From an uncultured virus (IMG/VR IMGVR_UViG_3300009001_000010) (lineage: Duplodnaviria > Heunggongvirae > Uroviricota > Caudoviricetes), in the IMG/VR virus record IMGVR_UViG_3300009001_000010, positions 1-64,000 of that record: DNA of 64,000 bases; one strand, written 5' to 3'. The notes beneath the pieces are model-generated. The model saw only the letters and a program-made list of their open reading frames with translations, ran no database searches and had not been told where the DNA came from. Below are positions 1 to 64,000 of the stretch, piece by piece. Each line of letters begins with the position of its first letter. The first letter of the stretch is position 1. The position numbers and the translations under genes are program-made.

Positions 1-1
1 A

Positions 2-1666
2 AATAAGTGGTTCAATCATAGACATGATGGATCTTTTGGAGAACCAAGAATTTCTGTTAAAGACCTTGTAGGCAAATATTTAGAGTCTGCAGATTTTGAA
101 GAATCATCTATTGCTGACAATGATTTCCCTATGTATTTACATAGAAAAGGTTATCAAGAAGATAACTCCAGACGTAATGCAAATAATGCAATGCTTGGAG
201 ACATTGTTATGGGACAATCATCTTTTGATGATTTAGATCCTAACAGTAATGTTTTAATTATTGAGGAAGAAGATTTAAGTCACCAAAGCATAAATTTGAA
301 TAGTATAAGTAATAAAATTTTGTTTGGAGAAACAAATTCTTTTATAAGTCAAATAAACGGATGTTTAAATTTAAAAAATAATGCATCTATAAAATTTGGT
401 TTAGATCCAGTAGATGGGTCAAAACAATATATTCGAAATGAAAGAGAAATAAACGATGTAACAGTTACTGACTATTTGCCTAGTGTAAATATTGAAAGTA
501 AATTTGGAGGAATTGAAATTAATTCAAAAAGATTAAAAATAGATACACCGTCTTTATTTCTTCAAAATACTAGAAATACAAAAAGTGGTTTTTATACTAA
601 TTTAAATCTTATTCTTTCAAATATATTAGCTTTAAATACAAAAGAAAAACATATTTATTCTTATTTAATTAATGAATATGCTTCATTAAATAATGAAAAT
701 GATTTTAATAATATTAATTCAAGTAATTTAAATGAAGAAACAATATTAAATACAAGTGAAAAAGAATTACTTACTAATCATAAAATATTTAATAAAATTG
801 AAAGAAATATAGAAGAATACAATTACGAAAAAGTTTTAATTCCTGTTGAATTTGATTCTAATAAAAGAAAATACAATAATTATAAAAGTTATAATAACGA
901 AATATTTAATTTTGAAATTCAAGAAGTTTTTCAAAATATATTTGATGGTAATAATGTTCAGGCGGATTTAATTAATCAAATTGAATCAGATGTTTCAACT
1001 TTATATGGAAATAATATTAGTTTACAAAATGAATTAAATTTACCTGTTTACTATAGAGAAGAAAATAATTACAGTGCAATAAATTTTAATTCAACAACAA
1101 TGAGTAACAATTATAATTATGCAACAATAAAAAATTCTGTCAATGAAAATGAACATAATTTTATAATTGAAGATATATACGATAACAGTATTTATGATAT
1201 TGATTCATTAGAGTATGATTTAAACGAATATTTAAATAATTATAAATTTTCATTTAAAGGAAATTTAAATTTCCAAATCAATAGAATTAATAATGAAAAC
1301 TTTAATATTCAAGAAACATATAATAAAGTTCAATCAAATTGTAATTTGACTTTTTATTTAAAAGACAACACAAATGGAATAGGAAAAATAAATTATAAAT
1401 TATTATATGAATTTAACAGAGAAAATATTTTTTATAAAGTTGATAAAATCAATCACGTAGGTGATCTTAGTGAAGGTCATGAATATGAAACAGATTTTAT
1501 ATCATCTTATTCTCAAGAAATAGGAAACAAAACATTAATTGATTTAAGAACTGCATTAAATTTAAATTTTACTAATGACCCTCACATTGTTTTTATAGAA
1601 GAAAAAATTAAAGGTAAATTCTTATTTTTAAATATAGTTTATTTAAATGAAAATCTTGATAGATAA
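2..1666 (+). CDS. Putative virion structural protein, 5'-partial
   Basis: Frame is open from position 2 (NKWFNHRHDGSFGEP...) into the 511-aa ORF at 131, so the true start is upstream of the window; Asn-rich; first of a contiguous run of large + strand ORFs. Confidence 0.45.
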   Translation, partial: NKWFNHRHDGSFGEPRISVKDLVGKYLESADFEESSIADNDFPMYLHRKGYQEDNSRRNANNAMLGDIVMGQSSFDDLDPNSNVLIIEEEDLSHQSINLNSISNKILFGETNSFISQINGCLNLKNNASIKFGLDPVDGSKQYIRNEREINDVTVTDYLPSVNIESKFGGIEINSKRLKIDTPSLFLQNTRNTKSGFYTNLNLILSNILALNTKEKHIYSYLINEYASLNNENDFNNINSSNLNEETILNTSEKELLTNHKIFNKIERNIEEYNYEKVLIPVEFDSNKRKYNNYKSYNNEIFNFEIQEVFQNIFDGNNVQADLINQIESDVSTLYGNNISLQNELNLPVYYREENNYSAINFNSTTMSNNYNYATIKNSVNENEHNFIIEDIYDNSIYDIDSLEYDLNEYLNNYKFSFKGNLNFQINRINNENFNIQETYNKVQSNCNLTFYLKDNTNGIGKINYKLLYEFNRENIFYKVDKINHVGDLSEGHEYETDFISSYSQEIGNKTLIDLRTALNLNFTNDPHIVFIEEKIKGKFLFLNIVYLNENLDR

Positions 1667-1670
1667 ATAA

Positions 1671-3665
1671 ATGATTAATTTACAATTAATAAATCATCCA
1701 GGTGAACAAGAAACAGAAATTAATATTATTTCTGTAGTAAATTCACATATAGATTCAATTGATTATTCTAAATTTATATCAAACCAAGATGTAGCTTTAG
1801 AAGCAATTGAATTTGAAGAAATTAATTCTAATGATAATTTAGAAATATTAAATCTATCTTGGCAGCACCCTAAAAATAATATTAATTTTTTAAATCAAAT
1901 ATTTAAAGTAAAAACTAAAAGCTTTATTTTACCATATACAAATGTGTTAATTAGTGATCAGTATGAATTTGATATTGAAGGTAATGAAACGCCTTTATTT
2001 TTTAAACATAAGAAAAAATTAAAAGAAGCGCGCATAGAAGTTCGACGCTCAGGAAAAGAGCTTGAAGAATATTATGGTTATAAGTTTATAAATAATTATC
2101 TTTATACTAATTATACAAACCAATATGACTATGATACTGGCAGTTATGTACTTTATTATGTAGTTGGTACAGATCTAGAAGGTAACCCTGTAAACGAATT
2201 ATTAAATGCAGAACCAGCTATAAAAGAAGCCACATGGGAAGATATTGATCTTGATTCTGGAGAGATAAGAAATAATACTTATACTAAAGAAGTATTGCCA
2301 GAAGGTACGTCTTTCAGAATTTCTGATGATGTAAAAAAAGAATGTAGCACAGAGAATAATGAGTCAGAATATTTTATTAAATTAGTAGACCAAAATCTTA
2401 TACAGTTATTATCACCAGACGAGCATTCTATCAAAAACACTTGGAATGTACGCGTATCTAATGGAGCTTTCTGGAGCAATGGTAAAAAATACTCTGTACC
2501 AGAATTTGAAAATCAAAATTTTAATCCTGAATTTGGATTAGTCAAAAAATCTTTTAAAGACTCTTATTTAGTAAATGAAAACATTATTAAATTGGCTTCA
2601 AAAAACATACGTTACAACCCAGTAAATGAATTACATTTAGATCTTTTAATTTATTTAAATGAAGAAATTGTAGAAGCTATTAGTAGCGACCCTAATAAGA
2701 TAGGAGCACGTTATAAAGATTCAGAAATATTCTGGGAAAATAAAATTTTACATGTAGACGAACGCAATGGGTTTGTAGAACTAAATAAAAGTTTAGAATT
2801 AACAAAAGAAATTAAAAGCGATTATTTTTGTTTTGTAGATGATTATTTAATTAAAGAAATTAATTTTAATCCTACAATTAATAAAAACATTATATACAAT
2901 AAATACTTTTTCTATTTAAAACCTAACGTACAAGCTGGGTTTAAAAGTATTGAGTGGTTAATTCTAGATGAAGATAATGTTATTATTGAATGCTCTCAAG
3001 AAAATCTTAAAGTAGAATACAATAATACATTTAATGAAAACACAATCATTAACGAAACTTTAAATACTTTTAAAAATCTATACTGCTACAACTATAATAA
3101 CAATTATGAATATTTAATATTAGGAGAAGTTTTCTTAAAAGAAGATTACTATCTAGATGAAATTAATCAAGCAGAACTATCTCTTAACAATAAAATAAAT
3201 ATTAACTCAAGTGTAAATAGGCAATGGAAACTTTTACAGAGTGAATATGGTTATGGAGAAAAAGGCCAAGCAGTACAAAAGAATAATATTCTGTATTTAA
3301 AAGTACCTAAGATGCTATTAGATACAATGAGCCAAGATGAAATAGACAATGCTTTACGTAGAAAACTTAAAGCTGGAACTGATATTGTAATTGAGTACGA
3401 TATAGAAGAAAGTTTATTAAATATAACTTTACCAGTTGTTAAAAAAGTATCTGTTAATATGAATTGGGAAGGCCCTGGTAATTATAAACTTTATAGAAGT
3501 GACTCTGAAGTAGGTATCAAAGAATTAATTTATGAAAAAGAAAGTATTGAACGAGAAACAGTAGGTTATGTAGACAACAATGTAGAATCAAATAAAAAGT
3601 ACTATTACTGGTCTAGATATAATAATAATGATTTTGGAAGAACTTATGGAGTTGAAGTCAGATGA
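1671..3665 (+). CDS. Putative virion/baseplate-associated protein with a C-terminal Fn3-like beta domain
   Basis: 664-aa ORF; C-terminal W...YKLYRS...YVD.NV...KYYY pattern is Fn3-like; tight coupling to neighbours. Confidence 0.4.
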   Translation: MINLQLINHPGEQETEINIISVVNSHIDSIDYSKFISNQDVALEAIEFEEINSNDNLEILNLSWQHPKNNINFLNQIFKVKTKSFILPYTNVLISDQYEFDIEGNETPLFFKHKKKLKEARIEVRRSGKELEEYYGYKFINNYLYTNYTNQYDYDTGSYVLYYVVGTDLEGNPVNELLNAEPAIKEATWEDIDLDSGEIRNNTYTKEVLPEGTSFRISDDVKKECSTENNESEYFIKLVDQNLIQLLSPDEHSIKNTWNVRVSNGAFWSNGKKYSVPEFENQNFNPEFGLVKKSFKDSYLVNENIIKLASKNIRYNPVNELHLDLLIYLNEEIVEAISSDPNKIGARYKDSEIFWENKILHVDERNGFVELNKSLELTKEIKSDYFCFVDDYLIKEINFNPTINKNIIYNKYFFYLKPNVQAGFKSIEWLILDEDNVIIECSQENLKVEYNNTFNENTIINETLNTFKNLYCYNYNNNYEYLILGEVFLKEDYYLDEINQAELSLNNKININSSVNRQWKLLQSEYGYGEKGQAVQKNNILYLKVPKMLLDTMSQDEIDNALRRKLKAGTDIVIEYDIEESLLNITLPVVKKVSVNMNWEGPGNYKLYRSDSEVGIKELIYEKESIERETVGYVDNNVESNKKYYYWSRYNNNDFGRTYGVEVR

Positions 3666-4117
3666 GTTTTATATTTCAAAAAGCAGACGGCACTCCATTA
3701 AGTCAAAATGATTTAATTGAATCATCAAGTTTGTTGTTAAATGGAGCTGAAGTAGATTTTTATATTTACTCAGATGCTGCTACAACAAATCCAGGGATTT
3801 ATTTGAAAACTTCTAGTTTTTTAGGTGAAATAAACATGCCTGGAAAAGAGTCTGTATATAAAGACTACGCGGACTTATTGCACTGGGGGAGCGACACTAG
3901 TGTAGATGCAGGATTAGAAGTAAAAAGGACTGTAGAAGGCGTAGAAGAGTGGACTAAATTCTCTTTCATACATGGGGCTAGCTTCTCAAATAAAATTAGC
4001 TTAGAGCAAGGTATTTTGGAACAAGAAGGAGTATTTTCCATAAGCTTAAGATATAAATCTTATCCAAATGCAGAAGCTAGAAGATTATTTATAGGAGTCG
4101 AAATAGATGATTCTTGA
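3662..4117 (+). CDS. Hypothetical protein (putative virion)
   Basis: 151-aa ORF with ATGA overlap with the upstream gene. Confidence 0.4.
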   Translation: MSFIFQKADGTPLSQNDLIESSSLLLNGAEVDFYIYSDAATTNPGIYLKTSSFLGEINMPGKESVYKDYADLLHWGSDTSVDAGLEVKRTVEGVEEWTKFSFIHGASFSNKISLEQGILEQEGVFSISLRYKSYPNAEARRLFIGVEIDDS

Positions 4118-5963
4118 TCAATTATATAATTTTGATTTTTTAAAAAGAGAAGCAAGTTCTTTTCGACAAAATTTAAGACATACAAAAGGTTCGACAAGAA
4201 ATGAAATCGAATCTTTTTTGTTTTCTAAAGCTTCAAATATTAACAAGTATTCTTTTTTTAATTTAAAAAGAACAAAACCTATTTCAAGTAATGACTTTGT
4301 AAGAAATATAAACAATTTTAAATATGTGATGTATGTTCTGTTAAAAGAAAATACAGCAATAGAAAATTTATTAGAAGTATTTAAAAATAAGTCTAGCTCT
4401 TTTTTAAAGAGAGCAGATAAAGAAATAATTATTTTAGAAGATCAAATCAAAGAGATTGATTTACAATTAAATTCTAAATACTCAAATGTTAAGTCGTTCT
4501 CTGTTTTTCAAGAAAAAGATTTTGAAGAAACTTATGACTTAATTGATTTAAAAACAAATTTGCGTTTAGAAAAAAAATATCAATGTAGTTATAAAGATGG
4601 GGTAATTAAAATTCCTAGCATAGCTAGTTTAGAAATACTGCCATCTAAAATAGAAATATTAAATGAAAAATCATTTAATAGTGACGCATTAATTTCTTTA
4701 AATAAAGAAACAAATACATCTTTTATATGGAGGGAAGAAAAATTCTTTTCATATATAGTGGGTAAAAAAGAAAACCATGATTATGGAGAACAAATAAAAA
4801 ATAGAGAAGTTCAATTACAATTTGTATGCAGTTTCAATACTGTAAGTAAATTAAATAATTTAAATATTACAATGTGTAGCGCACTACCTGTAAATATAAA
4901 AGAAATATATTATTGGGACAATGAATGGTTATTAATTGAAAACTTAGGAATAAAAGAAACTTATAAAGAAAAAAAGATTTGGTTCGAAACTTTAGAAACT
5001 AAAAAAATAAAAATTGTTTTAGAACAAAGAAAGTATATAGAGCTTTGTAAAAAAGAATCTTTAACAAATAAAGAAAACATAATTAATTCTTTTTCAAAAT
5101 ACTTGTCGTATGTAAACGAAGAAGAAATATTAAAAATATATGATTTTTCTATTCAGTCTTTAAGCTTTAAATATGAAGCTTATAATAAAGTTGGTTTTTA
5201 TAGAGAAGCTAACGAAATACAAGTAAACAATCCCTTAACATTCTCTATTAAAGAAAACTTACTACTAAATACAGAGAAATGTTTTGTAGAAAAAGAAGCT
5301 CATGTAGTACTTTACGGAGACGAAAATAGAAGTGCCTTCAAGCAAGGAACAAAATCTAGTTTAAGAGTAAACTCAATTATTAAAATTCCTAATAGTAATA
5401 AAATACAAACAGAAGTTTTAATACCTATTAAAAATGAAGCAAAGCTTTCGTTCTTTCCAAAAATTAAAAAAGACTCTTTAAATGAAGAGTTACATAATGT
5501 AATTTCAGTACAATTAAATAACGTTGAATTAACAATGTACCAAGACTTCTTAGTATCTATAGATGAAGGAAATACTTGGATAAACCAAGCTATAAGAATC
5601 GGAGAATTAGAAAAACAAATAAAAGAAAAAATTGCAGGGAGTGTTTATATTCAATTTATCAAAAGCCTCAACCCTGAAGACTTAATTACTTGTACATATA
5701 AAATAGACAATTTCTTTTATTTAAATGAAGAAAAAAATATTTTCTTTTCTAATCTTGAAGTAGGTTTTGAAAAAAGTTTAAATAAATCAAGTGGATTTAT
5801 TAGACCAAGATTTATTTTAAGAAATTTTAATTTTGATAATGCAAGTGATATGATTAGCAACTATGTAGCTTTAATAGAAGAACTTAAAGAAGATTCTGAA
5901 AGTTATATAGAGTACGAAACATATAAAGAAAAAGCAGCGGAGAACAATATCAATGGCTTATAA
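4107..5963 (+). CDS. Putative virion structural protein
   Basis: 618-aa ORF; N-terminal helical/coiled-coil segment followed by beta-rich region, same layout as next two genes. Confidence 0.4.
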   Translation: MILDQLYNFDFLKREASSFRQNLRHTKGSTRNEIESFLFSKASNINKYSFFNLKRTKPISSNDFVRNINNFKYVMYVLLKENTAIENLLEVFKNKSSSFLKRADKEIIILEDQIKEIDLQLNSKYSNVKSFSVFQEKDFEETYDLIDLKTNLRLEKKYQCSYKDGVIKIPSIASLEILPSKIEILNEKSFNSDALISLNKETNTSFIWREEKFFSYIVGKKENHDYGEQIKNREVQLQFVCSFNTVSKLNNLNITMCSALPVNIKEIYYWDNEWLLIENLGIKETYKEKKIWFETLETKKIKIVLEQRKYIELCKKESLTNKENIINSFSKYLSYVNEEEILKIYDFSIQSLSFKYEAYNKVGFYREANEIQVNNPLTFSIKENLLLNTEKCFVEKEAHVVLYGDENRSAFKQGTKSSLRVNSIIKIPNSNKIQTEVLIPIKNEAKLSFFPKIKKDSLNEELHNVISVQLNNVELTMYQDFLVSIDEGNTWINQAIRIGELEKQIKEKIAGSVYIQFIKSLNPEDLITCTYKIDNFFYLNEEKNIFFSNLEVGFEKSLNKSSGFIRPRFILRNFNFDNASDMISNYVALIEELKEDSESYIEYETYKEKAAENNINGL

Positions 5964-8748
5964 TGATATCGTTATTAACGAAACTAATAGTTTATTAAAA
6001 AACCTGCTTTCAAAAAAAACAAATTCTGACTTTGCAGAAGAAAATATTAGTAATGAATTTGATTTAATTAATTATGAAATTAAAGAAAAAGATTTAAAAA
6101 AAAGTTTAACTAAAATCAATGCACTAAAACAGCTTGACGCTAATCAATTTAATAAATTAAAAGAGTTAATTGATTTTAAATTAAAAAAGATAAAACTAGA
6201 AAAAGAAAACCTAGTTACTTTTTCACAAGAATATTACAATCAAATAGAAATTAAAAAAATAAATTTAGTTTCAAGTACAAAAGAATTAAGACAGAAAATG
6301 AGTATTCTGTCTGGATTCAGCAATGTTGTAAAATTTGCGTTTGAAGAAAACTTTAATAATTATTTTCAAATTAATACAAATGTAAAAAATTTATTAAATG
6401 TAGATACAAACAGTAATATCTGCACATTGCCAATTGAAGAAAAAACTAAATTAATTGTTAATTCAATTAAGATAAATAAAGAATCAAATTTAATTCCTGG
6501 AAATAATAGAACAGGAGAAAATAAATTAATTTTATCGTTATTAAGCAACGATCAAAATAGTTATTTTGAATGCTTCAAATATGATTCTGGACCGGGAAAA
6601 TTAATAATTTCTGGTGAATTTAAAAAAGAAGAAATTGTAAATCAATTTGAAATTAGCGCTATACCCGTAAATGGAATTGTGTCTTTAGAAATTGAAGATA
6701 TCATATATACAGATGCATTTAATAAAAGCATATCAATTAAAAAACTAATTGATAATAAAGAGCAAAAATTAAATATTAATAGCTTAGAAAATGAAGAAGC
6801 TTTAAATATTTATCATCTGCCTATAAAAGCATACAAATATAAAATTGTTCTAAAAACAAAAGAATTTCAAATTGTAGAAAAACGAAAAGTTTTTAAAATA
6901 AGTTTAAAATCAATTAGCTTTTATAAAAACAAATACAAGGACGAAGGGAACCTTAAATCAAAAAGTATTACTTCTCCTGAATCTATTTATCAGCTACAAG
7001 GTGTAGCAAAAGTATACCCAGATAAAAGTAATTCATATATTCAAAAGCTTCAATTCTCTATTGACGGGGAAGACAGTTATATTAATGATAATTTCGGGAC
7101 GTTTATCAATGGAGAACAAAAACAAGTAAATTATAATTATAGTTTAACTAAAAACTTATCAAATTTAAATGTAAGGAACATTATTAAAAAAGATTTATTT
7201 TTATTAGATATTAAAACTTATTTAAAAAATTATAATAAAAAAGTTTCTCCAATATCTTACAATATAAATGAAGATAAAGAAAATTTCTTAATCTACCTAC
7301 CAGATGTACTAAGAAGAAGTATAGATATAGAGGAAGCTATAAAAATTGGAGCAGCAAGCACTGTAGGGTTGAATAGAATTTTATTACCAAAAATTCTTAG
7401 CAAATTAGATATTAAAAAAGATGAATTGATTATATTTTTTAATAATCAAAAATGGCTCCAAGTAGATCTTTTAGAAGAGGCTCAAACAGAAGGTTTCTTT
7501 TATATAGAAGACAATTTTGAAGCTATTAATGTTAATCTAACTAATGTTAATTATTTTACTTGCAAACTTTTACTAAAACCAAAAATAATGCCTATGTTAA
7601 AAACAACAGAAGGTTATTATATTAAAATAAATGAAAATTTTGATTTAGATAAAAAGAAAATTAAATTAAAAAATTTATCTAAAAGTATTTATGAAAAAGA
7701 AGAATTTTTAGCTAAAGGCGAAACAAGTTTCTTTTTAGAAGAAGAGTATATAGTAGAAGGAAGTTTTAAATTATATTATGAAAACGAAAGTCAATGGATT
7801 GAAGATACTAGTGAAATAGAAATAGACTATTTAACTGGTAGATTATTCACTTTTGAACATGAAGAATACGAAAGAAAAGTAATTTATTCTTATTATAAAG
7901 AATCAGAAATAAAAGATTTTTCTGTATGGAACAAAGAAAATAATTTTTTTGGTTTGTTTATAAATGAAGAAGATATTGCTTTAGAAAATATAAAGCAAAA
8001 CTTAAATGAGTTACCAAATAATTTCTTTTATTTAAGTGATGAAGCCAGATCAAGCATTAATTCAAGTAAATCTTTTGTTTTAAAAGAAGCAGGTATAATA
8101 AAAGGAAGCCTGTCTTTAGAAGAAAATATGTTTGAAGGAGACGATTTTAAAGAAGTAGAATTTGTAAATGGGTATATAGAATTTTTAAATCTTAAAAAAA
8201 TATTAGAAGACCAAGTACCTCAAATAGAAGCTAATTCAGAAAATAAAGTCACATTTACTTTAAGCGAAAAAATTTATAGTACCAATGATGTAGTTGTTTA
8301 TAAAGATGATGAAATTGTATCTACGGAGATAGAATTTGATGCATCTAAAAGAATTTGTACTTTAACTTTAGTAGATGGAGATTTAATAGCTGAGGGATAC
8401 CATTTATCTTATTACTATATTGATGAAGAAAATTATAACGAAGATATTAAAAAATATAGTGTAAATTATGATAAAGGTATACTTTATACATCTGAAAATA
8501 TTTTAAATCCAGAAACAAAAACAATAAATTACGAAGTAAATAGAGTGTTATTAAATTATAGTATAGTGTCTTTAGTTGAAGATTATTTCTTTGAAGAAAA
8601 TGTAATAAAAGTTTACACAGAAAATCTTCCAGAAAGAAACAAGCAAATTAAATTTGGCTTTTATCAAAGTATAGATAATTTTTCTATAGAAGGCCTAGAA
8701 GATTATTATTCTCCATTATTATATAAAATAAAAATTGAAATGAGTTAA
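5953..8748 (+). CDS. Putative virion structural protein
   Basis: 931-aa ORF, GGAG SD upstream; coiled coil then FEENF motif and beta-rich domains. Confidence 0.4.
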   Translation: MAYNDIVINETNSLLKNLLSKKTNSDFAEENISNEFDLINYEIKEKDLKKSLTKINALKQLDANQFNKLKELIDFKLKKIKLEKENLVTFSQEYYNQIEIKKINLVSSTKELRQKMSILSGFSNVVKFAFEENFNNYFQINTNVKNLLNVDTNSNICTLPIEEKTKLIVNSIKINKESNLIPGNNRTGENKLILSLLSNDQNSYFECFKYDSGPGKLIISGEFKKEEIVNQFEISAIPVNGIVSLEIEDIIYTDAFNKSISIKKLIDNKEQKLNINSLENEEALNIYHLPIKAYKYKIVLKTKEFQIVEKRKVFKISLKSISFYKNKYKDEGNLKSKSITSPESIYQLQGVAKVYPDKSNSYIQKLQFSIDGEDSYINDNFGTFINGEQKQVNYNYSLTKNLSNLNVRNIIKKDLFLLDIKTYLKNYNKKVSPISYNINEDKENFLIYLPDVLRRSIDIEEAIKIGAASTVGLNRILLPKILSKLDIKKDELIIFFNNQKWLQVDLLEEAQTEGFFYIEDNFEAINVNLTNVNYFTCKLLLKPKIMPMLKTTEGYYIKINENFDLDKKKIKLKNLSKSIYEKEEFLAKGETSFFLEEEYIVEGSFKLYYENESQWIEDTSEIEIDYLTGRLFTFEHEEYERKVIYSYYKESEIKDFSVWNKENNFFGLFINEEDIALENIKQNLNELPNNFFYLSDEARSSINSSKSFVLKEAGIIKGSLSLEENMFEGDDFKEVEFVNGYIEFLNLKKILEDQVPQIEANSENKVTFTLSEKIYSTNDVVVYKDDEIVSTEIEFDASKRICTLTLVDGDLIAEGYHLSYYYIDEENYNEDIKKYSVNYDKGILYTSENILNPETKTINYEVNRVLLNYSIVSLVEDYFFEENVIKVYTENLPERNKQIKFGFYQSIDNFSIEGLEDYYSPLLYKIKIEMS

Positions 8749-8750
8749 AA

Positions 8751-10748
8751 ATGGAAAACTCAATTAAAAAATATTTATTAAAAAAATATATTGAAGAAAA
8801 TAATAAAGTACCTTCTAGAAATATTTTAAATTTATTATATCAAAATTTTATTAAAGAAAATCCTGAAAGTTTAGAAGTAGGAATTTTTCCAGGAAGCAAA
8901 AGTAGTTTACCTCAAGGTGGAGAAGAATCCTCTAGTGGTAACTTTGAAGAATTAAAAGAAAAAATATTATTAGATTTAGAAGAGTTCGAAAATAAAATAG
9001 AAGAAGAAAAATATTTATTTTATAAATATTTTAATACTTTTACTAATTCATTTAATAAAAGCATTTCTAAAATTAAAAACTTAGAAAGAAATGTTAATAA
9101 AAATTTATTAATTCATTCTAAAGATGATCCGTTTGTATATTCAGTTGTAGAGGATTTTACTGATTATTCAAAAGTAGATTTTGATAATTCAAACATATAT
9201 TTTTTTAACGGAAAAGCTACATTAGGGTTTAAAAAAGTAGCCTCTGATTCTTTTAATCAAAGCGAAATAAAATATTCTTTTAATCATCAAGACAATATGG
9301 GCGCAGGATATAAAGCTTATAATGATATATCTAATGTTTTAAAAGAAGATGGAAAGTACTTTAAAGTAGTTGCATACTCTACAAGCAAAACAGAAACTGT
9401 AAATTTTGTAATTAATATTGACTTTGATGAACCAAAAGAAATCGACACGATTAAATATTTAACTCAAAATGTAAATAAAAATAGCAAGATAGTACAAACT
9501 TGTTTTTGGTCTCCAAATGGAAACAATTTCTACGAAATATTTGAAAGTAAATTAGTAATACAAAACAATTCAAACTATGTAGAAATCAAACAAGAAAAAG
9601 TAAAATCAATTAAATTAGTACTTACTAAAGAAGTGTCTGACTATACAGATGCTGGGAAATACGTTTATTTATTTACTTTAGATTTTATTGGTTATACTGA
9701 AAATTCATATAAAATAAATACTGATTCTACAATGTATTTAGGTCCATATGAAATATTAGATGAAAACGATGAGCCAGTAAACTTTAGTTTAGCAACAGTA
9801 AAGGGAGGTACTTGCTGCATCATACCAGATGAAACTTCTATAGATATGTTTGTATCTAAAGATAATTCTAGTTGGATAAAAGCAGATTTTAAAGGTACTT
9901 CTCAACAAGTAATACAATTTTCTGAATCAGAAGAAAATGCAGAAACATATAACATCTTTAATATTTTAGATGAAAGTTCTGAAAGCAACTGGGTTGCTGA
10001 AAACTATCCAGAAGAATTAAGTTTAAAGAAAAATGAAAGATGTTTAAATGTTTATGTACCAAAAGAAAACAAAGCGCTTATAAATTTTAATTCTTTAAAC
10101 ATACAAAGAAATATTTTAAAAGAAGATAAAGTAAAACTTTATAAGGCTTACTCAGGCTGGGAATATAAAGAAGGGTATTATCACACCAATATTATCTGCA
10201 ATTCAATTGAAGGTATGTATATAGATTTTGGAAATAGAAGTTGTTTTTTAAATGGACAGCAAACCAATGGAAAAACTTTTATTAGTTTTGGAAAGCATTC
10301 TTTTAAAACTTCTAAAGAGAATTGGTTACATATTAAAGACGAACCCAATATAAATTCATTAAAATCTTTAAAAGAAAAAGATAAGCTGTATCCTTTTAAT
10401 CACAAGTATTTGATAGAAGGTTTTGATTACAAAATTGATTTTAGAGGAAATAAAAAGTATAAAAAGAAATTAGATATTTTTTCATTTGATTTAAAATTAC
10501 TTAGTAATTCAAAGTTTGCTTATGAAAATGAGTTAGATGTATTTACTTTGAAAGAAGTTGACGAAAATATTTACATCATAGTAAAATGTAAAGAAATTAG
10601 TGGTGAAGAAAAAATAGAAGACTACAACATCACTTATCGTAAAAACGACACAATCAATTCAAATAAATTATATATTAAAGCAATTTTAAGAAGTGCAAAT
10701 GAAAAAGTAACTCCTAAAATAGATCAAATCCAAGTCAGGGTAATCTAA
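8751..10748 (+). CDS. Putative virion structural protein
   Basis: 665-aa ORF; coiled coil, VVEDF motif, beta-rich domain, C-terminal LRS...TPKIDQIQVRV typical of phage structural beta-sandwich ends. Confidence 0.4.
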   Translation: MENSIKKYLLKKYIEENNKVPSRNILNLLYQNFIKENPESLEVGIFPGSKSSLPQGGEESSSGNFEELKEKILLDLEEFENKIEEEKYLFYKYFNTFTNSFNKSISKIKNLERNVNKNLLIHSKDDPFVYSVVEDFTDYSKVDFDNSNIYFFNGKATLGFKKVASDSFNQSEIKYSFNHQDNMGAGYKAYNDISNVLKEDGKYFKVVAYSTSKTETVNFVINIDFDEPKEIDTIKYLTQNVNKNSKIVQTCFWSPNGNNFYEIFESKLVIQNNSNYVEIKQEKVKSIKLVLTKEVSDYTDAGKYVYLFTLDFIGYTENSYKINTDSTMYLGPYEILDENDEPVNFSLATVKGGTCCIIPDETSIDMFVSKDNSSWIKADFKGTSQQVIQFSESEENAETYNIFNILDESSESNWVAENYPEELSLKKNERCLNVYVPKENKALINFNSLNIQRNILKEDKVKLYKAYSGWEYKEGYYHTNIICNSIEGMYIDFGNRSCFLNGQQTNGKTFISFGKHSFKTSKENWLHIKDEPNINSLKSLKEKDKLYPFNHKYLIEGFDYKIDFRGNKKYKKKLDIFSFDLKLLSNSKFAYENELDVFTLKEVDENIYIIVKCKEISGEEKIEDYNITYRKNDTINSNKLYIKAILRSANEKVTPKIDQIQVRVI

Positions 10749-12815
10749 ATGGCAACCAACTTTTTAAATAATCTAAACTATCCAATAGTAATAAATTCAT
10801 CAGCAGTAACAAATGCAGATAATAAAGAGGCTATATATTTAAACTCTGTAAAGAACAGAAATGATTTAAACAATATAAGCGCTTATATTAACACTTTATT
10901 GGTACCTGCTATGCAGGGGTTAGCTAGCGGGCCAAAGTATCCTTATGATGCCGTTGTAGATGGTATTTCAGGGCTTACTACAATTACTTATCCAGAGGAA
11001 AAAGGTAACAATCAATTTAACATTGGATTATACTGGAAAAAAGATTCAGAAACAGAACCAGGTAGACCTTGTACTATTAAGGAATCTTTTGATTATTTAT
11101 TAAGCAACTTAGTAGACAGAATTGTTGAAGTACAACAATCGACTACAGACTTAACTGAAGTTTGGGAACAAATTAGATGCAACTCTTTAAATTTAGAAAG
11201 AGTTAAAAAAGACAGTTTGGGCGAACAATATATTCTTGAATGCTTATCAAATAAGCAAAGAGAATGGGATCTTTCTAAACATATCTATGAAATTTTATTT
11301 CAACTTACAGAAGGTCATGATGAAGCTCAATTAGCTGAATTAGATTCTGGAGCTGATTATCCGAGCTTATCTATTAAAACTTCTTTATTAATTCCTGGGC
11401 CAGAAGGTCCCGCTGGGCCAACTGGGCCTCAAGGGCCTGCTGGAGTAGACGGCGGGAATGCAATATTTTATTCTAGAGAGCAATTGGCACCTACAATTGA
11501 AAATGTTAAAGAAACTACTTTAGATAAATTAAGTAGCGCTAATAACTTTAAATTTAATTCAATTGAAAATCAATTTAATATTGTTAATGCTGGTAAAGAC
11601 AGAGGATTATCTTTAGGAGAAACTTTAAATTTAACAGTTTTTGGAGATTTTCCTGGAACTGGAATACCAGATCATGGAGAAGCTAGAGCATATACTTTTT
11701 GTAGTACAGGAAGTCCCGACATAAATAGAATTATTGATTTAATTGAATACGAATCAAACGGTGTACCTTCATTAAAAAGTTTAATGCAAAATGTATCAAC
11801 TTTAAATAATAATTTAAATGCAAAGTTTATCGCACCTATTTGGAATAGAAATTATTTAACAAATAAAGTAGGGGATGAAATTTTAGCTGTAGAAGAATCT
11901 TACACGCCAATCATTGGCGTATCTAGAGATGATATAACTTATTCAGACATCACTTTTAATAGCGCATTCGTTTGGAACGAAGAAGAGTATGTTGGATTGC
12001 AAGATGATTACGAAAATGCCAATGCATTTAATTTAGGAGAAACTGCTACTTTAAAAAGACATTATTGTTCAATGGGCGAGTCACCTATAATTATGCTAGG
12101 TGAATACTTGCAAGGAGACGAAATTGTAGCAGTACCTTTTCAACTGTTAATAAATAGAGGAATACCTGTTAGATTTTTGCTTACTGGGCTGCAAGATATT
12201 GATAGTAGCGAGCCGCACCATTTTAATGCTAATGTAATAGGAATGTCTAAAAGGTATTTTGAAGAATCTATATTAGACAGTTATTTATTAGATCCAGATC
12301 CAGAAAATAATGCTCAAGAAAAAATTCAAGAACAACTTTTTAATTCTTTAAATATTATTGAAGATGATCAAGGAAATCTAGTGGGGGCCGCTTACGAAAA
12401 ATTGCCTTCTTTAATGTTTAGGGAAGATGTTGATTTTGGTAGCGAAAATAGCGATGACTTGAGAATATATACAAAAGGAAATTGGGAAAAATATATCAAC
12501 TTAAATACATTGGGAATTATTACTAATAAATCAAATTATGGAGAAGTAGAAGAAAATCCTAGATTGTTTAATGAAGATCCAAACCTTGGACTTTTAGATC
12601 TTGGAATTTTAAATTCTGATGCTAATAAAATGTGCAGCGATATTTTAAATATACAAGATGACAATTTTGCTAGTGGAATAATTTATTACCCTTACATAGA
12701 AAAAGTTTGGGAACTTTTGTTTGGAGAAACAAAAGATAAAACAAACATAACTCAAAGATTAGCTGTAGCTAAACATTCAAGACTAAGCATAGCTTATGCT
12801 AATATAAAAGTGTAA
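10749..12815 (+). CDS. Putative virion protein with short collagen-like segment
   Basis: 688-aa ORF containing GPEGPAGPTGPQGPAGVDG (~11397-11455). Confidence 0.45.
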   Translation: MATNFLNNLNYPIVINSSAVTNADNKEAIYLNSVKNRNDLNNISAYINTLLVPAMQGLASGPKYPYDAVVDGISGLTTITYPEEKGNNQFNIGLYWKKDSETEPGRPCTIKESFDYLLSNLVDRIVEVQQSTTDLTEVWEQIRCNSLNLERVKKDSLGEQYILECLSNKQREWDLSKHIYEILFQLTEGHDEAQLAELDSGADYPSLSIKTSLLIPGPEGPAGPTGPQGPAGVDGGNAIFYSREQLAPTIENVKETTLDKLSSANNFKFNSIENQFNIVNAGKDRGLSLGETLNLTVFGDFPGTGIPDHGEARAYTFCSTGSPDINRIIDLIEYESNGVPSLKSLMQNVSTLNNNLNAKFIAPIWNRNYLTNKVGDEILAVEESYTPIIGVSRDDITYSDITFNSAFVWNEEEYVGLQDDYENANAFNLGETATLKRHYCSMGESPIIMLGEYLQGDEIVAVPFQLLINRGIPVRFLLTGLQDIDSSEPHHFNANVIGMSKRYFEESILDSYLLDPDPENNAQEKIQEQLFNSLNIIEDDQGNLVGAAYEKLPSLMFREDVDFGSENSDDLRIYTKGNWEKYINLNTLGIITNKSNYGEVEENPRLFNEDPNLGLLDLGILNSDANKMCSDILNIQDDNFASGIIYYPYIEKVWELLFGETKDKTNITQRLAVAKHSRLSIAYANIKV

Positions 12816-12825
12816 GGAGAAATAA

Positions 12826-13140
12826 ATGAAAGAAGACCAAGATATAAATCTAGTTTCTTACCGCTTAAAAGAAATTGAAAATAGTTTAGACAAGCACTTA
12901 GAAAAGCTGTCTAATAAAATTGATCTTCTTTTAGAACAAGTAAATAAAACAACTATTGCTCAATCTGAAACTAAAGTAAAAGTACAAAAGTTAGAAAGTG
13001 ACGTACAAAATTTAATTAAAGCAGATGAAAATTTAAAAGAAGAAATTACAAAACTAAAAGTTACGCTTGCAGAAAAATTAGGATGGGGAGCTGTAGGCGG
13101 AATTTTAAGTGGAGTAATTTTAAAAATGTTAGGACAATAA
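12826..13140 (+). CDS. Coiled-coil protein with C-terminal transmembrane helix
   Basis: AAGGAG SD; heptad region then LGWGAVGGILSGVILKML. Confidence 0.5.
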   Translation: MKEDQDINLVSYRLKEIENSLDKHLEKLSNKIDLLLEQVNKTTIAQSETKVKVQKLESDVQNLIKADENLKEEITKLKVTLAEKLGWGAVGGILSGVILKMLGQ

Positions 13141-13141
13141 T

Positions 13142-13369
13142 ATGCCATTAGATCCAAATAATAATTTTGATAGAATTACTTTAAATAGAATTTCTAATCT
13201 TGAAGAAAGAATTAGAGACTTATTTACAGTTCAAAACAATCTTGTATCTAATGCACAAGTATCAGAACTACTTACAGCTATATCAACAGAACTTAGCGTG
13301 ATTAAAGAAACGCTAAGCTCATTAGAAAAAAGAGTAAGTATTTTAGAAGATATTCCAGAAATTAATTAA
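13142..13369 (+). CDS. Small coiled-coil protein
   Basis: 75-aa ORF, last gene of the + strand block. Confidence 0.45.
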   Translation: MPLDPNNNFDRITLNRISNLEERIRDLFTVQNNLVSNAQVSELLTAISTELSVIKETLSSLEKRVSILEDIPEIN

Positions 13370-13421
13370 CATTTAAAACTGAATTAATTTTAGTAATAAT
13401 ATCTTTAATCTTTAATTTGCT

Positions 13422-13473
13422 AGACTCTAGATCATTAATATTTTTTTGAATTTTTTTTAATGAATTAGAGTCT
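13422..13473. terminator. Imperfect inverted repeat between convergent gene blocks, possible bidirectional terminator
   Basis: AGACTCTAGATCATTAA (13422-13438) vs TTAATGAATTAGAGTCT (13457-13473), 15/17 paired, lying between the convergent stops at 13369 and 13489. Confidence 0.45.
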
Positions 13474-13488
13474 TTATTTCGTTTGCAA

Positions 13489-13800
13489 TTACACATCTTG
13501 CTCTAAGTCCTTCAACTTGTTTTTAAGGCGTGTATTTTCAGAACGTACTTTTTTAAGATCTGCTTTAAGATCAGATGCCTCTTCAGCAAGTTGAGTAAGC
13601 AAACGATTCAAGTCTTCAATTTTTTGATCAGAATCTTTTTGCAAAAGCTCTAACTCAGCTTCAAGCTCTGGACATCTAGTACATGCAGCTTGCTTAGTAT
13701 TAGATTTGCAAGAAGCCAGTTGTTGTTTAAGAGAAATGATTTCATTTTGAAGTTGAACAACTTTTTTAGCAGACGCTTGTCTTTCTTTAAATAAGCTCAT
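13489..13800 (-). CDS. Coiled-coil hypothetical protein
   Basis: Likely start MSLFKE at 13800 (just after upstream stop); heptads with a CxxC. Confidence 0.5.
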   Translation of the reverse strand: MSLFKERQASAKKVVQLQNEIISLKQQLASCKSNTKQAACTRCPELEAELELLQKDSDQKIEDLNRLLTQLAEEASDLKADLKKVRSENTRLKNKLKDLEQDV

Positions 13801-13802
13801 AA

Positions 13803-14300
13803 TTAAAATCCTGTAGGCTTGTGTGGAGTAAAAATGAGATGAGGCTCCCAAGAATCAGAATCATTATTAAATGATTGATCTTTATCTAATACCACATGAA
13901 TACCAATTTTATCTACTTTTACAGAAAGCACATTATCCATACTAATAACATTAGCGATTTGCTCTGCTAGCCACTTCTTACCTTGAACCTCCCATTGGGG
14001 GAGTTTTGTAGTATTATTAAAATCTACTACAGTAGCAACTTGAGTATTTTTATTAGAGTATGAATTAATTAAAGAAATTTCTACATCTTTAAAATGGCGA
14101 CACCTTCTAAGCCAAGTAAAAATTGCAGTAGGCAATTGTTCAGCGCTGACTAAGTCAGTTAAATTTTTACCACCTGGAATTACCATTTTAAGTTGTTTGT
14201 TAATTTTAGGACCTTGTAGTTTTTTAACTAAAGATTCTTGATTTGCAATAGAAGAATTAGTGCCTAATTGCTTGATTGCATCTGTTTTATTAATAGACAT
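13803..14300 (-). CDS. Hypothetical protein
   Basis: 165-aa ORF in contiguous - strand operon. Confidence 0.5.
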   Translation of the reverse strand: MSINKTDAIKQLGTNSSIANQESLVKKLQGPKINKQLKMVIPGGKNLTDLVSAEQLPTAIFTWLRRCRHFKDVEISLINSYSNKNTQVATVVDFNNTTKLPQWEVQGKKWLAEQIANVISMDNVLSVKVDKIGIHVVLDKDQSFNNDSDSWEPHLIFTPHKPTGF

Positions 14301-14974
14301 AAATTATCTCTTTTCTCAGATAAATTTGAAGTATATTTAAAGTTTTTGTTTTCAACGCTAGGTTTATAATAAGTAAGTTTATTATAAAGATACATTTTTA
14401 GATCATCGCCATCAAAATTATCTGGAATAGATAAGTCAATATATTTGAATGGCTCTATTATAAAATAATCAATTTCTTCAGTAGCTCTATAAAGTAAGTC
14501 TCTATTAACTTCTAAAATATATTTTCGTATAATAGAAAAGATAAACATTTTAATTTCATTAACAATATAAAACCAAAATTTCTTTTCTTTTTTATATCTA
14601 GAAGCAGGTATATGAGCTTTTTTATTTAAGTGCAAAATAAAAGCCTCAATGCATATATCTAAAAAAGACATGTTGTTATTCTTTAAATATGTGTCTAGCA
14701 AAGAGAATTTTTTTTCTAAAGTAAAAGGAGTGCCATCATCTGCTTCTAGTAATCTTAATAAAGTATAGAAAGTTATATCTTTATAATAATTTCTGTTTTC
14801 GTAACAAGCTTGCCATACTAAAAACGTAGGAAGTATTTTATTTAAAATATAACTATAACTTTTTTTACACTTATGTTTTTTAACAGCTATATACTTGCTT
14901 TGAAAAATCTCAAAATTTATATTGCTGTAAATAGGTATTACATTAGTATCTAAAGTTATAGTTTCTAATTTCAT
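14264..14974 (-). CDS. Hypothetical protein, possibly a divergent sigma-70 region-2-like factor
   Basis: LDICIEAFI...KFWFYIVNEIKMFIFSIIRK loosely recalls sigma region 2 (DLxQEAFI...KFSTY...IR); weak. Confidence 0.25.
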   Translation of the reverse strand: MKLETITLDTNVIPIYSNINFEIFQSKYIAVKKHKCKKSYSYILNKILPTFLVWQACYENRNYYKDITFYTLLRLLEADDGTPFTLEKKFSLLDTYLKNNNMSFLDICIEAFILHLNKKAHIPASRYKKEKKFWFYIVNEIKMFIFSIIRKYILEVNRDLLYRATEEIDYFIIEPFKYIDLSIPDNFDGDDLKMYLYNKLTYYKPSVENKNFKYTSNLSEKRDNLCLLIKQMQSSN

Positions 14975-15321
14975 TTATCACATGTGTCTATGTATGCATT
15001 GAAAAGATGAATCCAGTCATCTAAACGCATAGTACATAGAATGTCTTCTCTATCATCTTTTGTTATGGCTACAGGAATCTTACCATTAATATTAGCATCT
15101 TCTATAGCTTGTTTTAAAGCAGCTTTAATATTGCAACGTTTATGACGCTTAGCCTCTATATGAAATATAGGTATATCTACATCAGAAACTTCAGCTCCAC
15201 CAGACCTAGTTTGGCCTATACCTCTCTTAGCTTCAAGAGAAGTATTATCAGTTATATACTTTGCAAGCTTACGTTCAAATGCTGCACCTTTTAATCTAGC
15301 ACCTCTACCTCTACTCGTCAT
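14971..15321 (-). CDS. Holliday junction resolvase-like PD-(D/E)XK nuclease
   Basis: KGAAFER...SDVD...IEAKR motifs; likely start MTSRGRG at 15321. Confidence 0.75.
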   Translation of the reverse strand: MTSRGRGARLKGAAFERKLAKYITDNTSLEAKRGIGQTRSGGAEVSDVDIPIFHIEAKRHKRCNIKAALKQAIEDANINGKIPVAITKDDREDILCTMRLDDWIHLFNAYIDTCDK

Positions 15322-15958
15322 CTTCTTCATCCTTTTCAAAAGAGACTTCATATTTTCTTGAATCCATAACTGAATCAATTAAATTGAAATCTAAAGCTTC
15401 TTGAGTAGAAAAATAAAAAGAAGTTTTATTTTTAAAATTAAGATTCCAAACTGATTTTTTCATTTCAGTTCTTTCTCGAATAATTTTATCTGCTACTTTT
15501 TGACAATGCTCATAATAATGAGCAAAAGATTTCATACCATCGATAGAGTCTATGCTGCCGGAATGAACTACAGGTTGATGATAAAAGAAAGTAGTAGTAG
15601 GAGTAGCAATTCTATAATCAGCTGCACTTAAAATAATTAATCCAGCACTACTACATAAACCAGTAGTAACTAAAATAACTGGGCAACTAATTGTTTTGAT
15701 TGCATCATATATAGCAAGGCCATCAGTTAAAGAGCCTCCTTCTGTATTTAAATATACAGTAATTGGCTCTTCATCATTTAATTTTTCTAAATGAAATAAT
15801 TGAGAAATAAATAGTTCTGCTTTTTCTCCAGAAACTTCACCAAAAAAAGATAAAGCTCTAGTAGTATCACCAAAGAACTTATGTTCATAAGGCGACCAAG
15901 TAGAAAGATCTTGAGAAGATAGAAGTTCCTCAAGTAGTGCTTGTTTTAATTCGCTCAT
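15311..15958 (-). CDS. clpP: ClpP-like peptidase
   Basis: YLNTEGGS..DGLAIYD, GLCSSAG (catalytic Ser), FYHQP (catalytic His), EALDFNLID; the third triad Asp is not obvious. Confidence 0.85.
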   Translation of the reverse strand: MSELKQALLEELLSSQDLSTWSPYEHKFFGDTTRALSFFGEVSGEKAELFISQLFHLEKLNDEEPITVYLNTEGGSLTDGLAIYDAIKTISCPVILVTTGLCSSAGLIILSAADYRIATPTTTFFYHQPVVHSGSIDSIDGMKSFAHYYEHCQKVADKIIRERTEMKKSVWNLNFKNKTSFYFSTQEALDFNLIDSVMDSRKYEVSFEKDEEDDE

Positions 15959-16393
15959 TTAATAGCTTTCGAATATTTTTTGTTTAATGTAATCAGAAGT
16001 TATTTTTTTAGCTTCTTTGTAAGATACTTCCACATAATTATAACCGGCGTCAATTAAAAAAGTTTTTTTGCGATTGTCTCGATATTGAATATTATGAAAA
16101 TCTTTTTTAGCTTCTTCATATGGTTTATAACCAAAAAGAACCTGCTCATAATGTTGTTTACCGTGAAGCTCAATAACAGTATTTAACTCATCTATAAACC
16201 AGTCTACTGCATCGTAATTATTAGGATAAGAAGAAACCAATCCACTTAAAGGAACTTCTTGATAACATTTTAAATTTTTAAAATAAGTGTCAGTCCTAAA
16301 AAGATCTCTAAGTTTATTGTGAAATTTAGAAGCGTTCGGATAATGAAAAAACTGATCTGACCAACCGGAACGTTTATCATTTGTCATAATCAT
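15959..16393 (-). CDS. Vsr/DUF559-like endonuclease
   Basis: QEVP...VDWFI...VIELHGKQHY...RDNRKK...GYNYVEV pattern. Confidence 0.7.
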   Translation of the reverse strand: MIMTNDKRSGWSDQFFHYPNASKFHNKLRDLFRTDTYFKNLKCYQEVPLSGLVSSYPNNYDAVDWFIDELNTVIELHGKQHYEQVLFGYKPYEEAKKDFHNIQYRDNRKKTFLIDAGYNYVEVSYKEAKKITSDYIKQKIFESY

Positions 16394-16685
16394 GCCCTAC
16401 AACAATTTCTTTATCTTTAACAAAACCAATAATCCCTTTAGAAAAAAAGAAATTTAATAAATCTTCCCAAAGTTTATCGTCTGCTATTTCGTGAAATTGA
16501 CCAGTAGCGCTAATTTCTTCTAAATAAATTTTTTGAGTAGGCTCATGTAATATGCAAACAAACTCCCTAAATGATCGTTTAGCAGTAGCTAAATGAACCC
16601 AAGGGCCATTTTTGAATACATGAGTAGGCAAATTTATTCTTACTGAAGAAGCTAAAATAAAATCGCCATAAGTAGCTGTAGTCAT
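16377..16685 (-). CDS. Hypothetical protein
   Basis: ORF track 111 aa; likely start MTTATYG overlapping upstream stop (ATGA). Confidence 0.45.
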   Translation of the reverse strand: MTTATYGDFILASSVRINLPTHVFKNGPWVHLATAKRSFREFVCILHEPTQKIYLEEISATGQFHEIADDKLWEDLLNFFFSKGIIGFVKDKEIVVGHDYDK

Positions 16686-17425
16686 TTGAAACAATCCGAT
16701 CTTTTTACACAAGTAAAATTAGTGCAATAAGGTTTTATTTTGTATTGATTTAAAGCAACATAAGTTTCAAAATATTTAGTATAATGTGAAATATCTTTAA
16801 TATCTGTATCTTTAATATCAATATGCTTTAAACGATCAAGTAAAGCTTTTTTATTTTCAGATCTTATTTTTGAATAACAAATAATAGAATAGTCTATAGA
16901 TACTTTAGAAAATGTATCTTTAAGCCTTTGCTTTAAAATTAAAGCTTTGTATTCAAAAAGATCTTGCATCCTTTTTATTTGATAATCTAAAAAAGGATAA
17001 AAAGAAATACCAACAAATTTTTTAGAAAATCTTTTAGTAGTTATATCTCTTAAAATAAAATGATATTTAAAATTTACATTAACATAACTGCTATAAGAAG
17101 GTACTTCTAAATCAGATAAAATCAATCTATATTTATCAAATGAATATAACTTGTTAAAATTGTAAATAAATAAAGTAACATATTTAAACAATTGTCTCAT
17201 TTCAGGCATTTGTTCAATAGTAAAATATTTAACAGTTTTATTAAAACAAGAATAAATTCTATCGTCTAAATCTTTAAAAGGATCTTTATCTAAACTTTTA
17301 AATAAAGCTTTTAAAGTTTTAAGAGCTATTACTTGAGAGTAATCGAGTTTAATAACAGAATGACCATATACAGGAAGTAGGGGGCATTCAAAAGTAGTTA
17401 AAAATTTATCTTCAGATATTTTCAT
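16682..17425 (-). CDS. Hypothetical protein, possible degenerate Cas4-like (Cys-stapled) nuclease
   Basis: N-terminal ECP and C-terminal CTNFTC....C, arrangement of Fe-S staple nucleases; catalytic motif not evident. Confidence 0.3.
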   Translation of the reverse strand: MKISEDKFLTTFECPLLPVYGHSVIKLDYSQVIALKTLKALFKSLDKDPFKDLDDRIYSCFNKTVKYFTIEQMPEMRQLFKYVTLFIYNFNKLYSFDKYRLILSDLEVPSYSSYVNVNFKYHFILRDITTKRFSKKFVGISFYPFLDYQIKRMQDLFEYKALILKQRLKDTFSKVSIDYSIICYSKIRSENKKALLDRLKHIDIKDTDIKDISHYTKYFETYVALNQYKIKPYCTNFTCVKRSDCFK

Positions 17426-17886
17426 TTTACCAAATGATAAGTATACAATCCTGCTGTAAAAGCTAAAGGTAAGGCTATATACATGACAAGTTTGTGTTTA
17501 AATAAAGTGTTACTTAATAATTTATTTTCTTTTTCAAGAAGAAGATTTCGTTCCTCATAAAAAGCAGCAGCAGTTTTAATATCTTCTATAACTTGATCGC
17601 ATTGAGTTCTAAATAAAGATATTTTATTTTCACATAAGCGATCTTGGTGCTCAAGTTGAGCAGCCATGTCTTTATGAAGATTATCTAAAGTATCTCTAAA
17701 TATTACTAATTGATAAGGTTTAATTAAAAAAGCATGATAAGGAGCTTTTTCACCTTTAAAAATTTGATCACAACATTGCAAATCTTGATCTTCAAAAAAA
17801 GAAAAATCAAAAAGGTTTACTTGAAAAGTATCTGCATATAAATTTAAAGGCAAACTAAAAAGTAAAAACAATAAAATTTTTTTCAT
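17422..17886 (-). CDS. Envelope protein with signal peptide, coiled coil and C-terminal TM helix
   Basis: MKKILLFLLFSLPLNLYA signal; LVMYIALPLAFTAGLYTY TM. Confidence 0.5.
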   Translation of the reverse strand: MKKILLFLLFSLPLNLYADTFQVNLFDFSFFEDQDLQCCDQIFKGEKAPYHAFLIKPYQLVIFRDTLDNLHKDMAAQLEHQDRLCENKISLFRTQCDQVIEDIKTAAAFYEERNLLLEKENKLLSNTLFKHKLVMYIALPLAFTAGLYTYHLVK

Positions 17887-18203
17887 TTCTTTTTATCTCG
17901 CTTGCATTGAAGACAATCAAGTTCGTTACAAGCCTCTTCAAGGCGTTTATACTTTTTTTGAAAGGTCTCTTTATTAGTTTTGCTTTCAATTTTTACAGCA
18001 GCATCTATTTTCTGTAAACACAGATTATTAGAATCTGTTAATTGAATTTTTAAAGATTTTACTTGAGCAATATCTAGTTTACATACTTCTGAATGAGGCC
18101 TTGGTGGTCTTTTTAAAACAAAAGTATAAAAAACTATACCAAAGAAAAAACCAGTAGCAAAAACAATAGCTAAGATTTGTAAATTTTCTTTAAGTTCTTT
18201 CAT
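17883..18203 (-). CDS. Membrane-anchored Cys-containing coiled-coil protein (spanin-like topology possible)
   Basis: N-terminal TM ILAIVFATGFFFGIVFYTFVL then coiled coil with Cys residues. Confidence 0.4.
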   Translation of the reverse strand: MKELKENLQILAIVFATGFFFGIVFYTFVLKRPPRPHSEVCKLDIAQVKSLKIQLTDSNNLCLQKIDAAVKIESKTNKETFQKKYKRLEEACNELDCLQCKRDKKK

Positions 18204-18535
18204 TTAAAAGCTCCTGAATTTTTATTCTCTTTAGACTTATACATATTTTCTACATGTTTAGAAATAAATATAGGTTGCAAAGAATAATCTTTTTTAACAG
18301 CTTCTTCATATGAAAGAATATCGTACGAAGCAGCCATTGGAGCATCAGTAAGACCCTGAATAAGGCCGCGTTGAATTAACGCTTTACGAACCCTATCCAG
18401 AGTATTACCGATGTGGTTATCTCCAGCTTCTAAATAATAATATGTTTTGTTAGAGTATAAATATACACCCATTGATTTTTTTTGAGGCATTTTTGAATCC
18501 TTAATAATCTTGATCGTACTCTTCAGCACGAACAT
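18200..18535 (-). CDS. Hypothetical protein
   Basis: 111-aa ORF; true start probably the internal MPQKK after the primase stop. Confidence 0.4.
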   Translation of the reverse strand: MFVLKSTIKIIKDSKMPQKKSMGVYLYSNKTYYYLEAGDNHIGNTLDRVRKALIQRGLIQGLTDAPMAASYDILSYEEAVKKDYSLQPIFISKHVENMYKSKENKNSGAFK

Positions 18536-20993
18536 ATTTTATTTGTTTTCCATCAGTTTGTACATACCCAGAATCTTTTAGATCTCTAAAAGTCTCTGCT
18601 TCTTGCAAAGCAGATTCTCTACTTTTGGGAGAAAGAGAAACAGTCTTAGGGTCAAGATCAAGAATAAGTTTATCTTTGAAACCAGATATTTTATTCTTTG
18701 TAAAGTGTAAAAGAAGTCTAGGTTTGATATTACCTTCTTCGTCTTTCCAAAAGATTTCTGCGTGCTCTTTGCGATCGTGCATGTCATTGTAAACATGCCA
18801 AATAACGTTTGGACGATACATTAGTGCACGTGCATCTGCAAGGTCATCATCTACAGGTAAACGAAGTTTGCTGTGATCCATAGGCATATTTTTACGATAC
18901 TCAGCAGTAGCAATCATGCAAGCATGATATTTAACAGTAAGGTTCTTTTGTTGATTCGAAATCATTGTCATCCGACTAGATTGTTCCATATTCATAAAAT
19001 CCATATAGTTATGAGTATTGTCACAAACCATTAAGATTTTTCGATTAGGGTATCTATTTCTGTAATAGCGAACATTTCTTTCCAAAGTAGAAAGATTAGC
19101 GCCATCTTCAGAGTCAATAATAACAAGTCTCTCTTGCTCAATCAAATCTCTAAATATTTCATTTGCTTGATTAAAAGCAGCTGTATATTCTTCAGGCAAT
19201 TGAGATAAATGAAATTTAGGTTGAACAACCATACCAATAGTAAGAGGGATACTATCTGGAAAGGCCATTTTATAAATGTTAGTTTTAATTCTAGGTTCAA
19301 TTTGCTCATAAGAATCGTCAGTAGAGTGAATAATAACTAAAGCGTTTTCATCACTCATAGCGATATCAGTACCTATCATAAGGCAAGTAGCAGTTTTACC
19401 TGAATTAGCACGACCACCGACATACATTAAGCTGCCAGTAGTCCAAGGCATACCACCATTCATATTGTCTGCAAACTCTCTAAAATAATTCATTTTAAAA
19501 GAAGTAGCAGCTTCATCATCTCCAGCTTGCTCTCTTAGCTCTTGAATGGATTCGAATCTATTAAGCTGATAATTAATACCGATGGAATCAGTTTTAAATT
19601 CTTTTTCTATAAGCTCAATGTTTTGTTCATGCATAGCAACATGAGATCTGATATTATCTGGATCTTCAGACACAGCTCTCATATATGCTTCTGCTGACAA
19701 TTTAATTCTATCTATTTTTTCTGAAAATTTATTATTGCGAATAGCATTAACATCTGCCGTAATAGATGTAGTAGAAACAGTAGTATATTGAGCAAGCTCT
19801 TTAATAAGAAGCTCACGTTTTACTCCAGTTTCTTCTGCTGCAATAATAGGAATCATCTTTTGACAGATAACATCTGGTGTTTCACTATCTGAAAAAGAAG
19901 TAAGTTGCCAATTAAAAGCAGGTACTTTTTCTAATGAAAGATAAGTAGAAGGGTCGTCGTGATTCTTAAGGTAATCATCAACGTCCTTAACATCTTCTTC
20001 AGGTGCAGAAACTACATAAACAGAAAAACCAGAAATAGACTTTAATATGTTTTCTAAAACTCTGTGAGTAGCAGCATAACCTGCTTGATCCCAATCAAAG
20101 TTAAGATATATTTTGCGAATACCAATTTGCTTTAAAAACAATAAATGATTTTCAGTAAAAGCAGTACCGCAAACTGCAACTGCATTCAAAATACCAAGTC
20201 GATAAAGTTGCATAAGGTCGCCTGGACCCTCGACAACATAAAGACCATATTTTTTAGCTTCTCTATAAGCTACATCAATACCCATAAGAGCTTGGTTCTT
20301 TTTATAAATAACAGACTCAGGAGTATTAATATACTTTGGTAAACCATCTTCTTGATAATTTAAATTTCTACAAATAAAACCAACAGTGCGTTTACAATGA
20401 TCTTTAATTGGAAAAGTTAATTTATCTTCGCCAAAATAAGAAACATATCTAGTTCTAATTAAATTTGTAGTAGCAATATAAGAAGAATCCCACCCTTTTT
20501 CAATAAGTTTATTAATCAAAAGGTCGGGATCAATACTACCTAGAGGGACATAACGTTGAATCCAATTTCTCTCGACAGCATAATCATTATCTTGAATAGA
20601 TAAAGAACCCAAAATATCAGAAATATCTTGAGCAATTTTAAATAAAGAGATTCTCTCTCTGTCTTCTTGTGTCAAAGAACCTGGAGAGTAATTAATATCC
20701 AAGTCATCACAAAGTTGAGGAATAGTAACTTTAAGCCACTCTGGACCATTTAAAGGTAAATTATCAAAATGATTTGCAGCAGTAAATATATCACCATGAA
20801 AACCACAAGAAAAACATTTTACTGTTTCATTCGCAGTTTTTGGATTAATATGCATACTAGGATCGGAATCATCATGAGCAAAACATTTAAATTTTTTAGT
20901 AGAAGAAAAATCTTCTTTTAACTTTAAAGATAAATAATCTGTAAGTTTGGATCGTAATAAAGAAACTACTTCATCAACATCTGTGATGTACAA
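18501..20993 (-). CDS. Fused DNA primase (CHC2 Zn finger + TOPRIM) - DnaB-like helicase
   Basis: CFAH...CFSC Zn finger, KYINTPE, VVEGPGD and FDWDQAG TOPRIM motifs, Walker A GGRANSGKT; TTG start with GGAG SD. Confidence 0.9.
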   Translation of the reverse strand: MYITDVDEVVSLLRSKLTDYLSLKLKEDFSSTKKFKCFAHDDSDPSMHINPKTANETVKCFSCGFHGDIFTAANHFDNLPLNGPEWLKVTIPQLCDDLDINYSPGSLTQEDRERISLFKIAQDISDILGSLSIQDNDYAVERNWIQRYVPLGSIDPDLLINKLIEKGWDSSYIATTNLIRTRYVSYFGEDKLTFPIKDHCKRTVGFICRNLNYQEDGLPKYINTPESVIYKKNQALMGIDVAYREAKKYGLYVVEGPGDLMQLYRLGILNAVAVCGTAFTENHLLFLKQIGIRKIYLNFDWDQAGYAATHRVLENILKSISGFSVYVVSAPEEDVKDVDDYLKNHDDPSTYLSLEKVPAFNWQLTSFSDSETPDVICQKMIPIIAAEETGVKRELLIKELAQYTTVSTTSITADVNAIRNNKFSEKIDRIKLSAEAYMRAVSEDPDNIRSHVAMHEQNIELIEKEFKTDSIGINYQLNRFESIQELREQAGDDEAATSFKMNYFREFADNMNGGMPWTTGSLMYVGGRANSGKTATCLMIGTDIAMSDENALVIIHSTDDSYEQIEPRIKTNIYKMAFPDSIPLTIGMVVQPKFHLSQLPEEYTAAFNQANEIFRDLIEQERLVIIDSEDGANLSTLERNVRYYRNRYPNRKILMVCDNTHNYMDFMNMEQSSRMTMISNQQKNLTVKYHACMIATAEYRKNMPMDHSKLRLPVDDDLADARALMYRPNVIWHVYNDMHDRKEHAEIFWKDEEGNIKPRLLLHFTKNKISGFKDKLILDLDPKTVSLSPKSRESALQEAETFRDLKDSGYVQTDGKQIKYVRAEEYDQDY

Positions 20994-21003
20994 TAGAAAT
21001 CTC

Positions 21004-22065
21004 CTAATTTAAAATATGTGGGCGACTCTCATTAAAACCACTAGATGTAATTTTTACAAATTTTACATTTTCAGGTTTTAAATCTGAGATTTGTTTTATA
21101 GACAAATAAGAAATTGTAGAAGCTAAAGCAGACTTAACTTCTTTATTAAAAGTATAAAAAGATTTTGTTGGGTGTATTTTTTTATTATTTTGTACACCTT
21201 CTGGAACACCATTAATTTTACCACGCTTATCTTTTTGAAATTCAGCAGAAGCTTGTCCTCTATAATATTTATAAGGTTTAGAAAAGAGTGGACGAATCCA
21301 ACCTTCTGACTCATATATAGTTGAAAGCATACTACCTATCATCACGCCATTAGCTCCAGCGGCTAGATATTTTGCAATATCACCAGTATTTTTAATTCCA
21401 CCATCGGCAATTAATTTAAAGTTATTATATTCTTGAAATTGAAAATAACGATAAATTTCATAAACTGCCGAAAGGTTAGGATAACCGCAACCAGTAACGA
21501 TTCTTGTACTGCAAGCACTACCAGGGCCAATTCCAATGCGAACATGATTACAACCAGCGGTATGAACAAATTCCGCTGCCCCAGGGGTTGCTACAGTACC
21601 TGACATTAAATTTTTACACCAAGAAAACCTAGAATAAGTTTCATATATTATTTCCATTTCTTGAGTAGCACCATGGGCTACATCTACAGATATATTTAAA
21701 TAAAAATCTTCTGGAAGTTGTTTAGTTTGTTTTAAATATTCAATTAATTCCCAATCGGAATCAAAAGCTCCAACGCTATACCAAAAATTTTCTTGAGAAT
21801 GAAATTTTAAAATAGCTTTAACTTTTTGATCTAAAGGTAAAAATCTACAAAATACTGGATTTTGATTTTCAGCAATCATAGCTTCAGACATATTTAAACC
21901 AGTAACCACATCCATGGGACTGGAAAAAATAAAAGATGAATCAATAATAGCTTCAGATCTAGATTTTAAAAGACCAATAGAAGGTTGTAACAATACATCG
22001 TTAGTAGAAAGTTTTACTTGCGATGCATCTTCAAGACTAAAAACAAGATCGTTGTATTTTATCAT
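21004..22065 (-). CDS. IMP dehydrogenase / GMP reductase family protein (no CBS domains)
   Basis: SSPMD, VDVAHG, RIGIGPGSACSTRIVTGCG (catalytic Cys), IADGGI, YRGQAS, PEGV. Confidence 0.9.
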   Translation of the reverse strand: MIKYNDLVFSLEDASQVKLSTNDVLLQPSIGLLKSRSEAIIDSSFIFSSPMDVVTGLNMSEAMIAENQNPVFCRFLPLDQKVKAILKFHSQENFWYSVGAFDSDWELIEYLKQTKQLPEDFYLNISVDVAHGATQEMEIIYETYSRFSWCKNLMSGTVATPGAAEFVHTAGCNHVRIGIGPGSACSTRIVTGCGYPNLSAVYEIYRYFQFQEYNNFKLIADGGIKNTGDIAKYLAAGANGVMIGSMLSTIYESEGWIRPLFSKPYKYYRGQASAEFQKDKRGKINGVPEGVQNNKKIHPTKSFYTFNKEVKSALASTISYLSIKQISDLKPENVKFVKITSSGFNESRPHILN

Positions 22066-22294
22066 ATTTAATTTTAACTGACTCTTTCTTACCTAAAATC
22101 CATTTAGTGCCATCATCTTGCCTTAAGTACAAGGCTCCTGAAAAAACAAAATCGTTTTTTGGATTAACTTTAGTTTTAGCATGTGAGTATAATTCTCGAA
22201 CCCAGAACTTAGAAGCTTTTTCAAAAGTCCAAGGCCCAAGAATTGATTTATCAATACCATGCACATGTATATCTATATAATATTTGTGTTTCAT
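22037..22294 (-). CDS. Hypothetical protein
   Basis: 85-aa ORF in operon. Confidence 0.45.
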   Translation of the reverse strand: MKHKYYIDIHVHGIDKSILGPWTFEKASKFWVRELYSHAKTKVNPKNDFVFSGALYLRQDDGTKWILGKKESVKIKYDKIQRSCF

Positions 22295-22323
22295 TTTTAA
22301 TTAATCTTTTATTTATTTGTTTG

Positions 22324-23310
22324 TTAATCTTGATAACAAACGTTTTTATATTCGCAAAGACGACATTGCCAATCACCTTTTTCTACAGGCTTGACAAGTC
22401 TAGTCTTTCCTTCTTCAATTTGTTTTTTACGTTTTTCATATTGAGTAGTTTCAGTTTTATTTAACTGCCCAGCTTCATATAAAGAATCAATCATTTCCTC
22501 AGTATAAGATAAATAATAATCTCTATCTGGGATTTGATTATTTTCTAAAGCAGTCATAATAGAAGCATAATTAGTCATAATAGACTGAATAGTGATTCCG
22601 CTATTAACTTTTTTAGTTTGAATGGGGTAGTTACCTTGATACCAAATATAATCAAGACCATCTTCTTCATTATGTTCTACTGTAACAAGAAATTCTGCAA
22701 AACGACCTGTATCACGAGCACCATAAAGTAGTATGCCTGGGCCCCACTCTTTAGGGTTGGCGTACCAAGATTGATAAATACCAAGCTGCATTAAGTGAGA
22801 CTCTCTGGGAGTACCCATTTCCATCTTTTTATGCATGGCTTCAGTACCGATAATGTTATTAGCATTAAAACCATAAATAGATTTAACTTCTATAATTTGA
22901 TAATTAGAATCTTCAGGATTTAAAACTATTAAGTCAATTTTACCAGAAACGTTAAATTTAGGCACATAAATAGATATTTGTGTACCAACGTAAACTCCAG
23001 CTTGTTTTGCAAGCTCAATGCAGTACTCCTCGTAAAGTTCACCAGCACGCCAAATCCATTTAGTGTATTGACTTACTGGAAGTTTTTTTTCTTTAATTTC
23101 TAAAGCTAAGGGTTCAATATAATCATATTTCTCATTAAAATTATATGAATCTGTAGCATAGCGATAATAAGATTGGCGGCGACACTTACCAACAACTTTT
23201 CCATTTACCATAGCTGTAGCAGCAGAAGGCCATAAGGTAGGGGCTTTTTGTTCATCTAAAAAGCCTCTGGAAAGCTCGTTAGTAATTTGATTTACAAATG
23301 ACCATGTCAA
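22324..23310 (-). CDS. Cas4-like / PD-(D/E)XK exonuclease with Fe-S Cys staple
   Basis: KCRRQ...GKIDLIV...IIEVKS...QLGIYQ...CRLCEYKNVC. Confidence 0.8.
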   Translation of the reverse strand: MTWSFVNQITNELSRGFLDEQKAPTLWPSAATAMVNGKVVGKCRRQSYYRYATDSYNFNEKYDYIEPLALEIKEKKLPVSQYTKWIWRAGELYEEYCIELAKQAGVYVGTQISIYVPKFNVSGKIDLIVLNPEDSNYQIIEVKSIYGFNANNIIGTEAMHKKMEMGTPRESHLMQLGIYQSWYANPKEWGPGILLYGARDTGRFAEFLVTVEHNEEDGLDYIWYQGNYPIQTKKVNSGITIQSIMTNYASIMTALENNQIPDRDYYLSYTEEMIDSLYEAGQLNKTETTQYEKRKKQIEEGKTRLVKPVEKGDWQCRLCEYKNVCYQD

Positions 23311-23643
23311 TTAACTGTCCTCCATATTGACATCTTGTTTGAAAACTTCTTCAGCGGCTTCTTGTGGGTCTTTAATGCCTTGTTTAATCTTTTCAAACTG
23401 TTGAGTAATTTCTTCTAAGCGTGAGTTTTGAAACTCTTCAAATTTTTCATCAAGTTTAATTTCGATACCTTTTTCCTCTAACTGAGAATACATATATTCT
23501 ACTAAAAGAGATACTTGAATCATTGAATTAAAATTGTAATCAATTCTTGCTTCAAGAGCATCTGCAATATTAATAAAAAATTGAAAAGGTACTGGTTTAT
23601 CTTTTAATTCATCTGGAAGATTAATTTCTTTTTGGTCGCTCAT
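23311..23643 (-). CDS. Hypothetical acidic helical protein
   Basis: 110-aa ORF, AGGAG SD. Confidence 0.5.
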   Translation of the reverse strand: MSDQKEINLPDELKDKPVPFQFFINIADALEARIDYNFNSMIQVSLLVEYMYSQLEEKGIEIKLDEKFEEFQNSRLEEITQQFEKIKQGIKDPQEAAEEVFKQDVNMEDS

Positions 23644-24719
23644 AAAGCTCCTTTTTTTGTAGGTAAATGTGAGCCTAAATAATAGGTTTGAGAATCATTA
23701 AAATTAGTATTTCCGTAAGCATCTTGATAAATTACAGCATAACCATTCATTGCGTTTTTAAATCTAAGATCAGGTTGGAATTGATAGGGAAGCTTATGAG
23801 CCATAGCCCCTTGCTCAATTAACATTTTTCCTGATACAATTCCTTTATAAACTTTATGAGTATGCCCAACAACAATAGAATCAAAATCGTCGTAATGCAT
23901 TCTTTCAGAAAAATGATCAAGTAATTTAACAACTGTAGCGCCAGGATATTTAGAGCCAAAACCACTAGGATGGCAAAAAATAGTTTTACCAACCCTAACA
24001 TACCATGGATCATGTCTTTGATAGAGGACGTTATCGAAATTAAGTTTTTCAATTAATTCTCCTCTGTCATTTAGTTTTTCACCATTGCTAATCTTAAACA
24101 ATAGATCAGTACCAAATACTGAGCTAGCATCTTGATTAAAGCCTGCTTGTTTAACAGCTCGAGTAGTTCTATAATCATGGTTGCCGCATACTAATATTAC
24201 TGTTTCAAAATGATCAGATAAGTAATGTACTAAATCAAATGCTACTTTATATTCTTTTAAAGCAGCAATATTTTTGCTTTTAGAAAATGTACTAAATATA
24301 TAAGCATCTAATATGTCGCCATTTAAAACAACAACATTAGCATCGGAATGCAAAGTTAAAGCAGCTTCCATATCTTCCCAAAGAAAAAATGGAACATGTA
24401 AATCACTAAAAGTAATGATTTTACGTTCTTTAGAAGTCGTAAGACCTAAATCTTTTTTAACAGATTTGGATCTATAGTCTTTAGTAGTTTTAATAATATA
24501 ATCCCAAGAATCATTATAAGAAACAACGCTTTTAACATCAGGATCTCTAGAGATTTTATCTCTAGCAATCTTTCTGCGAATAGCATGTTCCGTTCTTTCA
24601 AAAGGAAAGCCTGGAACATTGTTTAAATGAAATTGAGAATATTTTTCTGCTAATTCTGAATTAGAATATTTGTTAATATTTTCAATTAGGAAGTTCTCTT
24701 CTTCAGGAGTCCACTTCAT
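23640..24719 (-). CDS. Calcineurin-like metallophosphoesterase with N-terminal HTH-like region
   Basis: SDLH, NGDILD, GNHD, GHTH motifs; N-terminal WTPEEE..L. Confidence 0.85.
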   Translation of the reverse strand: MKWTPEEENFLIENINKYSNSELAEKYSQFHLNNVPGFPFERTEHAIRRKIARDKISRDPDVKSVVSYNDSWDYIIKTTKDYRSKSVKKDLGLTTSKERKIITFSDLHVPFFLWEDMEAALTLHSDANVVVLNGDILDAYIFSTFSKSKNIAALKEYKVAFDLVHYLSDHFETVILVCGNHDYRTTRAVKQAGFNQDASSVFGTDLLFKISNGEKLNDRGELIEKLNFDNVLYQRHDPWYVRVGKTIFCHPSGFGSKYPGATVVKLLDHFSERMHYDDFDSIVVGHTHKVYKGIVSGKMLIEQGAMAHKLPYQFQPDLRFKNAMNGYAVIYQDAYGNTNFNDSQTYYLGSHLPTKKGAL

Positions 24720-25962
24720 CTGTTTGTATTCTTTCTAAATGTTTTAAAATTAATTTTATATCTGGATCTGTTTGTTCTACTTTTACTTTAGCTTTTATAA
24801 TATCTGATTCTTTTAAACCAGTAGCTTTTATTTTTTCCCATATAGAAGGAAACAATACAATCTCAGCACTAGCTGTAGAGTCATCTATTTCCATAAAAGC
24901 CATCATTTGTCCACGTCTAGTTTTAATTTCTTTTAACGATAAAATTACTCCAGCTACTCTAGCATCTAAACCAGGAGTAAGTGAAGATAAATCTTCTTTA
25001 TTAATTTGAATTAAATCCAAAGGATGACCGCCAATATAGCAGCCAATATAATTGGCTTGATCCATTATTTGTTTTAAAGTCAAAGGAACAAATTCTGTAC
25101 GTTCAATTTCAGGAAAAGTAGGCTTTTCTTTTTTAGCTAAAGCAGGAAGCCTTTTTAATTTTTGATCTTCTAAATCTTGAAGCTCAGGTTCATAAATGTG
25201 AAGATTTGAAACATCTTCTTCTTTTTCTTTACCTTTAGAAATACGATTAGTTATTTTTTTAACTTCATTGCGTAAATAATTACGTCTTTCAATTAAAGGT
25301 TCTACGCGCTCATTATGCCTTTGACGTTCTACATAGTCAATTTCTCTTTGAGCATAATCTTCTAAATCTCTTACATATTGGTAAATACTAGAAGTATATT
25401 GAATCAAAGAATCTCGAGTATAACCCATTCGGTCAAAAGCACCTGCATGGACTAAAGCTTCAAAAACTTTTGTATTTACTTTTTGTAAATTAACTCTATC
25501 GAGAAAATCTCTTACGCTTTTAAAAGGTAGATTACCTCTAGCTTTAATAATAGCTTTAGCTGCAGTTTTACCAACATCTCGAATAGCATTTAATCCAAAG
25601 TATATTTCATGATCTACAATGGTGAATTCATAACCGCTTTGATTAACACTAGGCGGATAAACATTTACATTAAAACGTTTGGCTTCATTAATATATTCAG
25701 GAGCTTTAACTGCCCAAGATTTAGGTTGTAAAGTTTTACTTCGAGTACTCATTAAGGCAGCAAAAAATTCTACAGGATAATGAGCCTTCATATATGCAGT
25801 AATATAAGTCAACATAGAATAACTTACACTGTGTGCTTTATTAAAACAATTTGAAGCAACAAGACCATTAGCTAAAGTAAAATTATGAGTATTGGTGCTA
25901 GATGCAACACCAATATCATATACTTGTTGCTCTCCAAGATATTCTTTTTTAATAATTTTCAA
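24703..25962 (-). CDS. dnaE: DNA polymerase III alpha (DnaE) C-terminal fragment with N-terminal split intein IntC
   Basis: After IntC: CFNKAHSVSY...KAHYPVEFFAAL, PPSVNQS, FGLNAIRDVG (HhH), AGAFD, C-terminal OB fold (KTRRGQMMAF); TTG start. Confidence 0.95.
   Translation of the reverse strand: MKIIKKEYLGEQQVYDIGVASSTNTHNFTLANGLVASNCFNKAHSVSYSMLTYITAYMKAHYPVEFFAALMSTRSKTLQPKSWAVKAPEYINEAKRFNVNVYPPSVNQSGYEFTIVDHEIYFGLNAIRDVGKTAAKAIIKARGNLPFKSVRDFLDRVNLQKVNTKVFEALVHAGAFDRMGYTRDSLIQYTSSIYQYVRDLEDYAQREIDYVERQRHNERVEPLIERRNYLRNEVKKITNRISKGKEKEEDVSNLHIYEPELQDLEDQKLKRLPALAKKEKPTFPEIERTEFVPLTLKQIMDQANYIGCYIGGHPLDLIQINKEDLSSLTPGLDARVAGVILSLKEIKTRRGQMMAFMEIDDSTASAEIVLFPSIWEKIKATGLKESDIIKAKVKVEQTDPDIKLILKHLERIQTDEVDS
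25849..25962 (-). other. Split intein C-fragment (IntC, 38 aa)
   Basis: MKIIKKEYLGEQQVYDIGV...HNFTLANGLVASN followed by extein Cys+1 (CFN). Confidence 0.95.
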
Positions 25963-25964
25963 AA

Positions 25965-26198
25965 TTAATCTTCCACTTTAATATTTAAATCAGACATTTT
26001 TAAAGGTCGACCAGAGTCGCCATGAAAAGAATAAAAAGTAATTCCTTTAACATGGTTTTTTAATTTATCAAAACTATCAATTACAATATTTTTTGTTTCA
26101 TAACCATCAGGAATATATTTAGTAGCATAAGTATTTATGCCACAAAGAGATCTTTGCCGATAGTATTTTGGATTTTTATAAGAAGCAATAATACGCAT
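25965..26198 (-). CDS. Hypothetical protein
   Basis: 77-aa ORF with AAGGAA SD, directly upstream of dnaE-C. Confidence 0.5.
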   Translation of the reverse strand: MRIIASYKNPKYYRQRSLCGINTYATKYIPDGYETKNIVIDSFDKLKNHVKGITFYSFHGDSGRPLKMSDLNIKVED

Positions 26199-26212
26199 AA
26201 TATTCCTTTATT

Positions 26213-26254
26213 AAAAATAAAAAAAGGGCAGCTTGAATAAACAAGCCACCCTTT
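26213..26254 (-). terminator. Rho-independent terminator after the fibre gene
   Basis: Minus strand GGGTGGCTTG-TTTATT-CAAGCTGCCC followed by a T7 tract. Confidence 0.75.
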
Positions 26255-26298
26255 AAAAACAAGAAATTACTTTATTTGTTAAAGTGTATTAGTTTTGA

Positions 26299-29200
26299 TT
26301 AAACTTGATACCAGTCGGTAGAATTAATTGCTATTAAACGTAAAGTTTGTTTAGCAGCTAAAGTTATTAAAGTTGCACTAGAGCTTTGACCAGACTCATA
26401 GATTACATCGTTCCCATCTGCTGATACGGTGATACTATTACTATTAGTATTAATATAAATCATTTCTAACCCTTGAGATGCTGAAGGTAATGTAGCATTG
26501 CTAGAAGTAACGATAATATGATTACCTAAATCATATTTCATCGTGCCTTCAAATTCAATCCCACTTGACCCGCCTGTTATTTTTGCTTGGGCTACAAGAT
26601 TGCTTGAAATAATTACATCACTTGCAGACCCAGCACTTATAGTTAAATCGCCTGAATTTGCATAAAGTTCTGGAGTAATGACGCTATCAGCAGTCAAGTC
26701 GCCACCAGTCAAAGTAGCAATACCATCTGTGAAAGTGCCGGAAGCTACTTTACTAAGATTTGCAATTTCTCTATTTGAATTAACTACAAGAGCTTTATTT
26801 GCAGCAGCAGTGCCATCAGTAATATCGTCAATTTTCTCTAAATCAGCTGCATCAAGAACAGCGCTACCTACAGTAATAGTAGTAGCAGAAATACTACTTG
26901 CTAAATCAAAATCAAGAGAATTTGTTGCACTATCTGCAGAAATAACAATGTTCCCTCTAGCTTCAGAAGAAAATATAACAGTTTGACCAAGATTAGGAGA
27001 AATAGTAAGACCACCAATACCTGCGCCAGTAGTACCTTTAATAAAGAAACCAGAATTATCTAATTTGGCATTAGTAACACCACCATCTTTAATTTCTACA
27101 GAACCAGCTGTAACATCAAAATTAGCACCATTAAACTTAGCAACACCAAGAGTTGCCGCAGTAGCAGTTTCTACAGAAATAGAAAGCGCATCCGTATTAG
27201 CGTCATATGAAGTAGAGAGATTAGAAGTGGTTGCTCCACTTACAAGAGCTCCTGCAAGATCAGTTACTTCAGCATCAAAATCAGTAATTTGAGTATGATC
27301 AATACTAATATTTTGATGAGTAGCAGCTGTTAAACGACCTTGAGCATCAACACTAATAGACAAAGATTTAGAAGCTTCACCATAATCGCCCGCAGTTACA
27401 TTTGTATTATCAAGTGCAAAAGAGACTTGATCATCGCTGACTGTAGAAGTAAGAGCAGTTCCACCAACAAAAGTAAGAGTGCCACCAAGCAATGCAAGAG
27501 AATCCGCACCAGAATCACCTTTAAAAGCAAGGCTTGTAGCAACATCAGCAGTGCTGATACTGCGGACTCTACCACGAGTATCTACTTCAACTACAGGGAT
27601 TTCAGTAGCAGAGCCATAAGTATCTGCAGTGAGGCCTGAAATAGTTGCTAAAGCAATTGTAGCTGCACCATTTTCTTGGTTGCTATTAGCTAAAACAAAA
27701 TCTGAATTAGAGCCGCTTTCATTAAGTGTAGCAACATAATCACCAGTAGTATGAGTACCAAGATCAACTGAATCACTTTGCATTAATACGCTAACTGTAG
27801 CAGTACCAGTACCATTAGTAGTTACTGAGCCAGCCACATCACCTGCAATAGCAATTGTAAAATTTGAAGCTAAAGCAGAAGCAGTGTCTGCATTCCCTTC
27901 AAGAGCACCACTAAATGTAGTTGCTGTAATTTTTTGCATTCCAGCAATAACAGTATTCGTAGCGCCAAGAGTGAGAGCGGTGCTACCTAAAGTAGTAATT
28001 GAATTAGCTAACTGAGCATTAGAAACGCCTGCAGCCTTAATACTAACTGCGCCAGAAGTAACACTAAAATCTGAAGATGCAAATGAAGCTACACCCTTAT
28101 TACTTTCAGAAGCATCTTCTGCAGCAACAGTAAGAGTATTAGCTACATCGTCATAAGTTAAAACAATAGCTTCACCTTGAGTAAGAAGATTGTCAACTCG
28201 ATCGTCTACTCTTTCATCAGTGTAATAAAGATTAGTACCTTCTGCTAAATTATCAGTGCTGTGATTAGAGAGTGTGCTGATTTTACCTATAAAAGTAGTA
28301 GCAGTAACAGTATCAAATGTAACATCATCTGTAGTTCCTACAGCCTGACCAATTGAAATTGTTGAAGAACCAGTAATTGTAATACCAGTTCCAGCTTCAA
28401 GAATGTTGTTTACTGCTGAAGGAAGATCAGAAAGTTTAGCAGAGTCAATTGTTGAATCAACAATATTTGCATTAGTAATAGTTCCAACTTTAAGAGTATC
28501 GGCGTCAATAAGAATAGACGCGCCATCAACATTAACACTAAGCTGACCATTAGTATCAGCTAAACCAGCACCGTCAAGTCCTGTAACTTTACTTGCAGCA
28601 ATTTGACCATCAGTAAGAGTCAAAGTGCCTGTTGAAACATCTAAAGCTTTTACTGTACCTAAAGAAGTTAATTCAGAACCTGCAAAGCTGTAAGTTCCAG
28701 CTGCAAAAGTACCTTCTGAAACCTTATTTGCAGGAATTTGACCTGCAGCAAGAGTTAAAGTAGCAGCACTTACATCTAAAGTAGAACCATCAGCAACTGT
28801 AATATCTTTAGAAAGTAAAGCTTGTTCAAATTGAATTTGAGAGTCAGCAGTATCTAAAACGATATAATCTGAAGCTCCAGCAGAAATGCTCAAAGCGTCT
28901 TGTTTAGTTTCAGGAAGCTTAACAGTAAATTGAGCAGTATCTAAAGCAGAACCATCAATAGTTAATTCAGCGTCATTAGATGCAATTACTGAAGAGCTAA
29001 CAGTAGAAGCAGTCAAAGTAGAATCTAAAGAAACATTTCTAAAACCAGAAATATCTTTAGAAGAATCAACGACTACAGCAAGACCTTGAGAAACTGAACC
29101 AACAGTAACACCATCAAGTAAATTTAATTCAGAAGCAGTAGATGTAACTGCAGTTGCACCTAAAGTAATTCCTCCCTCAGGAGCAATAATTTTAGTTTTA

Positions 29201-29622
29201 ATTGTACCTAAAGAAGCAGAACTAAAGTCAACTGTTGTGCCATCGCCGCTTAAAGGGTCAGTAGTAAGACCTTCAAACGTTTGCCAAACTTTATCGCTAT
29301 CACTAGCATCGCGTGCAAAACCGCTATAAACTGGAGTACCATCAGTATCTTCAGCACCAACAAGACCAATGTCAGCAGTAGTACCAGTATTAGTTTTACC
29401 TAATTTAATTAATGTTTCATCAACAGCAAGTTGAGAAACTGTAACTTCATTTGCATCTCCAGTAATCGTAAGATCGCCTTCAATAGTAACGTCACCTTTT
29501 GCAGTAAGGTTTACAGTATGAACGTCTTTCCAAGGCACTGTAGAAGTACCAAGTGTATCTTGTCCACCTTCAGCATAACTTGCACCTGAAGGTGCTGTTT
29601 TTTGTCTTAAGCTTGAAGCCAT
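26299..29622 (-). CDS. Tail fibre / virion fibre-like protein
   Basis: 1107 aa, Ala/Thr/Ser/Gly-rich; repeats typical of phage fibres (TDNLAEGTNLYYTDERV, KGVASF, YGSATEIPVVEVDTRGRV, VDAQGRLTAA); AGGAG SD. Confidence 0.75.
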   Translation of the reverse strand: MASSLRQKTAPSGASYAEGGQDTLGTSTVPWKDVHTVNLTAKGDVTIEGDLTITGDANEVTVSQLAVDETLIKLGKTNTGTTADIGLVGAEDTDGTPVYSGFARDASDSDKVWQTFEGLTTDPLSGDGTTVDFSSASLGTIKTKIIAPEGGITLGATAVTSTASELNLLDGVTVGSVSQGLAVVVDSSKDISGFRNVSLDSTLTASTVSSSVIASNDAELTIDGSALDTAQFTVKLPETKQDALSISAGASDYIVLDTADSQIQFEQALLSKDITVADGSTLDVSAATLTLAAGQIPANKVSEGTFAAGTYSFAGSELTSLGTVKALDVSTGTLTLTDGQIAASKVTGLDGAGLADTNGQLSVNVDGASILIDADTLKVGTITNANIVDSTIDSAKLSDLPSAVNNILEAGTGITITGSSTISIGQAVGTTDDVTFDTVTATTFIGKISTLSNHSTDNLAEGTNLYYTDERVDDRVDNLLTQGEAIVLTYDDVANTLTVAAEDASESNKGVASFASSDFSVTSGAVSIKAAGVSNAQLANSITTLGSTALTLGATNTVIAGMQKITATTFSGALEGNADTASALASNFTIAIAGDVAGSVTTNGTGTATVSVLMQSDSVDLGTHTTGDYVATLNESGSNSDFVLANSNQENGAATIALATISGLTADTYGSATEIPVVEVDTRGRVRSISTADVATSLAFKGDSGADSLALLGGTLTFVGGTALTSTVSDDQVSFALDNTNVTAGDYGEASKSLSISVDAQGRLTAATHQNISIDHTQITDFDAEVTDLAGALVSGATTSNLSTSYDANTDALSISVETATAATLGVAKFNGANFDVTAGSVEIKDGGVTNAKLDNSGFFIKGTTGAGIGGLTISPNLGQTVIFSSEARGNIVISADSATNSLDFDLASSISATTITVGSAVLDAADLEKIDDITDGTAAANKALVVNSNREIANLSKVASGTFTDGIATLTGGDLTADSVITPELYANSGDLTISAGSASDVIISSNLVAQAKITGGSSGIEFEGTMKYDLGNHIIVTSSNATLPSASQGLEMIYINTNSNSITVSADGNDVIYESGQSSSATLITLAAKQTLRLIAINSTDWYQV

Positions 29623-29644
29623 ATTTTTAATCTCCTGTTTTTAA

Positions 29645-32600
29645 TTATTCTGAATATCCAGTGAATATCGCATCACCTGTTGAAATGTCAATTTCAAAGT
29701 GTTTGTCTTCGTGTTTGATTGATTTGGAACCGAAGAACACTAGATCTCCAGCACCAGAATTAGCAATTACTTCAGCTAAGTCAATCTCAAAAGGACCTAA
29801 ATGACCAGAAATCTTAATAGTTTCTGGAAGATAAACAATCTTAGGACCAACTCCACTCCACTCTTGTTCTAAAAGACCACCATCTCTAGTATTCAGGGAA
29901 GCAATTTCTGAAACTAAGTCAACAACTTGAGACTGAGCAATTTGAATATTTTGCAAAGTTGCAGAAGTGATCATACCATGAGAATCAAAAGCAAGACTTA
30001 CAGTTTTAGCTGCATCATCTAAAGTTCCAGCAGTTACAGAATTAGTAATACTAAATTCTTCATCACTTAAAGTAAGCCCAGAACCTGCAGTATAAGTTGT
30101 ATCAGTATTCACAACAGTTTCAGTAGCTGTGGAAACTGAAGTAACGTGCCCATTGCTATCTAAAGTAATGCTTTGGATATAAGTTCGGTCAGAATTACTC
30201 AAGTTAAGAGTAGCCGCAACAATATCTGGGTGAGTAGTTAAATAACCTACGTTATTAACTAATTCAGATATATTATCATTAGGTTGCAAAGCAGAGTCAG
30301 CAGTAGTACCTTGAGCTGTAGTAGCATAGTTAGTTGAATCTGTATAGGCCGCAGTACCAAGCCCAAGAGCATTTTTCAGCGTTGTTTCAGCTGTAAGATC
30401 TGCATCAATAGCTGCTACAATTTCTTGTGCAGTTTGATCAGCAGTAGCTCCAGGTTCAATGCCAGCAACTTTATCGACTACAGTTTGTAAACCAGTAATA
30501 GCAGAAATAGGGTGTTGATCAGAAAGAGTTCTTTCAGTTAAAGCATCGTGGCTTGTAGCTGAGAATGCAGCATTAAGAGAAGATTGACGCCCTGAAAGCT
30601 GAGCAACAGAATTGATTTCACATTTATAAGCACCAGAAGTTTTAGCTTGAAGAACAATCTTGTAAAGAGGAACGAGCTCTGGAACAGAAAAACCTAAGTT
30701 AACAAACTCTTCAGCTTCAGCAGCGGCGACAGTTGTATACTGATCGTGGCCCATCATCAATTTAATAGGATATGTAGAATCATTAGTAGCAACCATATAA
30801 TAGCTGATATAATTGCCATTAGAAACGGTTGCTAAAGATCCAACATTATTAACAATTTGATTAAATTGAATACTAGTGGCATTTGCAAGCCAAGGAACAC
30901 TAGTTGGTGAAGTTTGAACGACTGCTGAACCACTTTGGTGAATTACAGGAATTTCCGCATCACCGCTTAAAACTTGCTCATAAGGATTAGCTGAAGAACC
31001 ATGCTGAATAACGTGTACAAGATCTTCATCAGCAATTGTAATTTGACCTAAAGACAAAGTTACATCAGTGTCATCTTCTAATTGATAGCTAAGAGCGCCG
31101 CCACTTCTCCAAATAGCACCTACATCGAGGTGTTGAGAAAGATGCCATTGAGTATCTCTATGAGATGAGTGTCTTTCATCACCAAAAATAATTGCTTCGG
31201 AATTAGTAGCGTCCCAGTAAACATAAGCAACAAGTAAATCTTCAATTAACGAAGGATGTGCTCCAATAGCCAACTCTTGTAATGAATCTGTTGATGGATT
31301 ATATTTAATATAACGACCACCAGCAGAATTAGTAATTTGAAGAGTTTTAGAAGAAGAAACAGTGATCTCTTGACCGCGATACCAAAGAGTAAATGAATCA
31401 CCGACAGGTGACAAAGTAAAAGTGTTGGTAGAATTATCAAAAGAAAGAGATGAATCATCCCTGTTGGGGAAACCAGTCATATCTAATGTAATAGAGCCAA
31501 CAGCCTCGAGAGCCTCTGAACTAGTTATAAAATCAGAGATTTCAGAACTAATTTTAGAAGAAGACCATAAGCTATTTGCAGATACAACCGCATCATCAAT
31601 ATAGGTGTCAGCATTAAGACCTTGAGGACCTGTAGCACCTTGAGCTCCAGTTAGCCCTACAGGGCCAGTAGATCCCTGCGCACCAGTAGCGCCGGTAGGT
31701 CCTTGAAGACCTTGAGGGCCAACTTCACCCTGAAGGCCTTGTTCTCCCTGCGCTCCAGTCGGTCCTGCAAGACCTTGAGGCCCTTGTACCCCGGTAGGTC
31801 CTTGAGAGCCTTGTAGTCCTTGAGGACCTGTAGGTCCGATTGAACCTGCAGCTCCAGTTGCACCTGTGGGTCCAACTGGACCTTGAATGCCTTGCTCACC
31901 TTGCGGGCCTTGCTCACCTTGGAGACCCTGAGGGCCTTGTGGCCCCGTTGCCCCAATCGCACCAGTATCACCAGTAGCTCCAGTAATACCTTGAGGCCCG
32001 GTTGGGCCAGTCAAACCAATTAAACCTTGAGGGCCTTGTGGCCCGGTAGCGCCAATCGGTCCTTGGATGCCTTGAATACCTTGCGGACCGATTTCACCTT
32101 GTTCACCTTGTACCCCCTGAAGGCCTTGAGGTCCTGTAGCACCAGTCAAGCCAATAGAGCCTTGCGGCCCAACAGGGCCTGTTGGGCCTTGAATACCTTG
32201 TTCGCCTTGAGCCCCAGCCGGGCCTTGTTCACCTTGAGCTCCAGTAGGACCTGTAAGTCCGGTAGGGCCAACTGCTCCAGTAACACCAGCTAAACCTTGC
32301 TCACCTTGGGGGCCAGTAGGGCCTTGGATACCCTGAGCTCCTTGGGCCCCGGTGGGGCCAACAGGTCCTTGAATTCCCTGGTCTCCCTGAAGCCCTTGAG
32401 GGCCTTGAGGCCCTGTTGCGCCAGTTAAACCTGTAGGTCCAGTAGGGCCTGTAGCACCTTGTGGACCTTGAGTTCCTGCAAATTGTCCAAAATCACTCCA
32501 AGTAGTACCGTTATAAACAATAAGATGATTTGTTAAATCATTAGTTAAATAAGAAATAGAAGTAGAGCGATTATCTAAAGTTACTACAACAAAAAATAAA

Positions 32601-33496
32601 TTAGAAGTAGTAATGGTGTCATCAGATTCAATTTGAGTGACAATAGTGTCGTTAAGCTCACCAGAATAATCAACATTAAAAGCTTGACCTGGGTCACCTT
32701 TAGGACCCGTAACTCCTGTTGGTCCAACAGGTCCCTGAAGGCCTGTTGTTCCTGCTAGCCCTTGCAAACCCTGAAGCCCTTGAGGGCCTTGAGCGCCAGT
32801 AGGGCCAATGGCACCAGTTGGGCCTTGCGGCCCTTGTGGACCAATAAGACCTTGCGCTCCTGTAGGTCCTACGGGACCTTGGACACCTTGAATTCCTTGA
32901 AGACCTTGAGGGCCAACTTCGCCTTGTAAACCCTGCATGCCTTGAGGCCCCTGTGCACCTGTAGCACCTTGAGGGCCAGTTGGACCGATATCTCCTTGAT
33001 CTCCTTTAAGGCCAGTTGCTCCGGTAAGTCCGGTTGGACCTGTAAGACCTTGCAATCCCTGAGGGCCTGTAGGGCCTCTTTGACCAATAGCCCCTGTGGG
33101 GCCTTGAGCTCCATCAAGACCGGATGCACCTTGAGGGCCAGCTTCACCTTGAGGCCCTTGTAGACCGGTTGGACCTACTAATCCTTGAGGACCAGTAGCA
33201 CCCGTTGGTCCTTGTGGCCCAACTAAACCTTGAGGGCCTTGTAAGCCTTGAAGGCCTTGTGGTCCGGTTGGACCTTGCAATCCAGTAGGTCCCGAAGCTC
33301 CTGTTGGTCCTACTGGCCCAGTAGGACCAACAATACCTGATCCGGCTCCTCCAATAGCAGTAGCAATTTTTGCATCAATATCGGCTTCAGGTAAACCAAG
33401 AATAATTTTACCATCTGCATCTTTTTGATTTGGCTTGTCAAACAGATTGTCTAAATCTAAAGACCCTCTGCGTAAGTCTGTTCTTCTATTAGCCAT
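29645..33496 (-). CDS. Collagen-like fibre protein
   Basis: 1283 aa with two long Gly-X-Y tracts, then globular and fibre motifs ([28 protein letters not shown]). Confidence 0.85.
31613..32476 (-). repeat. Gly-X-Y collagen tract 2 (about 95 triplets)
   Basis: Continuous [12 protein letters not shown] triplets; locally GC-rich 9-bp periodic DNA. Confidence 0.9.
32684..33337 (-). repeat. Gly-X-Y collagen tract 1 (about 70 triplets)
   Basis: Continuous Gly-X-Y from GIVGPT to GDPGQ. Confidence 0.9.
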
Positions 33497-33509
33497 CTAT
33501 GTTCTCCTA

Positions 33510-33875
33510 TTAATCGTCTATTGAATATCTTGCAAGTAGAACAGGAGTATCATCTGGACTAGCTTTTTTTAAACCTACATCCCAAACAAACTCGAAGGTA
33601 CTAGAGCTTGTAATTCTGTAATCGCCTAAAGAGTCAGGAGTTTCTTGAGGAGAAAGTACCAAGCCATCTAAAGTAATGATTATGCTGTTTCTTTTAGCGG
33701 GAAATGGTAGCGTAAATAAAAACTTGCCATCAGGATAATCAACATCGTCATGTTCAGGAATCTGATCAGTAAGATCAAAAGTTCTAACAGTATGTTCTTG
33801 ATTATAAATATTAACAGTATTTACTGTTATTGTAGAATTATCTACTGCGACTAATTTTGGATAAACTGGATCCAT
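33510..33875 (-). CDS. Small beta-rich putative virion/fibre-associated protein
   Basis: FTL...IIITLDGLVLSP....DYRI pattern common in phage structural proteins; GGAG SD. Confidence 0.5.
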   Translation of the reverse strand: MDPVYPKLVAVDNSTITVNTVNIYNQEHTVRTFDLTDQIPEHDDVDYPDGKFLFTLPFPAKRNSIIITLDGLVLSPQETPDSLGDYRITSSSTFEFVWDVGLKKASPDDTPVLLARYSIDD

Positions 33876-33884
33876 ATTTATCTC

Positions 33885-34256
33885 CTAAGCAGGTGTGTAA
33901 AAAATAGTGACGTCTGTTTGATCATTTATCAATGCTGTATATTCGCCAAGAATATATAACTTATTAAATTCACTATCTATATAAAAACCATCACCTAGCA
34001 TAGATTCAAGTCTTGGAATAATGTCACCATTAATAAATAACATTACAAATTTTTCAAAACCTTCCTTTATATAAGGGAAGATTTCATAAAATGAATCATT
34101 TTGATCAAATGAAGAAAAAGCTAAAGCTTTTTGTAAAGGCAAATTGTCTACAATATTTCCAACAGTAGTAGTTTTATCAACATTCAAAGTATCAATTGTA
34201 ATGTTGCTATCAGAAATAACTGTAACGGGTGTTCTTGTTTGAGCATGAGTCGCCAT
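33885..34256 (-). CDS. Small beta-rich putative virion/fibre-associated protein
   Basis: LFINGD...DVTIFY pattern, similar layout to next gene; GAGG SD. Confidence 0.45.
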   Translation of the reverse strand: MATHAQTRTPVTVISDSNITIDTLNVDKTTTVGNIVDNLPLQKALAFSSFDQNDSFYEIFPYIKEGFEKFVMLFINGDIIPRLESMLGDGFYIDSEFNKLYILGEYTALINDQTDVTIFYTPA

Positions 34257-34320
34257 ATAAACCTCGCCTTTTTGTTTAGTTTTAATATATTTTTGCTATT
34301 ATTTTCAAGAGTATAGAAAA

Positions 34321-34638
34321 TTATATATTATCTTTTGTAGAAAAAATATCTATTTCTTTAGTAAATAATAAATCAATTGGGAGCATTTGATTATTAGAAG
34401 ACATAAATTTATGGTCTTCTGTACAATCAACATAATCTCCATTTTCTAAAGTGTATCTGTAAACAGTTTTAATACCTTTATCGTGCCATTGAGTGACTTG
34501 TTGAGCAACCCAAGGGGTAGCTTGAGTTGAATCATTACTAAGTACAAAACCAGAATATTGAGCTTTAACAATATCTTCAATAGTTCTAGATCTTTTTGTA
34601 AGAGTAGGAATTAATATTTCGGTATTTCCTGCTAAACA
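34321..34638 (-). other. Split intein N-fragment (IntN, 105 aa)
   Basis: Cys1 CLAGNTEIL, QWHDKG, block B CTEDHKFM, QMLPID, then stop. Confidence 0.95.
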
Positions 34639-35937
34639 ATAATCAGCAAAACCTAAAATATCTTTCCAAAGATCTTTAGCATAGTCAGATAACAAGCCAC
34701 CTACTTTTACAGAATTTTCTATAAATTTTTCTTCATATTTTTCAAGAACGGAAAGTTTTTTCTTACCCATAGCTCGTCGAACATCATCTGCTTCTTGTTG
34801 AGTAAAACCTGCTAAATCGGTAAATAATTTCATAATTTGTTCCTGATATATTAAAGTCCAATAAGAAGCTTTTAGAATTTCAGCAACTTGAAGAGGTAAA
34901 TCTTCAGGCGGAGAATTATTTAATTTATTAGCAATATAAGTTTTATCAAGACCAGCTTGCAAAGGGCCAGGGCGGTTGATAGCACTGATAGCACTAAGAT
35001 CTTCTATGCTAGCGGGTTGTATGTCATTAATTAATCGTTTAGCGGTACCGGATGTTTCCATTTGAAAAATACCAGTTAAACAACCTAAATTTAAATATTT
35101 ATAAGCTAACTCGTCGCCATCTGGTATAGAATAAGGCTCTAAATCTATGTTGTAATTTTGTTTAATTAAATTTTTACATTCTTTGATAATAGATAAAGTG
35201 TCAATACCTAAAAAATCAAACTTAATAAGCCCAAGCTCTTCACATTCATCTTTATCATATTGAGTAATTCTTTCTGCTTTACTATTAGACCAAACAGGAA
35301 CAGTATCATGTATTTCTTTATCTGAAATAATGACACCAGCTGCATGGATGCCAAAATTAGCAACCATGTTTTCTATTCTATCAGCAAATTCTAAAAAAGC
35401 AGAATATCTTTGATCATCAGAGAGGTCGGGATTTTCTTCAAGAACTTCTTCTAAAGTAGGTTCTTTGCCATACTTAGGAGGAGGAAACATTTTTAATAAC
35501 TCGTTAAGTTCAGAAGAATCACCTTCGTGTATTCTATAAAAAGAACGAGCTAATGATTTTGGTTTAAAAGTTCCATGAGTTATAATATTGGCAACTCTCT
35601 CACGCCCCCAATAATCAATGCACCATTGTATTGCTTTCTCTCTATCTAAAGCATCATGGTCTATATCAATATCGGGAGGCGCACCCCCAATAGTATCTGA
35701 TCTCATTTTATTAAAATCAAACACATCGGTAAGTCCAGTAATATAAAGTAAAATACTATTATATGGATTTTCTAAAAAAGAATGTTTAGACTGTAAACAA
35801 GATTCAATTCTGTCTAAATCTTCTAAAGAAATCATAGCAACTTCTTGATGGAGAAAATCTGGATCTACTTTTTGATAACGATCTTCAATAATATAAGAAT
35901 CTATTTCTTTTAAAAAAGTTTCTCGAGATTTAAACAT
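34321..35937 (-). CDS. dnaE: DNA polymerase III alpha (DnaE) middle fragment (palm/fingers) ending in split intein IntN
   Basis: PPDIDID, HAAGVII, GLIKFDFLG, GIFQME, RPGP, YQEQIM, RRAMGKKK, then FADY/CLAG intein start. Confidence 0.95.
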   Translation of the reverse strand: MFKSRETFLKEIDSYIIEDRYQKVDPDFLHQEVAMISLEDLDRIESCLQSKHSFLENPYNSILLYITGLTDVFDFNKMRSDTIGGAPPDIDIDHDALDREKAIQWCIDYWGRERVANIITHGTFKPKSLARSFYRIHEGDSSELNELLKMFPPPKYGKEPTLEEVLEENPDLSDDQRYSAFLEFADRIENMVANFGIHAAGVIISDKEIHDTVPVWSNSKAERITQYDKDECEELGLIKFDFLGIDTLSIIKECKNLIKQNYNIDLEPYSIPDGDELAYKYLNLGCLTGIFQMETSGTAKRLINDIQPASIEDLSAISAINRPGPLQAGLDKTYIANKLNNSPPEDLPLQVAEILKASYWTLIYQEQIMKLFTDLAGFTQQEADDVRRAMGKKKLSVLEKYEEKFIENSVKVGGLLSDYAKDLWKDILGFADYCLAGNTEILIPTLTKRSRTIEDIVKAQYSGFVLSNDSTQATPWVAQQVTQWHDKGIKTVYRYTLENGDYVDCTEDHKFMSSNNQMLPIDLLFTKEIDIFSTKDNI

Positions 35938-36000
35938 GTTAAACTTTCAAATAATAAAAAGATGGAAATTACCTAAAGTAAGAAACTGCAAAGGTGGTTG

Positions 36001-36345
36001 TTAAACCACCCAAGATTTGTTTAAATAATATTCAGGATTTTCTATAGATATATTAAATACTTGGGAAAGATTTTGTTTTTCTTGAATAGAAAATAATCTT
36101 TCGTTTAAAGAAAATAAAATTTGTAAAACTTTTTGAGTTTGACTATTTGCTTCACAAATAATTGTATAGTTAGCAGTCAAGTTATAAAGCAAAGCACTTA
36201 TAATGTAGTTTGTTTCATTACCTACAAAAAATTTTGCACATTTATAATTAGATTCGTCAGTAAAACACTTTTTTAAATTCTTAAATAAAGAACTTGTTGG
36301 ATCTACATTTAAGTTAAAAAGCGAGTTATTTGTATCCATATGCAC
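36001..36345 (-). CDS. Hypothetical protein
   Basis: 114-aa ORF between dnaE fragments. Confidence 0.45.
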   Translation of the reverse strand: MHMDTNNSLFNLNVDPTSSLFKNLKKCFTDESNYKCAKFFVGNETNYIISALLYNLTANYTIICEANSQTQKVLQILFSLNERLFSIQEKQNLSQVFNISIENPEYYLNKSWVV

Positions 36346-36352
36346 CTGCTTG

Positions 36353-36580
36353 TTATCTTACAGATGTCCAATCTGTATAATTTGTAAAATCACATTTCAT
36401 AATTTTAACATCAGTTCTCTGAGTTAATCTTCTGTAAGATCTAGCATCAGATCTAGTAGTGTGTAATGTCCTACCTTTAATAGTTATAGGTGTATTTGTC
36501 GTTTGATCGACAACAGCATAAAGAGTGGTAGCACAAGTATCTATAGGAGTAACTAGATTAGTCATAATTATTTCTTTCAA
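36353..36580 (-). CDS. Hypothetical protein
   Basis: 75-aa ORF between dnaE fragments. Confidence 0.45.
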   Translation of the reverse strand: MKEIIMTNLVTPIDTCATTLYAVVDQTTNTPITIKGRTLHTTRSDARSYRRLTQRTDVKIMKCDFTNYTDWTSVR

Positions 36581-37887
36581 AAAGGTAAAGTAAACTGATC
36601 TGCTTGCTCAGCCATTTGTTTATTAAAAATAAGAGGGGTAGCAGCACGACCCTCATTAAGAAAACGAGAAAACATAAGATCGTATTTAATTGGATCAATT
36701 TCAGTAATGCCTAAAGACCAGGCTACAAGAGAACCAGCAGCAGAACCTCGACCGGGCCCATGCATTACTCCATAATCTCTAGCACCATTCATAAATTGAG
36801 AAACAATTAACATATAATCAGAAAAACCCATACGTTTAATTACATTTAACTCATGATCAAGCCTATCTCGATATTCTTGAGGAGGCATATCATTAAACCT
36901 ATTGTATAAACCGTGTTGAGATTCTAAAGTAAGGAATTCAAAACTTTTATAAGTTTCTGGAAGATCTTGAAACTTAGGATAACGGTTCATTCTATCCATA
37001 AAATAAGTTTCATTATCTATCAAATCAGCTACATGAACTGTATTAGATATGACGTCGTAAGGCATATTTTGTTGGTTAGCTTCATTCCAAGTCCAATCAT
37101 GAGATGCAAAATGAACATCTATTGGTCCGAAACTAAATCTTTTTTCATCAGAAAGTACAGTTTTAGTTTGCATACACAAAGCGGCTTCATGATGTTGTTT
37201 ATCATGTTCATGAGTGTAATGACAATCACATGTAAGTACCATAGGTAAATTATGTTTAGAAGCAATTTCTTGCAAAACTTTATTTACAGCTTGTTGCTCT
37301 TCATCTTTATGGAGTTGAAGTTCCACAAGAAATCTATCTTTAAACATTTCTTTATGATGTAAAATAAGATTTTCTGCGGCTTTTTTCTCACCCATAAGGA
37401 TGAGTTGACTTGCTCTACTACCCAAACAAGTAGTGGTAGCAATAATACCTTCAGAATATTGAGCAATAAGAGCATCATCAATACGTGGTTTACGATACAT
37501 ACCTTCAGTATAAGCATAAGAACTGAGCTTCATGAGGTTATGTAAACCAATATTATTTTGAGCTAACAAAATCAAATGATAATAAGACTTGCCTAAATGG
37601 TCAGGTTCTTTTGCAGTTCTATCATTTATAGTATAATAAGCTTCCATACCGATAATTGGTTTTATATCTTGTTTTTTACATTCTTTATAAAATTTGTAAC
37701 TACCTGATACATTACCATGATCTGTCATCGCTACAGCAGGCATACCCATTTGTTTTGCATAAGCAGGAAGCCTATTAACTTTATTAATTCCATCTAAAAG
37801 ACTATATTCTGTATGTACATGCAAATGCACATAAGGCTTTTCAGACGGATTCTGATGTTGGTTTTGATGATTGCATGTCGTTGCCAT
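36577..37887 (-). CDS. dnaE: DNA polymerase III alpha (DnaE) N-terminal fragment (PHP domain + start of palm)
   Basis: HLHVHTEYSLLDG, TDHGN, GMEAY, HLILLA, CLGS, DCHY, GPGRGSAAGSLVAW.LGIT..DPIKYDL.F.RFLN; stops just before PDIDID. Confidence 0.95.
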   Translation of the reverse strand: MATTCNHQNQHQNPSEKPYVHLHVHTEYSLLDGINKVNRLPAYAKQMGMPAVAMTDHGNVSGSYKFYKECKKQDIKPIIGMEAYYTINDRTAKEPDHLGKSYYHLILLAQNNIGLHNLMKLSSYAYTEGMYRKPRIDDALIAQYSEGIIATTTCLGSRASQLILMGEKKAAENLILHHKEMFKDRFLVELQLHKDEEQQAVNKVLQEIASKHNLPMVLTCDCHYTHEHDKQHHEAALCMQTKTVLSDEKRFSFGPIDVHFASHDWTWNEANQQNMPYDVISNTVHVADLIDNETYFMDRMNRYPKFQDLPETYKSFEFLTLESQHGLYNRFNDMPPQEYRDRLDHELNVIKRMGFSDYMLIVSQFMNGARDYGVMHGPGRGSAAGSLVAWSLGITEIDPIKYDLMFSRFLNEGRAATPLIFNKQMAEQADQFTLPF

Positions 37888-38281
37888 TTAATAAATTGCT
37901 TTCTTTTCCAGTACACACAAGCTTAAAATGTTCAAAGTAATTGGGTTGCTCTTCAATTAAAGCACGTAAACCCATCTTACCACCAGTGCAAAGAGTTTCT
38001 TCTTCACTTGTCGTGGGATTTTGCCACTTTACTGCAGAGCCAGCAAAACGAACAAAACCCATGTCTTTTGCAAGACCAATGACATCCATGATTTTATCAG
38101 TGCCTTTAGCACATTCAAATTCAAATTCAGCTACTTTATTAAGAGCTGGAGCAACTTTGTTCTTAACTATTTTTACTTTCATAGCCAAAGTATTAGGAGA
38201 GTCAGAGCTAGGCTTAGAACTAACCCTGAGCCTAACAGAAGCGTAAAATGGAATAGCATTGCCACCTGAAGTTGTTTCTGG
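37841..38281 (-). CDS. recA: RecA, exon 2
   Basis: Resumes at PETTSGGNAIPFYASVRL...KIVKNKVAP, the canonical continuation of VMYGN. Confidence 0.9.
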   Translation of the reverse strand, partial: PETTSGGNAIPFYASVRLRVSSKPSSDSPNTLAMKVKIVKNKVAPALNKVAEFEFECAKGTDKIMDVIGLAKDMGFVRFAGSAVKWQNPTTSEEETLCTGGKMGLRALIEEQPNYFEHFKLVCTGKESNLLNGNDMQSSKPTSESV

Positions 38282-39222
38282 CACGAAACTCCACAAGTTT
38301 ACCATACTTGTGGCGTGGACTATATCTTCATCTTTCTCTCGAAAGAGCCTTGCGCTTGGGGAACGTACCAATCTCATTCCCTACTCTACTCACTTCCATC
38401 TTTCGATGTGTTTTCGATAGTCTCTACACCTTCCTCTATTAAAGAGGCTTGGCACGGTATTGCCCAATAAATGGAGGGGTTCACCGTTAGCCCGTAATGG
38501 ACACCCACTGGTAGTGGTTCACAAGGTTTTTTTCCTAGAGTCGCCTCTAGGGGAAACCGTAGAAACTGAAGTATAGTTTCTTTAGCAGTGTCAATATTCT
38601 CTTCTAATATAACGCAATAATGATAACCCATAGAAGTTAGCTCTTTGATTTTTCTTTGATCACTCTTCTTTTGTTTTTCGAAAGAGTGAGCCCAAGAGCC
38701 ATGAATATCTATACAATACTTTTGACCAAGATAAAAATCAATAGACCATTGATTAATTCGTTTTTCATAGATATAAGCTAAATCTAATTCATCTAAAATT
38801 TCTTTAAGCTTTTCTTCTAAACGATTCATGGAAACATTTCTTCTAACAGAAACGCCCATGGCTTTTCTTTTGTGGCCAACAGCAGATTCACTACAGCCCC
38901 AAAGATCAGCTAGTTTAACATGGCTAAGATAAGGGTCTTTAAGCATTTGGATAGCTTCAGGAGTATTGGGAATTTTCTTACGATACATACGTTGTCTTTT
39001 TAAACCTAAGGCTTTTAAAAGACGGTAAACTGTTTCGTCACAAAAATTTAAATACTCTTGAAGTTCTGTTAATTTCATTAAATTGTAATTCTTTTGAACA
39101 AATTGAATTTGTTCTTGAGTGATTTCTTTATTAAAAGTGACACCGTTTATAGTAGTTGACATATAACCTCCTGTAAAGTTGGCATATAGTAAACTACACA
39201 AAACAATACTTATTTCAAGTTA
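38282..39222 (-). ncRNA. Group I self-splicing intron (941 nt) in recA
   Basis: Exon ends in U, intron ends in G; IGS GUUUCC pairs exon GGAAAU; P2 hairpin CCUAGAG-GCGA-CUCUAGG; Q AAUACCGUGCC; R GUAGAGACUA; S AAGAUAUAGUCC; P9 hairpin; splicing restores the RecA frame. Confidence 0.92.
38386..39162 (-). CDS. Intron-encoded Vsr/DUF559 (EDxHD-like) homing endonuclease
   Basis: Start MSTTING with AGGAGG SD; HTH-like N-terminus; LEEKLKEIL...YEKRI...IDFY...IDIHGSWAH...SDQRK nuclease motif. Confidence 0.8.
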   Translation of the reverse strand: MSTTINGVTFNKEITQEQIQFVQKNYNLMKLTELQEYLNFCDETVYRLLKALGLKRQRMYRKKIPNTPEAIQMLKDPYLSHVKLADLWGCSESAVGHKRKAMGVSVRRNVSMNRLEEKLKEILDELDLAYIYEKRINQWSIDFYLGQKYCIDIHGSWAHSFEKQKKSDQRKIKELTSMGYHYCVILEENIDTAKETILQFLRFPLEATLGKKPCEPLPVGVHYGLTVNPSIYWAIPCQASLIEEGVETIENTSKDGSE

Positions 39223-39849
39223 ATTTCCGTACATGACACCAATATTCATGCGAACTTGGTTAATAAATAAATATAAACAATCATGATCTACACTAATTTT
39301 GCTAATAGCTCGGAGAGCTTTAGAAAGTAATCTAGGTAAATCACCAACGCCCATCTCATTCATAAGTCGTTTAGTATCTCGTTCTGATTGAGCAGCGTCA
39401 ATAGAGTCAAATACAATAACGCCTACTTTACCAGTCTTGCCAAGATCTTGGCAAAGCTGAAGCGCTTCTTCAGCAGTATCAGGGTAACAGAAAACCATAC
39501 GATCAGGGTCGATTCCCATAGACTTAATAAGATCTAAACCAGTAGTACGCTCTAAATCTACAAATACTGGGACTCTATCGTAACCATAAGTATCTACATA
39601 AGACTTAACGATTTGAAGGCAAAGACTAGTTTTGCCAGCGCTTGGAGGACCAAATATTTCTACAACTCTATCTGAAGGTAAACCTCCGACACCTAAAGCA
39701 GAGTCAAGAGTTACAGAACCTGTAGAAATTGCTTTTACTTTTTCATACTTTGGACCAAGAGAAATAGAATCTTCTTTGCCAAACTTTTTACTAATACTAT
39801 TAGCAATTGCATCAATTTCTGGAATACCTGTAATTTTTTTAATTGCCAT
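39223..39849 (-). CDS. recA: RecA, exon 1
   Basis: ISTGS..LD.ALGVGGLP, EIFGPPSAGKT (Walker A), IVFDSI (Walker B), FINQVRMNIGVMYGN. Confidence 0.95.
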
Positions 39850-40037
39850 TAATCATCTCTTTCAGGATTTAAAACATGTTTTACTTCCTGAGGATCAGGA
39901 AGAGTGCAATCATGAATTTTATTTGCAATATCAGTATTGCCAAGCAAATGAACAATTTCTGATAATGGGTGAGCTATTAAATTATGGATTGTCCATTTAT
40001 ATCTAATAGGTAAAATATTAATAATTTTTTTTATCAT
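39849..40037 (-). CDS. Hypothetical protein
   Basis: 62 aa, WTIHNLIAHPLSE His-rich motif. Confidence 0.5.
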   Translation of the reverse strand: MIKKIINILPIRYKWTIHNLIAHPLSEIVHLLGNTDIANKIHDCTLPDPQEVKHVLNPERDD

Positions 40038-40262
40038 TTAAATTTCCTGATAGTAAAAAGTAGAATCATGCAAAACAACTTTTTTCCATAAAGAGACTTC
40101 TAAAGAAACATTTTCTTTAGTAGGATAGGAAAATAAATCGTAATCTTTACAATTGAATTTATTATATAAAGTAATTACAGAAAGATTTACGTCTTTTGAA
40201 GAAATAGAAATAAAAATATTTTTATTTGTTTTAGTTTTTGCTGGGACTAATATTTGGGTCAT
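40038..40262 (-). CDS. Hypothetical protein
   Basis: 74-aa ORF in operon. Confidence 0.4.
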   Translation of the reverse strand: MTQILVPAKTKTNKNIFISISSKDVNLSVITLYNKFNCKDYDLFSYPTKENVSLEVSLWKKVVLHDSTFYYQEI

Positions 40263-40602
40263 TTAATATTTTCTTATCAATATTAATTACTTCAAAAAAT
40301 TGAGAATCTAAAGTACCATAATCATATGGAGCGTTAGTTTTATGGCCTTCTCTAAAAAAGAAACCAGAAGAACCACTATTGATTGGATAAGTTACATCCT
40401 CCATTATACCTCTAGACAAATATTCTCCAGAGCCAGAAAGTACTTTAAAAGGTACATCTGACAACCTAGTAGGCGAAGATACTATTTCAACTAAAGTTCC
40501 AGGATTTAAATAGCCTGGTCCAGGACGATTGTAATCGTTATCTTTAATCTTTACTTTCTTGAGGACTTTTAGTTTGAGCCCTTTCTTCAGCTTTATTGTC
40601 AT
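40231..40602 (-). CDS. Hypothetical protein
   Basis: 123-aa ORF, GAGG SD. Confidence 0.45.
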   Translation of the reverse strand: MTIKLKKGLKLKVLKKVKIKDNDYNRPGPGYLNPGTLVEIVSSPTRLSDVPFKVLSGSGEYLSRGIMEDVTYPINSGSSGFFFREGHKTNAPYDYGTLDSQFFEVINIDKKILNDPNISPSKN

Positions 40603-41182
40603 TTAACACCTCGTCTAAATTAATTACTTCAAAAGTAACTTTATTATCTTTAATTGCGTCTCTAATTCGTCTTTGAGATTTGTTTAAAGAAGATTTACCA
40701 GTTTTTATATCTATGAATTTTATAGAAACTATCTCATCAGACTTTTTATCTAATAAATCACTAAGGCCTTCAAAAAGAACATAATCCACAGGATTGCCCA
40801 TAAAGCGATAATCTTTAGGATTAGTACCTTTAATTATAAAAGGTGCAAGATGTTCTGTAGCTTGGCCACGCATAACTGATCTAGATTTATCTAAAGCGTC
40901 TTTTCTTGCTTTAATAAGTTCATTTTTATGAGAAGCTTTTAAAATTGTTATTTGATTTTCTAAAGAATATACTTCTTCAAGAGAATTAGATAACTTGTTT
41001 TGGTTTTCTTCAAACTGATCAAAAAGTTTTTCTTTAGCTTCTTTAACTTCAAGAGATTTAGTTACTAATTGAGTAGCTAATTCAGAAAGAACAGTATTGA
41101 GCTCTTTGTTTTTTTTGTTTAAAAAATAAGCATAAATTAATAAAGAAAAATATGCTATTATAAATAATATTTTATAAATCAT
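40544..41182 (-). CDS. Membrane-anchored Holliday-junction-resolvase-like endonuclease (Endonuc_Holl type)
   Basis: N-terminal TM, coiled coil, SRSVMRGQATEHLAPF, FMGNPVDYVLFEG, DIKTGKS.L...QRRIRD. Confidence 0.8.
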   Translation of the reverse strand: MIYKILFIIAYFSLLIYAYFLNKKNKELNTVLSELATQLVTKSLEVKEAKEKLFDQFEENQNKLSNSLEEVYSLENQITILKASHKNELIKARKDALDKSRSVMRGQATEHLAPFIIKGTNPKDYRFMGNPVDYVLFEGLSDLLDKKSDEIVSIKFIDIKTGKSSLNKSQRRIRDAIKDNKVTFEVINLDEVLNDNKAEERAQTKSPQESKD

Positions 41183-41183
41183 T

Positions 41184-41762
41184 TTAATTAAATGCTGAAT
41201 TTATTTTTAAAAATAAATAAAAATGTTTAAATAAAGAATCTAATTCAGAATCAGATAAATTAATATTTGATTCTAAAAGTATTATTTTTAAACATAATTT
41301 TAAATAAATTCTATCAGCGCCTTTTTTCTTAACAGGACAATAAATTCGATTATTTTCATAGTCAATATAATGATTTTTTGGAGAGTTTATTATTGAATAA
41401 ACTTTACCAGATATAGATATTTTTTCTGGTATCTTTATATCATGGAAATTTTTATTCCACCAGTAATCAATTGAATCTGAAATAATATTATTTCGTATCT
41501 GTTCCATATTGACCTGTGTAGTGTTTAATATATTAATTAATAAATCTCTTGTAGATAAATGAATTGAATCATCTTCATCATCTACAAAAGATTCAAAAGT
41601 GTATGTATCGTCAAAAAATAAATCAACTGAGTTGTTAAATGATTCTTCAAGAAAAGTTTTATTTCTGTTTTTCTTATGTTGGAGTTTTATATAATCAGTT
41701 GCTGCTGCTTCTAAAACAGCGCGCATGATTTTTTTTACATCTTCAGAAGAATCATATTTCAT
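41184..41762 (-). CDS. Hypothetical protein
   Basis: 192-aa ORF in operon. Confidence 0.5.
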   Translation of the reverse strand: MKYDSSEDVKKIMRAVLEAAATDYIKLQHKKNRNKTFLEESFNNSVDLFFDDTYTFESFVDDEDDSIHLSTRDLLINILNTTQVNMEQIRNNIISDSIDYWWNKNFHDIKIPEKISISGKVYSIINSPKNHYIDYENNRIYCPVKKKGADRIYLKLCLKIILLESNINLSDSELDSLFKHFYLFLKINSAFN

Positions 41763-41765
41763 TGA

Positions 41766-42113
41766 TTATACTTTTTTGCCACCATGGCGATGTGGTCTAG
41801 ATTTATTATAAATGATCTTTTCATTTAATGCTTCCTCTAGATCAATACCATACTTACCGCAAAAATCAAATATTCTGATAACACAATCTGCAAGCTCAAT
41901 AGGAATGCCTTCAGGCTTTCTAGGTTTATCAGGATTATAATAAACCTCTGTAGGGGTACGACCATTGCGGTACTCCTCTAAAGCTTCACTAAGTTCAGAA
42001 TGCATAAGAGCAATTAGATCACCAATAGATCTTTCTTGTTCATGCCAACCTTTTTCTACAGCGTTATCGTAAGAAATTTGAACATATTCGTTGACGTAAT
42101 GTCTGTTAATCAT
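41766..42113 (-). CDS. MazG-like NTP pyrophosphohydrolase
   Basis: HSELSEALEE...ELADCVIRIFD...K..YN..R..RHG. Confidence 0.85.
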   Translation of the reverse strand: MINRHYVNEYVQISYDNAVEKGWHEQERSIGDLIALMHSELSEALEEYRNGRTPTEVYYNPDKPRKPEGIPIELADCVIRIFDFCGKYGIDLEEALNEKIIYNKSRPHRHGGKKV

Positions 42114-42121
42114 TTTTTTCC

Positions 42122-43096
42122 TTAATTAATTAAAGACCAATCTAGTTCTCCAGAAAGGCCAGAAGCGTTATAATCAGTAACTGTTCCTTCAAAAAAATTC
42201 TTAAAGGAATCTCCAGAAACAATCCAATCAAGCCAAGGCAATGGGTTGTCTTTTTGTTTAAAAATAGGTTTCATACCAAGCTGAAGCAGTCTTCTATCCG
42301 CTAAATAAGAAATATACTTTTTAACTTCTTCACGAGTTAAACCTTGAGAAGAAGAGTTATCGTATATTAAGTCAATTAAATCATGCTCTAATTTAACAGC
42401 TTGAGTAAAATTACTATAAATATATGTTTTTAAAGTATCTGTAACTAAATGAGGGTTTTCTTCTAGGTATGTATGAAATAATTTAGTTATAGCCTCTACA
42501 TGAAGAGTTTCATCTCGTATAGACCATTCAACAATCTCACACATGCCTTTCATTTTACCAAATCTTTGATAGTTTAAAAGCATTACAAATGCAGAAAAAA
42601 GAGACATGCCTTCATTACAAACGCTCCTTGCTAATTCAAAAGCAAGATTTTGATCATGCTTCTTCATGCTTTTAGGAGGTTGCATCATAAAATCAATTTT
42701 ATCTGACATCTCTTTAAATTTTAAAAATAAAGAATATTCTTCTTCAGGAATTCCTAAAGTATCATTTAAGAGTGCATATGATCTTTGGTGAGTTCCTTCG
42801 CGATTAGCAAAAGAAAGAAGCATATTGCGTATTTCATTATTTTTAAAAGCCTGTATAAATATATCACAATAATTTCCTCCGACAGCTACATCTGACTGAG
42901 TAAAAATTCTCAAGATATTTGTGATATGATTTTTTTCTTCTTGAGTAATTTTATTTGATTTCCATTGGTTTAAATCTTCTTGAAGTTTAGCTTCCCAAGA
43001 ACCCCAATGAATTTTTTCGTGTTGTTCAGCATATTCCATAGCCCAAGGATAATTAAAGGGCTTATAAGTTTTAGAGTATTCGGTTAACCTTGACAT
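42122..43096 (-). CDS. nrdB: Ribonucleotide reductase class Ia beta subunit
   Basis: YKPFNYPWA, FTQSD, REGTHQRSY (Tyr radical), EGMSLF, RDETLH, NFFE; start MSRL with GAGGAG SD. Confidence 0.95.
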   Translation of the reverse strand: MSRLTEYSKTYKPFNYPWAMEYAEQHEKIHWGSWEAKLQEDLNQWKSNKITQEEKNHITNILRIFTQSDVAVGGNYCDIFIQAFKNNEIRNMLLSFANREGTHQRSYALLNDTLGIPEEEYSLFLKFKEMSDKIDFMMQPPKSMKKHDQNLAFELARSVCNEGMSLFSAFVMLLNYQRFGKMKGMCEIVEWSIRDETLHVEAITKLFHTYLEENPHLVTDTLKTYIYSNFTQAVKLEHDLIDLIYDNSSSQGLTREEVKKYISYLADRRLLQLGMKPIFKQKDNPLPWLDWIVSGDSFKNFFEGTVTDYNASGLSGELDWSLIN

Positions 43097-44799
43097 GAAA
43101 GGCACTCCTCAAAATCTTTTAAAGTTTTTCGTTCGATTTTATTAGAAACTTTTTCTCCAGAAACACCAGCATTAGTTCTTAAATAATAAAGACCTTTTAG
43201 ATTGCGTTTCCAAGCAATAATATGAGTCATATTGACATTATTGATATCGGTACCGCTAGGAAAGAAAAGATTTACAGATTGTCCCTGACAAATCCATTCC
43301 TGCCTAATAGCTGCATGTTCAATTATCCAGGTTTGGTCTAATTCAAACGCAGTTTTAAATACTTGTTTTTCGTAATCAGTCAAATAATCAAGGTGTTGAA
43401 TTGAACCTTGAGCAAGAATAATAGATTGAATTTGATCATCAAGCCAAGAGTCTTCTTCAGAAAGAATATTTTGATGTTTTTTTAAACATTCTAAAAGATA
43501 TTTATTTACTTGAAGAAAAGAACCTGCTCTTGTTCTATGGGTAAAAGCATTAGATTTCCAAGGCTCAATACTAGGAGAAGTATTAAGAATAATACTACTA
43601 TTGGCGTTAGGAGCAATAGCAAGTAAATGGCTATTCCTTCTTGTTTTAGTATCGTCATCTAAATAAGCACCTTTTTCTTTTGCTAATCTTTCAGTTGCAA
43701 GCACAGCTTCAGATTTAATAAAAGAAAATATATTTCTATTTAAAGAAATAGCTAAAGCAGATTCAAAAGCAATATTTTTTCTTTGAAGCAAGCTATGAAA
43801 TCCCATAGCTCCAAGACCAAGAGATCTTTCTCTTGTAGCAGAAAAAACTGCTTTTTCTAAATGACTAGGAGCGTTAACAATAAAATATTGCAAAACATCG
43901 TCTAAATATTCAATTAAATCTTGGACAATTGAAGTTTCTTTCCAATCATCAAAATATTCAAGATTTAAAGATGATAAGCAGCAAACTGCAGACCTATCAG
44001 GGGACGTGGGTAAGTGAATTTCATTGCATAAATTAGATCCATTTATTTTAAGTCCTTTATTTTTTAATTGAATGGGAAGTTTATTATTTGCACTGTCAAT
44101 AAAATTTAAATAAGGTTCACCAGTTCGAAATCTTGCTTCTAATATTCTAGTCCAAAGTTTTCTAGCTGATAAAGTATCAAAAATTGTTTTATGTTTAGGA
44201 TCGACAAGATCCCACTTTTTATCTAGAAGAACAGCTTCCATAAAAGAGTCAGTAATGTTTATTGCATTATGTATATTAAAACATTTACGATTTGAATCAC
44301 CGCCAGTAGGCATTCTAATATTTAAAAATTCCAAAATATCAGGATGACTAATGTCTATGTAAGCAGCATAACTTCCTCTGCGAGTGCTACCTTGAGAATA
44401 AGCTAGCATGTCGGAATCAACTGTTTTTAAAAAAGGTATAGGTCCTGGAGACTTCTTTGAAACAGAACGAATGTCGGACCAATGGCCTCCAACGCCTCCA
44501 CCCATAACACTCATCCACCGCAATTCTTCTGTATGCTGAATTAAACCTTCAACTGAATCGGGTACATAAGATAAGAAACAAGATATAGGTAGTCCAGTTC
44601 TGCCAGCGTTTGACAAAATAGGACTGCTAAACATAAACCAACCTTTTTTAGCATATTCTGCAATTCTAGAAGCTAGATCTTTGTTATCAGTATAAGCATA
44701 AGCTGCTCGAGTAAAAGCTTCTTCAGGAGAAGTCTCTCCATCAGCAAAATAATAATTTTGTAATAATGAAATTGCGTGATCTGAAAAGACAAAATTCAT
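43084..44799 (-). CDS. nrdA: Ribonucleotide reductase class Ia alpha subunit (no ATP cone)
   Basis: SSPILSNAG, ISCFL, GEPY, SNLCNEI, AIAPNANSS, YYLR, C-terminal CLSCQG. Confidence 0.95.
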   Translation of the reverse strand: MNFVFSDHAISLLQNYYFADGETSPEEAFTRAAYAYTDNKDLASRIAEYAKKGWFMFSSPILSNAGRTGLPISCFLSYVPDSVEGLIQHTEELRWMSVMGGGVGGHWSDIRSVSKKSPGPIPFLKTVDSDMLAYSQGSTRRGSYAAYIDISHPDILEFLNIRMPTGGDSNRKCFNIHNAINITDSFMEAVLLDKKWDLVDPKHKTIFDTLSARKLWTRILEARFRTGEPYLNFIDSANNKLPIQLKNKGLKINGSNLCNEIHLPTSPDRSAVCCLSSLNLEYFDDWKETSIVQDLIEYLDDVLQYFIVNAPSHLEKAVFSATRERSLGLGAMGFHSLLQRKNIAFESALAISLNRNIFSFIKSEAVLATERLAKEKGAYLDDDTKTRRNSHLLAIAPNANSSIILNTSPSIEPWKSNAFTHRTRAGSFLQVNKYLLECLKKHQNILSEEDSWLDDQIQSIILAQGSIQHLDYLTDYEKQVFKTAFELDQTWIIEHAAIRQEWICQGQSVNLFFPSGTDINNVNMTHIIAWKRNLKGLYYLRTNAGVSGEKVSNKIERKTLKDFEECLSCQG

Positions 44800-44810
44800 T
44801 TTAATATCCT

Positions 44811-45080
44811 TTAATTAAATATTTTTATTAATCTTTCCAAATAATTTCTTTTGTAAAAGATTAAAGTAAAATTAACTAGCAAACCACAAACTACAGAAGC
44901 AATTACTGCCGAAAGTGATTTGCTTATACTAGTTAAAAGCAAGAAAGAAGTCAATACAGAGAGCAAATCTGTTAAAGCAAAATGCTTTAATAAAATTCTT
45001 TTCAAAAAATTAGGAAAATGTTGAAAAGAAAAAATAAAACTAATCCATGTAATGACTCCAAGTATCATTCCATCATACAA
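44811..45080 (-). CDS. Small multi-pass membrane protein
   Basis: 89 aa, about three hydrophobic segments. Confidence 0.5.
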   Translation of the reverse strand: MYDGMILGVITWISFIFSFQHFPNFLKRILLKHFALTDLLSVLTSFLLLTSISKSLSAVIASVVCGLLVNFTLIFYKRNYLERLIKIFN

Positions 45081-45089
45081 AATAAAAGC

Positions 45090-45653
45090 CTATTGAGAGG
45101 TAAATTTCATTTCTACGGAAAGAGATAATCCAATTTGCTCAAATACTTTTCTAAGTTCAAGTAATGTATCGAATCTTTGTTTCCAAAAAGTCTTTACAAT
45201 TCTTGCTGCTTTTTCTGCAGAAACTGTGTTGGATAAATAACTATCCGCCATTCTTTCAATAACAGTTGCAGCTGGACGCTTTGCTCCCTTGGCTGCAAAA
45301 TTTGAGACAATAATATTTATCAAATCACTTTTTTTAATACTATTGCCACCACCTATAGCATCAACCATAGAAGAGGCAAGAGAATAATAATTTGAAGAAA
45401 TTTGAATATTGTTAGCAAGCTTAGTTAAAAGAGCTCTAAATTTTAAAATATCAAGCTCTTTAACAGTAGGAACTTCAATCATAAGATCAGAAGCCCATTC
45501 ATATAAGGTTTTATCATAAAAGATAAACTCTTTTATAAAGCTTTCAGTAATAGCTGAGTAAGTTTCAGCACCAATTTTAAGCTCATCTACAAGCTCTTGA
45601 GCTTCAATATTTATAAGCTCAATAACTTTTTCTTCATTGGTTTCTGCTGTCAT
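45090..45653 (-). CDS. Hypothetical helical protein
   Basis: ORF track 191 aa; likely start MTAET at the upstream stop. Confidence 0.5.
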   Translation of the reverse strand: MTAETNEEKVIELINIEAQELVDELKIGAETYSAITESFIKEFIFYDKTLYEWASDLMIEVPTVKELDILKFRALLTKLANNIQISSNYYSLASSMVDAIGGGNSIKKSDLINIIVSNFAAKGAKRPAATVIERMADSYLSNTVSAEKAARIVKTFWKQRFDTLLELRKVFEQIGLSLSVEMKFTSQ

Positions 45654-46066
45654 TAAAAGCCCCAAAGAGGTTTACGTTCGCGAGAAGTAACTGCACCGGG
45701 ATCAGATTGTGCTGCAACCTCTCTAGCTGCGCTAACTTTAGCTTTAGAAGGAGCCGAAGATGCAGATGTAGCAGCTAGTGGGTCTGAAGTAGATGCATAA
45801 GAATTTAAAATAGAATCTTTAAGCTCTTTAGAGAAAGCTAAACCATCTTCATTCTTGAATCGAATATCATCAAAATATTTTTCGACTTTTTGACCATCTT
45901 CCATAATAGTACCTTTGTGGCTTGGAACAGATACAAAAAGACCATTAGAACCTTGAATGATTTTAAAGCCGTCAATCTCCATGATATCGTCAATAATAAC
46001 AGAAGCAATACCTTTAAGCTTTGATGCTGAATTAATTTTTCTTACATTAATCGTATATGAAAACAT
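45653..46066 (-). CDS. spoVG: SpoVG-family nucleic-acid-binding protein
   Basis: KLKGIASVIIDD...KIIQGSNGLFVSVPS.K....FDDI. Confidence 0.8.
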   Translation of the reverse strand: MFSYTINVRKINSASKLKGIASVIIDDIMEIDGFKIIQGSNGLFVSVPSHKGTIMEDGQKVEKYFDDIRFKNEDGLAFSKELKDSILNSYASTSDPLAATSASSAPSKAKVSAAREVAAQSDPGAVTSRERKPLWGF

Positions 46067-46344
46067 TATTTATCCTTAATAATTTCAACATTATTTTTTA
46101 CTAAAAATAATTTATAATAATAGCCAACTAAAAAATATATAGAGAGTAATTGTTTTAAAGTTAAATCATCGACTTTATCAAAATTTGCAAAATAAGAATT
46201 TAATTCTTTTACAAAAGCATCAATAACTTCTTGATCTTTTTGTTCTAAATTTTCGTTTACATGCTTTAATAAGTTTAAAGTGAGCTGATTGAGATTTAAA
46301 TTAAAAGAATCACCCTGAGAAGGAGAAACTTTAAATTTAAACAT
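46066..46344 (-). CDS. Hypothetical protein
   Basis: 92-aa ORF in operon. Confidence 0.45.
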   Translation of the reverse strand: MFKFKVSPSQGDSFNLNLNQLTLNLLKHVNENLEQKDQEVIDAFVKELNSYFANFDKVDDLTLKQLLSIYFLVGYYYKLFLVKNNVEIIKDK

Positions 46345-46345
46345 A

Positions 46346-46774
46346 CTACTGCCACCCTAACATTCGAGGAAGAGCAGCAGTAAATAATCTACCAAGAACT
46401 TGAAACTCTCCAGCAGATAAAGAAACAGAAACTCTTTTATCCCCTGAAGAAAGACCCATCATAAAAGTACCAGCATATTTACCTTCGCCAGGTGTAATAG
46501 TAAGCTTTTTGCCAGTACCATCATTATCATGATAAAAACTTCCCCACTTTGGGGAAGAAGGATCATCAAAAAATTGAGTTAAATCATTGATACCAAAAGC
46601 AAATGTAATCTTTTGATTTTTCCAATCATAAGATTTTTCTCCTTGAGAAGGAGCCATCTCTAAAAGCACCGCACCAGTTTTTTGAATTCTATTATTATCG
46701 TCTACTCTAGGAGGCAATAAAGTGAATTGAGCTGCTGCAGATTTTTTATAAATGTTAAATGAAGTTGGATACAT
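46346..46774 (-). CDS. Whirly-like ssDNA-binding protein
   Basis: IYKKSAA, GAVLLEMAP..G...YDW, FYHD, EFQVL...F...LP.MLGW match plant Whirly motifs in order; start MYPTS at 46774 with AAGGAA SD. Confidence 0.7.
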   Translation of the reverse strand: MYPTSFNIYKKSAAAQFTLLPPRVDDNNRIQKTGAVLLEMAPSQGEKSYDWKNQKITFAFGINDLTQFFDDPSSPKWGSFYHDNDGTGKKLTITPGEGKYAGTFMMGLSSGDKRVSVSLSAGEFQVLGRLFTAALPRMLGWQ

Positions 46775-47630
46775 TATTTTCCTTTTCCAAGTTATAATAT
46801 TCGTCGGAAATTGATTCACAAAGATCAGCTAATACAGATCTATATTGTGAAGTTAAAGTTATTTGTGAAGTTGCTGTAGAATCTTTAAATGCATAAGATT
46901 CTAAAAAAATGTGTAAACCAGATTCCTTTTTTCTAAAAGGAGCATCTATTTGACCTAAATCACCAAGGCAAATTAATTTACTTGTAGAAGCAACTCTAGA
47001 AACAATAGTTTTCATTGTATGGATATCTGCATTTTGACATTCATCAAATATAACAACTGAATTTTCTAAAGACATGCCTCTTGCTAATTCTACTGGAAGG
47101 TATTTTAACCTGTTGTTTTCAAGCATTTCGAATATAAAATGCTCAGCATCTCTACCTAAAAGAGAGTTTATATGTACCATATAACTAGACATGATACCAG
47201 ACATTTTATCGTTTACATCACCAGGTAAAATGCCCATAACATTAGATTTACCTCCTACATATATAGAAGGTTTAATTAAAACAATATCTTTGTCATTTTT
47301 AAAATATTCATTTAAAGCGTAAGCTATAGAAAGCAAGGTTTTGCCAGTACCAGCTTTTCCTAAAGCAACAGACATTAAAATATTTTTATCTAATAAGGAA
47401 TCAATAAAAGCTTTTTGTTTAGAGTCTTTTGGTTTGATTCCTTGTAAATCTTTATAAGATAAAAGAGTAAAGTATGGAGATTTATATTTAGCTAAAGCTG
47501 AAGAAGTAGAAGATTTTAAAACTAAATATTCATTTTCATCTGGTTCAAAATCAAAAAAATCAGGTATTTTTAATTTCTTTTCTTTAAAAAATGAATCAAT
47601 ATAATTTTGGTCTATATGCAGATCTCTCAT
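46755..47630 (-). CDS. phoH: PhoH-family ATPase
   Basis: GKAGTGKT, G.LPG...DKM, ARGMSL, DECQN, LGDLGQID. Confidence 0.9.
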   Translation of the reverse strand: MRDLHIDQNYIDSFFKEKKLKIPDFFDFEPDENEYLVLKSSTSSALAKYKSPYFTLLSYKDLQGIKPKDSKQKAFIDSLLDKNILMSVALGKAGTGKTLLSIAYALNEYFKNDKDIVLIKPSIYVGGKSNVMGILPGDVNDKMSGIMSSYMVHINSLLGRDAEHFIFEMLENNRLKYLPVELARGMSLENSVVIFDECQNADIHTMKTIVSRVASTSKLICLGDLGQIDAPFRKKESGLHIFLESYAFKDSTATSQITLTSQYRSVLADLCESISDEYYNLEKENNVSNFI

Positions 47631-47742
47631 ATGTATTCCTTTTTATGGAAAGGTTGAGATAGTCTACTTTAAGACTAATAAAAACAACAAGCTTTGAAAA
47701 AATAAACAACAAGTATATATTTTGTATTTTAAAAATAAGAAC

Positions 47743-48027
47743 TTATGTTTTGATTTTCCATTTTTGAAACATTTCTTTACGTTGTTGACGAATAGATTTA
47801 TTCATTTCATAATATGATTTTTTATTACTGAATAATACATGAAGACCAGACGCACGCAAACGTTTATCTGGCCGAACTTTAACATGATTACCTTTATTTC
47901 TTTCTTCTATAATTAAACTAGAAAGAGCTAAAATATAATCAGTGTAATTTGTTTTTATATTTAAATCGTAATAAAATAAAGTACTATTTTCGTCAATCTT
48001 TTTATGTAAAAAAGATTTGACTGTCAT
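47743..48027 (-). CDS. Hypothetical protein
   Basis: ORF track 98 aa; likely start MTVKS overlapping upstream stop. Confidence 0.4.
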   Translation of the reverse strand: MTVKSFLHKKIDENSTLFYYDLNIKTNYTDYILALSSLIIEERNKGNHVKVRPDKRLRASGLHVLFSNKKSYYEMNKSIRQQRKEMFQKWKIKT

Positions 48028-48425
48028 GCTTTTACCCAATAAGTAGTTTTGCGGTTATTATCATTTTGAATAATATCTCTTACATAATTATTAGAAATTA
48101 AATAATTAGATAAGGCTACATTAGAAGGAGTATTTTTAGGCATAACTTTTTTGACATGATCAAAAAGCTTAGAAAAAATAACTGTTTTATTTTTTTGTAA
48201 ATATCTTGCTACAATAGTAGCTTGTTTTGAATTTAAAGAACGAGTAGATCTTGTTCTATTTACTGGCCAGACTTTGTAATCAGTAATTCTTTTCTTTTTT
48301 TGTTTAACAATAGGCTTTTGTTGTTGAGAAACAGTAAAAGGTGAATGTTGATTTTTTACAAAAGTTTTAAAAGAAGAATTTACCTCGTCAGAAGTTCCTT
48401 CAAAAACATATACTTTTAAATTCAT
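48024..48425 (-). CDS. Basic hypothetical protein (possible DNA-binding)
   Basis: 133 aa, Lys/Arg-rich. Confidence 0.45.
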   Translation of the reverse strand: MNLKVYVFEGTSDEVNSSFKTFVKNQHSPFTVSQQQKPIVKQKKKRITDYKVWPVNRTRSTRSLNSKQATIVARYLQKNKTVIFSKLFDHVKKVMPKNTPSNVALSNYLISNNYVRDIIQNDNNRKTTYWVKA

Positions 48426-48427
48426 AA

Positions 48428-48733
48428 TTAGTCTTTCTTCAAAGGAAAAAATAAGTAACTATCATTTTCCAAAATTAAAGCACCAGCAGTATTTTTTCTA
48501 AATTTATAATTAGATTCATAATCAGAATTTAGAAAATCATGTAACCAAACTAAAGCTTCTTCTTTAGAAGGAAAAATATCAATAGTTAAAATATAATACC
48601 TTTTGGTATTAAGAAGTACAGGAGTATAATCGGGATAAGCTTCTAGCCAATGAGAATCAGATTCTTTAGCAGCTAAATAAGCTTTTTTTCCTGATTCACC
48701 CCGGCTAATAATATAATCAGGAAGTGCGGGCAT
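48428..48733 (-). CDS. Hypothetical protein
   Basis: 101-aa ORF coupled (TAATG) to the di-Ubl gene. Confidence 0.5.
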   Translation of the reverse strand: MPALPDYIISRGESGKKAYLAAKESDSHWLEAYPDYTPVLLNTKRYYILTIDIFPSKEEALVWLHDFLNSDYESNYKFRKNTAGALILENDSYLFFPLKKD

Positions 48734-49164
48734 TAAATATTGCCCTTAACACTACCTGTAGCAAAAACTTCTGAATTTGGTGCAACAAGAGTTGCTTCCC
48801 ATTGAGTTGCAGGGATGCCTGCACCATTAACAATGATATCTCTACCATGCAAATTCTCTTGGCAAACAAGTTCAGCAAGAGTCATAGTTTGAGAAACATT
48901 TACAACTCTGGCGCCAGGACCAGGGATAACAACTAAAGTAATCGTATCTTGATTACCTTTAACGCTGCCTGTAGCAAATATTTCTGCATTTTGAGAGATA
49001 AGGGTAGTCTCCCACTGTGATGCAGGAATTCCTGTACCATTAATAATAATATCGCGGCCATGCAAATTCTCTTGACAAGCGAGCTGAGCAACAGTCATGT
49101 CGGGAGTAATAGTTACGGTGCGAGCACCAGGGCCAGGAATAACAACAAGTGTAACTGTAGACAT
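48733..49164 (-). CDS. Tandem di-ubiquitin-like (beta-grasp) protein precursor
   Basis: Two ~70-aa repeats (TLVVIPGPGAR...MT..L...ENLHGRDII.NG...IFATGSVKG), each ending KG|N. Confidence 0.8.
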   Translation of the reverse strand: MSTVTLVVIPGPGARTVTITPDMTVAQLACQENLHGRDIIINGTGIPASQWETTLISQNAEIFATGSVKGNQDTITLVVIPGPGARVVNVSQTMTLAELVCQENLHGRDIIVNGAGIPATQWEATLVAPNSEVFATGSVKGNI

Positions 49165-49232
49165 AAATTAAATAAAATCCTAAAATAAGTTAAAATATTT
49201 TTTATTTAATTTTATTTTACTTTAATATATTT

Positions 49233-49520
49233 TTATTTTCCGCGAGTAGGGTTATTACCACGGCCACCACCGCTTGGGCGGCCAGTAGTAGATGGACCAT
49301 TCTTCATATTGCCTTTTACAGAACCAGTAGCAAAAATTTCTGAACCTGAAGCAATTAATGTTGTTGGAAAAGTATTTGGAGCAACACCTGATCCATCAAC
49401 AATAATATCTCTTCCATGAAGATTTTCTTGAATAACAAGTTGTTCTACAGTCATGTCGGGAGTAATAGTTACAGTACGGGCTCCAGGCCCAGGAATAACG
49501 ACTAAAGTAATTGTAGACAT
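49233..49520 (-). CDS. Ubiquitin-like protein with C-terminal extension
   Basis: Same 70-aa domain ending GSVKG, followed by NMKNGPSTTGRPSGGGRGNNPTRGK. Confidence 0.8.
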   Translation of the reverse strand: MSTITLVVIPGPGARTVTITPDMTVEQLVIQENLHGRDIIVDGSGVAPNTFPTTLIASGSEIFATGSVKGNMKNGPSTTGRPSGGGRGNNPTRGK

Positions 49521-49533
49521 AAATTATAAATCC

Positions 49534-49728
49534 TTATTTATCAGTTTTTCTTTGGTTTCTAACAGCTTGAATATCGCTGCGTAAAGTTTTACAGCTTGCT
49601 GCTGTTTTAGATAAAGCGACTCTAATACGGCGTCCAGCCGCGTCTTGACCTCTTTCAAATTTATCTGCATCTTCTAAAGCAGAATTAAGAAGTTCAATCA
49701 TATAGGTTAATGTTTCTTTAGCGTCCAT
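49534..49728 (-). CDS. Histone H1-like Hc1-family small protein
   Basis: DADKFERGQDAAGRRIR...CKTLRSDIQ resembles the Hc1 N-terminal domain (GNKAA.R.R). Confidence 0.65.
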   Translation of the reverse strand: MDAKETLTYMIELLNSALEDADKFERGQDAAGRRIRVALSKTAASCKTLRSDIQAVRNQRKTDK

Positions 49729-49739
49729 AAAAATTTCCT

Positions 49740-50450
49740 TTATTTAAAGACAGTTAGTTGAGAGTTGTTGAGACTGAATATATGCTGACCATAATATTCA
49801 GATTTTTGTTGAGGGTTTCTATCTTCTGCAGCGTGCATACATAAAGCGTGTACGACATTAGAAGATACAATGTTAGTTAAAGTAGTAATAATTCTTTCGT
49901 TACAAGCAGATTCTGTAACTTCGTCATCAGACTTGAGAAGATCAACGAAATTAGTCATCTTTTCTTTATTATCTGTTTTAATAATATTAAGAATAGCATG
50001 AGAGAAACCCATTTTAGTTTCAAACATAGTATGAACGAAAGGATGATAAATTAAAGAAGAAGCTATTTCTTTTCTAGCAGATAATGAGTCAACAGCTACA
50101 AAAACGTAGTCTTCCAATTCTGATGAATGAGAAAGATCATTACCATCAAAAAAATGATTAAATGTTTGTACATTTACTTGAGGATTAAAAGTTTCTAATA
50201 CTTCTTTAAGTGCAGTAACTTTAGGTTGACCAACATGAGAGAGATTGTAAACTTGGTTTGGTAAGTTATGAGACTCGACAATATCTGCATCCCAAATTTT
50301 AAAATTATGCCAACCCATTTTTGCAGCCAACAAAGCGACCCAAGAACCAGTTGCACCTGCACCAATAATATTTAAAAATTTACCAGAAGCATCTTCAGGA
50401 CCAAAAAAAGCTCCATGGCGTAAAAAACTCACTTGATTAATAACTGACAT
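49740..50450 (-). CDS. E1/ThiF-family adenylating enzyme
   Basis: IIGAGATGS, DADIVESHNLPNQ, G.PKV.AL, AVDSLSAR, candidate catalytic Cys in ESAC. Confidence 0.9.
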   Translation of the reverse strand: MSVINQVSFLRHGAFFGPEDASGKFLNIIGAGATGSWVALLAAKMGWHNFKIWDADIVESHNLPNQVYNLSHVGQPKVTALKEVLETFNPQVNVQTFNHFFDGNDLSHSSELEDYVFVAVDSLSARKEIASSLIYHPFVHTMFETKMGFSHAILNIIKTDNKEKMTNFVDLLKSDDEVTESACNERIITTLTNIVSSNVVHALCMHAAEDRNPQQKSEYYGQHIFSLNNSQLTVFK

Positions 50451-50456
50451 ATTATT

Positions 50457-51512
50457 TTACGTTCCTAAGTAACTTAAAAAATCTTTTAAAGTTCTCTTAT
50501 CTGTTAAATTTAAAACAAACATTAAATATTTAGAAAAATCATTTACAGTATGATTGGTTTTTAAAAAATAGTTTTTAAATTCTTTTTTTAAATTAAAAGA
50601 CTTATTAGAATTCAAATAATACTCTACTGAATCTGGGTCAAACATTTTAGATAATAAATGTTTATTATCATTTAAACTAAAGAAAAGCCATAACATTTCT
50701 TGTTCATCTAAATGGCCAGATAAAGTTTCATAATATTCTTCAGCTTTTGTACTATTTGTTTTAATAGTAGAAAGTTTACGTTTTCTTGGAAATAAATCTT
50801 TTATAATGTGTTCGGATACATCTAAATTTATATAAGTATCAGAAGTAGTATGGGAATATTTATCTTCAGTATACCAAGAAGGATAATTAAAACCTGATTT
50901 ATTTAATAAAGAAGATTTAGAGTTTTTGAAAGAATATGTTTTCTTTTTAAATTTAGTTTTTGCTGCTTCTTGAATGTAAGAAAGATCAAAATCACTTGTT
51001 TGAATAAAAGAAACACCTTCATAAATATTTTTTGTAGTTGGATCGTAAACTCTAGAATAAAATTCATTTTGCTTATTAAAAATAAGCATAACTTGCCAAG
51101 TATCTTGTCCTTGATCAAGAGCTGATTGAATAAAAGAATTAAACTGATTTACATCCTGAAGGCTGGGAGAAACGCCCATGTTGTGGTGAGAATGACTCCA
51201 GCAAGTCATACTTTGAATAATACTATTAGTCTCTTCTAAAGAATGATCCTGCATAAGCTCTTTGTAAAAAGAAACCATCATTTGAGAATCAGTGTCAACT
51301 TCAGCAGCAGAACAATATTGCTCAGGAATGTATAACTGGTCTCCTAGGTTCAAATAAATATAATTATCATTAGTTGTGACATTGACAGTATTAAACCATT
51401 GAGCCTCTTGAGGGGCTAAATTAACAATAGTTTTTACAGATTCTAAATATTTTTGATTTATTACTAATTTAATTTCTTTATTAATTAAAGAAAAAGTAGA
51501 TACATTCTTCAT
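50457..51512 (-). CDS. JAB/MPN+ (JAMM) metalloprotease
   Basis: Upstream Glu (QEAQW), IPEQ, WSHSHHNMGVSPSLQD = HxH-x7-S-x2-D. Confidence 0.85.
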   Translation of the reverse strand: MKNVSTFSLINKEIKLVINQKYLESVKTIVNLAPQEAQWFNTVNVTTNDNYIYLNLGDQLYIPEQYCSAAEVDTDSQMMVSFYKELMQDHSLEETNSIIQSMTCWSHSHHNMGVSPSLQDVNQFNSFIQSALDQGQDTWQVMLIFNKQNEFYSRVYDPTTKNIYEGVSFIQTSDFDLSYIQEAAKTKFKKKTYSFKNSKSSLLNKSGFNYPSWYTEDKYSHTTSDTYINLDVSEHIIKDLFPRKRKLSTIKTNSTKAEEYYETLSGHLDEQEMLWLFFSLNDNKHLLSKMFDPDSVEYYLNSNKSFNLKKEFKNYFLKTNHTVNDFSKYLMFVLNLTDKRTLKDFLSYLGT

Positions 51513-51522
51513 ATTGAATTAA

Positions 51523-53745
51523 TTACGTTTCATTCAAAGTGTTATAAGTAGCAAAGGGGACATAATTATTATTGTTTATTTGATCTTCTTGTAAATTATT
51601 TTGTTCTGGTTGGTCTGGAATATCTTGACTTTCTTCTGAATCTTCTTCAGTGAAAGAACTTAAAAAGTTATTGACGTCAGTATCAGTAACAATTTCTTTT
51701 TCAGATTCTAATTTCAAAGATAAAGGTTTTAACTCATTTGAAAAATAAATATAATTAGAACCCCAAGGATCTGCAGAGTTGGCTGATCTAACCCAAGTCA
51801 AAGCAGACAAAAGAATTAACTTTAAATCATTTTGTTGAAATGCATTATAAATTAAAGGAGAAGCTTCTCCAAGACAAGCATTCGACCATTCAAATAAAGT
51901 GTCAATATTAGATGTACCACCAGTATGTGGATGGATATAGTAATACGCATTACTTGAATTATAACCAAACAAAGAAGAATTATAAGCCAATTTAACTTTT
52001 AATCTATTTTGTGTAACCTGAATAAGATAAGGTCCGCCAAAAATTGATTGATTTTTATCTACGACTTTAATTTCTGCAGGGCAGTTTAACAAAAAAGTTA
52101 CTTGTTTAATTTTATAATAATTTTTAGAAACATTTGTATAAAAATCAATTTTATCTTGATCGGATAAATTATCAAAATTTTTAGTAGTTAAATCAAAATT
52201 ATAATTTTGAGAATAATATTCTATTGAATGAATAAAAATATTTTCTTTAGTCAAATTATTTAAAAAATCATTAGTTTCAAAATTTTGATTTTCATAAGAA
52301 AGAGCTAAAGCTGAATTATAATTTGATTTAACTTGATTATATAAAGGATAATTAGAAGATATATAATTGAAAGAATCAGATATAGTTTGAAAATTTTCTA
52401 CAAGAGATTTTTTTTCAATATCAATTCGATCAATTGCTTTTTTTATTTCTTTAGCAAGACTTAAAAGAGAAGCCTTGTTTCTTCGTAAAGAAGATAAATT
52501 TGTTGCTAAATCAATTGATTTAATATTTGATTGATTGTTTTCAATTAAAGTTTTAAATTTATTAAACTTTTGCTCAAGTTTAAAATCTATTTTAGGTTTA
52601 TTTAAAATAGAACTATTAATTTTTTTAGAAAAAGGCTCATATTCAGGATTAGTAATTAAAAGCAAAGTATCAATTAAATGAGAAGGAATTTCTTCCAAAT
52701 GGGTAGAAGAAAAAGCAGCAAGACTTTTGAGTTTTTCAGCTACAAGCTTATTATACTCTTCTATATTAGTAAGTTTTAAACCATCATAATCAAATAATAT
52801 ATTAATTAAATCTTTAAAACGAGCTTTTGGATTTTTTCTATTTTCTACTTCATTTATAAGAGCATTAGAAATAAAAGAAAAAATATAACAATCTTTTTCA
52901 TTTAAAGAAGAATCTAAATATTTCATCTTGAATAATACAGGAATTAAACAAGTTTTTCTTTTAAGGGCTTGATTCTTAGTATAACTAGTAAATTCAATTT
53001 CTTTATCTTTTGACCTAGCAGACCAAGAAGGAACTTTCAAAACCTGAAGTCGGGAAGAATTTATTGAATCTAAATAAGATGTTAAATCAAAATCAAAAGC
53101 AAAATTTAATAAATTTAAAATATCAAATTTTTTATTTTTACTATTAATAGTTCTAGTAAAACTATTGTTTAATTTATATGTTCTAAAAGATGTATTTGAA
53201 ATAATTTCTTCAGTAAAATAATCAGGATTAGCAATGTTTGCAGCATCATAAATATTTTTAGAAAAAACAGAAAAAACAGGTTTGTCATTATAAGATGAAA
53301 TTTGTTTTAAAGAATAATCAAAAATATTTATATCAAAAGTTTGTTCTTGATTATTTTGTTTAAATAAAAAACATTTAATTAAATCTTGTTGAGAATATGT
53401 TTCTGAATTTAAAAGAAATAAATTATTTAATTCATCAGAAATTTCAGAAAAAGCAGTCGAGTCAGACCAACTATTTTCAAAATAATTGATTCCAGAAAGA
53501 AAAGAAGAATATCTGTTAACAAGAGTAAAAAAAGGAATTTTTTTTTCTAGAAACGAAGAGTAAGTAGATTTTAAACTATAAGGAAAATTATATAAAAACC
53601 AATCTTTAGTCTTACGATTATAATAAATATCTTTATTTAAAATTTCAATAGAATTTAAATCTGAATTTAATTTAAAAAGATTGTTAATTTGAGAAAGCGT
53701 TTCAGGAGTGTAATCAGAAGTACAATAGTAATATTTTCTATTCAT
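51523..53745 (-). CDS. Large protein with coiled coil and C-terminal prokaryotic E2-like domain
   Basis: GPYLI...IHPH...NACLG...L..AN..DPWG; HPH...CLG mirrors the E2 HPN...C active site. Confidence 0.65.
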   Translation of the reverse strand: MNRKYYYCTSDYTPETLSQINNLFKLNSDLNSIEILNKDIYYNRKTKDWFLYNFPYSLKSTYSSFLEKKIPFFTLVNRYSSFLSGINYFENSWSDSTAFSEISDELNNLFLLNSETYSQQDLIKCFLFKQNNQEQTFDINIFDYSLKQISSYNDKPVFSVFSKNIYDAANIANPDYFTEEIISNTSFRTYKLNNSFTRTINSKNKKFDILNLLNFAFDFDLTSYLDSINSSRLQVLKVPSWSARSKDKEIEFTSYTKNQALKRKTCLIPVLFKMKYLDSSLNEKDCYIFSFISNALINEVENRKNPKARFKDLINILFDYDGLKLTNIEEYNKLVAEKLKSLAAFSSTHLEEIPSHLIDTLLLITNPEYEPFSKKINSSILNKPKIDFKLEQKFNKFKTLIENNQSNIKSIDLATNLSSLRRNKASLLSLAKEIKKAIDRIDIEKKSLVENFQTISDSFNYISSNYPLYNQVKSNYNSALALSYENQNFETNDFLNNLTKENIFIHSIEYYSQNYNFDLTTKNFDNLSDQDKIDFYTNVSKNYYKIKQVTFLLNCPAEIKVVDKNQSIFGGPYLIQVTQNRLKVKLAYNSSLFGYNSSNAYYYIHPHTGGTSNIDTLFEWSNACLGEASPLIYNAFQQNDLKLILLSALTWVRSANSADPWGSNYIYFSNELKPLSLKLESEKEIVTDTDVNNFLSSFTEEDSEESQDIPDQPEQNNLQEDQINNNNYVPFATYNTLNET

Positions 53746-53959
53746 TTAAATGTTTAATAACCTTATTTAAAGTACGGATAGAATTAATAAAAAAATCATC
53801 ATCAAAAGTTATTTGAAAATCATCTTCTACAATTAATGAATAATAATTACACTCTTCGCAAATTCCAAATGGAGAATTAAAATCAATTGTTTTATATTCT
53901 TCATCAGTAAGTTGTCTCGAAAAAGCACATTCATCAAAAGAAAGACAAATTATTTTCAT
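53738..53959 (-). CDS. Small Zn-ribbon-like protein
   Basis: C....EC ... CEEC. Confidence 0.45.
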   Translation of the reverse strand: MKIICLSFDECAFSRQLTDEEYKTIDFNSPFGICEECNYYSLIVEDDFQITFDDDFFINSIRTLNKVIKHLNE

Positions 53960-54665
53960 CTAAATAACTTTCATGTTTTTGATTAGTAAGTTGATCAATT
54001 ATAGCTAACCACGAATTTAAGGAATCTTCCATCGTAACATCATTGTCGTAATAATCTTTACACAACTTTAAATTTTTAATTTCTTCATCATGAAGTAAAT
54101 TTTCATTAATATACTTTTTAACATAATCTAATATTTCAATAGATTTTAAAGATAAAGAAAATTCATACCTAGTTAAATACTTTTGAACTCTAGAAAGTAT
54201 TTGAGTAATTTTAGAAGCAATTTCTTGTTTGCTTTTTAAACCTTCAAGTTGAAAAGAACGAATATCTAATTCATCTTTAGACCAAGATTTAAAAGTATCT
54301 AATGAAGTATAGATATTATTATTGTGTATAGCTACTGAAGCATTAACGAAATCATGCTTATAAATTAATTCTTCAGGACTAATAAAATATTTTTTAATTA
54401 ATTGACAATTTAAATTTAAAAAAGTATCAGCATTATCAGTAGATATAGGAGTTTCTATTTTAGATAATAGTGTAAAAGCTTTTTTATAATTCTCTTCAGA
54501 TGCAAAATAAAAATCAATATCATGATATTCGCTAGAAGGAGAATAAACTAAATTAATCGCAAAAGAACCAGAAAGTATTGGTTCGCAATCAATTAAACCT
54601 GGAGCAATGGAATTTAACTTTTGTATGTATTTCGATATGACCTTATGATGATAAGGTATAATCAT
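53934..54665 (-). CDS. Pol-beta-superfamily nucleotidyltransferase
   Basis: ILSGSF...HDIDFYF (GS/DxD), QLI...HDF; likely start MIIPY at 54665. Confidence 0.7.
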   Translation of the reverse strand: MIIPYHHKVISKYIQKLNSIAPGLIDCEPILSGSFAINLVYSPSSEYHDIDFYFASEENYKKAFTLLSKIETPISTDNADTFLNLNCQLIKKYFISPEELIYKHDFVNASVAIHNNNIYTSLDTFKSWSKDELDIRSFQLEGLKSKQEIASKITQILSRVQKYLTRYEFSLSLKSIEILDYVKKYINENLLHDEEIKNLKLCKDYYDNDVTMEDSLNSWLAIIDQLTNQKHESYLDENNLSFF

Positions 54666-54669
54666 ATTA

Positions 54670-56292
54670 TTAAGTGTCGAAATTTGTAACAAAGCCTATC
54701 CTTTTCTTAGAAATAGAAATATTTTTATTAAATTTTAAATGAGTTTTTAATTTTATTTCATTTTTATAAGAAGAAGTTAAAATTTCTTTAGCTTTATTTC
54801 TTAAAAGTTTTTCTAGATGTTTTTTCATATCTCTTAAATTATAAGTTTTAGCAAAAAAATCTATAAGTTCTTGCTCTAAAATTAAATCATAAGAGTTCAT
54901 ATTGTATTTAGACAAAGCAGATTTAAATAAAAATTTAGTTAAAATAACTGTTTTTTCTTCAGTAGTATAATCTACAAAATTAATTTGAAGCATACGATCT
55001 AAAAGAGGCGCAGGTATATTAGATTTAAAATTAGATGTACAAATAAATATGCATTTAGATAAATCTATAGGTATTTCTAAAAAACGATCAATAAATTTAT
55101 CATTTTGTTCAGTATCTAAAAGTTCTAAAAGTGCTGCAAAAGGATCACCTTTATCTTTTGAAATTTTATCTATTTCATCTAAAAGTATAACAGGGTTTAA
55201 ACTTTTAAGAGTAGACAAGCCTTGCACTATTCTACCTGGTTTAGAACCTACATAAGTACGTCTATGGCCACGTATTTCTGATTCATCTGAAATCCCACCT
55301 AAAGATATATGTAAAAAATCTCTATCTGTAGATTCGGCTATTTGTTTTGCAATAGATGTTTTACCAGTGCCCGGCGGACCATCAAAAAGAAAAACTGCCC
55401 CATCTAAAGATTTTGTGAGCTCGTAAAGATAAAAGTATTCTAAAATAGATTCTTTGACATCATCTAAACCATAATGTTTTTGGTTTAAATCTTTTTCTAT
55501 TTGAAGTGTTTCTTTGTTAGATTGACGTAAAGTAGACCAAGGCAAATTATCTAACAAATCAATATAATCTAATGTAGTTGAATATTCCGCAGAAGCGGTA
55601 TTTATTTTTTCAAGACGAGTTCTTTCTTTAACATATTTTTCTTGAACATATTCTGGCCAAGATAAAAATCCAGATTCTTCAGAATCAATTACATCATTTT
55701 CGATAGATGAATGATCGTAAAGTAATAAAGTATCAAGTATGGCTTGGTAAATTAAAGTTCTTTTTTTAACTTGGCTTTCGGCTAAAAAGAATTCTAAATC
55801 ATATGATAAAGCAGGAGTAAGATAAGCAAATATTTGATCATAAAGTGACGTATCTTCTATTTCCATCAAAGGAACATTAGCGCGAAGATAATTAAAAGCG
55901 TCATGAACATTTAAAAAAGTTAATATTAAATTAAGTTCTTTAGTTTTTTTGATTTTTTTAAAATCAATAACATCAAATGTAACTAAATCATTAGAACATT
56001 CTTTTACATTAGTTACTTTATTTAAAGAATGAAAAACAATATTTATTTCTTTTTTGCTTTCTACCAATTCTATCAAACTGCAAAGTACAGAAAAATTTAA
56101 ATATTTTTCCTTTGAAGTTATCCTTAAAATAAAAACATCTTTATAAGTATTGGATTTATATTGATACTCGTCTGCTGTCAAAAAAATAAATTGCTTAGGC
56201 AATTTTCTTTTATCAAGATTAATTACATAATCATTTGCAGGATGAGGAATAATATATTCTTCAGATATTTCAAAATAAGGTAAGCTGGACAT
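54670..56292 (-). CDS. Lon-type AAA+ ATPase lacking the Lon protease domain
   Basis: LPW, HYGLDDVKE.ILEY, GPPGTGKTS, SLGG..DESEIRGHRRTYVG..PGRI, LLDEIDK, PLLDRM; ends KKRIGFVTNFDT with no Ser-Lys protease domain. Confidence 0.9.
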   Translation of the reverse strand: MSSLPYFEISEEYIIPHPANDYVINLDKRKLPKQFIFLTADEYQYKSNTYKDVFILRITSKEKYLNFSVLCSLIELVESKKEINIVFHSLNKVTNVKECSNDLVTFDVIDFKKIKKTKELNLILTFLNVHDAFNYLRANVPLMEIEDTSLYDQIFAYLTPALSYDLEFFLAESQVKKRTLIYQAILDTLLLYDHSSIENDVIDSEESGFLSWPEYVQEKYVKERTRLEKINTASAEYSTTLDYIDLLDNLPWSTLRQSNKETLQIEKDLNQKHYGLDDVKESILEYFYLYELTKSLDGAVFLFDGPPGTGKTSIAKQIAESTDRDFLHISLGGISDESEIRGHRRTYVGSKPGRIVQGLSTLKSLNPVILLDEIDKISKDKGDPFAALLELLDTEQNDKFIDRFLEIPIDLSKCIFICTSNFKSNIPAPLLDRMLQINFVDYTTEEKTVILTKFLFKSALSKYNMNSYDLILEQELIDFFAKTYNLRDMKKHLEKLLRNKAKEILTSSYKNEIKLKTHLKFNKNISISKKRIGFVTNFDT

Positions 56293-56350
56293 AATAATCC
56301 CTTAACACGATTATAAAAAAACTATAATCAATGCTAAGGGAAAATCAAAA

Positions 56351-56656
56351 TTAGTTTCTAGAAAATCGAGTATATCCAGAAACAACAGCAGGTGAAGACT
56401 GTTGAAAAGAAGTCATGGGAGTATATGAATTAGATTGCTGAGGAGTTTGTGAATTTTGTAAAAGCAAAGAAGTCATAGAAGTATATGAAGGTGAAGGAAG
56501 AATTTCATCAAAATCTGTTACTTCAAAAGAAAGAAACTCTTCGTTATTTTCAAAACGATGATAAAGAATATCAATAGCTTCGTTTAAAGAAGAAGCCTCA
56601 ATATTTTGAGCTGTGTGACGGGAAGTTACTCTTAAAGTTAAATTGTATGTAGGCAT
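56351..56656 (-). CDS. Hypothetical protein with low-complexity repeated tail
   Basis: 101 aa; SYTSMTS / SYTPMTS duplication. Confidence 0.5.
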   Translation of the reverse strand: MPTYNLTLRVTSRHTAQNIEASSLNEAIDILYHRFENNEEFLSFEVTDFDEILPSPSYTSMTSLLLQNSQTPQQSNSYTPMTSFQQSSPAVVSGYTRFSRN

Positions 56657-56665
56657 ACATAATCC

Positions 56666-56920
56666 TTAATTAAGTTTATTTATTAAAGAAGAAAAAATCT
56701 TTTCATTTTCTTCTTCAAGAAGAGAAATTTTTTGCTTTAATTTTTTGTTTTCTTCAAGCATAATAAAGTATTTTAATTGTTCTGGAGTCATGTAAGGTTT
56801 TTTATAAATATATTTATATGTAAAGAGTTTAGACAAATACATTAAATAATGTATTAAAAAACCAGCTCCAGTAAACATTAATACACCAATTATAACTTTT
56901 GGAATATAAAAGTGATACAT
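56666..56920 (-). CDS. Membrane-anchored coiled-coil protein
   Basis: N-terminal TM, C-terminal heptads. Confidence 0.5.
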   Translation of the reverse strand: MYHFYIPKVIIGVLMFTGAGFLIHYLMYLSKLFTYKYIYKKPYMTPEQLKYFIMLEENKKLKQKISLLEEENEKIFSSLINKLN

Positions 56921-57039
56921 TTTAAATCCAAATAAGTCTTAGACTTTTAAATGTTGATACTAATATATTTATTGTTTCAATAATTTTTGGTATGTTAAAT
57001 AATAAAGATAACATTTTTTTCCTTTTTTGAGAGATTTTA

Positions 57040-57945
57040 ATGAAAAAATTAATTACTTATAATTTAAATTCATCTAAAAAACACGGTTGGACTCCAGAGT
57101 GGTTTGGAGCAGATTCTTTTGACGAGTCTTTAATTAAAAAAATTAAAGAATTTCAAAAAGAATATCAACTAGAAAGTGATGGCCTTGTAGGACCTTCAAC
57201 TTTAAGAAGACTTGAAACAAAACTTCTTGAAGAAGAAAGTTATAGTATCAAAAACAAACGTTTTAAAAATGAAGATAAATATATTGTATATAATAATAAA
57301 AAGTTTCCCATTGCGTGGAATAAAGTAATACTTTGGGATGAATCCAGAGGATTAAAAGCTAAAGAGGGATGCTATTATGATTGGTCAGGAAGACCTGATA
57401 GAAAACCTATTCAATTTGTAAACCATTGGGACGCAACATTATCTAGCGAAGCTTGCGCTAAGATTATTAATAAGAGAGGCTTATCTATGCATTTCTTAAT
57501 TGATAATGATGGAACTATATATCAGATGCTAGACATCCAACATGTGGCTTGGCAAGCTGGATCTAAATTGTGGAATACTAATGGTATTGGAGTAGAAATT
57601 AGTAATGCTTTTTACACTAAATATCAGAACTGGTATGTAAAAAATGGTTTTGGTGAAAGACCAATTGTTACTTCTGAAGTAAATAGTAAAAAAGTAGGAC
57701 CGCACTTAGATTTCTATCCAGTACAACTGCAAGCGCTAGCTGCTTTATGGGCAGCCATTGCAGATTCAACAGGAATGAATTTAGAAGTATGTAATACTAA
57801 AGGGGTAGATGAAGATTGCAGAACAATGAAATTTAATGGTTTTGTAAACCATTATAATTTAACTGCTAATAAAATTGATTGCGCATCTTTAAATATGGAA
57901 AAAATATTAAAGATGGCAAAAGATTTCAGTCAGCAGAATTGTTAG
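57040..57945 (+). CDS. Endolysin: peptidoglycan-binding domain + N-acetylmuramoyl-L-alanine amidase (Amidase_2)
   Basis: IKEFQ...L..DGLVGPST PG-binding motif; VNHW, SMHFLI..DG.I.Q, AWQAG, IGVEI, QLQAL, H...K.DC. Confidence 0.85.
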   Translation: MKKLITYNLNSSKKHGWTPEWFGADSFDESLIKKIKEFQKEYQLESDGLVGPSTLRRLETKLLEEESYSIKNKRFKNEDKYIVYNNKKFPIAWNKVILWDESRGLKAKEGCYYDWSGRPDRKPIQFVNHWDATLSSEACAKIINKRGLSMHFLIDNDGTIYQMLDIQHVAWQAGSKLWNTNGIGVEISNAFYTKYQNWYVKNGFGERPIVTSEVNSKKVGPHLDFYPVQLQALAALWAAIADSTGMNLEVCNTKGVDEDCRTMKFNGFVNHYNLTANKIDCASLNMEKILKMAKDFSQQNC

Positions 57946-58288
57946 GCCTTCTAATTAAAGAAATATCATCTACAACAACTTCAAAAGCATTAAAATAAAT
58001 TCCTTCTTTTTGAATACTTCGAGTACGTAAATGGCCGACAAGTCGAACTTTGTCACCTTTTTTAAAATTACTGCAAATCATTTCAGCTTTATTAGCCCAA
58101 GCTACAACTGGAATTTTAGAAGTTCTTTTTTTGTAAGTAGATTCTTCTGAGTCTACTTTGCTTTTATAATTACTATCTACATATAAATTAAAATTAGTAA
58201 CAGCTTTTTGATTATCAAAAGTATGTCGAAGCTCAGGGTCACAACTAATGTTACCTTCACCAATCCATTGATTCATATTACGTGACAT
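57926..58288 (-). CDS. ssb: Single-stranded DNA-binding protein (OB fold)
   Basis: N...GNI..DPELR, VVAW..KAE, KKGDKV.L.G.LRTR; start MSRN at 58288; no acidic tail. Confidence 0.85.
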   Translation of the reverse strand: MSRNMNQWIGEGNISCDPELRHTFDNQKAVTNFNLYVDSNYKSKVDSEESTYKKRTSKIPVVAWANKAEMICSNFKKGDKVRLVGHLRTRSIQKEGIYFNAFEVVVDDISLIRRPNNSAD

Positions 58289-58298
58289 AAAAAGTTCC

Positions 58299-59120
58299 TT
58301 ACAAAGATTGTAATGTTTTAATAAAGTTTTGTTTTTCTTGAATATCAAGAGATTTAAAATAACTTAAAGCTAAAGATGATTTCTTTTCATCTTTTGCTAA
58401 ATTATATAATGAGAAAGTTAAAGGCCAAACTTCAGCAGCTAATTCTTTACAAGCAATAGCTAAGTCTTGTATTTCTTCTTGAGCGCCTTCATGTATTCTT
58501 AAATCGCAAAATTTAAAAAAATTATTTAGGTTAACAGTAGCCCAATAGTGAGTATATAAATTTTGAGGAAGAACCATGCGAGCTTGCTCTCTAGCTACTC
58601 CAGCATCAATCATCTGATTATACAATTGTAAAGAATTACTAACATGATCTTGTAAAGCTTTGTCTGCTTTACAATCATAATTCATAGTAGTTCCTTCGAT
58701 AATATGCAAAACAGGATTGTGCTCAGATCCACTGATACTAGCTTGTCTATTAGACTTAGATTGCTGGCGAAAATTAACAGGCATATAAAAATCTAAATCT
58801 TTATCAGTATATCGCCTGCTTATTTCATTATAAGACCAAGTTCTATGCCTCATATGTTGTCTAGCAACAAATAAAGGCGTCTTGATGGCAAAAGTTAAAG
58901 TGTTATGCTCAAGTATAGAAGTATGACCTTCTCTAACGCAGTATTTATAAAGTTTTTTATCTCTTTCAGTAAGAGAGTCGACCTCGACACCAAAAGACGC
59001 TCTAGCAGCATTTACGGGTGTAATAACATCATCACCCATATAATTAACTAGCTCAACGTAACCAGTATTAGTAGGTGAGTTTTTTTGATATAAAATTTTT
59101 GTTAATTTATATTCATTCAA
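58299..59120 (-). CDS. thyX: FAD-dependent thymidylate synthase
   Basis: AARASF, GHTSILEH, PLFVARQHMRHRTWSYNEISRRY, EQARMVLP, AQEEI. Confidence 0.95.
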   Translation of the reverse strand: MNEYKLTKILYQKNSPTNTGYVELVNYMGDDVITPVNAARASFGVEVDSLTERDKKLYKYCVREGHTSILEHNTLTFAIKTPLFVARQHMRHRTWSYNEISRRYTDKDLDFYMPVNFRQQSKSNRQASISGSEHNPVLHIIEGTTMNYDCKADKALQDHVSNSLQLYNQMIDAGVAREQARMVLPQNLYTHYWATVNLNNFFKFCDLRIHEGAQEEIQDLAIACKELAAEVWPLTFSLYNLAKDEKKSSLALSYFKSLDIQEKQNFIKTLQSL

Positions 59121-59446
59121 AACTGTATACCATCTTCATTAAGAGAAGTTTGTTGAGAATTGTTACGAAGATTTTCTAATTCAGAATATTGGCAAAAAGC
59201 AATAATGATTAAATCATAATAATATTTTTGCAATTTTTTTAAAAATTCTTCTTTTTGATTGGATTTTAAAGTATTTGCAAATTCGCTAGAATAATAATAA
59301 AATTCAGAATCAGAAATGTGAGTTAAAATATTTTGAATTGCTTTTAATAAATCCTGAGGATTATAATGAGGTTCGGAATAATATTTAATAAGATAATTTG
59401 ATTTCAAATTATCTTTCAAAAATTCATTTTGATTAGATGTAAACAT
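59117..59446 (-). CDS. Hypothetical protein
   Basis: 109-aa ORF in operon. Confidence 0.45.
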   Translation of the reverse strand: MFTSNQNEFLKDNLKSNYLIKYYSEPHYNPQDLLKAIQNILTHISDSEFYYYSSEFANTLKSNQKEEFLKKLQKYYYDLIIIAFCQYSELENLRNNSQQTSLNEDGIQF

Positions 59447-59451
59447 AGTAA

Positions 59452-60177
59452 TTAAACCTCTGAAAGGTCTTGCGGCTCTGGGCTTGGTTGATTAGTCTCT
59501 TCTGTAGAATCTGAAGTTAATTTAATATTTTTAATTAAATCAGAATTTAAATGATTGGGAGTATTAACAACTTCATTTGCATCTACGTTATAACTTGGAG
59601 GATTCGGGCCAGAAGACAAAAATAAAACTGTTTCTCCGAGAGGAGATTCTTTAATTAAAGTACACCCTCTAACGGCTTTATTTGGACCAGTTCTATTTGG
59701 CCAATTAAAACTATTAACCATATTGATAAACTCTGAAATAAAAGTATTATTTGCTAAATGTTTATCAAAGTCTTCAAAAACTGCTGTTTCTAAACTAACA
59801 GTATTTTCTTTTTTATTAAACTCAATTTTAACTTCTGGAGTTGCCAGAGTTAAAGTCCTATTATTAAAGCTTTGAAAATGATTTTTCTTGGGCTTGTAAA
59901 TTTTAGTATTAGTTTTTGTCATTGATGTTTCAATTAAAAACTTTCTAAAAGCTGTAACTTCGTTTTCAGAAAAATAAACATTTAATGCTGTAAGGAAAGC
60001 ATTGTAATTTAAATTTTTATTTTCTAAATAAAAATTAGTAGCCTCAGTATAAGCAACATCAATTTCTTGATTAAAATAATTTAAAATAGTGCTGTATACA
60101 TATTTCCAGTCCCCCATAGGAACTGTTAAAGATCCATAAATCTTACTCATTTGTTTTCCTGTAATATGATTTTGCAA
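59452..60177 (-). CDS. Hypothetical protein
   Basis: 241-aa ORF; start uncertain (TTG at 60177 or MSKIY). Confidence 0.5.
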   Translation of the reverse strand: MQNHITGKQMSKIYGSLTVPMGDWKYVYSTILNYFNQEIDVAYTEATNFYLENKNLNYNAFLTALNVYFSENEVTAFRKFLIETSMTKTNTKIYKPKKNHFQSFNNRTLTLATPEVKIEFNKKENTVSLETAVFEDFDKHLANNTFISEFINMVNSFNWPNRTGPNKAVRGCTLIKESPLGETVLFLSSGPNPPSYNVDANEVVNTPNHLNSDLIKNIKLTSDSTEETNQPSPEPQDLSEV

Positions 60178-60304
60178 TAAGAATATTTAAATCCATATGC
60201 ATGAATTTTAGGTTTAAGACAAATATATTTATATTTTTTTTTGCTAGAAGGAAATAGAAAAAAGAAAATAAACATAAAAAATATTAATAATAAAGAAAAA
60301 TAGT

Positions 60305-60805
60305 TCAAAGAGAATTCTCTAAATCTAAATAGTATTTTTGAAATACTTTAGCATTATGAAGTATTTTTTTAGAATACAAAGGGTAATTGCATTTAACTCC
60401 TGTAGAATAGCATTGCAAAGCTTTTTCAATATTAGGAATTTTTAAAAATTCATATTTATATTTTTGCAAAACATATGCTCCAGCTTCTATAGCTAAATCT
60501 GGGGCACCTAAAAGAAAATCGCATTCTTGACCCAAATAACGAGGAATGACTTGCGTTAAACCACAAGCCCCTACGCTACTTGTTAAATTAGAAATCCATC
60601 TAGATTCTTGATAAATTAAAGCTGCTAAAATAAAAGGATTAATTTTATTTTCTTCTGCAGATAAAACAAGATCTTCTGAATATTTACAAAAATTAATTAA
60701 ACCTTCAGATTTAATATTTATTTTGTGATCTAAATGCACATTGTAAAAAGATACGCAAAGTATAGCTGAATTAATCTTTGCTAAAAATAAACTCGTCAGA
60801 CTCAT
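60305..60805 (-). CDS. Lytic transglycosylase (SLT domain)
   Basis: ALIYQESRW, SSVGACGLTQV, GAYVL, AL..Y. Confidence 0.85.
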   Translation of the reverse strand: MSLTSLFLAKINSAILCVSFYNVHLDHKINIKSEGLINFCKYSEDLVLSAEENKINPFILAALIYQESRWISNLTSSVGACGLTQVIPRYLGQECDFLLGAPDLAIEAGAYVLQKYKYEFLKIPNIEKALQCYSTGVKCNYPLYSKKILHNAKVFQKYYLDLENSL

Positions 60806-61004
60806 AATGTAATAAAGATTCTTCGTCTTCTAATAAAAGAGTTGTATCTTGGTCTTCAAGTAAACCTACATACTTATAATCAAAATAAAGAGAGCCTTCA
60901 TTAAAATCTATAGTAATTTTAGATTCTCTCATAAGAGTATTAAGATCGTTTAAAAAAGTATTTATTCTTTTTTTATATTCATTACTGTAATTATAACAAC
61001 TCAT
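60771..61004 (-). CDS. Hypothetical protein
   Basis: 77-aa ORF. Confidence 0.4.
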   Translation of the reverse strand: MSCYNYSNEYKKRINTFLNDLNTLMRESKITIDFNEGSLYFDYKYVGLLEDQDTTLLLEDEESLLHYESDEFIFSKD

Positions 61005-61017
61005 TTATATAAATATC

Positions 61018-61671
61018 CTATCTTTTCCAAGGGTTTTGTTGAGTATAAAAATTACTTTTAGAATTTTCAAGGTTTTTACCTACATTATAAGTATAATAAT
61101 TATAAGAACCTCTTTCATTTAAAGCTTTTCTAAAAGTAATGCTATATCTAATTTGTTCAAAATTATCAATTTTAGGAACACTGTGCTGATAATCTTTTTG
61201 ACAATTATTTTGCATAATAAATAAATCGCCATGAGAAAGATTCCAAGATTGAGTTTGTTTAGTTTCTTTATTCTTTAAACAAAAAGGTCTAGAAGCTCCT
61301 AAAGTTAAAGAAGGTATCATAGGGTTTTTACCTAAAAAGATTTCATCATCAGAATGGTATGCAATAGAATCTTTACCGTTTCTATACTTTGCAAAAAGCA
61401 TAAAATTAAATTCTTGTTTTGCAAAATCTTGAATCAATAATTTTAATTCAACAAGTTTATCTGGGATCGGAGAGGGTTTTATATTATTGACTGGATAATA
61501 TAAATTATTGTGAAAACCTGCACACCAAGTTTCTCTAGGAGTTTGAACGTAACCTCTTTCAGGTTTAAAATATCTTACTTGACGCCAAGGAATTTCATTT
61601 TCTAAATAACTTAATAAATAATCAGCCTCGTTCTTATAAAGAAACTGAGGGTGATACTGGTAATGACTCAT
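61018..61671 (-). CDS. AlkB-family 2OG-Fe(II) dioxygenase
   Basis: PR...W, YRNGKDSIAYHSDDE (HxD), SLTLGASR.F, HSVPK, RYSITFR; start MSHY at 61671. Confidence 0.9.
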   Translation of the reverse strand: MSHYQYHPQFLYKNEADYLLSYLENEIPWRQVRYFKPERGYVQTPRETWCAGFHNNLYYPVNNIKPSPIPDKLVELKLLIQDFAKQEFNFMLFAKYRNGKDSIAYHSDDEIFLGKNPMIPSLTLGASRPFCLKNKETKQTQSWNLSHGDLFIMQNNCQKDYQHSVPKIDNFEQIRYSITFRKALNERGSYNYYTYNVGKNLENSKSNFYTQQNPWKR

Positions 61672-61945
61672 TTTTCTTCTTTTCTCTCCAGCGACGTTTA
61701 CGTTGTCTAGCAGCGCAACGATCACTGCAATACTTAGAATCTTTATGTACTTTTTTTAAATTAGTACATTCGACTACTTCACAAAAAATAGTAGAGGGTG
61801 GAGGTTTAACACCTTTGCAATTATACCTCCAGCATCTTTTAGCAGAAGCTGGTTGTATTGCTCTATTACCCATTCGAATAGGGCATTGCCAAAGTAATTC
61901 GCCAGTTTTTGGGTCATTAAAGTAACTTACGGAACATTTAGACAT
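61634..61945 (-). CDS. Cys-rich Zn-finger protein
   Basis: C...EC...KYCSDRC..R.R treble-clef-like motif plus additional Cys. Confidence 0.55.
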   Translation of the reverse strand: MSKCSVSYFNDPKTGELLWQCPIRMGNRAIQPASAKRCWRYNCKGVKPPPSTIFCEVVECTNLKKVHKDSKYCSDRCAARQRKRRWREKKKNESLPVSPSVSL

Positions 61946-62092
61946 AATTAACCTTACTTATTATAATTAGGATTGATTATCATTGAATCAAATTCAAGGA
62001 CTTCCATATCGTAACTAAAATCATTTAATTCATAATCACAATATATAATAAAAGAAGGAACCTTAAAATCTTCTTCAGTTACATACTGTGAT

Positions 62093-62305
62093 TCACAAGC
62101 TGTTACAAACCAAAAGTTGAATAAAATCAACAAAATCGGCTTGTAAACTATTAATAAGTTTTGAATCGGGTTCATATTCCTCATCTAGGGATTCATCTTC
62201 AGGGTTGCAAGAACAGTAGTTTTCAGATTGATGATAAAGTTTACCGCAATCTGGACAGTTAGAATAGTAGAGATGCCAATCATCAGGTACGTTAGAAGGA
62301 AACAT
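62093..62305 (-). CDS. Small Zn-ribbon protein
   Basis: CPDCG...H....CSC. Confidence 0.45.
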   Translation of the reverse strand: MFPSNVPDDWHLYYSNCPDCGKLYHQSENYCSCNPEDESLDEEYEPDSKLINSLQADFVDFIQLLVCNSL

Positions 62306-62307
62306 TC

Positions 62308-62547
62308 TTACCCTTTTAAATTGTTAACAAAAGTATAAGTAATAGGATCTAAAGAATTTATTTCTTTCCAAAAAATTAAACTTTCTTCATAAGAATCAAA
62401 ATAAATTTTTTTAGTATAAGAATCAGAATCTTGAATAAAAATTTCAAAACCTTTTTTTAAATGCTCAAAAGAAAGATAAATTTTATTATCTGAAAAAAGT
62501 TTCCAATTATCATCAATTGCAGCGTCTTTTAAAACTCTAATTTTCAT
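62308..62547 (-). CDS. Hypothetical protein
   Basis: 79-aa ORF. Confidence 0.4.
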   Translation of the reverse strand: MKIRVLKDAAIDDNWKLFSDNKIYLSFEHLKKGFEIFIQDSDSYTKKIYFDSYEESLIFWKEINSLDPITYTFVNNLKG

Positions 62548-62788
62548 CTTTATCCTTATCTAATAAATCTTTAGAAAGATTAGTATATTTATCTAAAGCG
62601 GCTTGACCAAGAATATAACCTACTTGAATAAAACCACTTACAATTAAAAGCGTTATAATTACAGAAAAACTATAATGATCAAACTTACTTTTTGATTGAT
62701 AAAGAATATAAAACAAACTTAGTTTCCATCCTAAATCAGCAATCAAATAAGCTATAAATTTTTTAGATTGTAAAGGTTTTTTATCCAT
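62537..62788 (-). CDS. Two-TM membrane protein (holin-like)
   Basis: SKKFIAYLIA... and second TM ending YILGQAALD. Confidence 0.5.
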   Translation of the reverse strand: MDKKPLQSKKFIAYLIADLGWKLSLFYILYQSKSKFDHYSFSVIITLLIVSGFIQVGYILGQAALDKYTNLSKDLLDKDKDEN

Positions 62789-63260
62789 TGTAATTGTCTC
62801 TATCTGTAGGAAGCCACTCTTCTACATGTTTATCAAGTACAACTTGAGATTCACTTTTTGTTCTGATTGGATTTTCATTAACAAATAATGAAAGTTTATT
62901 AATGACAGCATTTTGAAGTTCAAAAATTTGCTCTCTAAGAAGCTGCATTTGTATTTGACTATCTCTAAGTCTAGCAATTAAAGCTTGTCTATCAGCATTA
63001 GCTGACGAAAGCTTATCTTTTAATTCTTCAACTTCGCTAGGATCTCTGCCACTAGCAATTGCTAGCATAGAGCTTATAGCGCCAGTAATCATACCAATTA
63101 AACCAACTAAAACATCTCTATTCTTTTCTTGTATTTCAACAAAAGAAAGAAACATTATTAAAGCTACAACAAGTATCATAAAAAATACAGAGAACCACCA
63201 ACCTCTTTTAGCTTTGTCTATCTGTATATCTTGTTTATTTGTATTTTTTTCTAATTTCAT
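62781..63260 (-). CDS. Two-TM membrane protein with coiled-coil tail
   Basis: WWFSVFFMILVVALIMFLSF and VLVGLIGMITGAISSMLAI, then heptads. Confidence 0.55.
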   Translation of the reverse strand: MKLEKNTNKQDIQIDKAKRGWWFSVFFMILVVALIMFLSFVEIQEKNRDVLVGLIGMITGAISSMLAIASGRDPSEVEELKDKLSSANADRQALIARLRDSQIQMQLLREQIFELQNAVINKLSLFVNENPIRTKSESQVVLDKHVEEWLPTDRDNYNG

Positions 63261-64000
63261 AATAAACCTTTTAAATATATTAATAAATTTCTTATATACT
63301 CAAAAGGTTTAAAAATTAAATAATCTAAATTCCAAGCTTTTTTATAATAAGGAGAAGAAAGGAATGGATATAAAATATACAAAATATAAAAAAGAAAAAT
63401 AAAACATGATTTCCAATAAAAGAATTCAATAAGCTCTTTTATTTTTTTATGTTTGAGTTGAGTTCTTATTTTATTTTTACCACCTAATCTTTTTGCTTTT
63501 TCAGAATCAAGAGGAGGTTGCAAGTGAGATTCTTCTGTACCTAAAGCATAAATTTTTTCTGGATTAGCAACACCTTTAAACTTATATAAACCGACTAAAG
63601 CGGATAAAGCATCTTTAGGTATGTAATTTGAATTAGAAAGTCTTGATTTAAATTTTAAATAAGCTTTTTCTGAAAGTAAAATTTGATCTGGACCGCACAA
63701 AGACATTGTCCTCGCAGCAATATTTTTACCTATTCCTTCAATGTTAATCCTTTTTACGCCACCACGAACAAGCTTTTCAGAAGTTTTAACAATAATCATA
63801 TTGTCATAATGTATGCCTACTCTGCTTTTGAAAGGAAATCTATATTTCTTTAATTTTGTTTTATAAGCAAAAGCAAAACCAATAGCATCTTGTATTGAGT
63901 TAAAATACATTAAATGGCCATCTGAATTATCTACCCAAGTACCATTAAATCTTCCAATTAAACCCATAACAAATCTGTCATGTTGACTAAATTTGATTGC
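63257..64000 (-). CDS. Class III nucleotidyl (adenylate/guanylate-type) cyclase with C-terminal TM helix, 5'-partial
   Basis: Frame open to window edge; SDGHLMYF, RVGIH, G..NIAAR.MSL...QILLSE, GLYKFKGV; hydrophobic C-terminus. Confidence 0.8.
   Translation of the reverse strand, partial: AIKFSQHDRFVMGLIGRFNGTWVDNSDGHLMYFNSIQDAIGFAFAYKTKLKKYRFPFKSRVGIHYDNMIIVKTSEKLVRGGVKRINIEGIGKNIAARTMSLCGPDQILLSEKAYLKFKSRLSNSNYIPKDALSALVGLYKFKGVANPEKIYALGTEESHLQPPLDSEKAKRLGGKNKIRTQLKHKKIKELIEFFYWKSCFIFLFYILYILYPFLSSPYYKKAWNLDYLIFKPFEYIRNLLIYLKGLL

Follow-up and report, generated by a model that had tools for sequence, protein, structure and literature searches.

Ubl precursor genes and their neighbourhood

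The window, that is, the whole 64,000-nt stretch of viral DNA analysed here, carries on its minus strand two genes built from ubiquitin-like (Ubl) units, one of which fuses a single unit to a short peptide while the other joins two units head to tail (Table 1). As the earlier note on this DNA had described, all three units close with the same FATGSVKG-N end, which leads into a 25-aa extension, a second unit or the residues NI, and none of the three has a free C-terminal Gly. Pairwise, the units share 44-52 of 70 residues (63-74%), and the underlying DNA repeat has a period of 213 nt, or 71 codons. Synonymous codon differences are present at the junctions, which argues that the junction is conserved as protein and does not reflect a fresh DNA duplication. 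We found no further Ubl units elsewhere in the 73,279-base record, and neither a terminator nor a convincing minus-strand promoter was found in positions 48300-49800. The AlphaFold model of the di-Ubl protein contains two beta-grasp domains (pLDDT 86.8), and this two-domain model matches ThiS, MoaD, ISG15 and linear di-ubiquitin.

Table 1. Positions of the genes, units and residues discussed in the text.
Feature	Position	Strand	Remarks
101-aa gene	48428..48733	-	distant member of the ~95-aa family; one-base overlap between its start and the di-Ubl stop
di-Ubl precursor gene, 143 aa	48733..49164	-	
Ubl unit B1, Met1-Asn71	48952..49164	-	
Ubl unit B2, Gln72-Asn142	48739..48951	-	Gln72 aligned with Met1
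One-residue cap, Ile143	48736..48738	-	NI cap if the cut were G|N
Ubl-peptide precursor gene, 95 aa	49233..49520	-	
Ubl unit A, Met1-Asn71	49308..49520	-	likely mature tag
Cargo peptide, 24 aa, Met72-Lys95	49236..49307	-	PSxTGxPSGxGRGN micro-protein family
Hc1-like small basic protein	49534..49728	-	PF07432, E 8.3e-8; in 27/29 complete related loci
ThiF-family E1, 236 aa	49740..50450	-	single bare adenylation domain
E1 Cys183	49902-49904	-	invariant
E1 Glu144	50019-50021	-	tracks Asn end of tag
E1 Thr34	50349-50351	-	tracks Asn end of tag
JAB/JAMM protease, 351 aa	50457..51512	-	motif intact
740-aa protein with C-terminal E2-like domain	51523..53745	-	domain about 51718-52143
Acidic tail of the 740-aa protein	51523-51600	-	
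Whirly-family gene	46346-46819		
Lon-like protein, 540 aa	54670-56292	-	
DNA polymerase (phrog_405)	34321-37887	-	split over two adjacent ORFs

Upstream on the same strand lie the genes for a 740-aa protein, a JAB protease, a ThiF-family E1 (E 7.5e-25) and an Hc1-like protein. Among PDB sequences, the E1 is closest to the RiPP enzyme PaaA (E 2.5e-8), and Cys183 of the E1 was invariant in 35 of 35 sequences and then in 90 of 90 in a larger E1 alignment. The JAB gave weak library scores (PADLOC E 0.012, Pfam E 0.1); its residues Glu36, His107, His109, Ser117 and Asp120 are invariant in 18/18 sequences. The same is true of HPH 605-607 and Cys624 in the 740-aa protein (18/18), whose C-terminal domain was modelled with confidence (pLDDT 91.6). 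This domain had no Pfam, PDB-profile or Foldseek match, and its likeness to E2/RWD folds was weak (best E2 row: Z 3.1, rmsd 4.4, 101 aligned). We call the domain E2-like, a weak and tentative assignment.

Several other features of this region were noted. An acidic tail closes the E2-like protein, in which Tyr728 is conserved (18/18), and it is a possible docking motif. In most relatives the operon is flanked or interrupted by genes for nucleic-acid-binding proteins of the Whirly family (46346-46819 in the window, minus strand) and of Hc1 type, which are candidate targets or partners. The Lon-like protein covers positions 133-576 of the 795-position Lon profile, apparently without the protease domain; a role in unfolding tagged proteins is conceivable, and its gene is present in 10 of the 29 complete related loci, a count limited by the flanks. 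The DNA polymerase is split into parts that cover profile positions 30-443 and 442-790.

Related loci in phages

The record is classed as viral, and tail-fibre, primase and polymerase families match in the window. An identical copy of the locus is present on a 154,760-base contig (L014). Among 67 loci obtained with Ubl queries, the E1, the JAB and the large protein occur together in 29, a set of complete loci that includes duplicate records of one phage. No match to the window Ubl was found in cultured phages. Related E1s were nevertheless identified beside Ubl-like genes and candidate E2 genes (the latter assigned by motif and by eye) in Xanthomonas phage PhiXhv-15 (L232, 2733-6612), Bacteroides phage DAC15 (L233) and Flavobacterium phage Fpv3 (L234), where the cassette genes are annotated only as thiamine or hypothetical proteins. 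A JAB match was obtained in DAC15 and, below the cut-off, in Fpv3; none was obtained in PhiXhv-15 with two profiles, one of which likewise failed to detect the DAC15 and Fpv3 JABs. The tag of PhiXhv-15 has a free GG end, and in DAC15 and Fpv3 a cargo domain follows the tag at KSG-A or KSG-G, in contrast to KGN in the window. We also noticed an unrelated-looking four-unit polyubiquitin-like protein (P0214), each unit of which ends in KIKG-N. Cluster look-ups for 10 distant proteins returned no useful names.

Conservation of the junction

To judge where a precursor would be cut, we compared the junctions of homologous Ubl proteins. In the best 120 of 375 homologues, KG-N was present at 200 of 200 junctions and a free Gly at none, a regularity that is not due to chance; within the same 120, residue 72 was one of 15 different residues or a stop, and 21 stops came directly after Asn and none after Gly. 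Of 117 distinct junctions in related loci, 21 stop after Asn, and the 84 distinct Ubl genes of these loci comprise 21 that stop at Asn, 27 with 1-5 additional residues, 25 with the peptide, two with a folded domain and nine with other tails. Ninety-three distant single-domain representatives gave a similar picture, with 39 stopping at KG-A, 31 at KG-N, 19 continuing after KG-A or KG-N, four without KG and none stopping at Gly. These stops and variations indicate that the fixed residue is the one after Gly, and that the free position is 72. Residue 72 aligns with Met1, and some relatives have KGN-M. Relatives contain one to four units, and all internal units retain the full FATGSVKG-N end. Members of the same E1 subfamily have tags with GG, GA or NA in the KGN register.

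The earlier note had proposed that all copies are masked precursors similar to eukaryotic polyubiquitin and ubiquitin-fusion genes, whose activation is gated by the JAB. The layout agrees with this proposal, and all three copies in the window require processing; as a rule for the family it does not hold, given the 21 of 84 genes that stop at Asn. Likewise, a JAB with an intact motif adjoins the Ubl genes, but gating is not universal, with at least one ready-made tag in 9 of the 29 complete loci. Protease gating per se is not new, as JABs are already known to trim Ubl precursors in bacteria, namely BilA and BubAB.

An alternative reading is that Asn71 is a cap, that the JAB cuts between Gly70 and Asn71, that conjugation occurs via the single Gly and that all family members are masked precursors. 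Gly70 is invariant in the close family, and known bacterial proteases act in this way: BilC trims one Ala off BilA, at Gly97|Ala98 (10.1101/2023.09.26.559546), a direct precedent for a one-residue cap after Gly, and BubCD cuts BubAB after Gly229 (PMC11601596). However, a dispensable residue would be expected to vary, whereas Asn persists in E1 lineages whose median identity is 32%. The overhangs of BilA are reported to vary in length (10.1101/2023.09.26.559546; 10.1101/2023.09.04.556158).

Structural register of the tag end

We then compared the end of the Ubl model with those of known beta-grasp proteins. Residues 3-71 of the model superimposed on ThiS 2-66 (Z 9.7, rmsd 2.0, 63 aligned) and residues 1-71 on residues 10-92 of a MoaD-family chain, so that residue 71 lay on ThiS 66 and on residue 92, respectively, and Asn142 of the model corresponded to MoaD 81 and human 88. 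The ubiquitin rows had an offset of +5 (66=71, 70=75, 71=76), which was already present in the last strand. In the sequence profile, built from 68 single units chosen for short tails, position 65 aligned with residue 60 of the 66 residues of ThiS without a gap. ThiS, MoaD and ubiquitin all end in Gly-Gly. Asn71 thus lies on the terminal Gly of all three proteins, which suggests that the mature end is most likely Asn, not Gly, and counts against a cut at Gly70|Asn71. One row, that of the NMR structure of ThiS (1f0z), places Gly70 on the terminal Gly66, counter to the other rows and in favour of such a cut.

For distant tags, the profile alignment fell short of the last strand, and ungapped threading that was blind to the tail was used instead; the alignment of distant Ubls was also too variable for a locus scan. 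Threading was clear in four of nine tags, and these shared one register, with GG (L232), GG plus a cap (L249) or GN (L243 and L251) at the end.

Co-variation of the E1 with the tag end

E1 sequences were collected by motif scans, the second of which covered 120 of about 300 stretches. From 141 parsed loci, 100 contained an E1, and 90 distinct E1s, including that of the window, were aligned. Tag ends, classed by regular expression, were assigned to 74 systems (43 GN, 16 NA, 10 GG, three GA, one GS and one AN), and 16 of the 90 E1s had no tag. Two E1 residues, which we take from MoeB-type structures to line the pocket for the terminal residue of the tag, follow its identity. Thr34 is present in 43/43 GN systems vs one of the 30 GG, GA, NA or GS systems, and in that single system (L335) a KGN tag is encoded as well; for Glu144 the counts are 43/43 vs 3/30. 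In one exception (L248, tag end SAN), neither Thr34 nor Glu144 is present. On a quick IQ-TREE tree of the E1s, in which columns 34 and 144 were left in, the type of tag end changes seven times (strong branches force three of these changes), and all four non-Asn systems that lie within Asn groups (L259, L306, L318 and L324) have lost Thr34.

The simplest reading of these sequence patterns is that the E1 contacts the terminal Asn, which would be impossible if Asn were clipped off before binding. The tracking of Asn by Thr34 and Glu144, together with related tags that end in NA without Gly, stands against a Gly70|Asn71 cut, and we consider that reading unlikely. In place of the 'single-Gly KG end' of the earlier note, these patterns point to KGN as the equivalent of GG, in agreement with conservation and structural register. 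Most likely, judging from alignments and models, the mature end is Asn and the precursor is cut at N|X; attachment of the tag is likely to be through Asn rather than Gly. The points that count against an Asn end are the Gly97|Ala98 cut of BilA, the 1f0z row, the limited number of clear threadings and the L248 exception.

Separately, Asn-Ala-ended tags were observed in 16 loci within L260-L331 (such as L276, L285, L297 and L326); eight of these tags stop at NA, without a terminal Gly. These systems belong mostly to one E1 clade with Val34 and Asp144.

A second alternative accepts the Asn end and assigns it a chemistry similar to that of microcin C or sulfur carriers, in which the E1 would make a succinimide or a nucleotide adduct, or the Ubl would carry a small group. 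The closest folds of the tag are ThiS and MoaD, the E1 is closest in the PDB to a RiPP enzyme, the E2 fold match is weak, and the ThiF-family enzyme MccB is reported to adenylate a C-terminal Asn and proceed to a succinimide without a thioester (PMC12250964). By analogy, an activated Asn could cyclise to a succinimide here as well, in competition with thioester transfer. On the other hand, Cys183 is invariant in all 90 E1s, including those of Gly- and Ala-ended systems that are incapable of forming a succinimide, and this common Cys argues for an ordinary thioester relay. In addition, the E2-like Cys domain and the JAB recur with the E1, and the 236-aa E1 is without the N-terminal peptide clamp of about 90 residues found in MccB. 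We therefore regard such chemistry as the main activity of the system as very unlikely.

That the internal junctions stay uncut, with the di-Ubl protein acting as a single two-domain tag in the manner of ISG15 and the Ubl-peptide protein functioning in its fused form, is hardly credible: ISG15 is the top Foldseek hit of the two-domain model and uncut multi-domain bacterial Ubls have been described (PMC11601603), but every internal unit keeps the full end motif, the number of units varies, and cargoes switch between fused and free forms.

Fused peptide and second cargo

The 25-aa tail of the Ubl-peptide gene is conserved in 39 of 120 homologues (the best 120 of 375) and in 17 of the 29 complete loci. 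Its core pattern was found in 43 viral stretches and in at least 121 listed cellular loci, and the species collection is estimated to contain about 770 such stretches. Titles of the peptide-bearing records include proteobacteria, Bacteroidota, Chloroflexota, Campylobacterota, myxobacteria, Nitrosopumilus and Thermoplasmata. When 162 peptide loci were parsed, 144 proved to be stand-alone ORFs (<=70 aa) and four to be Ubl fusions. A ribosome-binding-like motif precedes 75 of 108 peptide genes, compared with a background of 11%, and third codon positions vary. By these sequence features, the tail peptide is a conserved cargo rather than a random cap, and a member of a family of stand-alone micro-genes in bacteria and archaea. 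A tblastn search with the 25-aa tail against plasmids, in which the query was short and of low complexity, returned nothing, and our literature search, mostly of papers outside subscription journals, found no description of the peptide family or its function.

Nearest neighbours of the cellular peptide genes include restriction methylases and KAP, NYN and HipA-like genes. Thirty of 135 neighbours were put through PADLOC, and prokaryotic viperin adjoins the stand-alone peptide gene in four of 68 cellular loci (L117, L121, L135 and L152). These neighbourhoods hint at defence islands. The possibility that the stand-alone peptide is a ThiF/JAB substrate in cells was rejected, as none of the 135 nearest neighbours in the 68 loci is ThiF or JAB. 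An RGN-N sequence within the window peptide looks like a KGN-X junction and may mark a second place of cleavage, and several cellular peptide genes carry the motif twice.

A second cargo is an unnamed domain of ~95 aa, which a few relatives carry fused after KGN and most encode as a free protein. The Asn in the fused cargo domains occupies the place of the Met of the free gene, an arrangement that could speak for a Gly70|Asn71 cut and is compatible with either register. The 101-aa protein encoded next to the di-Ubl gene is a distant member of this family (26% over 100 aa, pairwise E 5e-6). A frameshift that joins the two genes was considered and rejected, as no slippery heptamer is present at the identical L014 junction and the gaps from stop to start vary in relatives; translational coupling of the di-Ubl and 101-aa genes is the preferred explanation.

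Comparison with known systems

Multi-domain Ubls and precursor trimming are known in bacteria (PMC11601603; 10.1101/2023.09.04.556158). Similar to Type II BilABCD of Ensifer aridi (10.1101/2023.09.26.559546) and Type I Bil (10.1101/2023.09.04.556158), as these are described in the cited reports, the locus has separate genes for Ubl, E2 (a putative one here), JAB and E1, a Cys-based E1 and E2 (predicted here), and a Ubl whose short C-terminal extension is taken off by the JAB (presumably here as well). It differs in being encoded by a phage rather than serving as a host anti-phage defence, in having a single 236-aa ThiF domain as E1 where the Bil E1 has IAD-AAD-CYS (PMC11601596), in the position of the E2-like domain at the end of a 740-aa protein, in several Ubl genes with an end motif in each unit, and in a likely reactive Asn where Bil has Gly.

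Type I Bub (6E/DUF6527) also has a Ubl placed N-terminal to another functional protein, from which it is released by a JAB. Bub is reported to act through Tyr/Ser oxyesters and to be cut after Gly229 (PMC11601596), whereas the E1 and E2-like proteins here keep an invariant Cys (90/90 and 18/18); moreover, the Ubl here is not fused to an E2, its fusion partner is either a peptide or a small unnamed domain, and the genes are separate. None of the 15 flanking proteins matched DUF6527.

In eukaryotes, polyubiquitin and ubiquitin-ribosomal-protein genes consist of head-to-tail units with a capping residue, or of a ubiquitin fused to the N-terminus of an independent cargo. The phage genes resemble them in having spacerless head-to-tail units, a cap and independent cargoes (the peptide and the ~95-aa domain, both found as free genes), and differ from them in having units that are 63-74% identical instead of identical, a ThiS/MoaD-like sequence, KGN instead of GG, and a JAB as the putative cutter. 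The likeness to polyubiquitin is a convergence of gene layout and not membership.

ThiS, MoaD and SAMP2, with ThiF, MoeB and UbaA, are nearest to the tag in fold and in sequence profile and share a ThiF-family E1 with it; the GG end is absent here, and E2-like and JAB partners and fusion precursors are present. For PRTRC, TIGR03736 scored 24.3 bits (cut-off 144.75), and the tags had no PRTRC or Prok_Ub match. In contrast to the MccB/MccA pair of microcin C (PMC12250964), the substrate here is a folded Ubl instead of a short peptide and the E1 has the Cys and lacks the clamp; in an alignment through L249, MccB has Ile at the position of Thr34. The system thus falls outside Bil, Bub, PRTRC and sulfur carriers on their defining features, and works like Bil.

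Proposed mechanism and implications

We consider it probable that the locus encodes phage Ubl precursors with Lys-Gly-Asn71 as the working end, which the JAB cuts after Asn and which are passed from the E1 to the E2-like protein for tagging of a target protein. If cut at N|X, the window products would yield a free Ile, a basic peptide of 24 aa and three mature tags. Adenylation of the Asn71 carboxylate by the E1, for which the action of the ThiF-family enzyme MccB on a C-terminal Asn is a precedent (PMC12250964), would lead to a thioester at Cys183, from which the tag would pass to Cys624 of the E2-like domain and then to an amine of the target, and the JAB may also reverse conjugation. The intact E1 Cys, JAB motif and E2-like Cys count in favour of this cleavage and relay, and the existence of both cargoes as free genes counts in favour of release. 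The peptide would then be a co-expressed cargo, similar to the ribosomal proteins fused to eukaryotic ubiquitin.

The published Ubl work compared here treats a C-terminal Gly as obligatory. Our literature search, mostly of papers outside subscription journals and judged by title and abstract opening, did not find a phage-encoded E1-E2-JAB Ubl system or an Asn-ended tag described. If true, an Asn end on the tag and an E1 that co-varies with it would overturn the obligatory-Gly rule and provide a two-residue specificity switch, and such a tag would be a candidate orthogonal tagging tool. Speculatively, the Asn end may make the tag orthogonal to Gly-specific E1s and de-conjugating JABs of the host. 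The phages PhiXhv-15, DAC15 and Fpv3 offer ready experimental models.

More broadly, the locus places an E1-E2-JAB conjugation set on the side of the phage, while the characterised bacterial systems are host defences, and it extends polyubiquitin-like and ubiquitin-fusion-like genes beyond eukaryotes. The fused peptide, in turn, brings to light a family of micro-genes that is strongly conserved in bacteria and archaea. Only tentatively, and with somewhat more doubt than belief, we suggest a broader picture in which phage Ubl linkages are tunable and non-Gly (Asn here, Ala or Gly in relatives), are set by two residues of the E1 pocket and are invisible to host Gly-specific enzymes, and in which the tag may also serve as a release device for a cross-phylum micro-protein that acts in the conflict between phage and host.

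Follow-up and report, generated by a model that had tools for sequence, protein, structure and literature searches.

The Lon architecture places the protease domain on one face of the AAA+ ring. In LonA proteases (TIGR00763; PDB 3m6a, 7p6u), an N-domain, a helical linker, an AAA+ module with GHRRTY and all motor motifs, and a Ser-Lys protease domain are joined in one chain. ClpX, ClpA and ClpC work with ClpP and carry an [LIV]-G-F tripeptide in a flexible segment, which loops out from within their large AAA domain. The ClpP-partner ATPases named in the accessible parts of reviews are all Clp/Hsp100 proteins with such an internal IGF loop (PMC8138137, PMC9035409, PMC8745299). Jumbo phages encode ClpP, ClpS, ClpX/ClpA and BCS1, which have been proposed to act on host proteins; the portion of Iyer et al. 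2021 that is available to us (PMC7824862) names no Lon-type ATPase, JAB or Ubl cassette.

Older comparative surveys of prokaryotic ubiquitin systems exist. Among the better described ones, Bub relies on oxyester chemistry with an E1 Tyr and an E2 Ser and includes BubE/DUF6527, and the Bil E1 has the domain order IAD-AAD-CYS, as far as the available text of 10.1101/2024.11.21.623953 goes. BilA is processed by JAB, according to the accessible part of PMC10557695.

Here we describe a protein of 540 amino acids encoded by an uncultured phage that shares features with each of these systems. It has the N-domain, helical linker, GHRRTY and all motor motifs of LonA; unlike LonA, it has no Ser-Lys protease domain in cis, none was found in trans, its N-region is shortened and it ends in a conserved xGF tail. 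ClpX, ClpA and ClpC are likewise AAA+ unfoldases with [LIV]-G-F in a flexible stretch, whereas the motif is C-terminal in the phage protein and its docking is predicted. An AAA+ ring, a short putative docking motif at the C-terminus and coupling to a Ubl system are shared with PAN/Cdc48 and the 20S proteasome. However, the phage motif is not fixed to the terminus as HbYX is, and no proteasome or HslV gene was found in five complete genomes. By analogy, the protein may be likened to a Clp- or proteasome-type regulatory ATPase on a Lon scaffold, and it is neither a Lon protease nor a member of Clp/Hsp100.

The neighbouring cassette resembles Bil, Bub and PRTRC and fails defining features of each. 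Common to all are Ubls (single and tandem) that end in Gly plus extra residues, a JAB, an E1 and an E2-like protein. Unlike them, the cassette is phage-encoded, its E2-like protein is very long and an unfoldase lies in the cluster. In contrast to Bub, the phage E1 has an invariant C183, the E2-like protein has an invariant Cys and DUF6527 was unmatched among the cluster genes. In contrast to Bil, the phage E1 is a single stand-alone ThiF domain of 236 aa and thus ThiF-sized. The only PRTRC model to respond was TIGR03736, with 24 bits against a cut-off of 145, and the E2-like domain has a weak likeness to Prok-E2_D.

The phage and its genome

The window, that is, the whole 64,000-nucleotide stretch analysed, is the first 64 kb of a virus record of 73,279 bases with 30% GC and an estimated completeness of 45%. 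It belongs to a large tailed phage with genes for DnaE, a primase-helicase, RecA, ribonucleotide reductase, ThyX, PhoH and tail fibres, and its complete relatives measure 150–193 kb. DNA nearly identical to the window is present in soil, estuary and marine runs, with no RNA run listed among them. Promoter-like sites were as frequent as expected by chance (66 seen against 65.6).

DnaE is encoded in three pieces (36577-37887, 34321-35937 and 24703-25962). The latter two have intein-like ends (a weak PF14890 match; '...LVASNC') and two long tail-fibre-type genes lie between them, which suggests a split intein (24703-37887). The RecA gene (37841-39849) is interrupted by an endonuclease-like ORF of 271 aa, which is probably an intron; relatives G007, G008 and G012 have it whole. 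Nucleic-acid-binding genes of SpoVG-like, Whirly-like and Hc1-like types flank the cassette (45653-46819, 49534-49728).

Domain organization of the phage Lon protein

The C-terminus of the protein is KKRIGFVTNFDT (in longer form ...ISISKKRIGFVTNFDT), with the stop codon after residue 540 (Table 1). In a profile search, TIGR00763 matched residues 68-514 (profile positions 133-576 of 795, E 2e-105), and there was no match to Lon_C, the protease domain, in the ORF. The protein is far closer to Lon than to ClpA (E 1.5e-8) and falls outside the Clp/Hsp100 clade. Its AlphaFold model (pLDDT 90, pTM 0.60) consists of a beta-rich N-domain, a helical region and an AAA+ module. The best Foldseek matches are full-length Lons, aligned across the N-domain and the AAA module over ~575–600 columns. 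Tail residues 530-533 have a pLDDT below 50, as expected of a flexible tail. The AAA module is ~40–45% identical to bacterial Lon, and the Lon oligomerisation regions are retained. PF02190 scored above its cut-off in two of the three relatives scanned (P0049, P0053) and below it in the window protein (P0001), and the model predicts that the Lon N-terminal substrate-binding domain is present.

Walker A, Walker B, Y347, T419/N421, R433, R487, G533 and F534 are invariant in a 56-row alignment, and the pore-loop 1 aromatic residue is Tyr or Phe in nine further family members. We take T419-x-N421 to be sensor 1, R433 the arginine finger and R487 sensor 2. Profile, model and motif evidence therefore agree with the preliminary description of an intact Lon AAA+ module with RRTYVG and no protease domain, and translation of the ORF places IGF at 54691-54699, as had been claimed.

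An independent contig from run X8 covers 53924-55683 with a single difference, located outside the Lon gene. Because the contig has no differences inside the gene and agrees across the stop and the tail, an assembly error at the Lon stop is ruled out. A truncation artefact or pseudogene is likewise ruled out by this agreement together with the family-wide conservation of the tail.

At L341:4126-5041 in G002 (also at L025:10393-11308), the Lon gene is broken inside the pore-loop motif, RG/HRRTY, by an element that resembles a group I intron (RF00028, E 6e-10, 45 bits where the gathering score is 50). The element contains a Cys-rich ORF of 246 aa that resembles a homing endonuclease.

Table 1 Features of the Lon gene, the Ubl cassette and the phage clpP gene in window coordinates
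Feature	Position	Strand	Remarks
Protease-less LonA-type AAA+ protein, 540 aa	54670..56292	-	N-domain, helical linker, AAA+ module, xGF tail
Divergent Lon N-terminal (putative substrate-binding) region, residues ~1-200	55693..56292	-	beta-rich domain and helices in model
Walker A GPPGTGKT	55357..55380	-	
Pore loop 1 RRTYVG (Y347)	55246..55263	-	Y invariant in 56-row alignment
Walker B LLDE	55174..55185	-	present in 135/135 members
T419-x-N421, R433, R487	54826..55038	-	invariant in 56/56
KKRIGF tail: basic patch and IGF	54691..54708	-	flexible segment beyond last helix
252-aa ORF	53934..54692	-	no family match; SGS...DID motif
73-aa protein, four Cys	53738..53959	-	
740-aa protein, C-terminal E2-like domain	51523..53745	-	HPH 605-607, invariant C624; tentative
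JAB/JAMM-type peptidase by motif	50457..51512	-	E36, H107, H109, S117, D120 invariant in 12/12
ThiF-family E1, invariant C183	49740..50450	-	single 236-aa ThiF domain
Hc1-like 64-aa protein	49534..49728	-	PF07432
Ubl, GSVKG/N and short C-terminal extension	49233..49520	-	10 homologous repeats
Tandem two-domain Ubl (ThiS-like)	48733..49164	-	each unit ends GSVKG/N; TIGR01683 E 2e-7
Divergent phage ClpP	15311..15958	-	S104, H127 retained; catalytic Asp and D-R sensor replaced; 39 kb from Lon

Conservation of the C-terminal tail

Two protein searches yielded 253 proteins (P0001-P0253), which were filtered into 128 short Lon-like proteins and 96 with the protease motif, 29 others being set aside. 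FastTree analysis of the AAA segment placed 126 of these 128 short proteins in one clade with a support of 100; the other two have no tail and resemble fragments of ordinary Lon. These 126 proteins and nine full-length ones added by inspection, outside the tree, make up a set of 135. The family thus comprises at least 135 protease-less Lon ATPases of 508–657 aa with identities of about 30–40%, and databases name such proteins 'Lon protease'. The protease domain appears from the tree to have been lost once, in the ancestor of the phage clade, giving the family a single origin.

The tail is strongly conserved and under selection. The motif [IVLMF]-G-[F/Y] lies within the last 30 residues of 134 of the 135 full-length members, which answers the earlier concern that IGF might not be conserved. 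It occurs as IGF (91), VGF (24), LGF (12), FGF (3), MGF (2), IGY (1) and VGY (1), so that the Clp-type tripeptide (L/I/V)-G-(F/L) is matched as IGF, VGF or LGF in 127/135 members; IGL was found in none of the 135. In the 96 full Lons, xGF is absent from the final 25 residues, and the background rate is 8 of 302 ORFs from two related genomes. At least two Lys/Arg residues precede the motif in 100/125.

The tail aromatic is terminal in 45 of 134 tails, second from the end in 31 and followed by at least two residues in 58; overall, 0 to 22 residues lie beyond it, six of them in the window protein. This variable length suits a pocket-binding side-chain motif and not a terminal-carboxylate motif such as HbYX. 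The HbYX-type aromatic second from the C-terminus is absent from the window tail and present in 31/134 family tails. The motif lies 38–54 residues past sensor 2, where full Lon has the linker and the first protease strand, and it may descend from the linker LGxx[FY] or from the strand IG[VI].

No full-length relative of the protein was found in GenBank phages, and single-protein IMG/VR scans added none to those already known. Metagenome loci that match the AAA part alone (~35–45% identity) were taken as ordinary Lons. Protease-less Lon-like clusters of the ESM Atlas also occur among giant viruses, and one such locus, L024, has no tail motif. No Lon-ClpP fusion was found among P0001-P0253.

Terminal IGF motifs on other AAA+ proteins

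The preliminary description had cautioned that RIGF tails occur on other AAA+ proteins, and they do so on unrelated phage AAA+ proteins and on a haloarchaeal Cdc48, in genomes with no ClpP match. The pattern K-[KR]-I-G-F-stop has at least 119 loci in IMG/VR. Among the matches listed, 22 ORFs end in this way, and seven of the 22 are ATPases of 355–387 aa unrelated to Lon (L679, L681, L682, L695, L726, L733, L740), which we assume to be BCS1-like. PF00004 matched the six of them that were scanned and phrog_14322 matched four scanned, and two fragments look alike. Among the matches listed, ClpP is encoded in one of the seven records of this KKIGF family and is absent from the only complete one, G053. 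At least five ORFs end in RIGF(x), in at least 120 genome loci; one is a haloarchaeal Cdc48 (L576:2601-4823) ending in RIGFQ, whose own genome, of unstated completeness, has no ClpP match. Because IGF ends on unrelated AAA+ proteins in the absence of a ClpP match, the xGF tail is a trait that recurs among AAA+ proteins and, taken alone, does not point to ClpP. The GFQ end conforms to the HbYX definition in the accessible part of Forouzan et al. (PMC3493965), and phages that have no ClpP may rely on that of their host; the IGF cases in ClpP-less genomes are therefore still compatible with a protease-docking tail.

The Ubl cassette

Lon is followed by the 252-aa ORF, the 73-aa Cys-rich ORF and the 740-aa E2-like ORF. 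The earlier placement of Lon three genes upstream of an E2 gene thus stands as to gene order, whereas the E2 label is weakly supported (neither a Pfam nor a Foldseek match; Z 3.1), and the 740-aa protein is a tentative E2 by its model. Its C-terminal domain has a conserved HPH and Cys and was modelled with a pLDDT of 92. In the VIA comparison, the top four rows are E2s (Z 2.8–3.1, rmsd 4–5, ~100 aligned), and about half of the 50 rows are E2 enzymes by title. Against Prok-E2_D, the ESM Atlas gave a TM of 0.58, under the Atlas bar. The SGS...DID of the 252-aa ORF is presumably a nucleotidyltransferase-like motif, and the four-Cys protein is, from its sequence, a possible zinc finger. The JAB-type peptidase had no library match and none in a PDB profile search. 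TIGR01683 matched the tandem Ubl in two stretches, under the model cut-off. The Gly followed by extra residues at the ends of the phage Ubls parallels the JAB-processed BilA.

The Ubl genes (window 48733-49520, L329-L345) contain one to four tandem units, each ending in GSVKG/N. Some are extended by a conserved 'GPSxTGRPSGGGRGNNP' stretch; in others, a small domain that ends in FGWAxx and is a separate gene in relatives is fused to the Ubl. A lone Ubl in G010 (L287:9998-10213) sits in a different phage context, at a locus with no E1, JAB or E2-like gene. More distant E1+JAB pairs (L346-L406) are common in other phages, and the E1 matches in GenBank include Bacteroides (crAss-like), Flavobacterium and Xanthomonas phages.

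Phage ClpP

The ClpP gene reported earlier at 15311 was confirmed. In every mapped record of the clade, its slot lies between an endonuclease and a RusA-like gene. The ClpP family has more than 100 proteins, is near-core in the clade and has an invariant Ser, His and Cys102, with Ser104 and His127 invariant in 70/70 homologues. T67 (49/70), Y69 (33/70) and T99 (43/70), which we take to be docking-cleft positions, are variable or polar. The D-R-D stretch of ClpP aligns to K-T-S/F in the phage protein (T179 in 67/70). A Ser-His-Asp triad and a D-R oligomerisation sensor are canonical ClpP features in the accessible part of PMC9035409. From the alignment, the phage ClpP appears to have neither the canonical triad Asp nor the D-R sensor, and a substitute acid elsewhere is possible. 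Reading the alignment by eye revealed no obvious change that separates Lon-bearing from Lon-less phages.

A prohead protease role is possible. The gene lies among replication genes, but the five complete genomes yielded neither an S77 nor an S78 protease in a search whose S77 model matched no control either. A complex prediction with three copies of phage ClpP 14-208 and tail 510-540 was uninformative (score 0.02 against a mark of 0.32, run without controls). In record G039, a ClpP of bacterial type (L802:8323-8910) is encoded 6 kb upstream of the Lon gene, and G002 has a second, divergent ClpP (L801:10251-10856).

Co-occurrence of Lon, the cassette and ClpP

The preliminary description had named a separate Lon protease gene as a possible objection. 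PF05362, the Lon protease domain, matched none of 22 related records, three of them complete and Lon-bearing (G002, G022, G041), in a search that matched 13/14 control genomes and covered 13/14 Lon-bearing records, G024 being left out. A split Lon with its protease elsewhere is thus ruled out as far as the records are complete.

Lon is present in 14 records (G000-G005, G011, G020, G022, G024, G025, G039-G041; G022 and G024 are near-copies). The cassette E1 lies within 10 kb downstream of Lon in all 14, several of which were found through the cassette; the fair count is 5/5 for records found through Lon, plus G022 and G024 found through ClpP. Plain synteny of a block that also holds PhoH and ThyX could explain this link. 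Near more distant phage E1+JAB pairs, Lon was found at none of 61 loci, many of them redundant.

Six records (G007, G008, G009, G012, G013, G014) cover the Lon slot and keep the cassette but have no Lon; G006 and G015 stop short of the slot and were excluded from this count. ClpP is encoded in five of the six, of which G007 and G012 are complete. A replacement unfoldase was rejected: PF00004 matched only RecA in G007, G008 and G012, and neither of the two complete genomes, G007 and G012, encodes another AAA+ unfoldase. The genes flanking Lon persist where it is lost. On the E1+JAB tree, two changes are needed for the Lon-less state and the Lon-bearing lineages are scattered through the clade, which suggests that Lon was lost repeatedly (at least twice on this tree, whose backbone is poorly resolved). 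Lon is thus an accessory module, dispensable in some relatives.

A ClpP of any kind is encoded in 10/14 Lon-bearing records, including all three complete ones, and the clade ClpP in 9/14 Lon-bearing and 5/6 Lon-less records and in the complete G029, which has neither Lon nor E1. The ClpP slot lies outside the G003, G004 and G039 records, and G005 is ambiguous. Because ClpP is near-core in the clade, its co-occurrence with Lon says little. In G011, the genes flanking the ClpP slot are three bases apart and ClpP is missing, whereas Lon retains RKVGF; relocation of ClpP elsewhere in the genome is possible, this record being 50% complete. Since Lon-less records have ClpP and G011 has Lon with no ClpP in the slot, neither Lon nor the phage ClpP is tied to the presence of the other. 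An obligate trio of Lon, cassette and ClpP, which the preliminary description had implied, thus fails on the six cassettes without Lon and on the VGF-tailed Lon of the ClpP-empty G011.

Proposed mechanism and alternatives

The phage protein is predicted to be an active ring unfoldase that derives from LonA and no longer has a protease domain. It would assemble as a hexamer, take in substrates through the Lon N-domain and the pore loop, and display its tails on the ring face where Lon bears its protease. By analogy with the ClpX/ClpA loops, the tails would insert into hydrophobic clefts of a ClpP ring. Docking on ClpP is proposed because the tail fits the Clp-ATPase motif (L/I/V)-G-(F/L), as given in the accessible part of PMC8745299, and is flexible, because the motor motifs are invariant and because no protease was found in trans. 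The partner would not be fixed to the phage ClpP, a host-type ClpP being at least as likely as the phage type. We give this reading, an accessory unfoldase docked by its tail on a ClpP ring, somewhat less than an even chance. The earlier tag-unfold-degrade scheme retains host ClpP as a possible partner, and G011 and the Lon-less records weaken phage ClpP as a fixed one.

If docking is real, the odds are about even that the substrates would be conjugates of the neighbouring Ubl cassette, a further and weaker step. The complete pathway, in which E1, E2-like protein and JAB would attach Ubl to proteins of the host or the phage and the tail-docked Lon motor would read this tag and feed a borrowed or phage ClpP, is doubtful, as is a Ubl degradation tag as such, for which gene neighbourhood is the evidence.

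Alternatively, the protein may be a stand-alone Cdc48/p97-like unfoldase or segregase that extracts or remodels Ubl-tagged or other proteins with no protease, the xGF tail being of a general AAA+ kind that binds a cofactor or the ring itself. This would agree with the terminal IGF of two unrelated AAA+ groups in genomes with no ClpP match (among the matches listed), with the tie of Lon to the cassette (14/14; 5/5 via Lon itself) and not to the phage ClpP, and with the view in the accessible part of Gong et al. (PMC11601603) that Ubl conjugation in bacteria probably does not mark proteins for degradation. However, the haloarchaeal GFQ fits HbYX and so may dock a protease too, host ClpP could serve the ClpP-less phages, and no cofactor gene tracks Lon, the flanking genes remaining after Lon loss. 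We regard such a segregase as the main rival reading, if a rather unlikely one.

The conservation of Walker B, the pore-loop aromatic, the arginine finger and sensor 2 makes an inhibitor or decoy improbable, as it would need none of them. Such a protein would fill host ClpP clefts and displace ClpX/ClpA/ClpC, or form mixed rings with host Lon that lower proteolysis, and phage proteins would be protected. Mixed rings would be in keeping with the retained oligomerisation regions and the ~40–45% identity to bacterial Lon over the AAA module, and a decoy with an accessory Lon apparently lost at least twice on the E1+JAB tree.

A strict proteasome-like machine made of phage parts alone, in which Ubl tag, Lon-AAA and phage ClpP are all indispensable, is unsupported and very improbable. 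All three modules do occur in the window and in the complete Lon-bearing G002, G022 and G041, but the complete G007 and G012 have cassette and ClpP without Lon or another AAA+ unfoldase, and G011 has Lon and an empty ClpP slot. Moreover, the phage ClpP has no triad Asp or D-R sensor, its putative cleft positions are variable or polar, and it does not differ obviously between Lon-bearing and Lon-less phages. Docking on another self-compartmentalised host protease (20S proteasome or HslV) in HbYX fashion, for which Cdc48 RIGFQ is a precedent and 31/134 tails have the aromatic second from the end, is hardly to be expected, as 103/134 tails do not fit and the window tail has six residues beyond F.

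Implications

The phage protein is a real and conserved Lon variant with solid anatomy, and its link to ClpP is plausible and predicted. It is apparently undescribed: no description of the family was found in the literature searched, which comprised the main text of mostly freely available papers, and the cassette could already be listed in operon tables of Ubl papers or of older prokaryotic-ubiquitin surveys.

Even if the tail does not dock on ClpP, these proteins form a conserved family, with at least 135 Lon ATPases that have no protease domain. If it does, C-terminal docking of a Lon motor would represent a novel pairing and a clear example of convergence. According to the accessible part of PMC11601603, what Ubl conjugation does in bacteria is a central unanswered question, and degradation is considered unlikely. 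With an unfoldase encoded next to Ubl, E1, JAB and E2-like genes, the phage cassette makes the question of Ubl function directly testable. Should the full scheme hold, a Lon-ClpP hybrid protease would act with a beta-grasp Ubl as a degradation tag in bacteria, the C-terminal IGF tails of other AAA+ families would be a broader and so far unrecognised route to ClpP, and phages would have rebuilt the logic of the ubiquitin-proteasome system out of bacterial parts.
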